From the IMG/VR virus record IMGVR_UViG_3300018494_000062: a DNA stretch of 37,603 nt; one strand, given 5' to 3'. Origin of the DNA: a virus. The position numbers were made by a program, and so were the translations under genes. The notes under the pieces were generated by a model. It saw nothing but the letters and a program-made list of their open reading frames with translations, was not told the DNA's origin and made no database searches. Positions 1-37,603 of this stretch are shown here, one piece after another (the first letter of the stretch is position 1; each line of letters begins with the position of its first letter).

Positions 1-123
1 CAAGTTCATTTGGCATTTGATGTTGGATATAATTGAAAACCCTGAAGGGAAGCGGATTTTATGAACACACTTGGAAAACTTGAAAGATTGCTGATGCAGG
101 GAAGAATCACTGAAGAAGAATAC
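1..123. repeat. Left copy of the 123-bp terminal direct repeat
   Basis: Bases 1-123 are identical, base for base, to 37481-37603. The repeat contains the right arm of the attP-like inverted repeat and the first 63 nt of the 61..219 ORF. Confidence 0.97.
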
Positions 124-219
124 AAAGAAAGAAAGTCCGTCTATATTGAAACAATCCTTGAATTGTATGTCAAGGGCATCATCACAAAGGATCAGATGCT
201 TGAAAAATTGAATCAATAG
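61..219 (+). CDS. 52-aa SHOCT-like small protein
   Basis: My own translation is MNTLGKLERLLMQGRITEEEYKERKSVYIETILELYVKGIITKDQMLEKLNQ, which is below the ORF-track cutoff. GAAGGGA lies 10 nt upstream. LERLLMQGRITEEEYKERK resembles the SHOCT motif. A hairpin terminator follows. Confidence 0.5.
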   Translation: MNTLGKLERLLMQGRITEEEYKERKSVYIETILELYVKGIITKDQMLEKLNQ

Positions 220-228
220 TCAAACATG

Positions 229-260
229 CACCGCCAGAACCTTTTCTGGTGGTGTTTTTG
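229..260 (+). terminator. Rho-independent terminator
   Basis: Stem CACCGCCAGAA (229-239) pairs with TTCTGGTGGTG (244-254) with one G:U pair and a 4-nt loop, followed by TTTTTGTGTTT. Confidence 0.7.
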
Positions 261-315
261 TGTTTATTGTACAAATTCAACAAAAACCATTGTCAATCTT
301 TGGTTATTTTGTCAA

Positions 316-345
316 TTGAAAAATATACCCAGCTGGGTATATAAT
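316..345 (+). promoter_or_regulatory. Sigma-A/sigma-70-type promoter of the accessory operon
   Basis: TTGAAA (316-321), an 18-nt spacer, then TATAAT (340-345). The first downstream ORF starts at 392. Confidence 0.6.
324..341. promoter_or_regulatory. Perfect 18-bp palindromic operator candidate inside the promoter spacer
   Basis: TATACCCAGCTGGGTATA is its own reverse complement. It fills the -35/-10 spacer and overlaps the -10. Confidence 0.6.
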
Positions 346-391
346 AAGAACATAAGGAACGGCACAAGCCGAAAAGAAAGGAATATGAAAT

Positions 392-517
392 ATGAAAAAG
401 GTTAAAATTTACAGATTGTCAATAGGTGGTTATTTTCTCGGAAACGAACTTGAACTTTGCAAACAGTATTGTTTAGACCATAATTGCACATACAGAACAG
501 ATTACATTTATGTTTAA
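392..517 (+). CDS. 41-aa hypothetical protein
   Basis: My translation is MKKVKIYRLSIGGYFLGNELELCKQYCLDHNCTYRTDYIYV. AAAGGA lies 9 nt upstream. This is the first ORF after the promoter. No family recognised. Confidence 0.4.
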   Translation: MKKVKIYRLSIGGYFLGNELELCKQYCLDHNCTYRTDYIYV

Positions 518-533
518 TAAGAAAGGATGAAGA

Positions 534-650
534 ATGATGAACATATTGGAATACATAAACGAATTGATAGAACAGGGATATTTAGAAGAAGATGCAGAAA
601 GATGTGCTGATTACATGTTTTCTGATGAATGGGAAGGTGATGAAGAATGA
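534..650 (+). CDS. 38-aa highly acidic hypothetical protein
   Basis: My translation is MMNILEYINELIEQGYLEEDAERCADYMFSDEWEGDEE, with 14 D/E residues against 1 basic residue. GAAAGGA lies 6 nt upstream. The stop overlaps the next start (ATGA at 647-650). Confidence 0.5.
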   Translation: MMNILEYINELIEQGYLEEDAERCADYMFSDEWEGDEE

Positions 651-844
651 CTGAAGCACACCAAAGAGCAAAAAAGAAGTATAGAGCAAAATTAAAAAGG
701 TTTACAATTGAATTTTATCCAACAGAAGCGGAACTGATTGCACAAATTGAAAAACAACCGAAAAAGCAAACCTATATAAAAGATTTGATAAGAGCAGATA
801 TTGAAAGGAAAAGAAATGAGCAAATTCAGAACAAAACCATATAG
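647..844 (+). CDS. Ribbon-helix-helix (Arc/CopG-like) DNA-binding protein
   Basis: KKKYRAKLKRFTIEFYPTEAELIAQIEKQ...YIKDLIRADIER fits a basic N-terminus, a beta-strand and two helices. GGGAAGGTGA lies 6 nt upstream. It is translationally coupled to the preceding ORF. Confidence 0.6.
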   Translation: MTEAHQRAKKKYRAKLKRFTIEFYPTEAELIAQIEKQPKKQTYIKDLIRADIERKRNEQIQNKTI

Positions 845-1037
845 AAATGTGGGTGATCCGTCAAGCAAATATGGATATGACAAAGACGGAAAACAATTTG
901 AAGCGGATATTCAAAAGCACATTGATGATAGTGAAAAACTATATGTAGAATTCAAAGAATGGATAATGAAAAAACAAGTCACACCAGACAAGTTCAGAAA
1001 TTTATTTCGCAAATATTATGATGAATTTATTGCATAA
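816..1037 (+). CDS. 73-aa hypothetical protein
   Basis: The ORF-track frame is 801..1037. I prefer the ATG at 816 because AAAGGA lies 6 nt upstream. No family recognised. A terminator follows. Confidence 0.55.
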   Translation: MSKFRTKPYRNVGDPSSKYGYDKDGKQFEADIQKHIDDSEKLYVEFKEWIMKKQVTPDKFRNLFRKYYDEFIA

Positions 1038-1044
1038 AAAAAGT

Positions 1045-1077
1045 GGGGAACAGACAGAAGTCTGAACCCCATTTTTT
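1045..1077. terminator. Bidirectional terminator between convergent operons
   Basis: GGGGAACAGAC / GTCTGAACCCC stem with a 2-nt internal mismatch. It is flanked by an A-run upstream (1035-1042) and a T-run downstream (1072-1077), so it can serve both strands. Confidence 0.65.
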
Positions 1078-1163
1078 GTTGCAACGATTACAATATATTA
1101 TGTTTTATGTGTTTATATGCCTAATATCTAAAAATCAAGCACAATTTAATTTTGAAGGTCTGG

Positions 1164-2069
1164 TCAAACCATCCCCAAAAGTTTCTTCCATGTTGTCTGT
1201 CTGGCTGTGATTTCGCCATCAACAACACATTTGTTTTTTTGCTGATACTTTTTGACTGCTTCTGTGAATTTTGCCCCTGCAATTCCGTCTATTGCACCGC
1301 AATTGAAGCCAAGTGCATTCAATCTTTTTTGCAATGGTTTCACCACAGCATGTCTTCTGTTGATTTTGGAAGACACTGTGACAGTCTTTGAAAGTGTTTC
1401 TGATCCTGCAATTCCGTCTACTGATGCACCAGTTGCTTTTTGCACTTCTTTGATGAATGCTTTCAAATCATATGCACCAGAAGTGTCATTTTTGACCACT
1501 GTTGCATTTTCAGAACTGTTTGATGTAGTTTGTCCATCAAGTCTGTTCCAAAACTCTGACAGCCATTTTGCATTGTTTCCTGGTGTTCCGCACCAATAAG
1601 CAGGACATCTTTTGCCAACCACATCAAAATGACGGATGACATTTTCTTTCGGCACGTTGTATTTTTTCATCAAATCCCTTGTCAATTCAATTGCATTTTC
1701 AATTGTTTTTGCTGAAGGATAGATTGTGCCATTCTTCACATCATCACACAATTCAATGCTGATGCTGTTTGTGTTGGTGCATTTTTTGTAATATGCACCG
1801 CCACCTGTTTTGTCGCAATCATTATATTTGCCACCACCAACTGCCCATGCAACAAACCCATCTGGCACAGACTGTGTGACAGAATCACCATCAACAAAAT
1901 AATGTGCAGAAGCACCGACTTTGTTATTTGCAAAATATTTGCCATTGTTCTCGTCTGTGTCACCATCATTTGCAGTGAAATGAATGACAATGTATTTGAT
2001 TTTGTTTGTGTTTCTGCTTGCACCATAATTTGATTTATTTGCAAGCTTTTCTTTTAATACATAACCCAT
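1164..2069 (-). CDS. Endolysin: N-acetylmuramoyl-L-alanine amidase (Amidase_2/PGRP-type) with two C-terminal PG_binding_1-like repeats
   Basis: YIVIHFTANDGD...ASAHYFVDGD...AWAVGG is the amidase_2 pattern. VDGIAGSETL and IDGIAGAKFTEAVKKYQ...VDGEI are PG-binding repeats. Start moved to the ATG at 2069 (AAGGGGTG 7 nt upstream) from the track start at 2120. Confidence 0.9.
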   Translation of the reverse strand: MGYVLKEKLANKSNYGASRNTNKIKYIVIHFTANDGDTDENNGKYFANNKVGASAHYFVDGDSVTQSVPDGFVAWAVGGGKYNDCDKTGGGAYYKKCTNTNSISIELCDDVKNGTIYPSAKTIENAIELTRDLMKKYNVPKENVIRHFDVVGKRCPAYWCGTPGNNAKWLSEFWNRLDGQTTSNSSENATVVKNDTSGAYDLKAFIKEVQKATGASVDGIAGSETLSKTVTVSSKINRRHAVVKPLQKRLNALGFNCGAIDGIAGAKFTEAVKKYQQKNKCVVDGEITARQTTWKKLLGMV

Positions 2070-2085
2070 TTCAAACACCCCTTTT

Positions 2086-2415
2086 TTAGTGATTTTCAAT
2101 GTGCAATTCTTCAATTTCAATTTTCATGTGGTCAATCATTCCATTGCCACCCAGTGCTTTGTATGCTTCATGCATCTTCAGCCAATTTTGAAGTCCATGT
2201 GTTGAAATATTGCCCTGATCCATGAATTTTGTGTGGTATTCAATAAGTTTCACCCTTAAAAGACACACAACACCATTTTCAAGTGCTTTTTCCCTTGCTT
2301 CTGCCTGTTGTTCTTTTTCTTGCTTCAGTTTCTTGTTTTCTTTTAATACTGATTGCAAAATAAAAACCAGCATTGCTGAAACAATACTGGCTAATATTGT
2401 GTATATATAACCCAT
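2086..2415 (-). CDS. Membrane-anchored coiled-coil protein of the lysis cassette (function unknown)
   Basis: N-terminal TM helix (IYTILASIVSAMLVFIL), then KKLKQEKEQQAEAREKALE. It lies between the holin and the endolysin. ATG at 2415 follows AAGGTGG. Confidence 0.55.
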   Translation of the reverse strand: MGYIYTILASIVSAMLVFILQSVLKENKKLKQEKEQQAEAREKALENGVVCLLRVKLIEYHTKFMDQGNISTHGLQNWLKMHEAYKALGGNGMIDHMKIEIEELHIENH

Positions 2416-2425
2416 TTCGACCACC

Positions 2426-2704
2426 TTATTTTTCTTCTTTTGTGTTTTCTATAAATCTCGAAAATGCCTGATGCATACCAGTTGAAGCCAACCCCATCAA
2501 TGAACCATAAACAATTGCTTCAACTGAAACACCGCCAACAATTGCATTCAGGATTGCACCCAAAACTGCAAGAATTGTTGGAATGTATTTGTTTGGTATG
2601 AAATTGAAGGTGTGTTTGATGATATAACCTGCCACCAAGCATGCAACCAATACCACCACCACAAAATGTTCTGTTAATATTGTAAAATCCAACATGTTCA
2701 TCAT
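2426..2704 (-). CDS. Holin-like small membrane protein
   Basis: 92 aa with about 3 hydrophobic segments and a charged C-terminus (ENTKEEK). The IPNKYIP motif recalls Firmicutes phage holins. It sits immediately upstream of the lysis genes. There are several in-frame starts (MMNM). Confidence 0.7.
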   Translation of the reverse strand: MMNMLDFTILTEHFVVVVLVACLVAGYIIKHTFNFIPNKYIPTILAVLGAILNAIVGGVSVEAIVYGSLMGLASTGMHQAFSRFIENTKEEK

Positions 2705-2713
2705 CCTTTCTTT

Positions 2714-4375
2714 TTAAACACCTATTACTGCCCTTAAAATCAATCTTTTGTTGTTGTATGCCAACCCTGTCAGCATGTCTGTTCCTTCCTTGTCATTGTT
2801 TGAACTTCCTTTGATTTGTGTGTCTGATACATACACAAGTTTTTTAACACCGACATAATAGTCAGACATTGTGATTGAAGCACCTTCAAACAATGTGATG
2901 TGCTGCTTTGGTACAAAGAAATAATGAAATTCCGCATCAACTGGATCAGCATCACCGACATTGTACCAACCCCAGCAAAGCCACACACCCTGTGACTGTT
3001 TGCTGATAGGTTCTGACAGATTGACTGTCTGTGAACTGCTCATGTAATACCCTTCACTGCCACCAGACCAAAGAACCTTGCCACTGAAGCCAGAAGTGCA
3101 ATACCATTCACCCCATTCAGCACCATAAAAGAACCTTTCAAACACTCTGCTGATGTTTTTGTCACACAAAGTGAATATCTGATGAAGTTGTCCTGCATTC
3201 CCTGCTTCTTCAACAATCAAAGTGAATGTTCCGCTTGTAACAGGACAATTCAAATATCCAGCTGAAGTTGCATTCTGTCCTGCATAAGTGTTTGGAATCT
3301 TCACATCATTCAAATCTGTGTTTTCTTCAAGAACAGGATGCATCACACCGCCACTGAACTTTGTTTGAAATCCAATGTCAAGCACCCCTGCCAATTCTGC
3401 AAATTTGCCAAATGCAAAACCAAGACCTTTTTCAAACACAGAAAACAGCTTGAAGGAAGAAGCACCGATTGTGGTCTTTGTTCCGCTTCCTAAACTGTCA
3501 GTGATGGTCAATCTGATGTTGTAACTTGAATCAGATGAAGCAGCAAAAACAAAAACACCGCCTGACACAGAATATTGATTTGCATATTCCGTCAGTGTGG
3601 TGCTTGTGTAATCATCTTCAGTTGTCTTTTTGTATTCCAACATATATGATGATGTGTTTTTATTGTTCAAAGCATAAACATTGCTTGAAAATGTAACCTT
3701 CAGGAATTCACCTGATGTGCCATTCCCTTCTGCATCAGCACATCTCGCCACCTTAAATGCTGTGAAAGATGGAATTTTGTATTCTGCCACCGATACATTG
3801 ACAGTTGTCTTTGCCTGTCTTCCCCTTGAATCTGTCACTGTCACCGACAATGGCAATGAACCAGATTTGCTGATGGTGTTGGTGGTGAATGATGTCTTTG
3901 TGTACACCTTGTCATCAAATGTGCTTCTGACACTCTTTATTGTTGAACCATACACACCTGATGCTGTGATTGTTGCCTTTACTTTTGACCGATTCTGAAT
4001 ATATGAACCATATTTTGATGCATGCCCTTCAGCATCACTTATTGACACCGATACAGAAGGAACAACACTGTCCGGAATAGTCAAAACCTTTGTTCTGTAA
4101 ACTGCACCAACTTTTGTGCCACCTGATGTGTATGTTGTCAAAGTGAATTCAACAACAAATGTGCTTCCTGTGGTGCAAGCGGATGACCATGCCAAAGGTG
4201 GTGTCCATGTTCCGCTTTTTGAACTGCTTTTGTCCAATATCGTCACAGAATGACTTCCATTTTGTGTTGCCACAGTCAATGTGTGCTTATATGTTGAATC
4301 TTCACTGCTGATGGAATAGGAAAGGGCATTTCCCAGTGTTCCACCATTTATTGTTATTTTTGAAGCTACTGCCAT
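2714..4375 (-). CDS. Tail fibre / receptor-binding protein (DUF859-like N-terminus)
   Basis: It follows Tal directly. The N-terminus MAVASKITINGGTLGNA...WTPPLAW resembles the siphovirus DUF859 family. The C-terminus is beta-rich (VLWSGG...QTVNLSEPIS). Confidence 0.65.
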   Translation of the reverse strand: MAVASKITINGGTLGNALSYSISSEDSTYKHTLTVATQNGSHSVTILDKSSSKSGTWTPPLAWSSACTTGSTFVVEFTLTTYTSGGTKVGAVYRTKVLTIPDSVVPSVSVSISDAEGHASKYGSYIQNRSKVKATITASGVYGSTIKSVRSTFDDKVYTKTSFTTNTISKSGSLPLSVTVTDSRGRQAKTTVNVSVAEYKIPSFTAFKVARCADAEGNGTSGEFLKVTFSSNVYALNNKNTSSYMLEYKKTTEDDYTSTTLTEYANQYSVSGGVFVFAASSDSSYNIRLTITDSLGSGTKTTIGASSFKLFSVFEKGLGFAFGKFAELAGVLDIGFQTKFSGGVMHPVLEENTDLNDVKIPNTYAGQNATSAGYLNCPVTSGTFTLIVEEAGNAGQLHQIFTLCDKNISRVFERFFYGAEWGEWYCTSGFSGKVLWSGGSEGYYMSSSQTVNLSEPISKQSQGVWLCWGWYNVGDADPVDAEFHYFFVPKQHITLFEGASITMSDYYVGVKKLVYVSDTQIKGSSNNDKEGTDMLTGLAYNNKRLILRAVIGV

Positions 4376-4378
4376 ATA

Positions 4379-6076
4379 TTATCCCCCCACATATTCACAA
4401 TTCACCCTGCCTTCACTGTCCTGGTCAATCAGGAATCCAAAAAGGTCAAGTTTTTTTGTCACTGTCAGTTCAGGAATAAGTGCCTGACCATTTGCATCAA
4501 ACCGCTGAACAACAACATCATTCACCAGAATTGACATTTCATCACTGTCAATGATGACTTTGTTTCGATTGTCAGCTTGACCAATGGTCATTCCGTTGAT
4601 GTCAAAAGTGAAGTATTTTGTGATTGTGTTGAACTTTTCCTGAAGGTCACCATCAACATCTTCAATTCTGCTGGTGGTTTCGGTAAAATTCAAAGCCAAC
4701 TGTTCTGACATAAAAGTCAATTGTGCTGCAACAGTTTCCCTGAATTCAGAAAAGTTCCCTGTTTCCACATAATTGCTGACCGCTGTCATGATAATTTGTT
4801 CACAGTCTGACAGAATGGATGTTGCTGATGTTTCCACCTGTGTTTTCACTTCACTGTGAACAGCTTCCCTTGCAATTTCAACTGTATTTTCAACAGTCTT
4901 TCTGATTCCAGCATTGATGTCTGTCAATGACATTGTTTCTTCACCAAGTGTGATTTTGGTGTTTTGTGGATTCACAATGTCAATGTCAAGCTGTGTCAGT
5001 TTGTATGAATCTTTGTGTCCATGTGGTTTTGTATTTACAAGACAATAACGATAAATTCTGAATGTTTCAATTTCCGCATCTGAAAAATGCAAATCAAGTG
5101 CTGTGATGCTGATTTTGTTTTTCAGTTTCGTTGCAGTTTCATTCATGTATTCAATAGCCTTTGTCTGTAAGTTTATTGCTGTGGTCACATCATCCCATGT
5201 TGTGTCTTTTGTTGGTGCATATATAAAGCCATACTTTTCAACAGCACTGATGCTGTAAATTGTGTCACCTGACTTCACAATGTCTTCTGTGATGTTCCTG
5301 TCTTCAAGTTCAGCAATTGTCAATCTGCTGTCATCTTTTGATTCCTTGTCAATGCTGTTTTTCTTTGCACCCAAAGGAAGAAGTGCAGAATATGTTGCTG
5401 AAGCATCTGATTCTGTGGAAATGTTCAGAAGGTTTTCACCATATTCAATCCGTTGTGTGTTGGTCAATTCAAAGTCTTTTAAATAATCAATGTAGTTGCC
5501 ATCATCTTCATATCTGATGCAAAGATAACCGCCCAAAGCAGAATTGAACAATTTGCTGCTTAACACTTCCCATGTTTTTGAATAGTCTTCAGCAGACCTT
5601 GCCAAATAATTGTTTGGATCAGTGACAGTCACTTTTCCAAGTTTGAATTGTTGAAATTCCTGCACCTGTGAATTGTGCTGATTTATCAGCCATGAAAGAA
5701 AGAATTCAATCACATTCCCGGTTGCAGCAGCAGTTGCATATTCTGAATCTTTCGTGAAATCATCAGGAAAAACAAAAGGGCGAATGATTGAATCATTAAA
5801 AAAAGCCATTGCACCTTCAAGGTCAACGGCTTTCATATTATCAAAATCAACTGTGTCTTCAGTCATTCTGCCCCTGAATATTGGTTCACCATCTTGCAGG
5901 ATTTCAAACACAGACCGCAATTTTTGCAAATGTTTATAAAATGGATGTGTTGCATAGATTGAAAAAGAAGCACTTCCAACTGTGTTCACAGCAAGTTTGC
6001 ATTTTGGACTGCCAACAACAAGGTCTTCTTCTCTCGGATCATACAACACAAAGTCATCACATCTGATTTGATACAT
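4379..6076 (-). CDS. Tail-associated protein Tal / baseplate hub (Prophage_tail-type)
   Basis: The N-terminus (DFVLYDPREEDL...PKCKLAVNTVGSASFSI...ILQDGEPIFRGR) is typical of siphovirus minor structural/Tal proteins. It is positioned after Dit. Confidence 0.8.
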   Translation of the reverse strand: MYQIRCDDFVLYDPREEDLVVGSPKCKLAVNTVGSASFSIYATHPFYKHLQKLRSVFEILQDGEPIFRGRMTEDTVDFDNMKAVDLEGAMAFFNDSIIRPFVFPDDFTKDSEYATAAATGNVIEFFLSWLINQHNSQVQEFQQFKLGKVTVTDPNNYLARSAEDYSKTWEVLSSKLFNSALGGYLCIRYEDDGNYIDYLKDFELTNTQRIEYGENLLNISTESDASATYSALLPLGAKKNSIDKESKDDSRLTIAELEDRNITEDIVKSGDTIYSISAVEKYGFIYAPTKDTTWDDVTTAINLQTKAIEYMNETATKLKNKISITALDLHFSDAEIETFRIYRYCLVNTKPHGHKDSYKLTQLDIDIVNPQNTKITLGEETMSLTDINAGIRKTVENTVEIAREAVHSEVKTQVETSATSILSDCEQIIMTAVSNYVETGNFSEFRETVAAQLTFMSEQLALNFTETTSRIEDVDGDLQEKFNTITKYFTFDINGMTIGQADNRNKVIIDSDEMSILVNDVVVQRFDANGQALIPELTVTKKLDLFGFLIDQDSEGRVNCEYVGG

Positions 6077-6077
6077 C

Positions 6078-6731
6078 CTACAAATCCCCTTCCTGAAATG
6101 AAATTTTCACTGTTCCTGTTCCTGATATTGTCAAAGAATTGTTTCCTTCCACAAATCTAATATCAAGAATTTTATGTGTTCCAGCACTCAAATTGAATGT
6201 TGATGTGCCAAAAACAATCACAGTGTTATCATTTGAACATTCAATTGAAGGTGACACAGATTTTCTGCTGTTTGTAATATCAACAGCCTTTGGTGTTTCT
6301 GTCAATTTGAAGGTCAGATTTGTGACATACTGCTTCAATTTGTATGGTGCAACTTTTGCCTTGACAACAAATTGCATCAGTTTTCTATCTGAAGAATGAC
6401 TGTCAACAGTGCATCTTCCTAAATAGTAATAATCTTCATCATTGTCAAGTGTGATTTTGCATTTCAAACCATTCAATTTGTTGCTGATTTCTGTCATCTT
6501 TTCTTCCCATGACATTGTTTCTGAAGGAAGCACCGAAAAGGTGAAGGTGCATTCTCTGTCAGAATACTTCACTTCACCATGTGCTTCTGTCAAATCTATT
6601 GAACCATCAGCACCAGGAACATCAATATATGTTGTTTTTGCCTTTGCTGGTGGTATTTCTTTCTTTGAAAGGATCAGATTCAAGTCATAATATGAATGTG
6701 TGTCACCAAATAAAATTCCTTTTCCTATCAT
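6078..6731 (-). CDS. Distal tail protein Dit (Sipho_tail family)
   Basis: GILFGDTHSYYDLNLILSKKEIPPAKAKTTYIDVPGADGSIDLTE is a classic Dit N-terminus. It follows the tape measure gene directly. Confidence 0.85.
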   Translation of the reverse strand: MIGKGILFGDTHSYYDLNLILSKKEIPPAKAKTTYIDVPGADGSIDLTEAHGEVKYSDRECTFTFSVLPSETMSWEEKMTEISNKLNGLKCKITLDNDEDYYYLGRCTVDSHSSDRKLMQFVVKAKVAPYKLKQYVTNLTFKLTETPKAVDITNSRKSVSPSIECSNDNTVIVFGTSTFNLSAGTHKILDIRFVEGNNSLTISGTGTVKISFQEGDL

Positions 6732-9700
6732 TTACCTTCCCCTGTCCTTTCTGCTTGATAATTTTCCAAGTGCCTGATTCATAGGCACTGCCATTGCTGT
6801 TGCAAGTTCATATCCATCCACAGCAAAAGAAACATTAAATGCTTCTTTAAGTTGTGGGAAATATGCTGCAAGCATTTCAATGATTTTCTGCAAATAATAT
6901 GCAAGTGTGTTGTTCTGTTCTGCAACTGCATTTTGAATCATGCTCATAAGTGTGTTTGAACCTGCAACCACTTCACTGCCAGCTTCACCAGCACCCATCA
7001 AATTGCCTGTTGTTTGGTTATAACCGAAAATAGTCGGTTCATCCAGAACAACTGCATTGTTCATGGCTTTTTTGTACCATTCAACACTGACCGCTGGCAT
7101 TCTTCCATTTTCAAGGTCAAAATCACCCTTCAATGAAAAATGTGGTGTCTTCAGTTCTGGTTTCCAGTTTTCAAAGGTGGTCTTCATCTTATCAAGCAAC
7201 ATTCCAATCATGTTTGCTGATTTTTCCACCGCTGAACCCACATCTTCAAATGCAGTGGTTGCCACATCTTTCATTCCTGTGAACACTTCTGTCACAGTGC
7301 CACTTATTTCAGTACATTTCTTTGCAAATGTCCGGAATGCTTCTTGTGTTGCTGCATTTGTTTCATCTTTAAGTTCATAAGTTGCAAGGTCACCTGCAAT
7401 TTCAGTTCTTTTGTTGTGTAGGTCAACATATTCTTGAAGACTTCTGTCAGTCATGGTGTTGATTTCCATTACTTGTGAAAGTGCTGAAACACCCATTCCT
7501 TTGATTTCATTGAATAGGTCAGTGCCACCAATCCTGCTTTCAAGTTTGACAAGTTCATCTTGCCACATTTCAAGTGCTTTGACCTGTGAACCCAGATTGC
7601 CAAGAAGTTCACCTTTTGCAATAGGTTTTGCATTTCCCTCTGTGAATTTTTCAAACAAACTGAAAGAATCTAAAATTGAACCTTGCTGGTCAATGATTTT
7701 CTGGCTTATTTCATCCAAAGAAGACTGCAATTCTTCTTCTGCATCAATAAATTCATCATTTATGTCTTTCTTTGTTTCAAGAAGTTGTTCTTTTGCATCA
7801 AGGTATTTTTGGTCAGCTTTAAATCTTGCATCTGTTCCTTCTTCACACTGTTGTCTGATTTCATCCCAGTATTTCATTTCTTCAATAAGTGATAAATCAT
7901 TGTAAGTCTTGTATTTATCAAGAACATCTTGTGCAGTGTCAAGGACAACTTTGCCCATTTTTTCAGCAGCAGATTCAAGTCTTTTTTTCTGACCTTCCAT
8001 ACCTACTGCCATACCTTCAGCAATCATCTTGCCGACTTCATCACGCATCACCCTTGAAGGTGATTTGATTCCAAAAAGGTTCTTGATGAATTTTGTGATG
8101 TCACCAGTCCATTGTTTAAGTTTTTTCTTAATCCATTCAAATGAACCTGAAATGCCTTTCCAAATACCTTCAACAAGGTTTTTTCCAACTTCACCTGCAT
8201 CATCCCATGCCTTCTTTGCCCACTGTTTTGCTTCTTCAAATTTTTGTCCTATTTTAGCACCTAAACCTGAAAAACCTTCTGCACATAAATTGCTGATATT
8301 TGACCATGTTGATTGTGAATTATCCCATTTGCTTTCAGCCCATTTTTTTGCTTCTTCAAATTTATCACCTATATTTTTCTTTAAATTTGAAAAACCTTCA
8401 ACAACCTTTCCTTTGATGCCTTCCCATGCTTTCTTTGCATTTGCCCATTTTTTCTCTGCTTCTTTTTTTGCTTCTTCAAATTTTTTGCCTAAATCAGATT
8501 TTAATTTTGAAAAACCTTCAACAACCTTTCCTTTGATAGTTTCCCAAGATTGTTTTGCATTCGACCATGCTTGTTCTGCATTCTTTTTGGCTTCACCGAA
8601 TTTTTCACTGAACCAATTACCAACATTTTCAAATGCACCTTGCACATTTTGCTTGACACCTTCCCATTTTTCTTTTGCATCAGACCATGCATTCACTGCC
8701 CATTCTTTTGCACCTGAAAATGTTTCACCGAACCATGCACCAAGACCTGAAAATGTCTGTGTAAGTCCGTCAATAATGCCATTCCAAAGTGCAACAGGAA
8801 GTTCAATGAAAAGTGACTGGAAAATCTGTGGAAGTGCTGCAATTATACCCATCACAAGTTGAATTATACCTTGAATCAATGCAGGTAAATTTTGAACTAA
8901 TGCATTTACAATTGAAATGATTATTGTTGGCAAGTTGTCAATTATTGGTTGTATGATTTGTGGAATCACCTGACACAGCATCACAATCATCTGAACAAGT
9001 CCATCAATTAAAGCTGGAATCAATGTTGGTAGTGCCTGAACAAGTGTTTGAATAATCTGTGGCAATGCATCCACAATTGGCTGTATAATCTGTGGCAATG
9101 CAAGTGCCAAAGATGTGACCAGTTGAACAACACCTTGAATAAGTGCTGGAAGTGCTGACATTATTGCTGAAACAATGCCTGGCATTGCTTGAACAAGACC
9201 ATTCACCAAAGTCACCGCACCATCAACCAATGCTGGCAAAAGTGAATTCAACAAAGGTGGTATCAAAGGCACAATCTGTTGAACAAGGTCTGAAAGTCCT
9301 GTTGTCAATCGTGGTGCAATTTCTGTCAAATTTTTAACAACTACATTTGCAAGATTTGAGAATGAAGAAACAAGACTTTCCACATCCCCTGAACCTGCCA
9401 AAAAGTTTGTCAATGCTGATTTTGCTGTGCTTAATGATCCAGCAAGTGTTTCATTTTCTTTCGCATAGTTCCCTGCTGCATAAGATGTTTTTTCAAGAAA
9501 CATTTCCATTGCAAGACCGATTTTTTCCTGCTGTGTCATTTCCTGTGTGGATTTGTTTATTCCTTTTGATTGTGCATAAGCAGCAATTGCAGTGTCATTC
9601 ATTGCAACACCCAAATTGTCCATCATTGTGAAGTTTCCTTTGGCTGCACCTGCCACTGCTTCCATTGCAGCTTCTGTGTCAATACCCATGATTGATGCAA

Positions 9701-10553
9701 CATCCGCTGCCCTTTGCATTGCTTGTGAAGACAAATTCAATGCTTCTTGTGTTTCAAATCCAGCACCCTTGAACAATGCACCCATCTTGTTTGCTGTTGC
9801 AAGGTAGTCAGACTGTGACAAACCCATGTTTTTATATGCATCTTTTGAAACAGTTTCAAGGTCTTTCGTTGCTGTGATTGCCTTTCCTGTTGCTTCGTCA
9901 TATCCAGTGATGATTGTTGTTGACATTTCACCGATTGTTTCACCTAAATCACCAAAAACGGCTTCAGCACCGCCCATGTTCTGTTCAAGTTCACCACTCA
10001 AGCCTAATGCTTTGGCAGTTAAAACACCCATTCCTGTTGCAGCAGCACCAAGACCAACCAATATGCCCTTGCCAACAACCGCTGCACCTTTGCCGATTGC
10101 ACCAAAAACTTTTCCTAATTTGCTGCCAGTTTTTTCTGCTGTGACATCAAGGTCTTTCAGTGATTTGTCATATTTATCAGCTGCCTTGCTTGCTTCTTCC
10201 AAGTCTTCTTCATTTTTCTGAATTTCCGTTGAAAGTTTTTCAATTTCTTCAGCAACTTTTTTTGTTTCACTGCTGTTTTTCCCTTGCTGCATGTATAGGT
10301 TTTTATATTCGGCTTTTAGTTTGTCGAGTTTTTCTCGCTGTTTTTCCGTTGCTGATGACACTTCATCAAAAGATTTTGCAGCTTCTTTTGATTTGCCACC
10401 ATCAAACATTTTGCTGAAAGATGTGCCAACTTTTGCAAAAAGTGATTCCATCTTTCCTGCAAATGATTCTGTTCTTGTAGAAGTGTTTTCAATTGCTTTG
10501 TTTGCTTCTGAATTGTCAATTGCTATTGTTCCCAGAAGCTTGAATAAATCCAT
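6732..10553 (-). CDS. Tape measure protein
   Basis: 1273 aa with a coiled-coil N-terminus, a hydrophobic LPxIIQ-rich middle and W/F-periodic repeats. It lies between the chaperones and Dit. AAGGGGGTGA SD. Confidence 0.95.
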   Translation of the reverse strand: MDLFKLLGTIAIDNSEANKAIENTSTRTESFAGKMESLFAKVGTSFSKMFDGGKSKEAAKSFDEVSSATEKQREKLDKLKAEYKNLYMQQGKNSSETKKVAEEIEKLSTEIQKNEEDLEEASKAADKYDKSLKDLDVTAEKTGSKLGKVFGAIGKGAAVVGKGILVGLGAAATGMGVLTAKALGLSGELEQNMGGAEAVFGDLGETIGEMSTTIITGYDEATGKAITATKDLETVSKDAYKNMGLSQSDYLATANKMGALFKGAGFETQEALNLSSQAMQRAADVASIMGIDTEAAMEAVAGAAKGNFTMMDNLGVAMNDTAIAAYAQSKGINKSTQEMTQQEKIGLAMEMFLEKTSYAAGNYAKENETLAGSLSTAKSALTNFLAGSGDVESLVSSFSNLANVVVKNLTEIAPRLTTGLSDLVQQIVPLIPPLLNSLLPALVDGAVTLVNGLVQAMPGIVSAIMSALPALIQGVVQLVTSLALALPQIIQPIVDALPQIIQTLVQALPTLIPALIDGLVQMIVMLCQVIPQIIQPIIDNLPTIIISIVNALVQNLPALIQGIIQLVMGIIAALPQIFQSLFIELPVALWNGIIDGLTQTFSGLGAWFGETFSGAKEWAVNAWSDAKEKWEGVKQNVQGAFENVGNWFSEKFGEAKKNAEQAWSNAKQSWETIKGKVVEGFSKLKSDLGKKFEEAKKEAEKKWANAKKAWEGIKGKVVEGFSNLKKNIGDKFEEAKKWAESKWDNSQSTWSNISNLCAEGFSGLGAKIGQKFEEAKQWAKKAWDDAGEVGKNLVEGIWKGISGSFEWIKKKLKQWTGDITKFIKNLFGIKSPSRVMRDEVGKMIAEGMAVGMEGQKKRLESAAEKMGKVVLDTAQDVLDKYKTYNDLSLIEEMKYWDEIRQQCEEGTDARFKADQKYLDAKEQLLETKKDINDEFIDAEEELQSSLDEISQKIIDQQGSILDSFSLFEKFTEGNAKPIAKGELLGNLGSQVKALEMWQDELVKLESRIGGTDLFNEIKGMGVSALSQVMEINTMTDRSLQEYVDLHNKRTEIAGDLATYELKDETNAATQEAFRTFAKKCTEISGTVTEVFTGMKDVATTAFEDVGSAVEKSANMIGMLLDKMKTTFENWKPELKTPHFSLKGDFDLENGRMPAVSVEWYKKAMNNAVVLDEPTIFGYNQTTGNLMGAGEAGSEVVAGSNTLMSMIQNAVAEQNNTLAYYLQKIIEMLAAYFPQLKEAFNVSFAVDGYELATAMAVPMNQALGKLSSRKDRGR
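8221..8760. repeat. About 4.5 tandem 120-bp (40-aa) repeats inside the tape measure gene
   Basis: The exact 32-mer TTTGAAAAACCTTCAACAACCTTTCCTTTGAT occurs at 8386-8417 and 8506-8537. TTTTTTGCTTCTTCAAATTT occurs at 8344 and 8464. Diverged copies lie near 8226, 8584 and 8704. Confidence 0.85.
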
Positions 10554-10570
10554 TGTTGTTCACCCCCTTA

Positions 10571-10858
10571 TCATTTAGGGCTAAAATTGTTAAGAATATC
10601 CATTGAATTTTGAACTGTTGTTTCAATTGTTCTTTTTGACATGTTCTGATTCTCTTTATTTGTGTTGATTCCGTCTTTGAAGTCCTTGAATGAACCTTCC
10701 CAGACCTTATGCAAGAAGAATTCCCAGTCTGTTTCATCTTCTTTTTCCTGGTTGATTGTTTTTATAAAATCAGACACAAATTCACTGAATCTTTCTGTCT
10801 GGATCATTCCTTCCATAAAAAAACATGGATTTGCATATCGTTTTGACAGCAAATCCAT
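10571..10858 (-). CDS. Tail assembly chaperone, distal (T-like) segment
   Basis: It lies between the G-like chaperone and the tape measure gene. It has its own AGGTGA SD and ATG, and its frame stays open upstream into the end of the G gene in the -1 frame. Confidence 0.7.
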   Translation of the reverse strand: MDLLSKRYANPCFFMEGMIQTERFSEFVSDFIKTINQEKEDETDWEFFLHKVWEGSFKDFKDGINTNKENQNMSKRTIETTVQNSMDILNNFSPK

Positions 10859-10872
10859 GAATTTAAAATCAC

Positions 10873-11334
10873 CTATTTGAACAATTTTGAAACAACCTTG
10901 AAAAAATCCCCAAATTCTTCTTTCTTCACAAAGTCAATAATCATTTCAAGGAACATCACCATGTCAAGACCTTTGATTTCTTCAATTGTCAAGTTTGATG
11001 TGCTTTCAAGCATCTTGTAAATTTCATCTTCACATTTTGGAAGATTGCTAAATATTACATTTGCAATTTCTAAAATGACAGACACACCCACAATTGATGC
11101 TGTTTTGTTTGTTCCTTTTTCTTTTGATGTGAAGGAAGCAATCATTTTCTGAATGCCATCTTTTTCAAAGCATGCAGTGAATTCATTCACACCAATTTTG
11201 CTGATGATTCTAAACATAGGAAAAACATCTTCTGTTTTTAATCGTCTGAATGTATATGGTTTTTCAACCTGTTCTGGTGCTGTGATTGGTGCTTCCTTTA
11301 TTTCTGAATTGTTTTCAATTTTCTTTTTCGCCAT
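10873..11334 (-). CDS. Tail assembly chaperone (G-like)
   Basis: 153 aa, acidic, immediately downstream of the major tail region and upstream of the T-like ORF and the tape measure gene. Confidence 0.75.
   Translation of the reverse strand: MAKKKIENNSEIKEAPITAPEQVEKPYTFRRLKTEDVFPMFRIISKIGVNEFTACFEKDGIQKMIASFTSKEKGTNKTASIVGVSVILEIANVIFSNLPKCEDEIYKMLESTSNLTIEEIKGLDMVMFLEMIIDFVKKEEFGDFFKVVSKLFK
10900..10906 (-). other. Candidate -1 programmed frameshift slippery heptamer T_TTT_TTC
   Basis: The minus-strand zero frame reads gaT TTT TTC aag. The -1 frame from here reads QGCFKIVQIGDFKF, then MDLLSKRY..., with no stop. Confidence 0.6.
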
Positions 11335-11352
11335 TGTTCAAATCCCCTTTTC

Positions 11353-11562
11353 TTATTTCTTTATTTCGTTTGTTGGTTTTTCAACCTTGTCATTTTTAAC
11401 AGGTGCAGGTGCAGAAGCCTTTTCAACTTCCACATAATCACCTGATCTTTTTATTTCTGCAAATCTTGCTTCAGTCACAGTCAGTTTTTCACCAACATTT
11501 CTGAATGTGCCAGTGTATCTGTCAAGAAATTTTTTTCTTACAACCACTTTTATTTTTTTCAT
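11353..11562 (-). CDS. Hypothetical 69-aa protein in the tail module
   Basis: ORF between the major tail protein and the chaperones. No family recognised. Confidence 0.5.
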   Translation of the reverse strand: MKKIKVVVRKKFLDRYTGTFRNVGEKLTVTEARFAEIKRSGDYVEVEKASAPAPVKNDKVEKPTNEIKK

Positions 11563-11581
11563 GGTTCAAATCCCCCTTCAA

Positions 11582-12175
11582 TTACACTGTTGCTTCCTGT
11601 GGATAGTAAATTCTTACTGGAACTCTGTCCAAATCAGATTCAATGTCACCATAAGCTGTGAATGTTGCTTTTACAACTGCATTTTCTTTGTTTTTCGGAT
11701 CAAGCTGAAAACCAGATTTGCAAAGTGCATTGTCAAAGATAACAATTATCTGTTTTGACTGGTCAGCTGTGTAACCAACAAAACCAAGATTTTGAACATA
11801 ATCACCTTCAGTGATTGCATTTTTTGTCCGGATGCAATCAAAACCAGCCACATTGTGTTCAGAATCTTCACCAAGAACTTCACCAAGTGTGGTCATTGAA
11901 AGAATGTCTTTGTTAAGTTCTGCAAAGTTTACTTCTGCTTCACCTGTGCCACCCTGCATCACTGCAAGACCTTTTGCAACAACTGCTGCACCATCAATTT
12001 CAATGTCAAGCACTTCAGGTGTGATTTTGATTGAACTTCCACCACTTGTTGCACCAAGCACTGTGCCTGACCATCCTTCACCTTCTTTGAATTCCAAGCC
12101 TTTGAACCATGTGCCAGCACCAAGCGGAATGTTTGATGGTGTTGCTTTTGTGATTCCATGTTTAACTAAACTCAT
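11582..12175 (-). CDS. Major tail protein
   Basis: 197 aa and beta-rich (LGAGTWFKGLEF...GATSGGSSIKITPEVLDIEIDGA). Its position upstream of the chaperones and tape measure gene is canonical. Confidence 0.85.
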   Translation of the reverse strand: MSLVKHGITKATPSNIPLGAGTWFKGLEFKEGEGWSGTVLGATSGGSSIKITPEVLDIEIDGAAVVAKGLAVMQGGTGEAEVNFAELNKDILSMTTLGEVLGEDSEHNVAGFDCIRTKNAITEGDYVQNLGFVGYTADQSKQIIVIFDNALCKSGFQLDPKNKENAVVKATFTAYGDIESDLDRVPVRIYYPQEATV

Positions 12176-12553
12176 TTATAAAACCCCTTTCCATTGTTTA
12201 AGTTTTAAATTGATTTGAATTTTTTCCAAATCCGCTTCATTTGTAGGAATATAAAAAGCACCCCCATAAAAGACAGCAATTGCACCGCTGTCTGTCTGTG
12301 CTCTTAAACCAAACACAGAATGAAAGTGCTTCTTGATTTTGTTTTTGACTTCTTCAAGTGGAAGCCTGCCTGTTGCTCTGTTCCAACCTGTCAAAATCAA
12401 TGTTGATTCTTCTTTTCCGTCTTCAGTTGTCGGTTCATCTTCAGTGATTTCACCGACAAAATACGGATATTTAACATCAGATGTCCATTCACCAAATTCA
12501 TATTGAATCCCCAGTGCTTCCATCTGTTCATTTATGAATTTTAATGCTTCCAT
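12176..12553 (-). CDS. Tail completion / tail terminator-type neck protein
   Basis: Call rests on position and on the YEFGEWTSDVKYPYFVGE motif, which is common in this slot. Confidence 0.55.
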   Translation of the reverse strand: MEALKFINEQMEALGIQYEFGEWTSDVKYPYFVGEITEDEPTTEDGKEESTLILTGWNRATGRLPLEEVKNKIKKHFHSVFGLRAQTDSGAIAVFYGGAFYIPTNEADLEKIQINLKLKQWKGVL

Positions 12554-12556
12554 TTA

Positions 12557-12973
12557 TCACAACCCTTTCAATGAATCTTGAAGGTGTTTGATGATTGATG
12601 ATTTCAAACTGTTGTAAGCATTCCAAAATGCCCTTGATGGCTTCTTCCCAAAGGTATGATGCCAGTCACCTTTTTCATCCTTATAAGACCAGCCACCCTG
12701 TCTGCCATTGCCTTTGATTGCATGTTCACCTGTGCCGAATTCTTCCCAGATTGCATTTTCATCATTTGAACCGATATATGCAACATGTTCTGAATCAACC
12801 ACTTTGTGTTGAAAACTGTTCTTTGTCTTGCCTGTGTCAACCCTTGAATTTCTTTTTGTTGCAGATTCAATTTCACCTGCACATTCTTCAAGCCTTGCAT
12901 TGATTGCATCATCAATTGCATCCTTCACTTCAATTGTGAAGTCTTCAAAAATGACATCAGCCATTTTGACCAC
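12557..12973 (-). CDS. HK97 gp10-family head-tail joining protein
   Basis: RVDTGKTKNSF...IGSNDENAIWEEFGTG pattern, and position in the neck block. Confidence 0.7.
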   Translation of the reverse strand: MVKMADVIFEDFTIEVKDAIDDAINARLEECAGEIESATKRNSRVDTGKTKNSFQHKVVDSEHVAYIGSNDENAIWEEFGTGEHAIKGNGRQGGWSYKDEKGDWHHTFGKKPSRAFWNAYNSLKSSIIKHLQDSLKGL

Positions 12974-13328
12974 CGACTTTTTTTAGGAAGATTTCAAGCT
13001 GTTCATCCAATTCATCAGGATTGTCAATCAAAAGAACATCATACATGTTGCCTTTTAAAATCATTCTGGTGTCCTGGTCAGCAAGTGCATAAATGCCTGA
13101 ATGAAAATCACAAAGGAAAACATGTGTTGATTCTTCAATTTTTGCATTGAATGTGGCTCTTTTGCTGTCACCGCTTTGAAGACCAAGCCACCCCACATGA
13201 CTGAATGCATCCTTCCAAACAAGTTCAGCTTCGCCAATTACATTCTTTCCCACTGAATTTTTTGTCTGAATGATTCCTGTGATGTTTCCACCTATGTTTG
13301 CCATGTTCAACACCTTGCTTTCTTGCAA
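12957..13328 (-). CDS. Head closure / head-tail adaptor protein
   Basis: Position and size. WKDAFSHVGWLGLQSGD...HVFLCDF is typical of Phage_H_T_join-like proteins. Confidence 0.65.
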   Translation of the reverse strand: MQESKVLNMANIGGNITGIIQTKNSVGKNVIGEAELVWKDAFSHVGWLGLQSGDSKRATFNAKIEESTHVFLCDFHSGIYALADQDTRMILKGNMYDVLLIDNPDELDEQLEIFLKKVGGQNG

Positions 13329-13831
13329 AAATTCACTGCATTTAAAATGCCGACTGGATAACCTAAAAACATTGTGGCACTGTCTTCATAGGTGACAGAA
13401 TGCCTTGACAATGTTTCAGACTTGATTCCCACCTTTGAACGATTTTTCACTTCCCATTCAAGAAGATTCACAGCACAGTCAACAACATCTTCTGGATATT
13501 CAACTTTTGTGACAAGAACTGCTGCTTCATCAACAACATCTTCTTCAACTGTGAATCCAAAATCATTTGTTGCAACAACAGTGAAAAGACCTTCATTCAG
13601 TCCTGATTCACTGATTTGCACTGTATCACCTATTTTGAAGGGAACATCAGAATCAACAACAAAAAGACCGCCAACAATGTCAGCAGTCTTTCTGTATGAC
13701 CTTTTTTGAAAATTGTTGTTTGTATATCTTCTGATCGCATGTTCAATAGCTTTCAGTTTTCTTTCAAGTTTTTCATCTGACCAGTCTTTGAAATCAATCA
13801 ATTTTTTTGCTTCTTCTAATGAAATAATCAT
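13307..13831 (-). CDS. gp6-like head-tail connector protein
   Basis: ISLEEAKKLIDF...KLKAIEHAIRRYTNNNF is the N-terminal helix pattern of Phage_connect_1. It follows the capsid gene directly. Confidence 0.65.
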   Translation of the reverse strand: MIISLEEAKKLIDFKDWSDEKLERKLKAIEHAIRRYTNNNFQKRSYRKTADIVGGLFVVDSDVPFKIGDTVQISESGLNEGLFTVVATNDFGFTVEEDVVDEAAVLVTKVEYPEDVVDCAVNLLEWEVKNRSKVGIKSETLSRHSVTYEDSATMFLGYPVGILNAVNFCKKARC

Positions 13832-13849
13832 CAGGGATTCCCCCTTTCA

Positions 13850-14710
13850 TTATTTCTTGAATTTTGCAAGAACAACTTTTGATTCGTTTGTAAGTGCTAC
13901 ACCATAATATTTTGCAGATGTGATTTCATGTGTCTGGCTTCTTGGTTTCCACTCTGAATCTGTCTGTGTGTCTTTCTTTAAGAAGATTGTTACTGCTGGA
14001 AGTTCATCTTCTGTGTATTCTGTTTCTGCATTTGCAGGTTCAAGTTTGATGATAGGGCATGTGTAAATGCCATCTTCACCAGCAATGATTTTCTTTGATG
14101 GAATAATACGAACACCAGCAATCATGCCAATTTCACCTGACATCATAACATTGTTGTTGTATTTGTCAGCAGAAATGAAGTCACTGTCTTTTCTTAATGC
14201 TGTTACCTGTTCAGGTGCAACAAACATCACTTTGTCTGTGATTTCTTCTTCATCAAATGTGCCAACACCATCAACAATTCCTGCATAGCTGATTTTTGCA
14301 GTGCCATCACCGCTTGTGATTGAAGAAGTAAGAACGGCTGCAAGAACATCATTGTCAACTTTTCCTGCAATTGCTTTTGCAAGCTGCTGTTCTACCTGTC
14401 CAATTAGATTTCCAAGACCGCTGTTCACAGCTTCCTGTGTGATTCCAACTGCTTTCATTGCTTTTTTGATTGTGAATGTTTTTGTGCCTACTGTCATTGC
14501 TGTAAGGTCAACTTCTGCACCTTCTGCAACATCTACCGCATCACCGATATAATTCCATGATGGAACTGTTTTTGTGTCACCTGCAACACCCTGAAGGGAT
14601 GTGTCAAGTTTTGCATATGGTGTGATTTTTAGCATTGCTTCAATTTTAGCATTGATCATGTCACCCATAACTTCTGGATTGATTACATTTGTCATTGTTG
14701 TTAAAGCCAT
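13850..14710 (-). CDS. Major capsid protein
   Basis: 286 aa, positioned right after the scaffold gene. MALTTMTNVINPEVMGDMINAKIE... is typical of small Firmicutes-phage capsid proteins. Strong SD. Confidence 0.85.
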   Translation of the reverse strand: MALTTMTNVINPEVMGDMINAKIEAMLKITPYAKLDTSLQGVAGDTKTVPSWNYIGDAVDVAEGAEVDLTAMTVGTKTFTIKKAMKAVGITQEAVNSGLGNLIGQVEQQLAKAIAGKVDNDVLAAVLTSSITSGDGTAKISYAGIVDGVGTFDEEEITDKVMFVAPEQVTALRKDSDFISADKYNNNVMMSGEIGMIAGVRIIPSKKIIAGEDGIYTCPIIKLEPANAETEYTEDELPAVTIFLKKDTQTDSEWKPRSQTHEITSAKYYGVALTNESKVVLAKFKK

Positions 14711-14735
14711 AATTTTTCACCTTAACCTTTCTTTT

Positions 14736-15422
14736 TTATGATTTCATGATTTCTTTGTATGCTTCAGGATTTTCATTGTAGATTTTCTGTCTTTCAGCAT
14801 ACGGCTTTTTCAGAAGGTCTTCTTTTGTGTAACCTTCTTTTTTGTCTGGATCAGGCAGTTTGTTTTCTTCAATTACTTGACCTTTCATCAAATTGCCATT
14901 TCCTGTTTCAAACTGTTGTGGGAACTGCACCTTCAAACCTGAAAGAACATCATCCCATCCTTTGATATTGTCATTTTCATCAAGTTCCAGTGTTTTGTTC
15001 TGTTCCTGCATCTTTTCATTGATTTTGAAAGTCAAATAATCAATGTCAACGGCTTTTTCAGACAATAAAGCAACTTTTACAGCTGATTTGATTTTTGTTT
15101 CCTGAAGTTGTTTTTTAAGGTTTTCAACTTCTGTTTCATAACCTGATATTTTTTTCTGTGCATCTTCATTGCCTTTTGTGCCTTTTTTCAAGTCTGCAAT
15201 CAAATTATTTGCTGTTTCCAGTTCGGTATCTTTGCCAGAAAGTAAATCATTCAGCTTCTGAATATCAAGTTCATGTTTACCTTTGGCAACATATTCACCG
15301 CTTCCTAAATTGCCAAGCTTGATTTGTTTGTCTTTGTTGGCATCATTGCCATTGTGTTCATTGATTTTGGCTTCAATTTGCTTGAACAAATCATCACCCA
15401 AGATTCCTTTTAAAAAATCCAT
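14736..15422 (-). CDS. Scaffolding protein (GP20-like)
   Basis: 228 aa, highly charged and coiled-coil. The N-terminus MDFLKGILGDDLFKQIEAKINEHN is typical. It lies directly upstream of the capsid gene. Confidence 0.75.
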   Translation of the reverse strand: MDFLKGILGDDLFKQIEAKINEHNGNDANKDKQIKLGNLGSGEYVAKGKHELDIQKLNDLLSGKDTELETANNLIADLKKGTKGNEDAQKKISGYETEVENLKKQLQETKIKSAVKVALLSEKAVDIDYLTFKINEKMQEQNKTLELDENDNIKGWDDVLSGLKVQFPQQFETGNGNLMKGQVIEENKLPDPDKKEGYTKEDLLKKPYAERQKIYNENPEAYKEIMKS

Positions 15423-15544
15423 ATCAAATTCCTTTCTTTGTCACTGTTTTTAAATGTGGTGTCACCACTGACAATGTGATTCAGTTTAAATGCCATAAAT
15501 CAGGGCAAATTCCAAGCTTTTAAATGTCATCAGGTAATTTGGAC

Positions 15545-15574
15545 AATAAAAAAAGGACATCATTGCTGATGCCC
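15545..15574 (-). terminator. Rho-independent terminator after the fibre cassette
   Basis: The minus strand reads GGGCATCA-gcaa-TGATGTCC (one G:U pair) followed by TTTTTTTATT. Confidence 0.7.
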
Positions 15575-15592
15575 TTTTATAGACTGATTATT

Positions 15593-16012
15593 TTATTCAT
15601 CAATTTCCCAATATGCAGGATAGTCAGTTGGATTCCAAACACAGACACTTCCTTCTGGTGCAATACATCTGTATTTTTTGCCTTCAAATGTCATTTTGTC
15701 ACCGCCATAATACCATTTGCCAACCACAAATTCTGGATATTCGTCTTCTGTTGGTGTTTCACCTTCTGATTCAGTGTCATTTCCTGCATTGAATCTTGCT
15801 TCAAGTGCTTTGATTCGTCTGTCCATTTCTTCAAGTTTTTTAAGGACATCAACACTGTCTTTTGGATTTGCTTTGTCCTGTGCCAGTTTTAGAAGTTCTG
15901 ATCTTTGTTCATCTGTGATGAATCCTTTCACCCATATGGTGTCAATCTTTTTGAGTAGGTCAGAAAGTTCAAATTTTCCTTCCTGTGCAACATTTTTGAT
16001 TATGTTATACAT
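15593..16012 (-). CDS. XkdX-like N-terminus, coiled coil and a CBM5/12-like carbohydrate-binding C-terminus
   Basis: WVKGFITDEQRSELL resembles XkdX. GKWYYGGDKMTFEGKKYRCIAPEGSVCVWNPTDYPAYWE fits the W..GD.V...G..Y.C....W.P...P..W pattern. ATG at 16012 lies 7 nt after AAGGGGGA; the alternative start is 16018. Confidence 0.6.
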   Translation of the reverse strand: MYNIIKNVAQEGKFELSDLLKKIDTIWVKGFITDEQRSELLKLAQDKANPKDSVDVLKKLEEMDRRIKALEARFNAGNDTESEGETPTEDEYPEFVVGKWYYGGDKMTFEGKKYRCIAPEGSVCVWNPTDYPAYWEIDE

Positions 16013-16025
16013 ATTCATTCCCCCT

Positions 16026-18521
16026 TTATGTTGTTATGTTAAGAACCGATTTTTGAAGTTCTATGAATTTGTTATCAATATATGATTTTGTGTCAGCCAC
16101 ATATTCAACAGCCATATGTGCATTTTTGTCATTGAAAATGTTGGTTGTTGTTTTGTGACAGTGAATTGCTTTATATGCTGCAATTTCTTCTTCTGAAAGT
16201 GGTGTTTCAATAGGTGTTTCAAGTTCATAAAGCACACTAAATGGATTGTTTTCAATCCATGTTCGCAAACTGTCAACATCACTTATACCTTCAGGAACTC
16301 TTATCATAGCACCATATGCATTGCCAATCTTGAAGAATCCAGATTGTGTGAGTGAACCAGACACAAAAACAAAACGATTGGATAAAGCTGCACCATTCGC
16401 TTTTGATGGATAGGTCATTGAAGTTTTTACAAGGTAGAAATATGATTCAGCACTTTTCACCCATCTTTCATCTTCTGATCCATCATAATTTGCCAACATC
16501 ACCCTTTGCACATAAACACCTTTTTCAAGGTCAATTTCATCACAAATCCACTGTTGACCGCTTGCATCAGTATAATTGCCACCTGATGCCACTGGAATGC
16601 CTGGCAGTCCGTTTGTTGCGGAAAAGGTTGCTGTTTTCACTTCCTTTCCCAGTTCAAAAGGTGTTGCATCTTCACCTATTTCAAGTTGTGGTTTTATAAC
16701 AAGATTATTAAGCACAACCCCTGCTTTTACATAAAATTTCAAAGTGGTTAAATTTCCATTGAATGAATATGTTTTTTTAACATCACCAACTGGCAATTCG
16801 TATTTCCCATCAATGTATGGTTGCATGTAATATGTTGAAGGTGAACCGCCTGACACACCTGATAAAGTGTATGTACCTTTGACAAGCAAATTGCCCTGAA
16901 ATATTGAAAATGCAGTGTCATCTTCAGCTGTACCATTTACCACTATGTGACCATTATCTTTGACAGTGAATTTGATGCCTTTTGCTTCCATACTTCCTTT
17001 GGCATAAGGGAATGGGATCAGATTCTTCCCATACACACCCACTTCAATGCCATCTTCAGCAATATTTACCAGTTCTTGTGCCCATTCAGGTGATGGTGAA
17101 GGCACTGCACCTGAATATTCTTCAAATTCAGTTTCAGTTTCGCCAACCTCAATTTGTATGTTTTCTATTCTTAATTTGTTTGAATTTAAGCAAAATGCAG
17201 GATAAAACACTGCACCAGAGTATGCACTGCTTATGGTAAATTTTTGTGATATCCTTTTTTTCTCGTTTATGGGCAAACTTATATTGTATTTCCCAGAGTA
17301 ACCATTGCCAGTTCCTTCTACATATAGATGGATATTTGTCACATTTGGTGTTGGTGAATTTCCAGTTTCTAAAAGTGTAATATCGGCAGATACTGTTACA
17401 GTTTGATTTTCATATAATGTAGGGCATATGCCAGTTTCATCTGACCATCCACTCATTAACCACCCACGAGAATAACTATTTGTTTGAGTACTGGATTCTT
17501 TTTGATTCCCTTGTGCAATAACACCATTTTCTAATTCTTCAATGGTTTTTCCTTCCGATATTCTTGGCTTTTTATAACCATATAAGTTCTTACCAGTTGT
17601 GGTTTTCTGTGTTGTCTTGCCGTATATGTTTAATGCCCTTAACTTTGCATTTGAACTGTCATTCAGATGAATGCTTTCACCTTCATCTTCACAAACAATT
17701 GCCCTGTCATTTATAAAGGCAATATCATCAGTGTTTTGTGTGATTCTTGCTTCATGGTCATCAAGTGTGTCTGCATCCTTTTGGAATTGCTGTCTGACCG
17801 CTTCCCCTGCTGAATCATACTGTGTGCCATCATGACCAACACGAATGTCCATAAGTTCAGCATCACCAGTTGTGCTTCCTTCTTTCATTGTGGCAAGGTT
17901 GTCAACCCTTGCTTTCAAAAGTGCCTGTTCTGCTGTTAAATTCGCAATATTGTCTTTGTTTTCTTTTACCTGTACAATGTCAAGCTGACTTGCAACAGTG
18001 TCATCAACCCAGATTCTGATTTGATTTTGAAGTTCCTGTTTCCATGCTTCTATAATATCAACATATTCTTCAAGCACTTCATCTGAACAATCAAGACCTT
18101 TTCCAACAGATATTCCGCTGAAGATTGATGTGTTCCATGCATAATCAACATCAGTACCATTCAAACAAACAAAACGGACTAAAAATGCAAGACTTCCTGC
18201 ATATTTTGTGGCATTCCTTGAAAGAAGCCATGAACATTGCACATTGTTTTCATCCGTTTCATCAATTTGCAAGTCTGTCACTTCATAAATGCCTGTTGTC
18301 TGTTCTTTTGTATCTGAATTGATGTAATGTATTTCAACTTTGTCACTTTCAAGCATGTCATGGCCTTCAACAAATCTTGGAATTGTGAAAGTGAATCTTT
18401 CAGAATTGTGGTCATTCTGCATGATTGAAATTTTAGTTGGTGTCATGTTTTTTATTGTCCTTGTTATAGGATCAATCACAAAGTGTGCATCTGTATCAAA
18501 TACTTTTTTTGTATGTGACAT
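16026..18521 (-). CDS. Large fibre / receptor-binding-type protein with a BppU_N-like N-terminus
   Basis: ISIMQNDHNSERFTFTIPRF...VEIHYINSD is BppU_N-like. A coiled coil follows, then the fibre motif GDAELMDIRVGHDGTQYDSAGEAVRQQ and about 550 aa of beta-rich sequence. ATG at 18521 follows GAAAGGGGTGA; the track start at 18530 is a GTG inside the SD. Confidence 0.7.
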   Translation of the reverse strand: MSHTKKVFDTDAHFVIDPITRTIKNMTPTKISIMQNDHNSERFTFTIPRFVEGHDMLESDKVEIHYINSDTKEQTTGIYEVTDLQIDETDENNVQCSWLLSRNATKYAGSLAFLVRFVCLNGTDVDYAWNTSIFSGISVGKGLDCSDEVLEEYVDIIEAWKQELQNQIRIWVDDTVASQLDIVQVKENKDNIANLTAEQALLKARVDNLATMKEGSTTGDAELMDIRVGHDGTQYDSAGEAVRQQFQKDADTLDDHEARITQNTDDIAFINDRAIVCEDEGESIHLNDSSNAKLRALNIYGKTTQKTTTGKNLYGYKKPRISEGKTIEELENGVIAQGNQKESSTQTNSYSRGWLMSGWSDETGICPTLYENQTVTVSADITLLETGNSPTPNVTNIHLYVEGTGNGYSGKYNISLPINEKKRISQKFTISSAYSGAVFYPAFCLNSNKLRIENIQIEVGETETEFEEYSGAVPSPSPEWAQELVNIAEDGIEVGVYGKNLIPFPYAKGSMEAKGIKFTVKDNGHIVVNGTAEDDTAFSIFQGNLLVKGTYTLSGVSGGSPSTYYMQPYIDGKYELPVGDVKKTYSFNGNLTTLKFYVKAGVVLNNLVIKPQLEIGEDATPFELGKEVKTATFSATNGLPGIPVASGGNYTDASGQQWICDEIDLEKGVYVQRVMLANYDGSEDERWVKSAESYFYLVKTSMTYPSKANGAALSNRFVFVSGSLTQSGFFKIGNAYGAMIRVPEGISDVDSLRTWIENNPFSVLYELETPIETPLSEEEIAAYKAIHCHKTTTNIFNDKNAHMAVEYVADTKSYIDNKFIELQKSVLNITT

Positions 18522-18550
18522 CAAAATCACCCCTTTCTTTTACTTATCTT

Positions 18551-19348
18551 TTATGCAGTGGCAATTCCACCGCTTTTATATCCTATAATTTTGTATGGAA
18601 TACACCATCCATTGCTTTTTGTGGATGCTCTTATATATGCATCTTCAAATTCTGCACCGCTGTCTGTCATTTTATATTTTCTATATCTACTCAATTCATC
18701 ATCATCTGTTATCAATGCATATGTTTCCCCTTTGCAACAGCATTCTGCTTCTTCCAAAAATCCACCACTATTTTGATTTGCAAAGACAATTTTAAATCTT
18801 GTGTATTCACTCAAATCAAGTGCAATTGTCTGTGCAGCAAATGCCGTTGTGATGTCTGGATTTGTCCATAATTCAGTGCCATTCAAGGTTTCATTCACTT
18901 CTGCAACATAATCTTCAAATCTTTTGTTGAGTGCTGTTGTAAATGGATCAAGATGTCCATTCACCGCTGCCAAAAACTGTTGATACAAGTCCATTGTTGG
19001 ATTTAGTGTTGTATATCCAGCATCTGCACCTTGTTCAATCTTGTATTTTACCAGTGTTGATGTCTTGATTGCTGTTCCGTCTATTGTTGCACCCCTTACA
19101 CCAATAAAAAGTGTTCCTGCTTCTGCAAGCACTTCATGTGGAACAACACATGCATCATCAGTCAACAGCATTTCAACTGGTGTTGTGTTCTTTGCCGTAT
19201 GAAACACCGCTGTTCTTGCACTGTAATCATTCCAGGCATCATCAAACACAACTTGAAGCTGAACAGATTCAACATCACCTGATGCAATTTTGACCTTCTG
19301 TGCAGCAATCAAATGTTGATCCGCTGTGTATAAGTTTATAACTGTCAT
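18551..19348 (-). CDS. BppU_N-like baseplate/receptor-binding-type protein
   Basis: VQLQVVFDDAWNDYSARTAVFHT...GTLFIGVRGATIDG...VKYKIEQG is BppU_N-like. The C-terminal head has ELWTNP...AQTIALDLSEY. GAAGGGGA SD. Confidence 0.6.
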   Translation of the reverse strand: MTVINLYTADQHLIAAQKVKIASGDVESVQLQVVFDDAWNDYSARTAVFHTAKNTTPVEMLLTDDACVVPHEVLAEAGTLFIGVRGATIDGTAIKTSTLVKYKIEQGADAGYTTLNPTMDLYQQFLAAVNGHLDPFTTALNKRFEDYVAEVNETLNGTELWTNPDITTAFAAQTIALDLSEYTRFKIVFANQNSGGFLEEAECCCKGETYALITDDDELSRYRKYKMTDSGAEFEDAYIRASTKSNGWCIPYKIIGYKSGGIATA

Positions 19349-19365
19349 CTTTTCCCCTTCTTTCT

Positions 19366-19396
19366 AATAAAAAAAGGACTGAATTCAATCAGTCCT
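19366..19396 (-). terminator. Rho-independent terminator (proximal of two)
   Basis: Perfect 8-bp stem AGGACTGA/TCAGTCCT with a 6-nt loop. On the minus strand it is followed by TTTTTTTATT. Confidence 0.75.
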
Positions 19397-19410
19397 TAAA
19401 AAATTGCATT

Positions 19411-19445
19411 AAAAAAGCACCCTGCATTCATTCCTGCAAAGTGCT
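19411..19445 (-). terminator. Rho-independent terminator (distal of two)
   Basis: The minus strand reads AGCACTTTGCA-ggaatgaa-TGCAGGGTGCT, an 11-bp stem with two G:U pairs, then TTTTTT. It starts 3 nt after the stop of the 72-aa ORF. Confidence 0.65.
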
Positions 19446-19447
19446 TT

Positions 19448-19666
19448 TTATTTTTGTCTATCTTTGAAGAAGTCTGCCCAGTATGGATTTTCTTCATCAA
19501 ATATTTTCTTCTGCTCTGGTGTCAATTTGTGTGGATAATCAGCAAACATGTTGAATATATGTTCTTTGTCAAAGCTGAACAACCATTCGCCAACTGTTTC
19601 AGGATTTTCAACCCACCAGATTGCATCTGAAGGATTGTTTTTATAAAACTTATTTAATTGTGCCAT
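19448..19666 (-). CDS. 72-aa hypothetical protein (candidate partner of the MuF C-terminal domain)
   Basis: AAAGGAAGGG SD lies 5 nt upstream. Its start overlaps the last 17 nt of the MuF gene. No family recognised. Confidence 0.6.
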   Translation of the reverse strand: MAQLNKFYKNNPSDAIWWVENPETVGEWLFSFDKEHIFNMFADYPHKLTPEQKKIFDEENPYWADFFKDRQK

Positions 19667-21461
19667 ATTTACCCTTCCTTTGCTCGTTTTCTGCTGTGTT
19701 TATATACCCTAAAAGGTTTTTAAGGTCATTTGAATCCTTAAATGAATCAACATCAATCATGAACGAATCCACACCAAATGTGCTTTTAACCTCGCCAAAC
19801 CTTGATTTGAGCGTATAACCTGGATTTCCGTTGAAATCTGTCCATCCGCTTCTTGTTGCTGATTGCAATTCAAGATATTGCAGTATGCCTTCATCCGTTT
19901 TCCTTACAATAGCTGCATGTTTGCCTGAAACAAGATAGTATTCTTTGCTTGTTTCAAGTTGTTTTAACAGCTTTTTGCCTGCTGTTACTGATGATTTTGC
20001 TGATTCCGTTATTGTTTTAATGCCTGGAAGTCTGGATATTGCATCCAAATTAAACTTGGTTGCAAAGAATCTTCTGCTTGCACCATCTCTGAAGTCAAGC
20101 ACATTCAAGCCACCCTTTTGCCCAATATAAGCAAGACCAACTGAAGCACAAGAACCAGATGTGTTGTCACCACCTGACAGAACATTGATGATTTCATCAT
20201 TTGTCAAAGGTGTGTCATGTCTTTTTACTTCTCTGTATTCAACACCTTGTGTTTTCAAATCATCAATAATCTTTTTGCAATCATCACTTACTTTTTCCGC
20301 TTGTATTTTAACACCTTTTACATTATTTGTCAATACCTTTGTTGCTTTCGGCTGTTTATTAAACATAGGATTGTTTGCAAGTAATTTGGAATAATGGTTG
20401 TATTCCCTTGTGTTCATCATGTCCAGAACCTTTTGAAAATCCTTTGTGCCATACTTTTCTTCCATCTGCTGAACATAATTCATATACTTCTTATTTTCCT
20501 TTGAATAGAAGCCTTTTTTGAATTCTGCATAGTCTTCTGGCTTTTCAAATGATTCAAGTTGCTTTGTGAAGTTGTTCATCTTTGTGAATCCACCTTGCAC
20601 CGCCCATCTTGCCCTTTGAAGCAATGCACACCGACAATTGACAACTTCTGCTGCACCGCCTGAAGAATCACCAGGAAGCATCAAACCATTGCTGAACTTT
20701 TCATCAAGTTCCCTGATTTCACCATCAACCATTGCATGTGATTCCCTTGTCTTGCCATCAAGTGTTGCATCCCACTGTTTGACCACATCAGCACCTTTTT
20801 CTTTTGCCTTGTAGCATGTGTCCATTGCTGATTGACACTGTATTCTGTGGCCTTCTGTCCTTGCAATCCTGATCGCATTGTTATATCCAATTTTGGTATA
20901 TGCAGAAAGTTGTTGTGCAACTTGCTTGAATGTCATGCCTGTTGCAATGCCCCTGCTGACCTGTGCTGTGATTTTCTTCTTCAGCAAGCCAACATCTTCA
21001 CCCAGTCTTGAATATAAACCTTGACTGATTTTTGAATCCAGTTGCACTGCTCTGACCATTGCTTCCTGATCCAAAGGAAAACAAAGCGGAATGCCCTGTC
21101 CTTGCAGGTCATACATTGTGCCAATAAATCCGTCTTCATAGCATTTATTGAGATAATCAGCAACATTTGTGAATTCTTCCTTGTGCATCTTGTCAAGAAT
21201 GTCACTGACTTGCTTTTTCAATGATTCCTGGTATTTCTTTTGATACACTTTTGACTGCATCCTTGATTTTAGAATTTCCCTTTCTTCTTCATCTTCAATG
21301 TTGTCATATACAGCTTTCAGGTCTTCAAATTCTTCATGCAGTGTCTGTGCCTTTTTTGTGATGTCATCAAGTGATTTGTTGTAGGCTTGTTTTAATCTTT
21401 TGATGATTGCTTCTTCATTGTTCAAAAAGGTTTGTTGCACTATTTTTTGCCTTTTATTCAT
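19650..21461 (-). CDS. Head morphogenesis protein, SPP1 gp7 / Mu F family, with a ~310-aa C-terminal extension
   Basis: IRIARTEGHRIQ...DATLDGKTRESHAMVDGE...VVNCRCALL is the Phage_Mu_F core at about aa 190-285. Residues ~290-603 are additional and unassigned. Confidence 0.85.
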   Translation of the reverse strand: MNKRQKIVQQTFLNNEEAIIKRLKQAYNKSLDDITKKAQTLHEEFEDLKAVYDNIEDEEEREILKSRMQSKVYQKKYQESLKKQVSDILDKMHKEEFTNVADYLNKCYEDGFIGTMYDLQGQGIPLCFPLDQEAMVRAVQLDSKISQGLYSRLGEDVGLLKKKITAQVSRGIATGMTFKQVAQQLSAYTKIGYNNAIRIARTEGHRIQCQSAMDTCYKAKEKGADVVKQWDATLDGKTRESHAMVDGEIRELDEKFSNGLMLPGDSSGGAAEVVNCRCALLQRARWAVQGGFTKMNNFTKQLESFEKPEDYAEFKKGFYSKENKKYMNYVQQMEEKYGTKDFQKVLDMMNTREYNHYSKLLANNPMFNKQPKATKVLTNNVKGVKIQAEKVSDDCKKIIDDLKTQGVEYREVKRHDTPLTNDEIINVLSGGDNTSGSCASVGLAYIGQKGGLNVLDFRDGASRRFFATKFNLDAISRLPGIKTITESAKSSVTAGKKLLKQLETSKEYYLVSGKHAAIVRKTDEGILQYLELQSATRSGWTDFNGNPGYTLKSRFGEVKSTFGVDSFMIDVDSFKDSNDLKNLLGYINTAENEQRKGKYGTIK

Positions 21462-21478
21462 AGCACATCACCACCTTT

Positions 21479-22966
21479 TTATTCTTCAGGTGTGTCAATT
21501 GGAATTTCATCTTCTTCTGTTGTTTTCACCGCTGACAGCATTGCTTTTGCATCATCAGTGTTCTTTTCTTCCTGCATCTTTTCAATCTGGTCTTTCAATT
21601 CATCAAAATTCCAGTCCATAACTTCACAGATTGCTTTCAATGTCTTTTCATCACCAACATTTGCAGCAACATTCAAGATTGTGTTCACTCTGATTTGCTG
21701 TGTTTCAGCTTCAGTTTTCTGATTCTGAATGTTTTCTGTTTCATTTGTCAGTGATGTTCTTTCAAAGTTGAATTCAATGTCTTTAAGCTGATAATCAGTG
21801 CCATTTTCCTGATTGATTTCAGCAAGAACCACTTTGACAATTTCTTTTAATACTTTGCAAAGTCTTTTTGTCATGGCAATTGCTTTCAAATCCAGTGCAT
21901 AGAATGCTGTTTTGACTGCCATGTTTGTTGTTGCATTTGTATCTTTCAAGCTGGTTGTGTCCATACCCATGCCGAACTTGTAAATTGCTTTTTCATCAAG
22001 TTCAAGTTTTTCTTTTCTTGCCTGGTATGGAATATCAACTGTCTGAATGTCAATGCCACCTTCAGCATCAACACCAACCACTTTCTTTGTTTTTAAGTTC
22101 TGCTGAAGTTCATCAAGGTTGTCACCCTGAAAACCTTTTACAACATGAATTGGTGTGTCAAAATCCTTCAGGTTGTTTGACAATGCACATGCATGAAGGT
22201 CATAATCATCAATCAATGCTTTAATTGGTGCAAGACCGCTGATTTGCTTCTTGTTATTGTCCAACCGCCAAAATGGAATATATCCCAAAGGATAACCCAT
22301 TCTTTTGCCTGTCTTTTCATCCGTATAAACCACATGTGGTCTTGGATTGATTTCAACTGTATCATCAAGCTGAATTTTGCCTGTTGAACCTGCTTGAACA
22401 TAGAAATATGTTTCATTCTCTGTCCAGTCCTGAATCCTTTTAATGACCTTTTTGCCCTTGTCAATTCTGTCTATATACCAGAACAGAATATGGTCACAGT
22501 CATCATCAGTGTCTTTTGCTCTTACTTCAACAACACCCATTCCATCAGCTTGCTGAAAAGAAAGTCTGTTGTCTTTGTTTTTATATCCGTAAATGTAGTC
22601 AAAGCCTTTGTTGTATGCCCCTTTTACAAGTTCACCGATTTCAGACCAGAATTCATCATCAAAATACATGTCAAGATGGTCTTGCAATCCTTCTGTCTTT
22701 TCTTTTGCTTTGATTGGATTTTCTTTGAATGATAGAACATAAGATGCAAGCTGATCAGATAACAATGTGAAGAATGGATGACTGATTTTGATGTTGCTTC
22801 TGTATGTATCTTCAGTCAGTATTCCATCTGTATTGAAATAAAACATTCTATAATTTAGAATGTCATGTCTTGCATCATAATATCTTTGACCTATTCCAGC
22901 CATGTGTTTTTTCTCTGATGTTATATCTTCATCAATGAACCTTTTAATTTCTGCTATTGATAACAC
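21479..22966 (-). CDS. Portal protein (SPP1 gp6 family)
   Basis: 495 aa. The N-terminus IKRFIDEDITSEKKHMAGIGQRYYDARHDILNYR is typical of SPP1-type portals. GTG start about 10 nt after AAGGGGTGA. Confidence 0.9.
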   Translation of the reverse strand: MLSIAEIKRFIDEDITSEKKHMAGIGQRYYDARHDILNYRMFYFNTDGILTEDTYRSNIKISHPFFTLLSDQLASYVLSFKENPIKAKEKTEGLQDHLDMYFDDEFWSEIGELVKGAYNKGFDYIYGYKNKDNRLSFQQADGMGVVEVRAKDTDDDCDHILFWYIDRIDKGKKVIKRIQDWTENETYFYVQAGSTGKIQLDDTVEINPRPHVVYTDEKTGKRMGYPLGYIPFWRLDNNKKQISGLAPIKALIDDYDLHACALSNNLKDFDTPIHVVKGFQGDNLDELQQNLKTKKVVGVDAEGGIDIQTVDIPYQARKEKLELDEKAIYKFGMGMDTTSLKDTNATTNMAVKTAFYALDLKAIAMTKRLCKVLKEIVKVVLAEINQENGTDYQLKDIEFNFERTSLTNETENIQNQKTEAETQQIRVNTILNVAANVGDEKTLKAICEVMDWNFDELKDQIEKMQEEKNTDDAKAMLSAVKTTEEDEIPIDTPEE

Positions 22967-22992
22967 TTCTATATTTCACCCCTTTTAATTGC

Positions 22993-23021
22993 AAATAAAA
23001 AAGCCTTTGTTCTAAAGGCTT
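22993..23021 (-). terminator. Hairpin terminator between terL and portal
   Basis: The minus strand reads AAGCCTTT-agaac-AAAGGCTT followed by TTTTATTTG. Confidence 0.55.
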
Positions 23022-23172
23022 TGTAAACTTATATTATAGACGGAACAACCAGCACCTTTTTATGACCACCGATTGTGACCATTATGAAAGGAGTTTATGG
23101 TTGAAAAGCAATGCTGCCCCACTAACATTGCCAAAGACCACAGGTGCTGTGCTGCCGTTTGTTGTATGCCTT

Positions 23173-24426
23173 TTATACAAGCCACTGTTTGACTTTTCGC
23201 CATCCTTCAACACCATATCTTAATGCAGCCATTGCATCATCCATGACTGGAACAGGATCATCAAGATATTCACCTGATTTTTCATCCTTCTTCCATTTCC
23301 ATTGCTGCATTTCCTTAATTGTATTGACACAGTGTGGATGTACATATATAAATCTTTGCTTTAACCAGTCAATTTGTGCATTGACAGAACCTTTTGAACC
23401 GCCTTTGTCAACTGGTCTTGCCCTGAACCCTGCTTTTGTCCATTCTTTGATTCTGTCTGGTTCAGCACTATCACACCACATCTGTTTTTTTGTAGGAATT
23501 GCATGTTTGATTGCTTCCTGCACAATTTCAGATGTGCTTTTTTCATGAATATATATTTCATCTAATATGTAGATATTATCATCTTTAATTCCTAAAAGAA
23601 GAATTGCATTTGCATGGTTGAATCCAAAGTCCTGACCAATTGCAATGTCATCATAGTCATTCAGATTCTGTGAAATGTCCTTGATTTCCCAGTTTTGAAG
23701 AATCAAGCCACCAATTTCACCCCATTCACCCAAACCATATATTTGATATCCGTCTGGATCAACAATCTTTCTTCTTTCCATTCTTGCCCTGTATGCATCA
23801 TCAATGAATCTGTTCATCAAATATGTTGAATGATGTGTCAGAACATTATCATCTGGAATGTCAAAAAAGACTTTCTTTATCCAGTGATTCTTGTTTACTG
23901 GATTGAAAGTCATTCTGATCTGATAGAATTGCCCTTTAGGAAGTTCACCCCTTAATCTGTCATCAATGATTTCAACATCAGCCTGTGTGAATTCCGTTGC
24001 TTCTTCAAGCCAGACATCAGTCAGTTTCCCTTTTTGGAATGTGATTGACTTCAACTTTTCCCTTTGTTTATCGTCATTCATTCCCCTGAAAATGACCTTG
24101 TTTCCATTGTGTCTGCATGTCAATTGTAGTGGTGACCTGTTTATTTGCCAATACTGTTCAGCTTTATCACCGAACATCCTATATATAGCACCAGTCAATT
24201 CAGCAAAGGTTGAATCCCTGTTTGTGATGTCAGATTTTCGCATTGCTACAAGATTTCTTCCTTTGTCCTGCATCAACCTTAAAATATAATTCTGTGCAGT
24301 GTCAACAGATTTTCCTGAACCAGCCGATCCACGCATCACAATATATCTTTTCTGGCTTTGGTTTACTTCCTTAAAACCTGGATTTGCTTGAATCTTAATG
24401 TTCATCAGATTCATCCCCATAATCAA
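23173..24426 (-). CDS. terL: Terminase large subunit (PBSX/Terminase_3-type)
   Basis: Walker A motif RGSAGSGKS, and a C-terminal nuclease region (DFGFNHANA...WCDSAEP). The start is uncertain: TTG at 24426, or ATG at 24420, 24414 or 24405. It overlaps the terS stop. Confidence 0.92.
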   Translation of the reverse strand: MIMGMNLMNIKIQANPGFKEVNQSQKRYIVMRGSAGSGKSVDTAQNYILRLMQDKGRNLVAMRKSDITNRDSTFAELTGAIYRMFGDKAEQYWQINRSPLQLTCRHNGNKVIFRGMNDDKQREKLKSITFQKGKLTDVWLEEATEFTQADVEIIDDRLRGELPKGQFYQIRMTFNPVNKNHWIKKVFFDIPDDNVLTHHSTYLMNRFIDDAYRARMERRKIVDPDGYQIYGLGEWGEIGGLILQNWEIKDISQNLNDYDDIAIGQDFGFNHANAILLLGIKDDNIYILDEIYIHEKSTSEIVQEAIKHAIPTKKQMWCDSAEPDRIKEWTKAGFRARPVDKGGSKGSVNAQIDWLKQRFIYVHPHCVNTIKEMQQWKWKKDEKSGEYLDDPVPVMDDAMAALRYGVEGWRKVKQWLV

Positions 24427-24898
24427 CAGAAATGTTCAATTCCATATCCACTTGCTGTTCAACCTTTTCTGTGTATAGTCCATATGCTTTGCCAAGAAGT
24501 TCAGCTGCTTTGTTTGCATCAGACAACCTTGCTGGAATATCAACAATGGCTGGTTTTTCTTCTGTCACTGTTTGTTTTTTTAATTTTCCAGTGTCTTCAT
24601 CCTTCACCCATTTTTCAACCTTGTTTTGTAGTGTTACAACAACACATTCATTCATTTCCCTTCGCATTACAGATGAAAGATATTTCAGCACTTCATCCTG
24701 ATCAGCAATCAATTCTGATTCCTTTTCAGCCATTCTTTTTTCTATATATTCCTTGATGTATGGTTTTGTTAGGTTTTCATTTGCAATTGCTCTTGCCGTT
24801 TTCTTTGAATATCCTGCCCTGATTGCAGCTTGTGTTGCATTCAGGTCAATCAAGTATTCATCACAGAATCTTTGCTGTTTAGCAGTCATTTTTTCCAT
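24395..24898 (-). CDS. terS: Terminase small subunit (Terminase_2-type)
   Basis: TAKQQRFCDEYLIDLNATQAAIRAGYSKKTARAIANENLTKP is the canonical HTH N-terminus. GAAAGGGGTG SD. Confidence 0.9.
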   Translation of the reverse strand: MEKMTAKQQRFCDEYLIDLNATQAAIRAGYSKKTARAIANENLTKPYIKEYIEKRMAEKESELIADQDEVLKYLSSVMRREMNECVVVTLQNKVEKWVKDEDTGKLKKQTVTEEKPAIVDIPARLSDANKAAELLGKAYGLYTEKVEQQVDMELNISVDYGDESDEH

Positions 24899-24973
24899 CC
24901 TGCAACACCCCTTTCTTTACAACAAAAAACCACCAAGACAACAAATGACTGGTAGTTTAGATAATTTAACAGT

Positions 24974-25080
24974 TTAATAATAACACACTTTAAAAGTGAA
25001 ATGTGGTACAAAAAAGTAAAAACAAGGACAAATTTTTGCATTTTGGATAATTTCAGTACAATCAAGGACATTTAAGGACA
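24974..25080 (-). promoter_or_regulatory. Candidate activator-dependent late promoter region upstream of terS
   Basis: Three TGTCCTT repeats on the minus strand (25080-25074, 25070-25064, 25030-25024). An extended -10 TGTTATTAT follows, with its TATTAT hexamer at 24982-24977. No good -35 is present. Confidence 0.4.
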
Positions 25081-25081
25081 T

Positions 25082-25261
25082 TCATGTCATTTCTTTTACA
25101 AGGTCATCAATGTCATTTCCTTCAATTTCATATAGATTCCCACAATAATCTCTGCTTGACACCAGGTCACATTTTTCTTCTTTCAATCTTTTTGCAAACT
25201 CTTTTACCCCTGCTTCATAACCATTTTTATATGCTTGTTCTGTTTTATCGTGTATGTACAT
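25082..25261 (-). CDS. 59-aa hypothetical protein
   Basis: My translation is MYIHDKTEQAYKNGYEAGVKEFAKRLKEEKCDLVSSRDYCGNLYEIEGNDIDDLVKEMT. GGAGTG SD lies 5 nt upstream. It is below the ORF-track cutoff. Confidence 0.55.
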   Translation of the reverse strand: MYIHDKTEQAYKNGYEAGVKEFAKRLKEEKCDLVSSRDYCGNLYEIEGNDIDDLVKEMT

Positions 25262-25272
25262 ATTATCACTCC

Positions 25273-25470
25273 TTACACATACTCTGCTTCACAACCTATG
25301 TATCTCAATAATACTAACGCAAAATGATACCCATATTCTGTGAATGTATATGCTTCTTCGTCTGTTTCAAAATCCCACACATATATATCATCATTGTCAA
25401 CCATAATGACATATCTACTCTCTTTATCATTTTTGCATATTTCAAGCCACTTTTTATCTTGTTCATTCAT
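25273..25470 (-). CDS. 65-aa hypothetical acidic protein
   Basis: ORF in the correct strand series with an SD-like GGAGTGGA upstream. No family recognised. Confidence 0.55.
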   Translation of the reverse strand: MNEQDKKWLEICKNDKESRYVIMVDNDDIYVWDFETDEEAYTFTEYGYHFALVLLRYIGCEAEYV

Positions 25471-25516
25471 TTATTATCCACTCCTTTGAATAATGAGATA
25501 GCATATACATATTTTT

Positions 25517-25990
25517 TCATCTTTCTGTTTCCCTTTCATCCAAAATCTTCTGAACATTCTTCAATGCCTGACCATGCACTGATTTTGCCCAATTGTATGA
25601 TCTTTCACATTTATCAGCAGCAACAGCCAAATCAATGTGTTTAATATAAACCTTGTGCAGAAGGTCATATTCTGCTGGATTCAGCTGTTCAATGACACTG
25701 ATGACATCTTTCTTAATCTCAATCAATTTATCAACACACCGGTCAATTTCGGCTTCTAAATCAACATATCTATGAATAGCATCAGCCATCTTTTGCTGAT
25801 TTCCTGATGATTGCACCTTTTCCATGTTCTGAAGTTCATATTTGTCTTTACCTTTTACTTTGACAAGAACAGTGTTTGCACCTGAAGTGACATTCATAGC
25901 AATGTTTTTCCACTGTTGTTTTTCAATCAGCTTGTTTTCAATCATCACATCCAGTTTTTTCACCTGATTCAAAAATTCTTTGGCTTCCAT
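25517..25990 (-). CDS. Late-gene transcriptional activator, sigma-70 region-4-like (DUF1492/RinA/ArpU-type)
   Basis: The N-terminus EFLNQVKKLDVMIENKLIEKQQW and the C-terminus LNPAEYDLLHKVYIKHIDLAVAADKCERSYNWAKSVHGQALKNV form an HTH. Its position just upstream of the packaging genes fits. Confidence 0.65.
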   Translation of the reverse strand: MEAKEFLNQVKKLDVMIENKLIEKQQWKNIAMNVTSGANTVLVKVKGKDKYELQNMEKVQSSGNQQKMADAIHRYVDLEAEIDRCVDKLIEIKKDVISVIEQLNPAEYDLLHKVYIKHIDLAVAADKCERSYNWAKSVHGQALKNVQKILDERETER

Positions 25991-26014
25991 CTGATCACCC
26001 TTCTTTCATTTTTA

Positions 26015-26161
26015 TCAAGACACTGGACACACTTGCAAAACAACCATTGCTGCAATCACAAATGCAAAACAAAATCCATAAATTTTAATTTCAACAGGTT
26101 CTTTGCCATTTGGCATGCAAAGGAATAATGCAACCGCTAAAAATCCAAGAAATATTTTCAT
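26015..26161 (-). CDS. 48-aa hydrophobic mini-protein
   Basis: My translation is MKIFLGFLAVALFLCMPNGKEPVEIKIYGFCFAFVIAAMVVLQVCPVS. GGGGGA SD upstream. Confidence 0.45.
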   Translation of the reverse strand: MKIFLGFLAVALFLCMPNGKEPVEIKIYGFCFAFVIAAMVVLQVCPVS

Positions 26162-26166
26162 AGTTT

Positions 26167-26328
26167 TCAAATCCCCCTTAAAATCAATGGTAATAGGTTA
26201 TAAATGACCATCAAAGTAATGGATGCAATGAAGCATTTGCCATATATCCATTGTGTAACACTGTTTTTTTCACTACTAAGCATCAAAAGAAACAATAATG
26301 TTGTTGAAATTCCTAAAAATATATTCAT
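26167..26328 (-). CDS. 53-aa hydrophobic mini-protein (paralogous N-terminus)
   Basis: My translation is MNIFLGISTTLLFLLMLSSEKNSVTQWIYGKCFIASITLMVIYNLLPLILRGI. GAAAGGATGA upstream. Confidence 0.45.
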   Translation of the reverse strand: MNIFLGISTTLLFLLMLSSEKNSVTQWIYGKCFIASITLMVIYNLLPLILRGI

Positions 26329-26362
26329 AATAAATTCATCCTTTCTTTGAAGTTAGACACCA

Positions 26363-27259
26363 TTATTCAGTGCCTAACTTCTTTTTTAATTCAATAACCT
26401 TTTGCATAATGTTTTCATCTGTTCCTGCTGTTGCAGGTGGATTCATCCGTTTTTCAAGCATTCTTCTTTCAAAATCATTCAATTGCCTGTTTTCGCTGTA
26501 ATTGTTGAACCCTGTTTTCTTGATTTGCTGTTGTTGTGGTCTTTCAGCATCTTTTCTTGCCCAGTTCCTTATTGTTGCATAGTGGCTTTTATATGCCTTG
26601 CCTGTGCTTGCTATGTATGAAGACAACCTTTCAATTCTTTCTTCACAATCAGGATATTCAGCTTGAAGTTTCTGCAATTCTTCATCTGTTAAAAGAACAT
26701 TGTTGTATTCACCATATTTGTGTTTGGAAGGTTTGACAGCTTTTTTCTTGTCAGATTCGGACAATATATATTTATTATTATCTTTTTCTAAATCTCTTTC
26801 TTTTTCTATATCTATATCTGTGTCTTGACTTGATTGACTTGTCATTGACATGTCATTGACATTCTTTTCAAGAAGTTTTTTTCTTGCCCTTGATTCTTGC
26901 TTTTTAATTCTGTTATATTCACGAATTTCAGCAAGTCTGTCTGTTGACTGCCACTTTTCCCATGATGAAAGACAAATGATGTCATCAACAATTTCAAGCA
27001 TCCCAAACCTTTGAAATGTTTTCAAAGCAACCCTTACAATGCCAATATCCATATTGAATTGATCTGCAAGCATTTCATCTGTGTATGGAATTTCAGGTGT
27101 GAAATAAATCATTCCAGATTCATTTGTTTCCCCTGCAAGACACATCAAGAAAATCCACATCAAAGCAATTGTGTCACCTTCAGGAAGTCTTCTGATCTGT
27201 TTTATTTTTCTGCTGTCAGGCAACCTTGTTGATAATTTGATCCATTTTACTTCAGCCAT
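26363..27259 (-). CDS. Phage replisome organiser (Phage_rep_org_N with a DnaD-like C-terminus)
   Basis: MAEVKWIKLSTRLPDSRKIKQIRRLPEGDTIALMWIFLMCLAGETNESG, and the C-terminus YGEYNNVLLTDEELQKLQAEYP...GKAYKSHYATIRNWARKD. Start moved to the ATG at 27259 (GGAAGGAAG SD). Confidence 0.85.
   Translation of the reverse strand: MAEVKWIKLSTRLPDSRKIKQIRRLPEGDTIALMWIFLMCLAGETNESGMIYFTPEIPYTDEMLADQFNMDIGIVRVALKTFQRFGMLEIVDDIICLSSWEKWQSTDRLAEIREYNRIKKQESRARKKLLEKNVNDMSMTSQSSQDTDIDIEKERDLEKDNNKYILSESDKKKAVKPSKHKYGEYNNVLLTDEELQKLQAEYPDCEERIERLSSYIASTGKAYKSHYATIRNWARKDAERPQQQQIKKTGFNNYSENRQLNDFERRMLEKRMNPPATAGTDENIMQKVIELKKKLGTE
26761..26864. repeat. AT-rich tract plus four TTGAC iterons (candidate origin of replication)
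   Basis: TTGAC occurs at 26825, 26834, 26845 and 26856 (spacing 9, 11, 11), within TTGACTTGATTGACTTGTCATTGACATGTCATTGACATT. An AT-rich run at 26761-26820 precedes it. Confidence 0.5.
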
Positions 27260-27449
27260 TGTTGGTCTTCCTTCCATCCTTTGTTGCAGTATTAAATACA
27301 GTGCAATCAACAACATTTCCGCTTTTTAGTTCATCTGTATCTATTGACCTGCTTGCCATGCTCATTCCTGTATTTTCATAAAATACATAATTTACAAAAA
27401 CACAAGCTGTGGTGTCTGGTATTTCTAATGTAATTTTCACATCAATCAC
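27252..27449 (-). CDS. 65-aa hypothetical protein
   Basis: ORF overlapping both neighbours by a few nt, an operon-style arrangement. No family recognised. Confidence 0.5.
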   Translation of the reverse strand: MIDVKITLEIPDTTACVFVNYVFYENTGMSMASRSIDTDELKSGNVVDCTVFNTATKDGRKTNNG

Positions 27450-27754
27450 CCTTCCCTTGCATATTCTCTGAATGCTTCTTCTTTTTTCATCTTGTATTTG
27501 TTCACCTTCACACTGCTTTGCAATTCAGGATGTGTTTCCTGAAGTTTCTGTCTTGTTCTTCTGACAGTTTCAATGTTTGGCAAGCCATAATGCTTCAATG
27601 AAGGTAAAACATCACACAAGGGCATTTTTAAGGCTTCAGGATTGACGATTTCACACACTTTCAAATATAAAAACATGTCACTGTTCCTTGCTTGCGGATA
27701 TTCCACCAAAACACCTTTCACAAGTGATGCTGTTTTTCTTATTTCATCCAACAA
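27446..27754 (-). CDS. 102-aa hypothetical protein
   Basis: ORF in the operon. The EYPQARNSDMFLYLKV motif recurs in Firmicutes phage early proteins (from memory). Function unknown. Confidence 0.5.
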   Translation of the reverse strand: MLDEIRKTASLVKGVLVEYPQARNSDMFLYLKVCEIVNPEALKMPLCDVLPSLKHYGLPNIETVRRTRQKLQETHPELQSSVKVNKYKMKKEEAFREYAREG

Positions 27755-28307
27755 TCACACACCCTTTCCAATGATTTATTTCACTTTTTGTTCTTGTAAC
27801 AGGAAAACAACCATATTTTTCAACTATTTTCTTTTGTTTTTCAAGCAATCCAGGTTGACGGAATACTTCATGCAATTCTTCATCACTGCATCTGTAAAGT
27901 CTTCTTAAATCCGCAATTTCTGTTCCAGTCAGCCAAAAGTTGCAAATGTTCCGCTTCTGTTCATCAGTGAAGTTTGTGGGTTTTAAGAATTTTTTTGAAT
28001 TTTTCCCATGAAATACAGATTCTTTTCTTAAAAGATTAAAATGCAACCTTCGCATTTTGGTTGCTTCAGTTGACCTATTAAGAACCTTTGCAAGCTGTTC
28101 ATCAGACATCATGTGATAGTTTTCAATAAGAAATTGGTCATCTTCTTTCAACCAGGGATTCTTGTGCCATCTTTTGTCTTTGCTTAAATTGTAAACATAT
28201 CTTAAATGCGTATATTCTTTTCTTGTGATGTTGTATTTGTTGCACATTTCCTTTTCCTTCGTGTATGGAAATTCTTCTATAAATTGTTTAAGTTCAGCAC
28301 TGGTCAA
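27744..28307 (-). CDS. Hypothetical protein with a Myb/SANT-like HTH segment
   Basis: WLKEDDQFLIENYHMMSDEQLAKVLNRSTEATKMRR fits the W..eED..L.......iA..l.Rs......R pattern. Confidence 0.45.
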   Translation of the reverse strand: MTSAELKQFIEEFPYTKEKEMCNKYNITRKEYTHLRYVYNLSKDKRWHKNPWLKEDDQFLIENYHMMSDEQLAKVLNRSTEATKMRRLHFNLLRKESVFHGKNSKKFLKPTNFTDEQKRNICNFWLTGTEIADLRRLYRCSDEELHEVFRQPGLLEKQKKIVEKYGCFPVTRTKSEINHWKGCVIVG

Positions 28308-28323
28308 TTTTGTCCACCTTCTT

Positions 28324-28686
28324 TCACACTTCCTTGATTCTTATTCCGTAAAAATACAGCATCAATTTTCTTTTGATTATGTAGTCTTTTGTTCTGAATC
28401 CTTTTGTGTCTTCCACAACCATTTTTCCATCTTCTTTATATACAAAGTCGGCAATGTATGCACATTCTTTTTCAATGGTCTTTCCTTTGTGGATGCCACC
28501 CCTTTTGCCAATTGTGTCAGCTTCCCTTTGTGCAGGAATCAGAACAAATTTGACTTGCCTTTTCAGTTCAGTGATTGCCCCTGCTTTTTCAAGCAGAAGC
28601 AACTCACTGTGTCTTTTGGCTTCCTTTTTGGAATCAAAGATGATGCCATCTATTTCAATTTTTTTGCTGTGATATTTGTTTCGCAC
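28324..28686 (-). CDS. DUF1064-like protein (predicted PD-(D/E)xK-type nuclease)
   Basis: RNKYHSKKIEIDGIIFDSKKEAKRHSELLLLEKAGAITELKRQVKFVL matches the DUF1064 pattern. GTG at 28686 follows AAGGCGGTGG. Alternative ATGs at 28722 and 28719 would overlap ssb. Confidence 0.7.
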   Translation of the reverse strand: MRNKYHSKKIEIDGIIFDSKKEAKRHSELLLLEKAGAITELKRQVKFVLIPAQREADTIGKRGGIHKGKTIEKECAYIADFVYKEDGKMVVEDTKGFRTKDYIIKRKLMLYFYGIRIKEV

Positions 28687-28702
28687 AGTTCCACCGCCTT
28701 TT

Positions 28703-29092
28703 TTAAAATGGAAGGTCATCATCCGCTGGTGTTGGAAGGTCACTGAATGGATCAGAAGCATTGCTTGCATTATTTGAACCGCTTGATTCAGATTTGCTTC
28801 CTGTGAAATACACTTCATCAACATTCACATCCGTTGTGTAGTGTGTTTGTCCGTCTTTTTCATAGCTTCCTGTTTGCAAACTTCCCACAACTGCAATCAT
28901 GCTGCCTTTGTTGAAGTATTTTGAAACAAATTCCGCTGTGCTTCGCCATGCAATGCAATTGATGAAATCAGCTTGTTCCCTGTCAAATCTTCTGTTCACT
29001 GCAACTGTAAAATTGACAACCGCAACCCCACTTGGTGTTTGCTTCAGTTCAACATCTTTTGTCAGTCTTCCAATTAAAATCACTTTATTCAT
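28703..29092 (-). CDS. ssb: Single-stranded DNA-binding protein
   Basis: MNKVILIGRLTKDVELKQTPSGVAVVNFTVAVNRRF is an OB fold. The acidic tip is DDDLPF. Confidence 0.93.
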   Translation of the reverse strand: MNKVILIGRLTKDVELKQTPSGVAVVNFTVAVNRRFDREQADFINCIAWRSTAEFVSKYFNKGSMIAVVGSLQTGSYEKDGQTHYTTDVNVDEVYFTGSKSESSGSNNASNASDPFSDLPTPADDDLPF

Positions 29093-29691
29093 ATTTCATC
29101 CCATCTTTTTTTTAACTGTTTTATAATTTCGCCACCATATGCATCTTCACAAAGGTCAATGAATTCATCCACTGTGAATGAATCATCAAATGTGATGTTG
29201 TTGTCCTGCATGAATGATTTTCTTCCCATTTCACAAGAACCAGTCAAATAATGATGCCAGTCAAAGAAATCCTTGCAAGGATATTTTTTGCCCTTTTTGA
29301 AAGTGTCAATGAATTTGTCAATGGCTTCATCAGTGTCCATGTTTTCAAACATTTTGCTTTGCAATGCTTGTCTTGCTTCCTTGACTGTTTCGCCGTGTGC
29401 AAAATATCCGCTTCCTTTAACAACAAAGCATGGTGTCAATGTCAGGTCATTTTGAAGGATGAATCCTTTTGCCAATGCACCTTTGATGTTTGTGATGATG
29501 GTCTGGATTCCATCAATCTTGTAAACTGGCATATTATTGAATACTTTTATGCCATCGCCATAGCCATCGCCATCGCCATCGCCAGAGCCAGAGCCATAGC
29601 CAGAGCCATCGCCAGAGCCATCGCCAGAGCCATAGCCATCGCCATAGCCAAATTCAACCTTCAGCCATTTTTCAATTTTTATCGCTTCCAT
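29089..29691 (-). CDS. Hypothetical protein with an N-terminal G-D/Y/S low-complexity tract
   Basis: The tract is GYGDGYGSGDGSGDGSGYGSGSGDGDGDGYGDG at aa 15-47, followed by a globular domain (FAHGETVKEARQAL...). No family name recalled. Confidence 0.6.
   Translation of the reverse strand: MEAIKIEKWLKVEFGYGDGYGSGDGSGDGSGYGSGSGDGDGDGYGDGIKVFNNMPVYKIDGIQTIITNIKGALAKGFILQNDLTLTPCFVVKGSGYFAHGETVKEARQALQSKMFENMDTDEAIDKFIDTFKKGKKYPCKDFFDWHHYLTGSCEMGRKSFMQDNNITFDDSFTVDEFIDLCEDAYGGEIIKQLKKRWDEI
29551..29649. repeat. Imperfect tri/hexanucleotide microsatellite (GCC-ATC/ATA/AGA)n
   Basis: The sequence is gccatcgccatagccatcgccatcgccatcgccagagccagagccatagccagagccatcgcc.... It encodes the G-D/Y/S tract of the 29089..29691 protein. 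Confidence 0.9.
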
Positions 29692-29975
29692 TCTGCCACC
29701 CCTTCAATGCTTCTGATTGATTTATCAGTGCAAAGGATGATTTCAATTGCATCAAGAATGATAATGTGGTCAACAATTACTGTGAATTTACATCTACTTG
29801 GATTTGTTGTTCCTTCAAGGGCAAGTTGTGAAATTGAAGCTGCACCATCCCAGTACCACAACCTTCTGCAATTTTCCAGTGTCACTTCTCTTCCTTCTTT
29901 TTTGGTGATTGTTCCAAAGAACACACCGCTTCTGTCACCTCTTACAATTACTTTTTTATTCATTAAATTTTCCAT
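29679..29975 (-). CDS. 98-aa hypothetical protein
   Basis: ORF in the operon. The RRLWYWDGAASISQLA motif recurs in phage early regions (from memory). Function unknown. Confidence 0.5.
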   Translation of the reverse strand: MENLMNKKVIVRGDRSGVFFGTITKKEGREVTLENCRRLWYWDGAASISQLALEGTTNPSRCKFTVIVDHIIILDAIEIILCTDKSIRSIEGVAEWKR

Positions 29976-30004
29976 TTTTTTAATTCCTTTCTATTCGTTT
30001 TTTA

Positions 30005-30910
30005 TTAGTTAAATAAAGCATCTTTTGCATCAGTGGATTCAATGTCAGAAGATTCAGTCATTTCATCCTGTGTTTCTTCCTGAACTGGCATTTCAATCAC
30101 ATCTGATTCTGTTTCAACATAGTTTTTTGTTCCGTCTTCGTTTATGACTGCATAATCAGCATCAAGTGCAGCAATCAATTCCGCTGAAAGAATTCCCCAT
30201 TTTGACAATAAGTGTTTTATCAATGTTTTTTCTGCCATTCCTGCAAAATTTGAATACCAATATGAAGAATATTTCCACATTTCACTTGCAGGAATTTCAC
30301 CATTTTTCAATTTGTTGTATGCTTCCAAACTGAATGCTTGTGAATACTGGTCTGCATGTCTTTCCATTTTGGCTTTTGTCCAGTACACAGATTTTCTGAA
30401 TCCGTTTAAAAGTTCAAAATATGCCATATATCCAACAACATTCAATGATTCTCTTTCATCATCATCTTCAATGAATTCAAATACTTGTTTGCCTGTGTGT
30501 TTATCTCTGCCCTTGTATTCACCTTCACGAATTTCAATGAAGTCAATGTCTTTATATTGACCAGTTCGCATTGCAAGCTGTTTATATCCGTTTGCACCAA
30601 GTTGGAATTGTGCTTCTTTCACACCTTTTTTCTTGTTATTGAATGGAATGATCCAGTATTGACCTAAAGAAGCAGAAGGTGAAAGATTCAACGATTCACC
30701 AAGCAAAGCTGCTTGAAGAATTGAAGGTTGTGTGCATTCCTGCAATGCTGGATTTGCTTGCACTGATGACACAACTGCTGTGATGAAGGAAATCCCCCTT
30801 TTGCTTCCTAAAATAGAATTGATTTGATTTTTGACTGCATCCTGGTTCAAGTATGCTGCCATTCCCAATCTTCCGTTTGATTTTTTTACTAAAGAATTAT
30901 TTACTGCCAT
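30005..30910 (-). CDS. recT: RecT-family single-strand annealing recombinase
   Basis: SILQAALLGESLNLSPSASLGQYWIIPF...QFQLGANGYKQLAMRTGQYKDI. Start moved to the ATG at 30910 (GTGGGGAAAAC SD). The track's N-terminal extension overlaps the upstream ORF. Confidence 0.88.
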   Translation of the reverse strand: MAVNNSLVKKSNGRLGMAAYLNQDAVKNQINSILGSKRGISFITAVVSSVQANPALQECTQPSILQAALLGESLNLSPSASLGQYWIIPFNNKKKGVKEAQFQLGANGYKQLAMRTGQYKDIDFIEIREGEYKGRDKHTGKQVFEFIEDDDERESLNVVGYMAYFELLNGFRKSVYWTKAKMERHADQYSQAFSLEAYNKLKNGEIPASEMWKYSSYWYSNFAGMAEKTLIKHLLSKWGILSAELIAALDADYAVINEDGTKNYVETESDVIEMPVQEETQDEMTESSDIESTDAKDALFN

Positions 30911-31121
30911 TTTTGTTTTCCCCACTTTCATTTTTAAAATATAAATTATCAAGCAATCTGATTTCTTCGCATGACAGACTGCCATATTCTTTTGCTTTTT
31001 CATGAATCACATTTTTCAGTGCATTTCCGTCATGTGCTGCAACCAGCAATTCATTGTGTCTTTCCTTGCTTATTACATCAAATTCAGCAAAGAATTCACC
31101 CAAAGGTTTAAAATCCACCAT
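30897..31121 (-). CDS. 74-aa hypothetical protein
   Basis: ORF in the operon, overlapping the recT start by 14 nt. Confidence 0.5.
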   Translation of the reverse strand: MVDFKPLGEFFAEFDVISKERHNELLVAAHDGNALKNVIHEKAKEYGSLSCEEIRLLDNLYFKNESGENKNGSK

Positions 31122-31124
31122 TTT

Positions 31125-31436
31125 TCATCTTCCTTCCTTTTTGAATGTTTCGCCAGTGTAACAATCTTTTATTTCTTGAACATCATTGTTCTTGAAGAAT
31201 TCAACCCATTTGTCATGTGTTTTTTGTGCTTCTTCTTTTGTATCTGACCATTCAAGAATGATCCAATCATCATTGTTAAATTCTTTATGTTTCACAGCTG
31301 TTTCATAAGGTTGTTTCCTATCTGTCACATAAGCTGTGTCAATGGTAAACAAATCATTTTCAAAGTTGTCAACACACCTTTGTTCATAGTTGCCTGCCAT
31401 GCTCAACATAGCAAGTAAATTTTCAAACATTTTCAT
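31125..31436 (-). CDS. 103-aa hypothetical protein
   Basis: ORF in the operon. The DTAYVTDRKQPYETAVKH motif is common in phage early regions (from memory). Confidence 0.5.
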   Translation of the reverse strand: MKMFENLLAMLSMAGNYEQRCVDNFENDLFTIDTAYVTDRKQPYETAVKHKEFNNDDWIILEWSDTKEEAQKTHDKWVEFFKNNDVQEIKDCYTGETFKKEGR

Positions 31437-31447
31437 CTTCCTTTCGT

Positions 31448-32233
31448 CTATATAGCTTCAAATTTGATGTTTCTGTTCATAAAGAATCCTTTTAATGCCA
31501 CCGCATCAGCTGTTGTCAACCAGCATCTGAAACAAACTTCTTGAAGTTTTTGTGCTTCTGGTGTTTCTGGTGCTTCAGTTGGTGCAACCTTTTCAGATGC
31601 TTGTTTCATTGTTTCTTCCTGTTCTGCTTTTTTCTTCTGTATGTCAGACAGTCTTTTTCCTTCCTGAATGGCTTTGTTTATGTCCAGTGATGTTTTGTAT
31701 GCTTCAACCGCTTCAAAGCTGAATTCAGGTAAATTTTGAAGTGTGGCAAGGTTTGCATCAATTGTTTCAAGTATTGTGATGATTTCAGAAGTCACACTTT
31801 TCATGCTTACCGACACATTCAGCCATTTTGGATTGAATATCTGTTCAAGTGTCAACCATTCTGGCTTTGTAAATGAATCAAAGCATTCTTCAATTTCTTT
31901 GTGTTTTTCTTGCTTTTTAAATTCATCAAATTCTTTGATTTGTCCGTCTATCATCAAAACTGGCTTGTCAATGATTGCAATGATTTCATTCACTTGCTGT
32001 TTGAACTCATTGAATGGCTGCATGTACTCTTTTTCAAGTCTGTTCCTTTCATCATTCAATGCTTTCTTTAACTTTCTTAAATTGGCAACATCTTCTTTTG
32101 CCGTTTTTATTTCCGCTTCACTGTAAACCATAGTTTCATATTTTTGAATCTTTGCTGACAGTTCCGTTTTCAATTCTTCATAATTGAATCGTATTGCTTC
32201 AGGAAGCATGATTTCATTCACTTTTAATTCCAT
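31448..32233 (-). CDS. DUF1351-like protein (recombination-module accessory)
   Basis: LPEAIRFNYEELKTELSAKIQKYETMVYSEAEIKTAKEDVANLRKLKKALNDER is typical of DUF1351 proteins found next to recT. Confidence 0.65.
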   Translation of the reverse strand: MELKVNEIMLPEAIRFNYEELKTELSAKIQKYETMVYSEAEIKTAKEDVANLRKLKKALNDERNRLEKEYMQPFNEFKQQVNEIIAIIDKPVLMIDGQIKEFDEFKKQEKHKEIEECFDSFTKPEWLTLEQIFNPKWLNVSVSMKSVTSEIITILETIDANLATLQNLPEFSFEAVEAYKTSLDINKAIQEGKRLSDIQKKKAEQEETMKQASEKVAPTEAPETPEAQKLQEVCFRCWLTTADAVALKGFFMNRNIKFEAI

Positions 32234-32264
32234 TTCATTTCAATTCCTTTCGTTTTTTCTTTTA

Positions 32265-32864
32265 TTAAATCCACTTAATTTGCGGATTGCCTTTGAACCC
32301 TTTCACCCACACAAACCATGCATAGCAGACCGCCTTTGATGGTTTTTCAGGTTTGATTCCATTCTTCCAACAATCAATTCTATTTCTGAACACATAGATT
32401 GTTTTTGGTGGATATTTGTCAAACAACCCTTTTCTTTTGATTCCTTCCAAAAATGTCAACTTCAGAAACATTGCAATCTTCACTGATTCTTGTGAAATAT
32501 CAAGTGCATGTTCAACAAATTCTTTTGCTTGTGCATAAGGTGGATTTGTGATGATGTCCCTGCTATTTCTCGGCACTGAACCTGACTTCAAAAAGTCTTC
32601 AGTCAGTTGTTGGTTCTCATATCCCCTGTGAACAATGTCTGAAGATATAACATCATAGCCATGATTCAATAGAACTTCAGAAATGTGACCTTCACCGCAT
32701 GCAGGTTCAAGAATATAGTGAAAAAATTCTTCTTTTTCAAGAAGTTTTTCAACCGCATCAGGATCTGTTGCATAATAATCATAATCAGCACGAACACCTT
32801 CTGAATGATTGCTTGCACCATGTGTTGCATATATTGATGTTGTGTTTCCTGTCCAATCTTTCAT
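32265..32864 (-). CDS. Orphan DNA methyltransferase (NPPY class: N6-adenine or N4-cytosine)
   Basis: SAM motif I is ILEPACGEGHIS and catalytic motif IV is IITNPPYA. No cognate endonuclease gene lies nearby. Confidence 0.8.
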   Translation of the reverse strand: MKDWTGNTTSIYATHGASNHSEGVRADYDYYATDPDAVEKLLEKEEFFHYILEPACGEGHISEVLLNHGYDVISSDIVHRGYENQQLTEDFLKSGSVPRNSRDIITNPPYAQAKEFVEHALDISQESVKIAMFLKLTFLEGIKRKGLFDKYPPKTIYVFRNRIDCWKNGIKPEKPSKAVCYAWFVWVKGFKGNPQIKWI

Positions 32865-32877
32865 TTTGTTTTCCTTT

Positions 32878-33531
32878 CTAAAAATTCGGTAAAATCAAAC
32901 CTGGCTTCTGCCTTGATTCAACCTTTTCCCAAAATCGTTTTTCTTCTTTTGCAAGATATTGAATGTCATCTTCAACATCAATTCTTTCAATTGGATAGTG
33001 TTTTATTTGTATGTATGGAATACCATTGAACACTGTTTTCAATCGACCTTTTAAAATGGCAAAATCCGCTTCCATAATCAAAAAGCCATGAAGAAGTTGT
33101 ATGTAATAATTATCAGGAAGTCTGTCTTTCCATTTCTCTTTTTGCATACTCTGAAGAATTTCTGTTGTTTTGATTTCCAAAATCCCTTTTCTGCCGTTTT
33201 CATCTGTCAGCCAACCATCCGCTGAATAATGCCCCCAGGGGTATTTGTCATTCAAAAATAGGTTGTTTTCTTTATAAAAGACTTGATATTCAGGGAAATC
33301 CAGTTCAAACAGTTTCCGCATAAGTGGTTCAGCTTCTGTGCCAAATTTCACATAAGACTTGTCTGAAATATCTTCTGGCACAACTTGTCCAGTCTTTTCA
33401 AGCCATAAATCAATGTTTGACTTGTAGGGATTCATGCCAACTATTGCACTGGCATCTGAACCACCAATTGTGTTGCTTCTTGCTTCCAACCATTCTTCAT
33501 GACTTGCAAGGATTTTCATTTCAACCGACAT
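32878..33531 (-). CDS. YqaJ-like (lambda-Exo-type) recombination exonuclease
   Basis: SHEEWLEARSNTIGGSDASAIVGMNPYKSNIDLWLEKTG is the YqaJ N-terminal pattern. Start moved to the ATG at 33531 (GAAGGAAGTGGTG SD). Confidence 0.85.
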   Translation of the reverse strand: MSVEMKILASHEEWLEARSNTIGGSDASAIVGMNPYKSNIDLWLEKTGQVVPEDISDKSYVKFGTEAEPLMRKLFELDFPEYQVFYKENNLFLNDKYPWGHYSADGWLTDENGRKGILEIKTTEILQSMQKEKWKDRLPDNYYIQLLHGFLIMEADFAILKGRLKTVFNGIPYIQIKHYPIERIDVEDDIQYLAKEEKRFWEKVESRQKPGLILPNF

Positions 33532-33724
33532 CTTGCACCACTTCCTTCTGTGGCTTATATCCGTTTGCATACATAAACAGGGCAATCCATGCAAGTGATA
33601 TAAAACAAGCAACAACAGGAATGCTTGATTCTGAATCAAGTGCAGTCATTGACAACAGCCAGACAACCGCCATTATTTTTGTGATTGTTTTCAAAACAAA
33701 TGCTTTGATTTTTGATTTTTTCAT
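33521..33724 (-). CDS. 67-aa two-TM membrane protein
   Basis: MKKSKIKAFVLKTITKIMAVVWLLSMTAL...VVACFISLAWIALFMY. ATG at 33724 follows GAAGGGGTGG. Confidence 0.5.
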   Translation of the reverse strand: MKKSKIKAFVLKTITKIMAVVWLLSMTALDSESSIPVVACFISLAWIALFMYANGYKPQKEVVQDVG

Positions 33725-33737
33725 CTTGTCCACCCCT

Positions 33738-33971
33738 TCATTCTTCAATGTCTTCAAGCTTGCCGAACAGTTTTTCTTCAATGTTTTCCATTGTCACACC
33801 ATCTGTTGCAAGCTGTTGACCTCGTTTTTCCATTGTTCGCAACTGATACATGTATTGTCTTCTTTTATATTTGATTCTGATTTCTTTCTTTGCCAGTTGA
33901 ACATCTTCAGAATTCAGCAATCTTTCAATTTCCATTTCAACTTGTTCATCCGTCAACCAATCTTTTGCCAT
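33738..33971 (-). CDS. 77-aa hypothetical protein
   Basis: GAAAGGATGA SD. Charged and helical. No family recognised. Confidence 0.5.
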   Translation of the reverse strand: MAKDWLTDEQVEMEIERLLNSEDVQLAKKEIRIKYKRRQYMYQLRTMEKRGQQLATDGVTMENIEEKLFGKLEDIEE

Positions 33972-33977
33972 TTCATT

Positions 33978-34136
33978 TCATCCTTTCAAACTCATAAGCA
34001 GTCTTACAGCTGCTTTTTCAATTTTTTTCATCCTTTGGTTTCTTTCTTCTTCTGTTATGTCAGGAATGAACACATTCACTGTCATATTTGGGAACTTAAA
34101 TTCTTTTACTTCTTTGTAAGTGTCCATTGCCTTCAT
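33978..34136 (-). CDS. 52-aa hypothetical early protein
   Basis: My translation is MKAMDTYKEVKEFKFPNMTVNVFIPDITEEERNQRMKKIEKAAVRLLMSLKG. GAAAGGAAG SD. Confidence 0.5.
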   Translation of the reverse strand: MKAMDTYKEVKEFKFPNMTVNVFIPDITEEERNQRMKKIEKAAVRLLMSLKG

Positions 34137-34203
34137 TGAAACACTTCCTTTCATTGTTATTTCATCTTATGTTCAGGATGTTTGTCCTGATGTCTGGTGC
34201 TTT

Positions 34204-34422
34204 TTATGCACCAACTTCAGCAAAAAAAATAGACTGCTTTTCTTCAAGACTGTCAATGTTTAATTCTTCGCAAAGAATTTGAATCTGACTTGCTTTAAAT
34301 TCTGCCTTGTTTGTGCAACAATTACGGAATCCAGCAGGTGTCAAACCGACTTTTTTTGCCAAGAATGATTTTTTCTTTCCTGATTCTGCAATCTTTGATT
34401 CTAATAATTCAAGATTATTCAT
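34204..34422 (-). CDS. Cro-like XRE-family HTH regulator (first gene of the early lytic operon)
   Basis: KKSFLAKKVGLTPAGFRNCCTNKAEF is an HTH. It is divergent from the repressor gene. GGAAGGGGGA SD. Confidence 0.75.
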   Translation of the reverse strand: MNNLELLESKIAESGKKKSFLAKKVGLTPAGFRNCCTNKAEFKASQIQILCEELNIDSLEEKQSIFFAEVGA

Positions 34423-34454
34423 TTACGTTTTCCCCCTTCCACTACATTTTGTGG

Positions 34455-34467
34455 TGCATTTAATGCA
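34455..34467. promoter_or_regulatory. Operator candidate TGCATT-T-AATGCA
   Basis: 6-bp perfect inverted arms located at about +1 of the early lytic promoter. It overlaps one copy of the 9-bp repeat ATGCAACAA (34463-34471). Confidence 0.45.
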
Positions 34468-34475
34468 ACAACATC

Positions 34476-34504
34476 AATATAGCACCTTTTGAATTAAAAG
34501 TCAA
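34476..34504 (-). promoter_or_regulatory. Early lytic promoter
   Basis: The minus strand reads TTGACT (34504-34499), a 17-nt spacer, then TATATT (34481-34476). Confidence 0.6.
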
Positions 34505-34534
34505 TACTTTTTTCGAAAAAATTAAATATTTATA

Positions 34535-34563
34535 TTGCTTTTTATGCAACAAACCTTTATAAT
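34535..34563 (+). promoter_or_regulatory. Repressor (maintenance) promoter
   Basis: TTGCTT (34535-34540), a 17-nt spacer, then TATAAT (34558-34563). The second ATGCAACAA copy (34544-34552) lies in the spacer. Confidence 0.55.
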
Positions 34564-34586
34564 AAGGGAAAAAGGTGGTGCATTAC

Positions 34587-34940
34587 ATGTCAAAAAATAT
34601 AGGTGAAAAAATAAAAATCCGCAGAAATGAACTTGGATGGACATTGCGTGAATTAGCTGACCGCATGGGATATGCCAATCATTCAACTGTTGCAAGAATA
34701 GAATCAGGAAAAGTGGACATCCCACAATCAAAGGTGGTGAAATTTGCTGAAGTAATGGGAACAACAGTGGCTTTCTTGATGGATTGGGAAAAAGTGCAAA
34801 AAAATAATGATGTCATGGCTGACATCATTATAAGAATGCGAACTGATGAAGATTTTCTTTCTGTTGTTGAATCATTATACAAACTTGATTCTGAAAAAAT
34901 TGTTGGTGTGAAACAGATGCTGTCAGCTTTTTTGAAGTAA
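34587..34940 (+). CDS. CI-like XRE-family HTH repressor without a peptidase domain
   Basis: IGEKIKIRRNELGWTLRELADRMGYANHSTVARIESGKVDIP is an HTH_XRE pattern. It is 117 aa from the ATG at 34587 (AAGGTGGTG SD). No S24 Ser/Lys domain is present. Confidence 0.8.
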   Translation: MSKNIGEKIKIRRNELGWTLRELADRMGYANHSTVARIESGKVDIPQSKVVKFAEVMGTTVAFLMDWEKVQKNNDVMADIIIRMRTDEDFLSVVESLYKLDSEKIVGVKQMLSAFLK

Positions 34941-35021
34941 TTTCAAAATAAGGTCAAACAATGAAGGATCGTTGCATTGATTTAATAGATTGACAATTTC
35001 TGAAATATACTGTTCTTTCAT
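34923..35021 (-). CDS. 32-aa hypothetical peptide (candidate antirepressor or regulator)
   Basis: MKEQYISEIVNLLNQCNDPSLFDLILKLLQKS. GAAAGGA lies 8 nt upstream of the ATG at 35021. The longer track ORF to 35111 has no SD. Its 3' end overlaps the repressor gene by 18 nt in convergent orientation. Confidence 0.4.
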   Translation of the reverse strand: MKEQYISEIVNLLNQCNDPSLFDLILKLLQKS

Positions 35022-35049
35022 GTGAATCATCCTTTCATTTACCAGGGCA

Positions 35050-35063
35050 AGAACATCTGTTCT
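35050..35063. promoter_or_regulatory. LexA (Cheo-box)-like palindrome AGAACATCTGTTCT
   Basis: It contains the Firmicutes LexA core GAAC-N4-GTTC. It lies between the divergent 32-aa ORF and the 190-aa/integrase operon. Confidence 0.4.
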
Positions 35064-35068
35064 GAAAT

Positions 35069-35111
35069 AATGTTCTGAAAACATTCTATAATAACAAAAT
35101 ATTAAAAACAA
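35069..35111. promoter_or_regulatory. Face-to-face divergent promoters with a palindrome AATGTT-N5-AACATT
   Basis: The minus strand has TTGTTT (35111-35106), a 17-nt spacer, then TAGAAT (35088-35083). The plus strand has TATAAT (35087-35092) with a weak -35. The palindrome at 35069-35085 overlaps the minus-strand -10 and abuts the plus-strand -10. Confidence 0.4.
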
Positions 35112-35146
35112 TGGTAATTTTTATTAAATAAGAAAGGTAAATAAGT

Positions 35147-35719
35147 ATGAAGTTTTTTAATTTTTTTAAAAGTGTTGATAATAAAAAGCCAACAGTTGAT
35201 TTAGAGCATTTAACACCAGAAGGTGAATTGCCTTGGGGATGGTATGCTTACACAAAAGAATTCACCGATAAAATCAACACTGAATATTCATATTTTTTGA
35301 ATATGTGGCTTGATTCAAAAAACAAATCCCCAAAAGAATTGTATTCAGCATTAAAGTCATTTATTTTATATCTTGAAGATGTTGAAAAACTATGCAAAAC
35401 AAAAGGTGAATGTTTTGAATTTTGGTATTATGAAATTTTAACAACAAAAGACTATGCCGAAAAACGAAAAAAAGAACTGGAAGAATTGACAACAAATCTC
35501 GATCATCTGCAAGAAATTTATATCAAGAAACAAAAACTGTTGCCGACAGTGATTGAACTATTAAAAGCAAATGATGGAATTTTGCAATCAGAATTCAAAG
35601 AATTATTTGATGAACCTTTTCAAAGTGATGTGTCAAATATTCTTTATCAAATGCACAAAGATGGTAAATTGGAAAAAACAAAGCATGGCAAAAGTTACAT
35701 TTTACATTATAAAGAATAA
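35147..35719 (+). CDS. 190-aa hypothetical protein with a possible C-terminal winged-helix segment
   Basis: GAAAGG SD. The C-terminus LLPTVIELLKANDGILQSEFKELF...ILYQMHKDGKLEKTKHGKSYIL looks like a wHTH. It lies between the repressor and the integrase. Confidence 0.6.
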   Translation: MKFFNFFKSVDNKKPTVDLEHLTPEGELPWGWYAYTKEFTDKINTEYSYFLNMWLDSKNKSPKELYSALKSFILYLEDVEKLCKTKGECFEFWYYEILTTKDYAEKRKKELEELTTNLDHLQEIYIKKQKLLPTVIELLKANDGILQSEFKELFDEPFQSDVSNILYQMHKDGKLEKTKHGKSYILHYKE

Positions 35720-35802
35720 ATAATTGTACTGCACAAATAAAGGTGGTGATGCAAAAAAATATGCCCCAGCAACAAGAAAAAACATAAAAGGAAGGTGAAA
35801 AT

Positions 35803-37440
35803 ATGTATAGGTATGAAAAAATTGAATTCAGACCAGAAGAAATTCTTGACTATTTGAGAAAGTCGCAAAGTGATGATCCATTGCTGACAGTTGAAGAAGT
35901 TCTTGAAAAACATGAAGCAATTTTGGATGAATGGGATGAAAGACATCTTGATGCAAAAGTTCCTGAAGAAAATCGTTTTCGTGAGATTGTATCAGGTGAA
36001 ACAATCAAAGAAAGACCAGAAATCAACAAATTGCTTCGATTGATTGAATCCCCAAAATATAAAGCTGTGAAAGTGGTTGAACCGCAAAGGTTAACTCGTG
36101 GGGATTTGGAAGATATTGGGCGAATAATGAAATTGTTCAAACATACAAACACCTATGTTATAACACCAGAAAGAATTTACGATTTAAGGGATGAATATGA
36201 CTGGAATGCAATTGAAAGTGAATTGAAAAGGGGAAATGACTATCTTAATTATTACAAGAAAATTCAAAACAGGGGAAGATTGCTTTCAGTCAGTCAAGGA
36301 AATTATTTAGGTTCTGTTGCCCCTTATGGATTTGACAAAACATATGTGATGGATGGCAAAAGAAAATGTCCAACACTAAAAGAAAACAAAGAAGAAGCGG
36401 ATGTTGTAAGACTGATATTTGATTTGTATGTAAACAAAGACATGGGATGTGCAAAAATATGCAACTATCTTGACAATATGGGCATAAAAGCACCAAAAAG
36501 CAAACACTGGTCACAAGCTGCATTGAAAGACAAACTTTCCAATATACACTATATTGGCAAAGTCAAATGGAATTGGCGAAAAACCATTGATGTTGTTGAA
36601 GAAGGTGAATTCATCAAGACAAGACCAAGAGCAAAAATTGGTGAATATTTAATCTATGAAGGAAGACATGAAGGAATTGTTCCAGAAGACCTTTTCAATG
36701 CAGCACAAGAAAAAAGGGGAAGAAATCACAGAGCCAAACCAACAACAAAAATCAGAAATCCACTTGCAAGCATTTTGTGGTGTAAATGTGGAAGGTCAAT
36801 GTCATATAGAACATTTAAGAACAAAGACGGAAGTGAAAAAACAGCACCCAGATTGTCTTGTGAAGGTCAGAAATACTGCAAAAATGGTTCTTGCACATAT
36901 GAAGAAATAATCAATAGAATTGTAGAAGTTTTGGAACAATGCATTGAAGATTTTGAATTGAGAATCAAAAATGATGAAGGTGATTCAATCAAATTGCATG
37001 CAAGTTTGATTAAAAACCTTGAAAAGAAAATGAAAGACCTGGAAGCAAGAGAACTGGCACAATGGGAAGCACAATCACATCCTGATCCTTCACAAAGAAT
37101 GCCAGTGGAAATCTTCAGAAAGTTGAATGAAAACTTGCTGAAGGAAAAAGAAGAAATCCAACAGGCACTGTGCAAAGCACATGCATCCATGCCAGAACCA
37201 GTTGATTATGAAGAAAAAATGAAAAAATTCAAAGATGCCCTTGAAGCATTAAAGAATCCTGAAGCGGATGCAGCAACACAAAACAAACTTTTGAAGGAAT
37301 GTATTGACCGCATTGAATACCAAAGGGAAAAACCTGAAAGAATGAAAAAAGAACCTGGCGAACCAAAAGGAACAAGATTTGAAGTCGGTGGTGACTGGAC
37401 AAAACCGCCAATACACCTTGATATTAAACTGAAAGTATAA
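35803..37440 (+). CDS. int: Large serine recombinase (integrase)
   Basis: The catalytic motif is YLRKSQSD. A recombinase domain (YGFDK...VVRLIFDLY) follows, then a zinc ribbon (CKCGRSM...CEGQKYCKNGSC) and a long C-terminal coiled coil. AAGGAAGGTGA SD. Confidence 0.92.
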   Translation: MYRYEKIEFRPEEILDYLRKSQSDDPLLTVEEVLEKHEAILDEWDERHLDAKVPEENRFREIVSGETIKERPEINKLLRLIESPKYKAVKVVEPQRLTRGDLEDIGRIMKLFKHTNTYVITPERIYDLRDEYDWNAIESELKRGNDYLNYYKKIQNRGRLLSVSQGNYLGSVAPYGFDKTYVMDGKRKCPTLKENKEEADVVRLIFDLYVNKDMGCAKICNYLDNMGIKAPKSKHWSQAALKDKLSNIHYIGKVKWNWRKTIDVVEEGEFIKTRPRAKIGEYLIYEGRHEGIVPEDLFNAAQEKRGRNHRAKPTTKIRNPLASILWCKCGRSMSYRTFKNKDGSEKTAPRLSCEGQKYCKNGSCTYEEIINRIVEVLEQCIEDFELRIKNDEGDSIKLHASLIKNLEKKMKDLEARELAQWEAQSHPDPSQRMPVEIFRKLNENLLKEKEEIQQALCKAHASMPEPVDYEEKMKKFKDALEALKNPEADAATQNKLLKECIDRIEYQREKPERMKKEPGEPKGTRFEVGGDWTKPPIHLDIKLKV

Positions 37441-37458
37441 GGGCAAATTTTTTTGCCC
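37441..37458 (+). terminator. Hairpin immediately after the integrase stop
   Basis: GGGCAAA-tttt-TTTGCCC. No clear downstream T-run, so confidence is moderate. Confidence 0.5.
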
Positions 37459-37462
37459 TACC

Positions 37463-37510
37463 ATATCCAACATCAAGGCACAAGTTCATTTGGCATTTGA
37501 TGTTGGATAT
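37463..37510. other. Candidate attP: 14-bp perfect inverted repeat with a 20-bp spacer
   Basis: ATATCCAACATCAA (37463-37476) and TTGATGTTGGATAT (37497-37510) are reverse complements. The site lies 23 bp downstream of the serine integrase gene. The right arm recurs at 17-30 through the terminal repeat. Confidence 0.5.
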
Positions 37511-37603
37511 AATTGAAAACCCTGAAGGGAAGCGGATTTTATGAACACACTTGGAAAACTTGAAAGATTGCTGATGCAGGGAAGAATCACTGAAGAAGAA
37601 TAC
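37481..37603. repeat. Right copy of the 123-bp terminal direct repeat
   Basis: Identical to 1-123. It includes a truncated second copy of the 61..219 ORF starting at 37541. Confidence 0.97.

Follow-up and report, generated by a model that had tools for sequence, protein, structure and literature searches.

Near the start of the window (by which we mean the whole 37,603-nucleotide stretch of DNA analysed, the IMG/VR virus record IMGVR_UViG_3300018494_000062) lies an operon of four small open reading frames, read on the plus strand from a sigma-70-type promoter (316..345) to a bidirectional intrinsic terminator (1038..1077) that is common to the operon and to a convergent endolysin gene (1164-2069, minus strand). 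A circularly permuted assembly runs from a serine integrase through a SHOCT gene and the four-ORF operon to the convergent endolysin gene, and in two integrated copies the SHOCT gene adjoins host genes. The phage, which carries a CI-type HTH gene together with the serine integrase, is a temperate phage of the Oscillospiraceae type (Clostridia), and the operon sits at its prophage arm. This position beside the endolysin had been proposed in a first-pass annotation made from the sequence alone, and is confirmed by both the permuted assembly and the integrated copies. A nucleotide search with positions 1-1200 against 50,697 GenBank phages gave no match.

The four ORFs encode proteins of 41 aa (orf41, 392..517), 38 aa (orf38, 534..650), 65 aa (647..844) and 73 aa (orf73, 816..1037), all on the plus strand and all members of conserved small-protein families. 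Each is preceded at 5-9 nt by a match to the Shine-Dalgarno (SD) sequence AGAAAGGAGG, namely GAAAGGAA at 376-383 (an SD of the AGAAAGGA type, upstream of orf41), AGAAAGGA at 520-527, GAAGGTGA at 633-640 and GAAAGGAA at 803-810. The start of the 65-aa ORF overlaps the stop of the 38-aa ORF (ATGA), and the 65-aa and 73-aa ORFs share 29 nt. The tight coupling of four SD-preceded ORFs described in the first pass thus agrees with the ORF reading, the SD matches and the overlaps, and the bidirectional terminator said to close the unit was also recovered. Its hairpin folds stably on both strands (-21.4 kcal/mol and z -5.5 on the plus strand, -19.7 kcal/mol and z -6.4 on the minus strand), is flanked by A7 before and U6 after, and qualifies as an intrinsic terminator in either direction; a simple scanner missed it because of its 2x2 internal loop.

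At the other end of the operon, the direct reading and a promoter scan concordantly place a TTGAAA hexamer at 316-321, an 18-nt spacer and a TATAAT hexamer at 340-345 on the plus strand. With 11 of 12 consensus positions matched, this is the top promoter-like site of the scan within positions 1-2500, in agreement with the near-consensus promoter with a palindrome in its spacer that had been described earlier. The “perfect 18-bp palindrome” of that description is correct for TATACCCAGCTGGGTATA at 324-341, but its arms in fact extend to a perfect 20-mer, ATATACCCAGCTGGGTATAT, at 323-342, so that its right-hand arm reaches into the start of the -10 hexamer. This putative operator, which as a palindrome is assigned to neither strand, fills the spacer and occurs as a single copy in the 37.6-kb window even when 3 mismatches are allowed (0 copies expected from shuffles). 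We considered and rejected a role for the palindrome as a terminator, since its place is 5′ of the inferred start site and its register in promoters is fixed across loci.

Two further elements flank the promoter. Immediately 5′ of the -35 hexamer lies a conserved block, CTTTGGTTATTTTGTCAA (298..315, plus strand), near-identical copies of which are found in three operons with the RHH-like regulator (L005, L011, L128), in an operon with an HTH regulator (L051) and in an ArdA operon (L068); most of the remaining RHH loci carry a second variant, ATATTTGTGCATTATYCCATC. This block could be an UP element, a second site or a recombination flank. Downstream, the 5′ leader contains a small hairpin, CGGC-ACAA-GCCG (360..371, plus strand; -6.1 kcal/mol, z -4.1), of uncertain significance, and the corresponding place in other loci holds a G/C hairpin or a CACCCC box. 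Rfam gave no match over positions 1-1300 at E <= 1, hence the leader is without a known riboswitch or sRNA.

The third ORF encodes the regulator candidate, a 65-aa basic protein that is ribbon-helix-helix (RHH)-like by pattern. Its AF2 model (mean pLDDT 84, monomer only) has a helix at 3-15, an extended stretch at 16-26 and helices at 27-36 and 43-64, with pLDDT of about 80-90 over the last three segments and no strand called. The 145 homologues share an invariant motif, QPKKQTYIKDLIR; the sequence pattern reads R18-F-T20-I-E22-F-Y-P25, and Q37-P-K-K-Q-T-Y43 is invariant. The strand pattern R-F-T-I-E-F-x-P is similar to the strand sequence of Arc, Q-F-N-L-R-W-P. Across Pfam, PHROGs, NCBIfam and PADLOC, the only assignment for the four ORFs was that of the 65-aa protein to phrog_14312, a family of function not known; the remaining three ORFs returned noise. 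Searches of Pfam with 40 family members found no RHH family, and NCBIfam and the PDB (phmmer and hmmsearch) gave no match; hhalign of the family profile against the Arc and CopG sequences returned a probability <1%. Foldseek with the AF2 models of the 65-aa protein and of orf73 found nothing below E = 5 in the PDB or BFVD, and for the former a monomer model of an obligate dimer is a poor query. By tblastn the 65-aa protein had no match in GenBank phages nor in 72,556 plasmids, and its family is confined to phage-like contigs and MAGs of Clostridia. The first-pass label “RHH protein” therefore fits the secondary-structure pattern but finds no counterpart in profile or fold searches, and is a reading of that pattern. 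The protein is most likely an RHH-type dimer with an extra N-terminal helix, judging from sequence and model, and we infer its DNA binding and repression as well as its fold.

The 65-aa family is what stays constant in about 100 related operons, and comparison of 98 distinct loci (420 kb) shows a common anatomy and promoter-operator geometry, an operator that is associated and co-inherited with the regulator, and turnover of the cargo. Palindromes matching the family operator consensus, TATAYMCC-N0-6-GGKRTATA, number 78 in the 98 loci against 9.4 in shuffles, which is an enrichment of about 8-fold. Furthermore, the association is directional, with about 64 palindromes lying at a distance of 0-1.5 kb on the upstream side of the regulator start and 5 on its downstream side. 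The geometry seen in the window recurs: 39 out of 46 palindromes are embedded in a sigma-70-type promoter scoring at least 9/12 and overlap its -10 hexamer, with the palindrome centre in a fixed register, 5.5-7.5 bp upstream of the -10 start. At the threshold used, about 37 of the 85 loci with at least 400 nt upstream lack a site in the preceding 1.5 kb, and site-less loci checked by eye contain degenerate versions of the palindrome. Promoter and regulator are separated by 0-5 cargo genes; of 49 loci, 32 have the regulator as the last gene and 6 have it first. An inverted repeat in the operon promoter is conserved together with the regulator, as for Aca proteins.

Operator and protein also vary together. 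TATACCC operators pair with K9/Y24 proteins, the TATACCC-N2 spacing pairs with L9/P24 proteins, and TATATCC, TATATCA and TATAACC operators pair with proteins having I, A or V at position 9 and S24. The correspondence between operator subtype and protein subtype has a Fisher p of 2e-4, a value uncorrected for phylogeny, and the covariation amounts to a few clade-level events. S24-type loci contain a second operator 41-46 bp upstream, as would be expected if the repressor binds cooperatively. We also rejected the possibility that the 65-aa protein acts as the recombination directionality factor of the serine integrase: numerous sister loci lie far from any integrase, and the operator association indicates transcriptional control.

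A reverse search of IMG/VR found 26 stretches matching TATACCC-N2-4-GGGTATATAAT, only 3 of which encode the 65-aa family, and in about 12 others promoters of the same design drive small cargo together with a small HTH protein. The palindrome type is thus shared beyond the 65-aa family and is not exclusive to it. This result lowers our confidence in the operator-regulator association but leaves it standing, and the sharing is in part expected, since overlap with TATAAT forces TATA arms on any operator. The palindrome might then be the operator of another factor, such as a host regulator, a phage repressor or an unlinked HTH protein, with a non-regulatory role for the 65-aa protein. The TATACCC-N4-GGGTATA promoters that front HTH-protein operons devoid of the 65-aa family speak for this explanation, as does the fact that Pfam, NCBIfam and the PDB do not recognise the 65-aa protein as DNA-binding. 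Nonetheless, the enrichment and direction of the palindromes relative to the 65-aa gene, as well as the co-inheritance of operator subtype and spacing with protein subtype across variable cargo, speak against it; the forced TATA arms make partial convergence unsurprising, and the window encodes no homologue of the HTH proteins. Moreover, in 6 loci the operator-promoter lies 20-40 nt upstream of the 65-aa gene and drives it directly. We consider another factor very improbable.

The remaining three ORFs of the window are the cargo. The first, orf41, encodes a 41-aa Cys-containing protein with 3 homologues, each of 43 aa and 51-78% identical, in which C23, C27 and C32 are conserved; it is absent from the output of public gene callers. 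The second, orf38, encodes an acidic peptide of 37 or 38 aa, as its homologues begin at the second Met (position 537). Its composition of 14 D/E and 1 basic residue, reported in the first pass, is correct, the basic residue being R. The homologues of orf38, which were searched for using a 53-aa homologue from a sister locus (L015) as the query, conserve MNILDYINELIEQGYSEEDAERCADCLFS followed by an acidic/Tyr tail. The third, orf73, encodes a 73-aa protein whose N-terminal motif is conserved and precedes a helical hairpin: in the AF2 model residues 1-25 are of low confidence and helices span 26-52 and 57-72. Its 45 homologues share the invariant motif VGDPSSKYGYDKDGKQFEADIQ. Sequence and profile searches of the PDB with orf73 found nothing significant (top match a nucleoporin coiled coil, E = 0.06), and tblastn with the 73-aa protein found no match in phages.

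A locus of acr/aca type had been suggested for this operon, and in searches of Pfam, PHROGs, NCBIfam, PADLOC, the PDB and BFVD the window cargo matched no known Acr, anti-defence or defence family. The ArdA profile (PF07275) had no match among the four ORFs of the window, and nothing in the evidence of this analysis points to CRISPR specifically as the target of the cargo.

[quoted passage not shown] Both the 29-nt overlap and the antitoxin-first order are compatible with such a module, and RHH antitoxins that repress their own promoters through palindromes are common. However, members of the orf73 family occur elsewhere with small, unrelated HTH regulators, in which case they occupy the same integrase-to-lysin position, or in a cluster of early genes with no adjacent regulator, which argues against a dedicated pair. 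Among the 49 mapped sister operons only one (L121), the second RHH operon with an orf73 homologue, has this gene, and there it is upstream of the regulator; in addition, the regulator is mostly the last gene and orf73 matches no toxin family. With partners of the 65-aa gene that differ in nearly every locus there is no exclusive pairing, and we rejected the toxin-antitoxin pair as extremely unlikely.

Turnover of this kind is a general feature of the sister operons, in which 114 cargo proteins fall into 104 clusters. A Pfam family was found in only 7 of the 92 cargo representatives scanned, and just 1 of the roughly 92 cargo families matches a known anti-defence family. Even the closest regulator homologue, with 71% identity and the same C-terminal tail, comes with wholly different cargo. 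Some cargo is fused to the regulator, in proteins of 88-199 aa (L010, L032, L034, L090, L092 and L110). Such turnover is unexpected for a component of a core switch, and weighs against an immunity-I-like arrangement comparable to Arc/Mnt-Ant of P22, in which one of the small cargo proteins would be an antirepressor or a modulator of the lysis-lysogeny decision that the RHH protein restrains. In the immI region of P22 the Pant promoter contains the Arc operator, a geometry close to that of the window, and the phage carrying the cassette is temperate, with a serine integrase and a CI-type HTH gene. On the other hand, no cargo is similar to Ant or to known antirepressor families, and orf73 homologues are also found among early replication genes with no regulator. 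We give the immunity-I-like arrangement a very slim chance, below that of the other-factor explanation.

The single anti-defence family is ArdA, an anti-restriction protein. In one sister operon (L026) ArdA comes first, followed by a phrog_3754 protein and then the regulator, behind an operator of the same type; the ArdA assignment scores 52.8 bits against a cut-off of 27 (PF07275). Furthermore, in another phage (L068/L069) an orf38 homologue lies directly downstream of ArdA, and both genes stand behind the same conserved pre-(-35) block. These sequence neighbourhoods link the cassette to anti-defence, albeit indirectly.

The same observations bear on whether the operon is a moron for lysogenic conversion or superinfection exclusion, which the resident prophage would express to the advantage of the lysogen (defence, exclusion or a change in host physiology) and not to counter host defences, with the regulator only setting a constant low level. 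A unit on the opposite strand that carries its own promoter and terminator and sits at the prophage end or between modules has the classic layout of a moron, and autorepression would give the steady expression that fits a lysogen. Several sister operons open with Lys-rich single-pass membrane peptides (L036, L121 and L133, and the HTH-type L050, L056, L057 and L060), which resemble exclusion or toxin peptides more than defence inhibitors. Yet the window cargo has neither membrane segments nor a PADLOC defence match above noise, and the counter-defence protein ArdA is both a sister-operon cargo and a neighbour of the orf38 family. A near-consensus promoter under tight autorepression is, moreover, the pattern described for acr operons (PMC13551039). 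We regard the moron explanation as rather unlikely.

Taken together, we consider it fairly probable that the locus is an autonomous, self-repressed accessory-gene cassette with Aca-like logic at the phage arm. The acr/aca-like regulatory logic of the first pass is supported by the directional association of palindrome and gene, the overlap with the -10 hexamer and the co-inheritance of subtypes, but no window cargo falls into a known anti-defence family. Under the cassette model, the host sigma-A RNA polymerase would fire the promoter at 316-345 and produce a single transcript ending at the terminator (1038-1077), from which all four proteins would be translated, the basic one of 65 aa and the cargo of 41, 38 and 73 aa. 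A dimer of the 65-aa protein would then bind the 18-20-bp palindrome in the spacer that separates the two promoter hexamers and block the polymerase, so that a burst of expression after genome entry gives way to a low, clamped level. Promoter block and regulator gene form the conserved frame of the cassette, and the cargo enclosed by it is swapped freely among phages. The weakest step of the model is the role of the cargo; counter-defence or host takeover is the most likely one, since ArdA is found in a sister operon and beside the orf38 family.

We tentatively raise a broader possibility, which we think doubtful as a whole, that the 65-aa protein is the founder of a family of Aca-like autorepressors, probably of the RHH type, that is specific to Bacillota and had so far gone unannotated. 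The frame, made up of the pre-(-35) block and the TATAYMCC..GGKRTATA operator at one end and the regulator gene at the other, would then mark a recombination-driven hot spot shuffling more than 100 small-protein families in gut and rumen Clostridia phages. Most of these proteins, among them the 73-aa VGDPSSKYGYDKDGKQFE protein and the acidic 38-aa peptide found alongside ArdA, would be new defence inhibitors. If this were true, the family could serve as a guilt-by-association anchor for the discovery of anti-defence proteins.

Autorepressed counter-defence operons are the main route to new anti-CRISPR and anti-defence proteins, and the known anchor regulators, Aca1-14, are largely from Proteobacteria and almost all of the HTH type; a literature search for Aca15 or Aca16 returned only unrelated papers. 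To our knowledge, this group of gut and rumen Clostridia phages has no cultured representatives. In these uncultured gut-type phages, the locus offers a candidate regulator-operator pair with no detectable similarity to annotated families, and with it comes a resource of about 100 sister operons with more than 100 small cargo families lacking known function and a single direct connection to ArdA. If the regulator binds the operator and the cargo acts on defences, the protein motif QPKKQTYIKDLIR combined with the operator TATAYMCC..GGKRTATA over a -10 hexamer would be a searchable anti-defence marker for Bacillota phages, and the promoter itself a compact, portable autoregulated one. Should the cargo instead be lysogen-benefit genes, the same marker would map a moron hot spot.

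Several known systems resemble the cassette in part. Like Arc of P22, the 65-aa protein is in the range of about 55-65 aa with a strand-‘P’-helix-loop-helix pattern, the operator lies within the promoter, and the protein, likewise from a temperate phage, is predicted to repress the operon that encodes it. The two differ in that they have no sequence or profile similarity (hhalign <1%), in the extra N-terminal helix of the 65-aa protein and in the cargo, which is a fixed antirepressor in P22 and hypervariable here. CopG of pMV158 and omega of pSM19035, both small RHH proteins from plasmids of Firmicutes, switch off their own promoters via (pseudo)palindromes or repeats overlapping the hexamers; unlike the cassette, they control replication or partition genes, and profile similarity to the 65-aa protein was not found. 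ArdA operons share with the cassette the operator type in L026, behind which ArdA comes first, and the orf38 family, which follows ArdA in L068/L069, whereas the window itself has no ArdA and acidity alone is no proof of DNA mimicry by the 38-aa peptide. As in morons, an opposite-strand promoter-gene-terminator unit is inserted between conserved modules, at the integrase-lysin site here and between the late regulator and terminase in other phages; classic morons, however, lack the dedicated, conserved frame of autoregulator and operator.

A further counterpart is provided by acr-aca operons and by Aca14, an RHH-type Aca of Proteobacteria whose inverted repeat, described as AT-rich, lies over the -10 element and has been confirmed by EMSA and reporter assays (Feussner et al. 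2026, PMC13551039). The differences are that the window operon has no validated Acr or anti-defence protein and its DNA binding is predicted, that the hosts are Bacillota (Clostridia) and not Proteobacteria, and that the operator reads TATACCC..GGGTATA in place of the AT-rich repeat of Aca14. In both cases, variable small cargo shares its operon with a small regulator, which is mostly the last gene, an inverted repeat overlaps the -10 hexamer of a strong promoter, and extra operator copies are found nearby. As in acr-aca operons, the same cargo can be accompanied by an HTH or an RHH regulator, and the cargo fusions of the 65-aa family are comparable to AcrIIA1 and AcrIF25.

We read a promoter, TTGAAA-N18-TATAAT (316-321 and 340-345, + strand), directly in positions 1-2400, and a promoter scan ranked it, at 11/12, as the top promoter-like site of the first 2.5 kb. 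Within its spacer lies the palindrome TATACCCAGCTGGGTATA (324-341). Lengthened by one base on each side it is still perfect (20 bp, 323-342) and reaches into the start of the -10 hexamer. The near-consensus promoter with a perfect spacer palindrome described in the first-pass annotation is indeed present. The palindrome is single-copy in the window even at three mismatches, while shuffled sequences contain none. Four + strand ORFs follow, namely orf41 (392-517, 41 aa), orf38 (534-650, 38 aa), the gene of the candidate autorepressor, hereafter the regulator (647-844, 65 aa), and orf73 (816-1037, 73 aa). The regulator gene overlaps orf38 by an ATGA stop/start and orf73 by 29 nt, and a match to AGAAAGGAGG lies 5-9 nt 5′ of every one of the four. 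A bidirectional terminator hairpin (1038-1077), flanked by an A-run on its 5′ side and a U-run on its 3′ side, has folding energies of -21.4 kcal/mol (+ strand, z -5.5) and -19.7 kcal/mol (- strand, z -6.4) and stands between the operon and the convergent endolysin gene (1164-2069, - strand). ORF reading and folding thus bear out four coupled, SD-preceded ORFs with a closing terminator, and the composition reported for orf38, 14 D/E and one basic residue (R), holds as well.

Next we examined whether the palindrome and the regulator travel together. About 100 public loci (L-numbers) encoding regulator relatives were collected, and 98 distinct ones (420 kb) were scanned for the consensus TATAYMCC-N0-6-GGKRTATA with at least 14 of 16 matches. 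We found 78 operator sites compared to 9.4 in shuffles; approximately 64 of them precede the regulator start by no more than 1.5 kb, peaking at 250-750 nt, and only 5 are downstream. In 39 of 46 cases a sigma-70-type promoter (≥9/12) encloses the palindrome, nearly always with a 17 bp spacer; the distance from the palindrome centre to the -10 hexamer downstream of it is 5.5-7.5 bp, and the right arm gives the first bases of TATAAT. The promoter-to-regulator interval holds 0-5 small genes, the regulator being the last gene in 32 of the 49 mapped operons and directly driven by the operator-promoter in 6.

Furthermore, operator subtypes follow regulator subtypes defined by residues 9 and 24: TATACCC-N4 (or CCCC-N2) pairs with K9/Y24, TATACCC-N2-GGGTATA with L9/P24, and TATATCC, TATATCA and TATAACC with I/A/V9 and S24 (Fisher p = 2e-4, the subtypes being largely clades and the co-inheritance events therefore few). 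This co-inheritance is nonetheless informative, because the intervening cargo is not co-inherited, and suggests that the regulator is the partner of the operator. Compared to the single operator of the window, S24-type loci (L011, L012, L024, L032, L087, L090, L105, L113, L114, L125, L133, L134) carry a second, slightly degenerate operator 41-46 bp upstream of the promoter operator (about four helical turns), an arrangement expected for cooperative repressor binding. The autorepression proposed at first pass is well supported by this comparative association, with binding itself a prediction.

The palindrome type also occurs elsewhere. An IMG/VR search for TATACCC-N2-4-GGGTATATAAT returned 26 stretches, only three of which encode the regulator family; about 12 others are TTGACA-palindrome-TATAAT promoters driving a small HTH protein together with small cargo, which is frequently a single-pass membrane peptide rich in Lys. 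Because these HTH-type operons share the promoter plan, a strong promoter with a spacer palindrome, variable cargo and a small regulator is a general design in these phages, found with HTH or RHH-like regulators interchangeably, and the 65-aa family has no exclusive hold on the TATACCC core. The shared TATA arms are partly forced because the operator overlaps TATAAT, leaving about three free core bases. Accordingly, we keep the possibility that another factor binds the window palindrome, given that this palindrome type fronts operons with a small HTH protein and without the 65-aa family, although none of the window's genes is homologous to those HTH proteins. In L037 and L038, orf73 homologues are followed by members of the HTH family seen in L051, L067 and L008; these two operons have the same integrase-to-lysin position and another palindrome, CTACGCATTGCGTGG. 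Equivalent cassettes (L037 2439-3545, L038 1738-2159, L039 3086-3935) consist of an orf73 homologue then a 60-67-aa HTH protein, of IPYRTLQNW type or HTH_3, behind TTGACA-CTACGCATTGCGTGG-TATAAT, and it looks as if regulator and operator were swapped non-orthologously around the same cargo.

Two further elements accompany these promoters. A block of 18-22 nt directly 5′ of the -35 hexamer (298-315 in the window) is kept across operons that differ in operator and even regulator type, in two variants, CTTTGGTTATTTTGTCAA and ATATTTGTGCATTATYCCATC (L005, L011, L051, L068, L128 and most RHH loci); it could be an UP element, the site of another factor, or a 5′ homology flank for cargo exchange. The 5′ leaders of numerous sister operons share a RACAUARAGAAC start region (compare window 346-391), after which comes either a short hairpin of G/C pairs (360-371 in the window) or a CACCCC box some 20-30 nt past the -10 hexamer; this part of the leader may stabilise the mRNA or control translation. 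An Rfam scan of window 1-1300, leader included, gave no match.

Whether the regulator is a ribbon-helix-helix (RHH) protein, as first labelled, was addressed with an AF2 monomer model run with 40 homologues (mean pLDDT 84), which places helices at 3-15, 27-36 and 43-64 and an extended segment at 16-26. Within this segment, polar residues alternate with hydrophobic ones along R18-F-T-I-E-F-Y-P25, which ends in Pro and resembles the Arc strand, Q-F-N-L-R-W-P; the last helix begins at an invariant KKQT motif, the position at which RHH proteins make their phosphate contacts. While topology and strand pattern favour the label, 40 family members matched no RHH family in Pfam or NCBIfam, a PDB sequence search gave no match, hhalign of the regulator profile against Arc and CopG gave a probability <1%, and Foldseek of the monomer model found nothing in PDB or BFVD. 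As the monomer of an obligate dimer makes a poor query, we regard RHH membership as likely but unproven.

All four ORFs belong to conserved protein families. For the regulator there are 145 homologues, the majority of 55-65 aa, in which A8, Y12, F23, P25 and Q37-P-K-K-Q-T-Y-I-K-x-L-I-R are invariant. The 45 homologues of orf73 have an invariant VGDPSSKYGYDKDGKQFEADIQ motif and share an MSKF start, which fixes its start at 816, inside the regulator gene. The orf38 family (at least nine members) has the signature MNILDYINELIEQGYSEEDAERCADCLFS followed by an acidic/Tyr tail, and for this reason its true start may be Met-2, at 537. Missed by public gene callers, orf41 shares three conserved Cys with three homologues of 43 aa (51-78% identity); one of these homologues, P0175 (L141 2501-3611), lies directly 5′ of a DUF932 gene within a long same-strand cluster ending in a phage lysozyme gene. 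The four ORFs had no match in Pfam, NCBIfam, PADLOC or PDB sequences, their sole PHROGs match was that of the regulator to phrog_14312 (unknown function), and GenBank phages and PLSDB plasmids held no relatives of the window proteins searched there. In the AF2 model of orf73, 25 low-confidence N-terminal residues holding the invariant motif precede a helical hairpin, and we speculate that the hairpin may serve as a small scaffold presenting a short motif for partner binding. Several regulator-family members carry fused C-terminal extensions that bring their total length to 88-199 aa (L010 4001-4600, L032/L033, L034 4001-4267, L090, L092, L110; P0114, P0119, P0120), which recalls AcrIIA1 and AcrIF25, where fusions of regulator and effector have been described.

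Cargo is highly variable: 114 proteins form 104 clusters, 92 of them singletons, and a Pfam family was recognised in only 7 of 92 scanned representatives (TnpV, resolvase, YopX, ArdA, HNH/NUMOD4, MazE/AbrB). The nearest regulator homologue, in L036 (71% identity), has the same C-terminal tail and a similar operator-promoter with cargo wholly unlike that of the window. A 33-49-aa peptide with a Lys-rich N-terminus and one hydrophobic helix, such as MAKRKKKKGDKVDHTNFITAIVTLITSVINLIILLSDRGH, is the first product of many palindrome-promoter operons, whether RHH or HTH in type (L036 215-337, L050, L053, L056, L057, L060, L121, L133). It may act in exclusion or as a small membrane toxin; the window operon lacks it. 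A recurrent 131-146-aa cargo, phrog_3754 (L013 3551-3988, L026 3549-3941), has by eye a Cys...His pattern (GDCVIRA ... H..V..DG.YYD.W) that suggests a papain-like peptidase.

Two contexts tie the system, indirectly, to counter-defence. In the sister operon of L026, a tandem pair of operator-promoters precedes, in this order, genes for ArdA (PF07275, 52.8 bits with the cut-off at 27; ‘anti-restriction protein’ in PHROG), the phrog_3754 protein and the regulator. In L068 and L069, an orf38 homologue directly follows ArdA in an opposite-strand operon whose promoter has the window's pre-(-35) block (ACTTTGGTTACTTTGCCGA-TTGACA) but a different palindrome, ATACTTGTGCAAGTAT. The anti-defence role first proposed is plausible but unproven, especially as anti-CRISPR; nothing in the cargo and sister-operon comparison points specifically to CRISPR. 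The toxin-antitoxin alternative is disfavoured: the partners of orf73 vary, and it is also found within an early-gene cluster that lacks an adjacent regulator, where a DNA methylase and a dGTP-diphosphohydrolase-like gene are its neighbours. Both points together argue strongly against orf73 as a toxin.

The exact 65-aa regulator is found on 24 public contigs. One, L003 (37,621 bp), corresponds to the window in circularly permuted form, with the order CI-type HTH gene, 190-aa gene, 545-aa large serine recombinase (window 35803-37440), SHOCT gene, operon, convergent endolysin, holin and tail genes; in the integrated copies L001 and L002, host genes (GH127, aldolase, AraC, a 138-aa Mn-catalase fragment) adjoin the SHOCT gene. 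It follows that the window spans an entire prophage (about 37.6 kb), with the operon at its arm, between attachment site and lysin as first placed. The abutting Mn-catalase ORF (L001/L002 4954-5370) appears truncated, suggesting integration into a Mn-catalase gene. The SHOCT-domain gene (61-219, 52 aa; PF09851 at 26 bits, just below the cut-off of 27) is a unit (22-266) separate from the operon, served by a TATAAT of its own (27-32) and ended by a strong terminator (228-255, -22.5 kcal/mol). L025 carries an 81%-identical copy at the equivalent place, and L018 and L020 an unrelated gene of about 50 aa, helical, instead. Regulator relatives occur in MAGs of Oscillospiraceae, Acutalibacteraceae and other Clostridia.

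Taken together, we rate the locus as a probable autorepressed accessory cassette of Aca-like logic, with a member of an unannotated regulator family at its core; its main value is as an anchor for discovering small phage proteins in uncultured Clostridia phages. Strict ‘Aca’ membership means a validated anti-defence partner and demonstrated binding; ArdA in one sister operon would supply the partner indirectly. An operator within the promoter spacer is known for P22 Arc at Pant and for CopG and omega on Firmicutes plasmids, which the window geometry recalls, and the cassette matches the logic of acr-aca operons. In Pasteurella, the RHH protein Aca14 binds an inverted repeat over the -10 element of its own operon and a neighbouring one and represses both, and RHH proteins can replace HTH Acas (PMC13551039, 2026). 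Compared with Aca14, the regulator family studied here comes from Bacillota, is unannotated and has a different operator.

Follow-up and report, generated by a model that had tools for sequence, protein, structure and literature searches.

Juhala et al. reportedly described, in 2000, phage 'morons' and plastic regions at the boundaries of operons. In phage 80alpha, a long coiled-coil fibre, FibL, and a shorter, non-essential one, FibU, have BppU-like N-terminal domains that are arranged in stacked rings (PMC7048315). The N-terminal domains of the neck-passage protein (NPS) of TP901-1 have been modelled as a BppU/FibU-like ring (PMC10747895). For uncultured gut Firmicutes phages, host-range prediction usually relies on the genes that follow Tal. 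In this phage the adhesin genes that vary most are in the head block, an arrangement shared with 23 or more other viral contigs, and the post-Tal 'RBP' is conserved. Pipelines or host-range engineering that search only after Tal would overlook adhesin genes in the head block.

Gene order and transcription signals

The window, i.e. the whole stretch of 37,603 nt that was analysed, originates from a gut Clostridia prophage and carries a fibre operon within the head-assembly genes (Table 1). On the minus strand, the genes are in the order terS, terL, portal, MuF, DUF7675, the three genes for proteins of 265, 831 and 141 aa (hereafter the cassette), scaffold and capsid. Gene calls and Pfam matches bear out the order given in the original prediction (portal, MuF, a 72 aa ORF, terminators, the three genes, a terminator, scaffold and capsid), with the three genes set in the head block between terminators, and Dit, Tal and the 553 aa post-Tal protein, there called a receptor-binding protein (RBP), were found where it had placed them. 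An alternative GTG start at 18530 would make the 831 aa protein 834 aa long, and a start at 16012 would shorten the 141 aa protein to 139 aa.

Table 1. Positions of the features of the fibre locus, its flanks and the tail genes discussed
Feature	Position	Strand	Basis or remark
Portal	21479-22966	-	SPP1_portal
Upstream flank, MuF + DUF7675	19448..21461	-	Pfam
MuF	19650-21461	-	Pfam; upstream flank
72 aa DUF7675 protein	19448-19666	-	Pfam; end of packaging/portal unit
T1 terminator	19411..19449	-	Directly after DUF7675 stop codon; -19.5 kcal/mol, z -6.3
T2 terminator	19367..19397	-	Tandem with T1; -13.3 kcal/mol, z -5.0
265 aa short fibre	18551..19348	-	AF2, Foldseek
831 aa long fibre	16026-18521	-	AF2, Foldseek
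141 aa protein	15593-16018	-	Pfam CBM_5_12, phrog_2310
T3 terminator	15545..15578	-	3' of cassette; -15.4 kcal/mol, z -4.7
Structured leader	15420..15479	-	Immediately 5' of scaffold ribosome-binding site; RNAalifold, covariance model
Downstream flank, scaffold + capsid	13850..15422	-	Pfam
Scaffold	14736-15422	-	Pfam; downstream flank
Major capsid	13850-14710	-	Pfam; downstream flank
Tal	4379-6076		In tail module with Dit
553 aa post-Tal protein	2714-4375		The 'RBP' of the original prediction

Two tandem terminators upstream of the cassette and one downstream had been predicted, and all three were recovered as strong hairpins with T-runs and supported by their fold energies. T1 is kept in four relatives (L003, L074, L076 and L082), a hairpin homologous to T2 (GGACTGA...TCAGTCC and a T-run) is found in L023, L076 and L082, and a T3-type hairpin (GGRCATC...TGTCC and a T-run) lies 5' of the scaffold leader in L074 and in L016, which has no cassette. 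The leader itself shows compensatory changes in six of its ten pairs (RNAalifold), and a search with its covariance model, R1, gave a single copy at each of eight related loci, in every case 5' of the scaffold gene. The structured leader marks the start of the scaffold-capsid unit. A scan confined to sigma-70-type promoters found no promoter-like site on the minus strand in 19349-19470, in agreement with the earlier observation that no sigma-A promoter separates the upstream terminators from the start codon at 19348.

Predicted folds of the cassette proteins

Both large proteins are predicted to have an N-terminal Ig domain of the BppU/FibL/FibU type followed by a coiled coil. In the AF2 model of the 265 aa protein (pLDDT 87.7), the BppU-like Ig domain (residues 1-110) is followed by helices (119-155) and a C-terminal beta-sandwich head (158-258), and the best Foldseek match in the PDB was TP901-1 BppU (4v96_AQ, E 2.5e-7, probability 1.00), with the NF5 and 80alpha baseplates and a monocin side fibre among the further top matches. 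The 831 aa model (pLDDT 80.9) has a BppU-like anchor at 10-140, a coiled coil at 156-272, two CBM-like jelly rolls at ~275-620 and a conserved C-terminal domain at 629-830. It matched 4v96_AA (TP901-1 BppU; E 4.1e-6, probability 1.00), other BppU chains of 4v96, chains AK and AJ of the 80alpha structure 6v8i, CBM22, CBM4 and SGBP-B, which supports its earlier description as a fibre protein. Overall, the Foldseek links to 6v8i were to chains AK, AJ and AM. In both proteins the Ig-like beta-sandwich superposes on the N-domain of TP901-1 BppU (Foldseek), and both models have the FibL/FibU-type combination of BppU-like N-domain, fibrous shaft and distal domains.

All solved structures matched at E<0.001 via the N-domains are baseplate or side-fibre proteins, and head-fibre or decoration folds (phi29 gp8.5, the P68 head fibre and SPP1 gp12) were absent from the PDB matches at this threshold. 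The original prediction had proposed a Foldseek search of the predicted models; for the 265 and 831 aa proteins it returned BppU/fibre folds, and the genes are indeed of the fibre/adhesin kind that usually follows Tal. One BFVD match bears the automatic name 'Head fiber protein'; it was not counted as evidence.

The label 'BppU_N-like' given to the 265 aa protein holds at the level of the fold and not at that of the family, as Pfam BppU_N (PF10651) matched neither this protein nor the N-terminus of the 831 aa protein at E<=0.01 or even E<=10, nor any of 19 homologues. Sequence searches against PDB chains gave no match for either fibre protein. Likewise, the 'motif logic' that the 265 aa protein was said to share with the post-Tal RBP extends to the motif LW..QT..LSE only, and BLASTP found no similarity between the C-terminal heads of the two proteins. 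In the family alignment of the 265 aa protein the N-domain is conserved, the head is variable and some members have collagen inserts; collagen repeats occur in family members of these fibres. In some homologues of the 831 aa protein (>669), the C-terminus is swapped for an SGNH, deacetylase or NAGPA domain.

The 141 aa protein, described earlier as XkdX-like/CBM5_12-like, proved to match only the second of these. Its N-terminal half is helical and a CBM5/12 module forms the C-terminus, where Pfam CBM_5_12 (PF02839) matched residues 99-138 (E 4.5e-7; 30.2 bits against a gathering cut-off of 26.2), and no match was obtained to the XkdX profile (PF09693) at E<=10 in Pfam or E<=1 in NCBIfam. Residues 2-62 match phrog_2310, which is of unknown function. 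Genes of this type always lie directly 3' of a fibre gene (L032, L036, L037, L039, L041, L042, L050, L068, L074 and L185).

The MuF-scaffold junction and the 14 bp repeat

The junction between MuF and scaffold keeps a fibre cassette in relatives that share just 41-72 % protein identity (L074/75, L076/77, L082, L023, L033-35, L042, L050 and others), and in other relatives it is empty or is occupied by a lysis cassette or a tRNA. Identity of the cassette to its counterpart in the closest cassette-bearing relative is 41-52 %, compared with 78 % for Tal and 83 % for the 553 aa post-Tal protein. Hence, the cassette occupies a conserved, variable slot and is not a fresh insertion. When genes with the anchor domain of the 831 aa protein were assigned to modules using markers seeded from this lineage, which left 29 of 63 genes unclassified, 24 of the 34 classifiable genes were in a head module, next to portal or MuF, and ten in a tail module. 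The arrangement, which had been considered non-standard, is therefore old and recurs across lineages.

The original prediction had read the block as a recent host-range insert, cleanly deletable by recombination between two copies of a 14 bp repeat, and this we consider very improbable. The 14-mer AATAAAAAAAGGAC is exact, occurs only at 15545-15558 and 19366-19379, and two or more copies were seen in none of 100 shuffles; it is unique to the two cassette-proximal terminators and not a generic terminator tail found at many sites. Deletion between the copies, with the predicted junction ...TCAGTCCTTTTTTTATTGTCCAAATT..., would leave T1, T2 and the leader, and would resemble the cassette-less relatives. 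However, copy 1 (19366-19379) is the 3' end of T2 and copy 2 that of T3, each a conserved element in relatives. The repeat is made up of the final four bases of the stem, the T-run and ATT in the two terminators; it extends no further than 14 nt and just seven of its positions lie outside the T-run. The breakpoints of mosaic similarity with relatives, at 19405 and ~15511-15523, are away from the repeats, and the GC content of the cassette equals that of its flanks.

Relatives as distant as those above hold the cassette at the same place, and no cassette-less form of this prophage was found among approximately 27 assemblies of at least 5 kb holding DUF7675; the same assemblies hold the 265 aa gene, in a single arrangement. 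In the scan for the junction of such a deletion, neither the junction nor the positive control was recovered. The comparison of presence and absence at the repeats that had been suggested found one arrangement in all contigs read and no polymorphism at the repeats, and clean excision finds no support. Every sampled copy of the prophage carries the cassette, and the 14 bp repeat is a by-product of two alike terminator tails, not an excision device. The idea of a swappable module survives over evolutionary time, in that relatives have their own alleles, lysis genes, tRNAs or nothing in the slot, but not as a recent insertion.

That terminators insulate the block on both sides, as in morons, and that the slot in relatives also holds non-structural cargo (tRNAs and lysis genes) raises the question of whether the genes are non-virion cargo of the moron type that the prophage expresses, such as cell-surface proteins of the lysogen. 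A moron has its own promoter and terminator; here the T3 terminator is present and the scan for sigma-70-type promoters found none. The phage-fibre folds with trimer-type coiled coils and the homologues inside the tail modules of many phages also argue against non-virion cargo, and the search, which covered protein families, matched no membrane anchor. We give this proposal even less credence than recent insertion.

Site of the fibres and comparison with described systems

The explanation that we favour, and judge somewhat more probable than not, is an operon of three genes that encode accessory adhesion fibres of the virion and lie in a conserved 'plastic slot' between late units. The slot would border two late transcription units, one running from terS through portal, MuF and DUF7675 to the tandem terminators and the other comprising terminator, leader, scaffold and capsid, and the cassette may be transcribed at a low level from the upstream late operon by read-through of T1 and T2 or by antitermination. 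The N-domains would form rings of trimeric fibres round the virion axis, as do those of 80alpha FibL and FibU, and the fibres could bind cell-wall glycans reversibly, thereby modulating adsorption and host range.

We place about half of our confidence in the distal tail, beside the conserved 553 aa post-Tal protein, as the most likely site of the fibres. Alternatively, they may be neck fibres (collar/whisker, NPS-like) or head-proximal fibres with the N-terminal rings seated on the portal/adaptor region; this would account for the genes moving together with portal and MuF. The predominance of head-module positions among the anchor genes fits such a site better than the baseplate, as does the packing of fibre genes tightly between portal and minor capsid protein (L002, L038, L048 and L064) or between terL and portal (L098 and L156). 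The BppU-like fold does not separate baseplate from neck, because the NPS of TP901-1, an elongated fibre tipped with carbohydrate-binding modules (CBM), has been modelled with a BppU/FibU-like ring at the portal/adaptor (PMC10747895). Homologues in other phages were found downstream of Tal or of the post-Tal protein, or ahead of the lysis genes, and those that follow the RBP and precede lysis are in the position of nps in TP901-1.

Against a neck site, the structures matched by the N-domains are all from baseplates or side fibres, and both anchor types are found elsewhere in tail modules, the 265 aa type directly after Tal (L078-80 and L094) and the 831 aa type between TMP and Dit (L106, L122 and L131) or directly after homologues of the 553 aa protein (L068 and L167). 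Moreover, the anchor is still ~50 % identical in phages such as L033-35, for whose portal and head proteins tblastn (E 1e-4) gave no match to this phage. Comparison of profiles A3 and A1 with residues 1-151 of TP901-1 NPS, its N-terminal collar domain, revealed no sequence or profile similarity (hhalign E 0.2 and 0.14), the sensitivity being low because a profile was compared with a single sequence. On balance, the neck or head-proximal site is possible but the less likely one. We would propose only tentatively that portal/MuF-linked fibres with BppU-like anchors are a hitherto undescribed and widespread group of adhesins at the neck or near the head in gut Clostridia siphophages; if so, gene position reflects assembly site, and the MuF-scaffold slot, with its terminators and covarying leader, is a dedicated low-expression accessory locus. 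Location of the fibres at the neck would mean a virion architecture that is both new and common. If they are at the baseplate, linkage of fibre genes to their docking partners is not required.

The cassette resembles a moron in being self-contained cargo between conserved genes, with its own 3' terminator and variable among relatives, but differs in having no promoter of its own and in that the cargo is structural fibre genes, not lysogenic-conversion genes. The NPS of TP901-1 and Tuc2009 (ORF51) is likewise a long accessory fibre with carbohydrate-binding modules at its tip, though without detectable sequence similarity, and nps lies after the baseplate genes. TP901-1 BppU (ORF48; 4v96) is the best structural match for the N-domains of both proteins and has the same layout of N-domain then helix. 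However, it serves as an adaptor to which separate BppL receptor-binding trimers are attached; the proteins here carry their own distal domains, are not matched by Pfam BppU_N and are encoded between MuF and scaffold, not directly downstream of Tal.

The 80alpha fibres FibL (gp62) and FibU (gp68) (PDB 6v8i) share no sequence similarity with those described here, and their genes belong to the tail module, downstream of Tal and the RBP, and are not between MuF and scaffold. A collagen-like FibU contrasts with the short coiled coil and beta head of the 265 aa protein, and the distal domains are tower domains in 80alpha and CBM-like jelly rolls here. Yet in both systems there are two separate fibres of unequal length, each starting with an Ig domain of the BppU type; in the longer one a coiled coil and distal beta domains follow, and in both systems the main receptor-binding protein is a separate one, to which the fibres are accessory.

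Organization of the fibre cassette and its boundaries

The cassette comprises three close-set genes, for proteins of 265, 831 and 141 aa, with intergenic gaps of 29 nt and then about 7–13 nt (Table). Its anatomy, namely the gene order, the terminators, a repeated 14-mer and the absence of a promoter, was described correctly in the original prediction. The stop codon of DUF7675 is followed by two strong tandem terminators (hairpin plus T-run), T1 with a folding energy of −19.5 kcal/mol (z −6.3) and T2 with −13.3 kcal/mol (z −5.0), and a third, T3 (−15.4 kcal/mol, z −4.7), lies 3' of the 141-aa gene and is followed by a conserved structured leader and then by scaffold and capsid, which are termed highly expressed. 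A promoter scan found no sigma-70-like site between T2 and the first cassette start codon, and transcription from the late unit upstream would reach the cassette by read-through or antitermination, giving a low level of expression that would suit low-copy fibres. The top sigma-70-like match of the region scores 11/12 (TTGACA and TAAAAT spaced by 17 nt, with TG upstream of the latter). It is inside the coding sequence of MuF, on the gene strand, and such sites are no more numerous than expected by chance.

Coordinates of features in the window and in loci of related phages (L numbers)
Feature	Position	Strand	Basis or remark
terS, terL	upstream of portal	-	ORF list
portal	21479-22966	-	SPP1_portal, 3.7e-52
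MuF	19650-21461	-	Pfam
MuF C-terminal region	19650-20450		residues about 400-603
sigma-70-like match	20305-20333	-	within MuF
72-aa protein	19448-19666	-	DUF7675
265-aa protein	18551-19348	-	cassette
831-aa protein	16026-18521	-	cassette
141-aa protein	15593-16018	-	cassette
leader element	15420-15479	-	upstream of scaffold
scaffold	14736-15422	-	Pfam
capsid	13850-14710	-	Pfam
connector, tail tube, TMP, Dit	after capsid
Tal	4379-6076		after Dit
553-aa post-Tal protein	2714-4375		followed by holin, endolysin
leader element, relatives	L003 14144-14203; L082 14361-14417; L098 14506-14565; L128 12928-12991; L118 2546-2604; L181 11959-12014
slot tRNAs	L118 2407-2482; L120 12348-12423; L124 12713-12801; L129 6750-6824; L148 3835-3911; L150 5502-5578
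slot cargo and fibre loci	L098 8628-10862, 13360-14383
TMP-Dit fibre genes	L106 6051-7886; L122 10001-11965; L131 3065-6340
141-aa homologue locus	L185 8330-11603

The cassette had been proposed to be an insertion that could be excised by recombination between the two copies of the 14-mer. The 14-mer occurs in the window only at 15545 and 19366, the repeat does not extend beyond it, and it is made up of the four bases that end the stem (GTCC), followed by seven T and ATT. In a relaxed form this tail is rare, with 11 distinct sites in 2.6 Mb of related loci, six of which are T2 or T3 elements at the MuF–scaffold junction. DNA similarity to relatives stops at 19405, after T1, and at about 15511–15523, within the leader. 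As these breakpoints lie off the repeats and the 14-mer is a terminator tail, excision via the repeats is not supported. A scan of JGI metagenome contigs for the predicted deletion junction TCAGTCCTTTTTTTATTGTCCAAATT returned none, as did the positive control with the intact junction. Deletion between the two 14-mers is formally possible and nothing indicates its occurrence.

Nor is there support for the insertion being recent. The prophage is 100 % identical over 9.2 kb in many metagenome assemblies, and samples that contain it include ERZ27248306, ERZ27248436 and JGI 3300024269. Searches with either flanking protein, DUF7675 or scaffold, gave a single arrangement, and among assemblies of at least 5 kb 27 carry DUF7675 and 27 the 265-aa gene, with no absence form. 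Diverged relatives keep the position, and among the contigs read no cassette-less close relative with a junction at the repeats was found. Recent foreign acquisition was rejected because the GC content of the block equals that of its flanks. A megablast search of GenBank phages with the 9.2-kb region gave no match, and a search of genome contigs with MuF found four distant Clostridia MAG matches only and no close relative.

The terminators are themselves conserved. T1 is kept in relatives 3' of DUF7675 or MuF, the T1 and T2 tandem is kept in L076 and L082, L023 has a T2-like hairpin, L074 has T1 only, and a T3-type hairpin lies ahead of the scaffold leader both in L074 and in the L016 group, which lacks the cassette. 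Because all three types are found in relatives, including a group without a cassette, the ancestral layout was terminator(s), slot, terminator, leader, scaffold.

Directly upstream of the scaffold ribosome-binding site is a conserved structured element in which a 5-bp stem encloses a hairpin, the string TAAAAACA is invariant and 6/10 pairs have changed in a compensatory way. Each phage has a single copy, always preceding the scaffold gene. An Rfam search of the window found nothing, and no family matches the element, which could be an mRNA stabilizer, a processing site or a regulator-binding site. The whole 123-nt leader folds no better than shuffled sequences (z −0.7), and in other relatives the leader is of another type, hairpin plus TAAAAC ... 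GTAAAAAKYGTA. The leader motif CAWWTAAAAAC showed no sign of being a genome-wide late-promoter signal (21 near-matches with at most one mismatch versus 13 expected); the one other exact gene-strand copy is within the TMP gene.

A variable slot between MuF and scaffold

Uncultured gut Clostridia siphophages commonly carry a fibre cassette between MuF and scaffold, in a slot bounded by terminators. It is found at the same junction in the backbone-sharing relatives L074/75, L076/77, L082 and L023, and in L074/75 identity to the window is 86 % for terL, 70 % for portal and 72 % for MuF, and 49 %, 41–43 % and 52 % for the cassette proteins. Unrelated lineages share the arrangement: L042 and L050 have portal, MuF, a 115-aa ORF (YjcQ in L042), a fibre gene and a 141-aa-like gene, directly followed in L050 by scaffold, and the layout of L033–35 is similar. 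The junction is a variable slot: it is without a cassette in L004–13, L017, L024 and L026, holds a holin and an ELLD-type endolysin instead in L098, and in L003 holds three ORFs (92, 493 and 95 aa), none of which matches Pfam or the cassette proteins of the window.

L098 also carries, between terL and portal, a gene for a 744-aa fibre that combines a 265-aa-type anchor with collagen, a GDSL esterase and Big_3. In several relatives tRNA genes (Thr, Ser, Gln, Glu) occupy the slot, between the fibre gene, which they directly follow, and the scaffold leader; the window carries none. An 82 %-identical homologue of the 141-aa protein is encoded in L185, an unrelated phage contig with a P22/SU10-type portal, where it follows a 552-aa collagen-repeat protein and precedes an amidase and a holin. 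This implies that the small CBM5/12 gene has spread horizontally, and recently, together with fibre 3' ends.

Fold and divergence of the fibre proteins

No Pfam family matches the 265-aa or 831-aa protein, and searches of the PDB by sequence gave no match. AlphaFold2 models built on alignments of metagenomic homologues (pLDDT 87.7 and 80.9, respectively) both start with an Ig-like sandwich followed by long helices. The best Foldseek match in the PDB for both is TP901-1 BppU (4v96; E 2.5e-7 and 4e-6), followed by the 80alpha baseplate (6v8i AK, AJ, AM), the NF5 baseplate and a monocin side fibre, and the 831-aa model also matches the CBM22, CBM4 and SGBP-B jelly rolls. The likeness to BppU is one of fold; the BppU_N likeness originally proposed is not borne out by Pfam or NCBIfam profiles. 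Profiles of the two N-terminal domains (anchors) do not match significantly, either each other (hhalign, E 0.17) or the N-termini of TP901-1 BppU and NPS, and favour neither baseplate nor neck. The 141-aa protein has a C-terminal CBM5/12 module above the Pfam cut-off and no Pfam or NCBIfam match to XkdX, which it had been thought to resemble, and BLASTP detects no similarity between the C-terminal heads of the 265-aa and 553-aa proteins, for which a shared motif had been suggested.

Both fibre families keep the N-domain and exchange the distal part (collagen, SGNH esterase, deacetylase and NAGPA domains), a pattern typical of receptor-binding fibres. The N-domains would form rings holding trimeric fibres, with the CBM-type distal domains and the CBM5/12 protein binding cell-wall glycans for reversible adsorption. 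Tal (78 %) and the 553-aa protein (83 %) are shared at high identity with L074/L103 and the cassette is far more diverged, so the cassette is the stronger candidate for determining the variable specificity, with the 553-aa protein a possible conserved platform. A second-specificity module is a reasonable idea; the mechanism of recent insertion and excision via the repeats is unsupported.

Exchange extends to other genes. Identity to L103, the closest of the relatives with a cassette, is 83 % for the post-Tal 553-aa protein, 78 % for Tal, 78 % for p112, 45–47 % for scaffold and capsid and 34 % for TMP, and the capsid genes have been swapped independently of the tail tip. In MuF, the C-terminal ~200 residues, which match phrog_7104 (unknown function), are exchanged among L003–L030: matches end at residue 318, 376 or 401, and L028, with a different portal, matches residues 391–603 only.

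Virion location and known systems

We give attachment to the baseplate about even chances. Every solved structure matched by the N-domains belongs to a baseplate or side-fibre protein, the 265-aa-type anchor directly follows Tal in L078–80 and L094, and the 831-aa-type anchor is found directly 3' of 553-aa homologues (L068, L167) and between TMP and Dit (L106, L122, L131), an unusual position. A neck or head-proximal site is distinctly less probable though a serious candidate, and the small remainder goes to other readings. The preferred position of the anchor genes adjoins portal and MuF: among 63 distinct genes with the 831-aa-type anchor in IMG/VR, 24 (including this phage's own copy) are in the head module, 10 in the tail module and 29 unclassified. 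A model of TP901-1 NPS places a BppU/FibU-like collar ring at the portal/adaptor (PMC10747895), and as nps itself lies 3' of the baseplate genes, some homologues in tail positions could be NPS-like too.

The searchable literature, coverage of which is incomplete, yielded no account of head-module fibre genes in such phages. BppU-fold anchors, coiled-coil fibres and CBMs are all familiar components; the novelty lies in where the genes sit and in how this position recurs. Of the known systems, FibL and FibU of 80alpha come closest: FibL is a long coiled-coil fibre, FibU is shorter and non-essential, and the BppU-like N-domains of both form stacked rings (PMC7048315); judged by their modelled lengths, chains AK, AJ and AM of 6v8i appear to be FibL and FibU.

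Follow-up and report, generated by a model that had tools for sequence, protein, structure and literature searches.

The described systems closest to the locus studied here are the MuF polymorphic toxins. In the founding survey of these proteins, 75% of the toxin domains on MuF had homologues among other families of polymorphic toxins, and about two thirds of the MuF proteins with C-terminal extensions carried no recognisable domain there (Jamet et al. 2017, PMC5576092). For the Apk2 MuF toxins there are validated toxin/immunity pairs: Apk2 makes (p)ppApp and is neutralised (PMC12226406). The fusion of a papain-like domain, Tox-PL1, to MuF has also been reported (Zhang et al. 2012, PMC3482391); literature searches on MuF together with cysteine protease, and on Tox-PL1, found nothing beyond that paper.

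We analysed a stretch of viral DNA of 37,603 nucleotides (IMG/VR record IMGVR_UViG_3300018494_000062), here called the window. Its MuF locus is probably a polymorphic effector cassette of MuF type in a temperate siphophage, made up of a capsid-delivered thiol-hydrolase effector and its cognate inhibitor or antidote. The observations behind this reading are the anatomy of the locus, invariant residues, domain swapping, gene pairing, and conserved promoter and terminator motifs. The toxin-plus-antidote class as such is known already, while the C-terminal domain, here termed CysHis, was previously unnamed; its role as a toxin is that of a candidate. The gene and its parts are as follows.

19650-21461, minus strand: gene of the MuF (SPP1 gp7-like) minor head protein, 603 aa (open reading frame and Pfam Phage_Mu_F)
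20346-21461, minus strand: constant part of the protein, aa 1-372, comprising N-terminal region, MuF core and linker (identity to relatives)
20355-20375, minus strand: junction motif NNPMFNK, aa 363-369, at the end of the constant part (alignment of relatives)
19653-20309, minus strand: variable C-terminal domain, aa 385-603, predicted papain-like Cys-His domain, phrog_7104 (PHROG and AF2 model)

An earlier note on this DNA had placed the end of the Phage_Mu_F core near aa 285, with the protein running on to aa 603. This agrees with the Pfam match at aa 162-280 (20622-20978; E 1e-16, 62 bits against a cut-off of 29.6) and with the position of VVNCRCALL at aa 273-281. With PF04233 or PF06152 as the N-terminal criterion, the 603-aa protein belongs to the MuF superfamily. 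An SPP1-type portal gene (SPP1_portal, 21479-22966) lies directly upstream of the MuF gene, with terS and terL upstream as well, and the head module holds a scaffold gene (PF06810) and a major capsid protein gene, i.e. it is of the scaffold-plus-capsid type. Exactly the same 603-aa protein was present on 24 metagenomic contigs, with neighbouring genes identical in kind, and the identical gene also occurred on contigs of up to 130 kb. The phage can be regarded as temperate, as had been supposed, because it encodes a large serine recombinase (35803-37440) and an HTH repressor (34575-34940).

The proposal that the N-terminus of this protein is conserved while its C-terminus is swapped was borne out by alignment. 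Over aa 1-372, two relatives (L165 and L166) share 59-85% identity with the window, and only 10-20% beyond that point. Among the 30 closest relatives of the N-terminus (55-80% identity; 13 of them viral, 17 metagenomic), at least nine other, unrelated C-termini occur, including HExxH and JAB types, and none of the 30 contains CysHis. The point of divergence is immediately preceded by the motif NP[MIV][FY][NS]K in 15 of the 18 relatives scanned. Two further loci (L005 and L009) have the MuF core and CysHis too, but their linker differs. Most of the alternative C-terminus types are followed by a distinct small open reading frame of their own, preceded by a Shine-Dalgarno sequence; L166 has no small open reading frame in this place. 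Behind all loci examined, the same 265-aa backbone gene was found.

In the window, the small gene that follows the C-terminal domain consists of these elements.

19448-19666, minus strand: gene of DUF7675, 72 aa, candidate inhibitor or antidote partner of CysHis (Pfam PF24723, phrog_6473)
19672-19679, minus strand: Shine-Dalgarno sequence AGGAAGGG of the 72-aa open reading frame, within the 3' end of the MuF gene and 5 nt ahead of the ATG (19664-19666)

The strong Shine-Dalgarno sequence and the 17-nt overlap with the 3' end of MuF, both pointed out before, stand. That the 72-aa open reading frame is a real gene follows from its match to DUF7675 (E 2.6e-34, 117.4 bits against a cut-off of 27, model positions 1-65/65) together with its 966 homologues; it also matches phrog_6473. 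It also travels with the C-terminal domain, as the possible pairing of toxin and immunity gene had implied. DUF7675 was located immediately downstream of CysHis in 84/84 viral loci and adjoined it in 79 of the 80 loci from bacterial genomes, ten of these being convergent (opposite strand); none of the 30 sister MuF loci with other C-termini had it. The bacterial pairs span Bacillota, Bacteroidota, Actinomycetota, Fusobacteriota, Pasteurellaceae, Spirochaetia and Saccharibacteria. For example, DUF7675 lies directly downstream in Streptococcus pneumoniae prophage IPP67 and in Butyrivibrio phage Ceridwen (CysHis identity to the window 38-45%).

The cassette also appears to carry transcription signals of its own.

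20305-20333, minus strand: sigma-70-type promoter-like site TTGACA-17 nt-TAAAAT with extended -10 TG, 11/12 match to consensus
19406-19449, minus strand: intrinsic terminator 1, 15-bp stem and T-run, overlapping the DUF7675 stop codon (fold energy)
19367-19397, minus strand: intrinsic terminator 2, 9-bp stem and T-run (fold energy and simple scan)

The promoter-like site lies inside the MuF open reading frame at the cassette boundary, about 640 nt upstream of DUF7675. Sites matching at 10/12 or better were present at the junction in 28 of 105 de-replicated CysHis loci as against 15 of 1015 control windows, an enrichment of about 18-fold. Among the 15 relatives bearing the junction motif (18 scanned), nine had an 11/12 site whatever their C-terminus, and its offset from the junction motif in relatives with other C-termini varied from 6 to 51 nt. 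In L171, a 12/12 site is situated just upstream of the locus's own small open reading frame. We also considered that the site might simply reflect a conserved peptide motif. This was rejected, as the codon phase of the -10 element is constant but the codons encode NTM, DII or VKI; the shift of 6-51 nt speaks against such an origin as well. The position of the site is conserved across cassette types, and its activity as a promoter is predicted from the consensus match. Since no in-frame start codon follows it in the window, it could there express only DUF7675.

As for the two terminators that had been seen behind the 72-aa open reading frame, the tandem hairpins together reach -33.2 kcal/mol (z = -6.0), and none of 200 shuffled sequences was as stable. 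Terminator-like hairpins follow DUF7675 in 38/93 clusters, compared with 142/4745 control windows. A simple terminator scan picked up the second hairpin only.

The C-terminal domain itself contains the following conserved positions.

20148-20150, minus strand: Cys438 codon, predicted nucleophile, in the motif GGDxTxGSCxS (conservation and model)
19917-19919, minus strand: His515 codon, predicted general base (conservation and model)
19863-19871, minus strand: Glu531-Leu-Gln533 codons (YLELQ), candidate third catalytic or orienting residues (conservation and model)
19653-19709, minus strand: conserved C-terminal tail GYINT-x4-Q-x-K-G-x2-G-x2-K, up to the stop codon (conservation)

The earlier note had delimited a distinct terminal domain at aa 385-603, and this region is indeed separate, because it has its own match to phrog_7104 (E 3e-37 for aa 385-603 alone), exists in some phages as a separate gene of 204 aa and is given a confident fold by AF2 (pLDDT 90.1, pTM 0.89). 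The family comprises 1043 clusters at 50% identity and is found on 518 IMG/VR contigs; it includes prophages of pneumococci and other streptococci, and many gut Clostridia. In all 150 matches listed, the domain ends at the protein C-terminus or at most two residues from it. The cysteine and histidine named before are at the expected positions. In an alignment of 413 unique family members, Cys438 (GSCAS) is cysteine at 406/406 non-gap positions and His515 (GKHAAIV) is histidine in 413/413 sequences, while Glu531 is present in 412/413 and Gln533 in 413/413. The RF and NT motifs are also conserved at about 100%, which together with the C, H, E and Q residues indicates that selection maintains the family as an active enzyme. 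In the AF2 model, Cys438 (domain residue 54) is at the N-terminus of helix 53-65, His515 (residue 131) is the first residue of beta-strand 131-137, and Glu531 and Gln533 (E147 and Q149) lie at or just after strand 143-147, the next after the histidine strand. We infer that the latter two could serve as third catalytic or orienting residues. Within the tail, the residues N, T, Q, K, G and G are 96-100% conserved. Whether the Q-x-K-G-x2-G pattern was a by-product of the overlapping DUF7675 Shine-Dalgarno sequence and start codon was also considered; this was excluded, as the tail is equally conserved in the ten convergent loci, where the genes do not overlap, so that the constraint acts on the protein.

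The guess that this region is a cysteine hydrolase gained support from the fold. Searched against PDB with Foldseek, the model gave no match at E<=0.001 (best E 8.5e-3), and the matches were weak (TM 0.3-0.5; 0.30-0.37 by query length). The best of them were to Josephin clippase, lymphostatin, the PaTox protease-like domain, UfSP, phytochelatin synthase, tegument DUBs, C39 peptidases and NTAQ1. We take 23 of the 25 best matches to be papain-fold thiol enzymes (Josephin, C58-like, UfSP, phytochelatin synthase, DUBs, C39). The modelled fold class is papain-like, though the structural matches are weak, and the domain is probably a papain-like thiol enzyme, with its modelled cysteine, histidine and third residue laid out as in papain. 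None of the sequence-profile methods used joins it to any papain family. There is no Pfam model for the domain, and 0/46 members searched at E<=10 matched any papain-type model; NCBIfam gave no match to aa 385-603 and PADLOC nothing usable for the enzyme domain; PDB sequence searches (phmmer with a single sequence, and a profile) gave no match; and hhalign against an approximate papain sequence returned a probability of 0.5%.

A papain-like enzyme in this position might act on the phage's own proteins instead. The domain would then be a processing or releasing peptidase, cutting the MuF linker, a co-fused effector or the scaffold/portal during head assembly or after ejection, with DUF7675 as a timing regulator. 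Zhang et al. 2012 proposed the same for Tox-PL1 fused to MuF (PMC3482391). In its favour, CysHis occurs exclusively on MuF-type N-termini and with no other toxin-trafficking domain among 80 long family representatives, of which 61 have a recognised MuF domain. This restriction also counts against the preferred reading as an effector, most MuF toxin domains being shared with other families (PMC5576092). One chain (P0268) combines MuF2, an ADP-ribosyltransferase and CysHis, so that a peptidase could free the ADP-ribosyltransferase. The other C-termini found in the same slot are mostly peptidase-like (HExxH, JAB), and the weak BFVD matches include actinophage proteins that go by the name 'capsid maturation protease and MuF-like fusion'. 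However, the MuF protein of the window has no further extra domain to release, and nothing in the head module points to a protease-dependent pathway. The C-termini of sister phages that share the backbone are unrelated or very short (for example L262), which makes an essential morphogenetic role unlikely, and orphan or convergent DUF7675 genes and a separate promoter are hard to fit to an assembly regulator. Overall, we regard a peptidase acting on phage proteins as unlikely. The narrower reading as a prohead protease was rejected: phrog_595, labelled 'head maturation protease' in PHROG, aligns to aa 1-390, i.e. to the MuF part and not to the Cys-His domain, and same-backbone sister phages are without the domain. 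In addition, no Pfam match was obtained to prohead protease families (HK97/S78, ClpP-like S14/S49, U9/U35).

As for DUF7675, its conservation raises a different alternative. The small protein is better conserved than the enzyme (mean pairwise identity 56% versus 43%), across phyla, and motifs such as FDxENPyW..FF.dR are nearly invariant; we would have expected the opposite of a specificity-determining immunity protein. It could instead be a helper of the enzyme, such as a chaperone, packaging adaptor, cofactor or activator, or it could protect or mimic a conserved cellular target. Observations on Apk2 MuF toxins agree with this, since interchangeable immunity proteins there are those that reverse the chemistry, whereas binders of the toxin are mostly partner-specific (PMC12226406). 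Moreover, DUF7675 also stands alone: 19 of the 73 sampled genes with enough upstream sequence lay away from any CysHis. Such copies occur in phages without CysHis, behind tape-measure genes and among early genes. With about a quarter of the sampled genes so placed, DUF7675 may have a function of its own, although these solitary copies also resemble orphan immunity genes. Against a helper, translational coupling and near-obligate adjacency best fit a stoichiometric binder, and catalysis is hardly to be expected of a 72-aa protein that resembles no enzyme family or solved fold: a PDB sequence search found no match, and the AF2 model (pLDDT 80.6, with three of the five models reaching only 48-49) had no structural neighbour in PDB (best E 3.5). 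A helper needed only for packaging would likewise have no need of its own promoter, terminators or convergent orientation. A role as helper or target mimic therefore seems improbable to us. Our literature search found no paper mentioning DUF7675.

It is very unlikely that DUF7675 is an unrelated moron (e.g. for superinfection exclusion or anti-defence) that often settles after MuF genes, the extension being a structural, non-catalytic head component: its seemingly separate promoter and terminators, its 19/73 occurrences elsewhere in phage genomes and the predicted status of catalysis would allow this, but adjacency in 163/164 loci across phyla and in both orientations, as against 0/30 same-backbone sister MuF loci, and the invariance of Cys, His, Glu and Gln in 413 sequences argue against it.

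For the preferred reading, a capsid-delivered effector with its antidote, the following model can be proposed. By analogy with SPP1 gp7, whose likeness is the reason for this assumption, aa 1-372 would be incorporated in the capsid at the portal and exit along with the DNA. The exchangeable cassette would begin at about aa 373 and comprise the papain-like thiol hydrolase domain (C438/H515, E531/Q533) and the DUF7675 gene. During late expression, translational coupling would lead to joint production of DUF7675 and the enzyme, as suggested by the 17-nt overlap and the Shine-Dalgarno sequence inside the MuF gene, and DUF7675 would keep the enzyme inactive in the producing cell by binding it. In the lysogenic state, the cassette is probably a transcription unit of its own from which only DUF7675 would be translated, given the junction promoter, the tandem terminators and the lack of an in-frame start codon. 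The lysogen would thereby hold an antidote against enzyme injected by related phages. When the phage infects a naive cell, enzyme carried in the capsid would get inside, where it would act on a conserved cytoplasmic target by cleavage or deamidation. This could harm the cell, help with its takeover, or bias the lysis/lysogeny decision.

A more specific version of this model combines several elements, and we put it forward as quite a long shot. MuF C-terminal cassettes in general would be autonomous promoter-effector-antidote-terminator units, partly switched on in the prophage. The papain-like domain would not be a growth toxin but a virion-delivered (iso)peptidase or deconjugase, stripping a conserved host modification at DNA entry, for example the ubiquitin-like conjugation of antiphage defence. 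Such an activity is suggested by the nearest structural matches, which are Josephin, UfSP and tegument-type proteases of ubiquitin-like proteins, and by the JAB/MPN domains in the same slot of sister phages. DUF7675, which is conserved from Bacillota to Bacteroidota and Saccharibacteria, would act as a pan-phylum off-switch or target mimic.

Whichever activity applies, one large group of uncatalogued MuF extensions is now defined, most likely as a papain-like thiol enzyme, and a first role is proposed for Pfam DUF7675, that of the enzyme's cognate partner. The conserved junction promoter points to a possible way for lysogens to remain protected with the toxin gene off, and it also marks the recombination point of the cassette. 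If the enzyme is really injected, the protein it targets would be one conserved in bacteria and manipulated by phages of many phyla as they enter.

The locus shares with MuF polymorphic toxins the N-terminal MuF domain, the position of the gene right after the portal, the temperate phage, the variable enzymatic C-terminus swapped between close relatives and the co-varying small downstream open reading frame (<150 aa). It differs in that CysHis is outside the catalogued toxin domains, is without a Pfam model and falls into the class 'extension with unknown domain' of Jamet et al.; in that it is found only on MuF proteins and is not common to other toxin families; and in that its partner is more conserved than the enzyme and occurs in many phyla. 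While activity and neutralisation have been demonstrated for Apk2, toxicity and immunity of CysHis are predicted from sequence. With Tox-PL1 (PF15644, Gln_amidase), the domain has in common a papain-like thiol domain on MuF within a prophage packaging module. The signatures NC-H-DxQ of Tox-PL1 and SC-H-ExQ of CysHis agree in order and layout without being identical, and homology of the two is possible. However, no CysHis member matches Pfam at E<=10, in a library assumed to include PF15644, and the immunity families of Tox-PL1 are Imm35 and SUKH, not DUF7675. SPP1 gp7 of Bacillus phage SPP1, the short MuF prototype, is alike in its N-terminal family and its position after an SPP1-type portal gene, but it is a single-domain protein (PMC5576092) without enzymatic extension or partner gene.

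The order of the two genes, enzyme and then small partner, also has a parallel outside MuF proteins. In the staphopain/staphostatin pairs of Staphylococcus aureus, the gene of a thiol protease is followed by a small gene for an inhibitor acting inside the producing cell. Staphostatins are beta-barrels of about 100 aa and their partner proteases are secreted; they share the gene order with CysHis/DUF7675, with no known homology to DUF7675 and no known phage context. In nuclease-colicin operons, the immunity gene has its own constitutive promoter within the toxin gene. The promoter predicted here differs in lying at the start of the toxin domain, some 640 nt upstream of the antidote gene; its likeness to the colicin arrangement is that an embedded promoter could keep the antidote on while the toxin operon is off.

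The window belongs to a temperate siphophage or prophage and has most of its genes on the minus strand. Packaging is represented by small and large terminase genes, and the other features considered here are placed as follows.

1164-2120: amidase endolysin, tail/lysis group
4379-6076: tail endopeptidase-type protein, tail/lysis group
6732-10553: tape-measure-sized ORF, so called from size and position only
13850-14710: major capsid protein, a head gene
14736-15422: scaffold (PF06810)
15593-16018, minus: 141-aa ORF with a CBM_5_12 carbohydrate-binding module
16026-18530, minus: 834-aa ORF with a weak PHROG match to 'virion structural protein'
18551-19348, minus: 265-aa ORF
19367-19397: terminator 2 (hairpin and T-run), downstream of DUF7675
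19406-19449: terminator 1 (hairpin and T-run), in tandem with terminator 2
19448-19666, minus: 72-aa DUF7675 ORF, overlapping the last 17 nt of the MuF gene
19650-21461, minus: MuF gene (603 aa), next after the portal; aa 162-280 match Pfam Phage_Mu_F (E 1e-16)
21479-22966: SPP1-type portal gene, packaging/head
34575-34940: HTH repressor, a lysogeny gene
35803-37440, plus: large serine recombinase, a lysogeny gene

Between the scaffold and the MuF cassette (the exchangeable part from aa ~373, i.e. the C-terminal domain with its small partner ORF) lie three genes (15593-19348, minus), flanked by terminators at 19367-19449 and 15551-15578. A homologue of the 265-aa gene follows the cassette in every sister locus examined (loci with a related MuF N-terminus and another C-terminus), which gives a constant backbone around the cassette. 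Homologues of the 834-aa gene are also present downstream of the cassette in sister phages; in a head module, large genes of a fibre-like or carbohydrate-binding type are unusual, and they could encode head fibres or decoration proteins. An 11/12 promoter-like site antisense within the portal gene (22177-22206, plus) may be due to chance.

The Shine-Dalgarno sequence AGGAAGGG is positioned 5 nt upstream of the ATG of the 72-aa ORF. As this ORF matched Pfam DUF7675 with 117 bits (cut-off 27) and had 966 homologues, it is a real gene. Its predicted fold comprises four short strands and two helices (pLDDT 80.6); no structural neighbour was found in the PDB and no mention of DUF7675 in the literature. 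The tandem terminators have a fold energy of -33.2 kcal/mol (z = -6.0), and hairpins resembling terminators followed DUF7675 in 38 of 93 clusters, compared with 142 of 4745 control windows. The earlier note had described a 603-aa MuF protein extending beyond its Phage_Mu_F core into a separate domain (aa 385-603), and an SD-preceded 72-aa ORF overlapping the gene end by 17 nt and followed by two terminators. Since the ORF, SD, Pfam and terminator results agree, this description was right in every detail.

Residues 385-603, for which we use the working name CysHis, behave as an independent domain. On their own they match phrog_7104 (function label 'unknown'), and in some phages they form a stand-alone gene of 204 aa, the gene order there being portal, MuF (335-350 aa), CysHis domain, DUF7675, scaffold and capsid. 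In such split loci (L001-L004 at 4959-6817, L073 and L079), the MuF and CysHis genes abut or slightly overlap, DUF7675 is still next with a 17-nt overlap, and the -10 hexamer of the junction promoter described below shares nucleotides with the start codon of the stand-alone CysHis gene. Searches of Pfam, NCBIfam and PDB sequences (the last with a single sequence and with a profile) linked the domain to no named family, and no literature mention of it was found. An AlphaFold2 model built from alignment A1 (46 sequences) reached pLDDT 90.1 and pTM 0.89. Foldseek against the PDB gave no strong match (best E 8.5e-3, TM by query length at most 0.37), and the weak matches were nearly uniform in kind: a Josephin-type ubiquitin clippase, lymphostatin, the PaTox protease-like domain, UfSP, phytochelatin synthase, tegument-like deubiquitinases, C39 bacteriocin-leader peptidases and NTAQ1, all of which we take to be papain-fold thiol enzymes.

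The pair C438/H515, considered earlier to be compatible with a cysteine hydrolase, proved invariant and is placed in a papain-like manner in the model: C438 (motif GGDxTxGSCxS) at the N-terminus of a helix, H515 as the first residue of a beta-strand, and the likewise invariant E-x-Q (E531, Q533) on the strand that follows. This modelled secondary structure agrees with the papain-fold thiol enzyme class. Among 413 unique family members, C438, H515, E531 and Q533, together with an RF pair and an NT pair, were ~100% conserved. Because of the Foldseek list, the secondary-structure layout and these conserved residues, we treat the CysHis domain as a predicted active papain-like thiol hydrolase, its fold class being assigned with moderate confidence; it may be a peptidase, isopeptidase, deamidase or transferase. 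At its very C-terminus the protein has a tail, GYINT-x4-Q-x-K-G-x2-G-x2-K (19653-19709, minus; aa 585-603), that is 96-100% conserved, also in loci without the DUF7675 overlap; the chain almost always stops three residues past the last Gly of this tail. The tail could serve as a signal for packaging, as an autoinhibitory element or as a site of self-cleavage.

Searched with a profile, 1.84 billion representative proteins yielded 1043 CysHis clusters at 50% identity, and in all 150 matches listed the domain ended at most 2 residues from the C-terminus. In IMG/VR, 518 contigs encode it. Isolated-phage records with the domain were 16 Streptococcus prophages (including the S. pneumoniae IPP and phiARI phages) and Butyrivibrio phage Ceridwen, where it is annotated as a hypothetical protein in nearly all cases ('Phage protein' and 'minor capsid protein' labels stand under three matches). 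Bacterial genomes carrying it belong to Clostridia, Streptococcus, Negativicutes, Fusobacterium, Bacteroidota, Actinomycetota, Pasteurellaceae, Spirochaetia and Saccharibacteria. Phage_Mu_F was detected in 47 of 80 long representatives and Phage_min_cap2, the second MuF family, in 14; two contained an additional ADP-ribosyltransferase and one an intein, while no other toxin-trafficking domain was found in any of the 80. Within this sample the domain is thus MuF-exclusive. Among the family proteins, P0268 (827 aa) joins Phage_min_cap2 (MuF2), an ADP-ribosyltransferase exotoxin domain and CysHis in a single chain, and P0310 (828 aa) has its intein between the MuF core and the CysHis domain.

Whether the N-terminus is kept and the C-terminus swapped across MuF homologues, a check proposed in the earlier note, was examined with aa 1-384 as query against IMG/VR and public metagenomes. 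The 13 and 17 relatives obtained (55-80% identity) bore out the expectation: none of the 30 possessed the CysHis domain. A common junction motif, NP[MIV][FY][NS]K (NNPMFNK in the window, aa 363-369), is followed by at least nine unrelated C-termini, several of them HExxH metallopeptidase-like, several JAB/MPN-like (HNHPxxxPPSxxD), and others. The closest IMG/VR relatives, L165 and L166, are 59-85% identical to the window over aa 1-372 and 10-20% beyond. L005 and L009 resemble the window in the MuF core (50-78%) and the CysHis domain (65-77%) but differ from it in the linker. Such a mosaic pattern is as would be expected for a polymorphic toxin locus.

The 72-aa ORF had also been proposed to go with this particular C-terminus, and it does. 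DUF7675 lies directly 3' of the CysHis domain in 84/84 viral loci, in most of which the short overlap recurs, and adjoins it in 79/80 bacterial-genome loci, the remaining one having no room downstream; it was found in 0/30 sister loci. In IPP67 and Ceridwen it is directly downstream although their CysHis domains are just 38-45% identical to that of the window. It is co-directional in 69 bacterial-genome loci and just downstream on the opposite strand in 10, mostly of Bacteroidota (L210, L223, L231, L232, L241, L242, L243, L247, L249 and L250), where its transcription must then be independent of the late operon. Across 101 de-replicated pairs, mean pairwise identity was 56% for DUF7675 versus 43% for its CysHis partner. 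Most sister loci have their own small SD-preceded ORF, of 44-47 aa (some JAB and HExxH types) or of 51, 61 or 79 aa (others); one locus has two and one has none. JAB/MPN-type C-termini are followed by highly charged (E/K-rich) ORFs of 44-46 aa in L110 (3708-3848), L168 (5676-5810) and L171 (5536-5673), and L110 additionally has, past a terminator, a DUF7675 gene that looks like the remnant of a previous cassette.

Viewed in reverse, the CysHis domain was upstream in 54 of 78 sampled DUF7675 loci. In 19, at least 700 nt of upstream sequence was present, yet without the domain; these look like orphan copies, located after a tape-measure-like gene, amid early-type genes, or 288 nt past a MuF-JAB gene and its 46-aa ORF. 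Orphan loci include L112, L118, L120, L127, L130 and L132 (about 3990-4200), L121, L125 and L131, L137, L138 and L140, and L150 and L154; settings among them are ~160 nt past a 792-aa tape-measure-like gene, small early-type genes (with a PAPS-reductase gene in one region), and positions after Bro-N-like genes.

A consensus scan detected a sigma-70 promoter-like site (TTGACA-17 nt-TAAAAT with an extended -10 TG, 11/12; 20333-20305, minus) inside the MuF ORF at aa ~377-386, the boundary of constant part and variable C-terminus; a single match of this kind means little alone, its weight coming from positional conservation. In 105 de-replicated clusters, matches of at least 10/12 occurred between -70 and +45 nt from the domain start in 28, versus 15 of 1015 control windows within the same ORFs; for at least 11/12 the numbers were 8 and 2. 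The hexamers keep one codon phase, yet the residues they specify differ and the spacer is variable, so it is the DNA that is under constraint. The junction motif was present in 15 of 18 scanned sister loci, 9 of which had an 11/12 promoter 6-51 nt past the motif (at least 9/12 in 12 of the 15). Near-consensus sites right after the motif are seen in L165, L259, L260, L262, L263, L265, L266 and L269; in L171, of JAB type and without the motif, a 12/12 promoter lies ~105 nt upstream of the MuF stop and shortly precedes the small ORF of that locus. No in-frame start codon was found after the promoter in the window, so DUF7675 would be the sole product translated from the predicted transcript, which would stop at the tandem terminators. 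We infer that the cassette may be a moron-like transcription unit, supplying the partner independently of the late operon via the predicted promoter. The site may also serve as a recombination anchor for cassette exchange. Nuclease-colicin genes contain internal immunity promoters, which the predicted promoter inside the MuF gene would resemble by analogy.

MuF proteins belong to the minor components of the phage head, and the one that has been studied is SPP1 gp7; fusions to MuF are believed to be packaged and then injected with DNA (PMC5576092, PMC5512222, PMC3482391). The best-supported model, which we consider probable, is that of an injected thiol hydrolase with DUF7675 as silencer and protector. 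As part of the 603-aa protein, the predicted enzyme would be taken into the capsid and from there reach the next host; DUF7675, synthesised alongside it during late infection, would silence it in the producing cell. Transcription from the internal promoter, or orphan copies carried by other prophages, would supply DUF7675 that protects lysogens against incoming enzyme, whose effect might be killing, help in takeover or countering of defence. The domain is unlikely to act instead as a processing or releasing peptidase, the role proposed by Zhang et al. for MuF-Tox-PL1 (PMC3482391), and there is similarly little probability that DUF7675 is a helper, target protector or mimic and not an inhibitor. 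That the two are unrelated neighbours is hardly credible; their adjacency is kept despite the change of orientation, and a functional link is therefore favoured over shared transcription alone.

The toxin/immunity interpretation proposed earlier is thus supported as far as computation goes. New here are a large family of papain-like domains, so far unnamed, whose dedicated partner is DUF7675, and, at the level of sequence, a conserved internal promoter-like site at the cassette junction. While they establish no new principle, these findings are useful for studies of effectors delivered by phages and of prophages from pneumococci and the gut. The system resembles the MuF polymorphic-toxin class in architecture, position, swapping, co-varying small ORF and temperate lifestyle; it differs in that CysHis is no catalogued toxin domain common to other toxin families. 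No Pfam model matched the CysHis family, the Tox-PL1 model PF15644 being assumed to be in the library. A MuF protein fused to papain-like Tox-PL1 was described in 2012 (PMC3482391); the Tox-PL1 signature is NC-H-DxQ, whereas that of the CysHis family is SC-H-ExQ, and homology between the two is possible.
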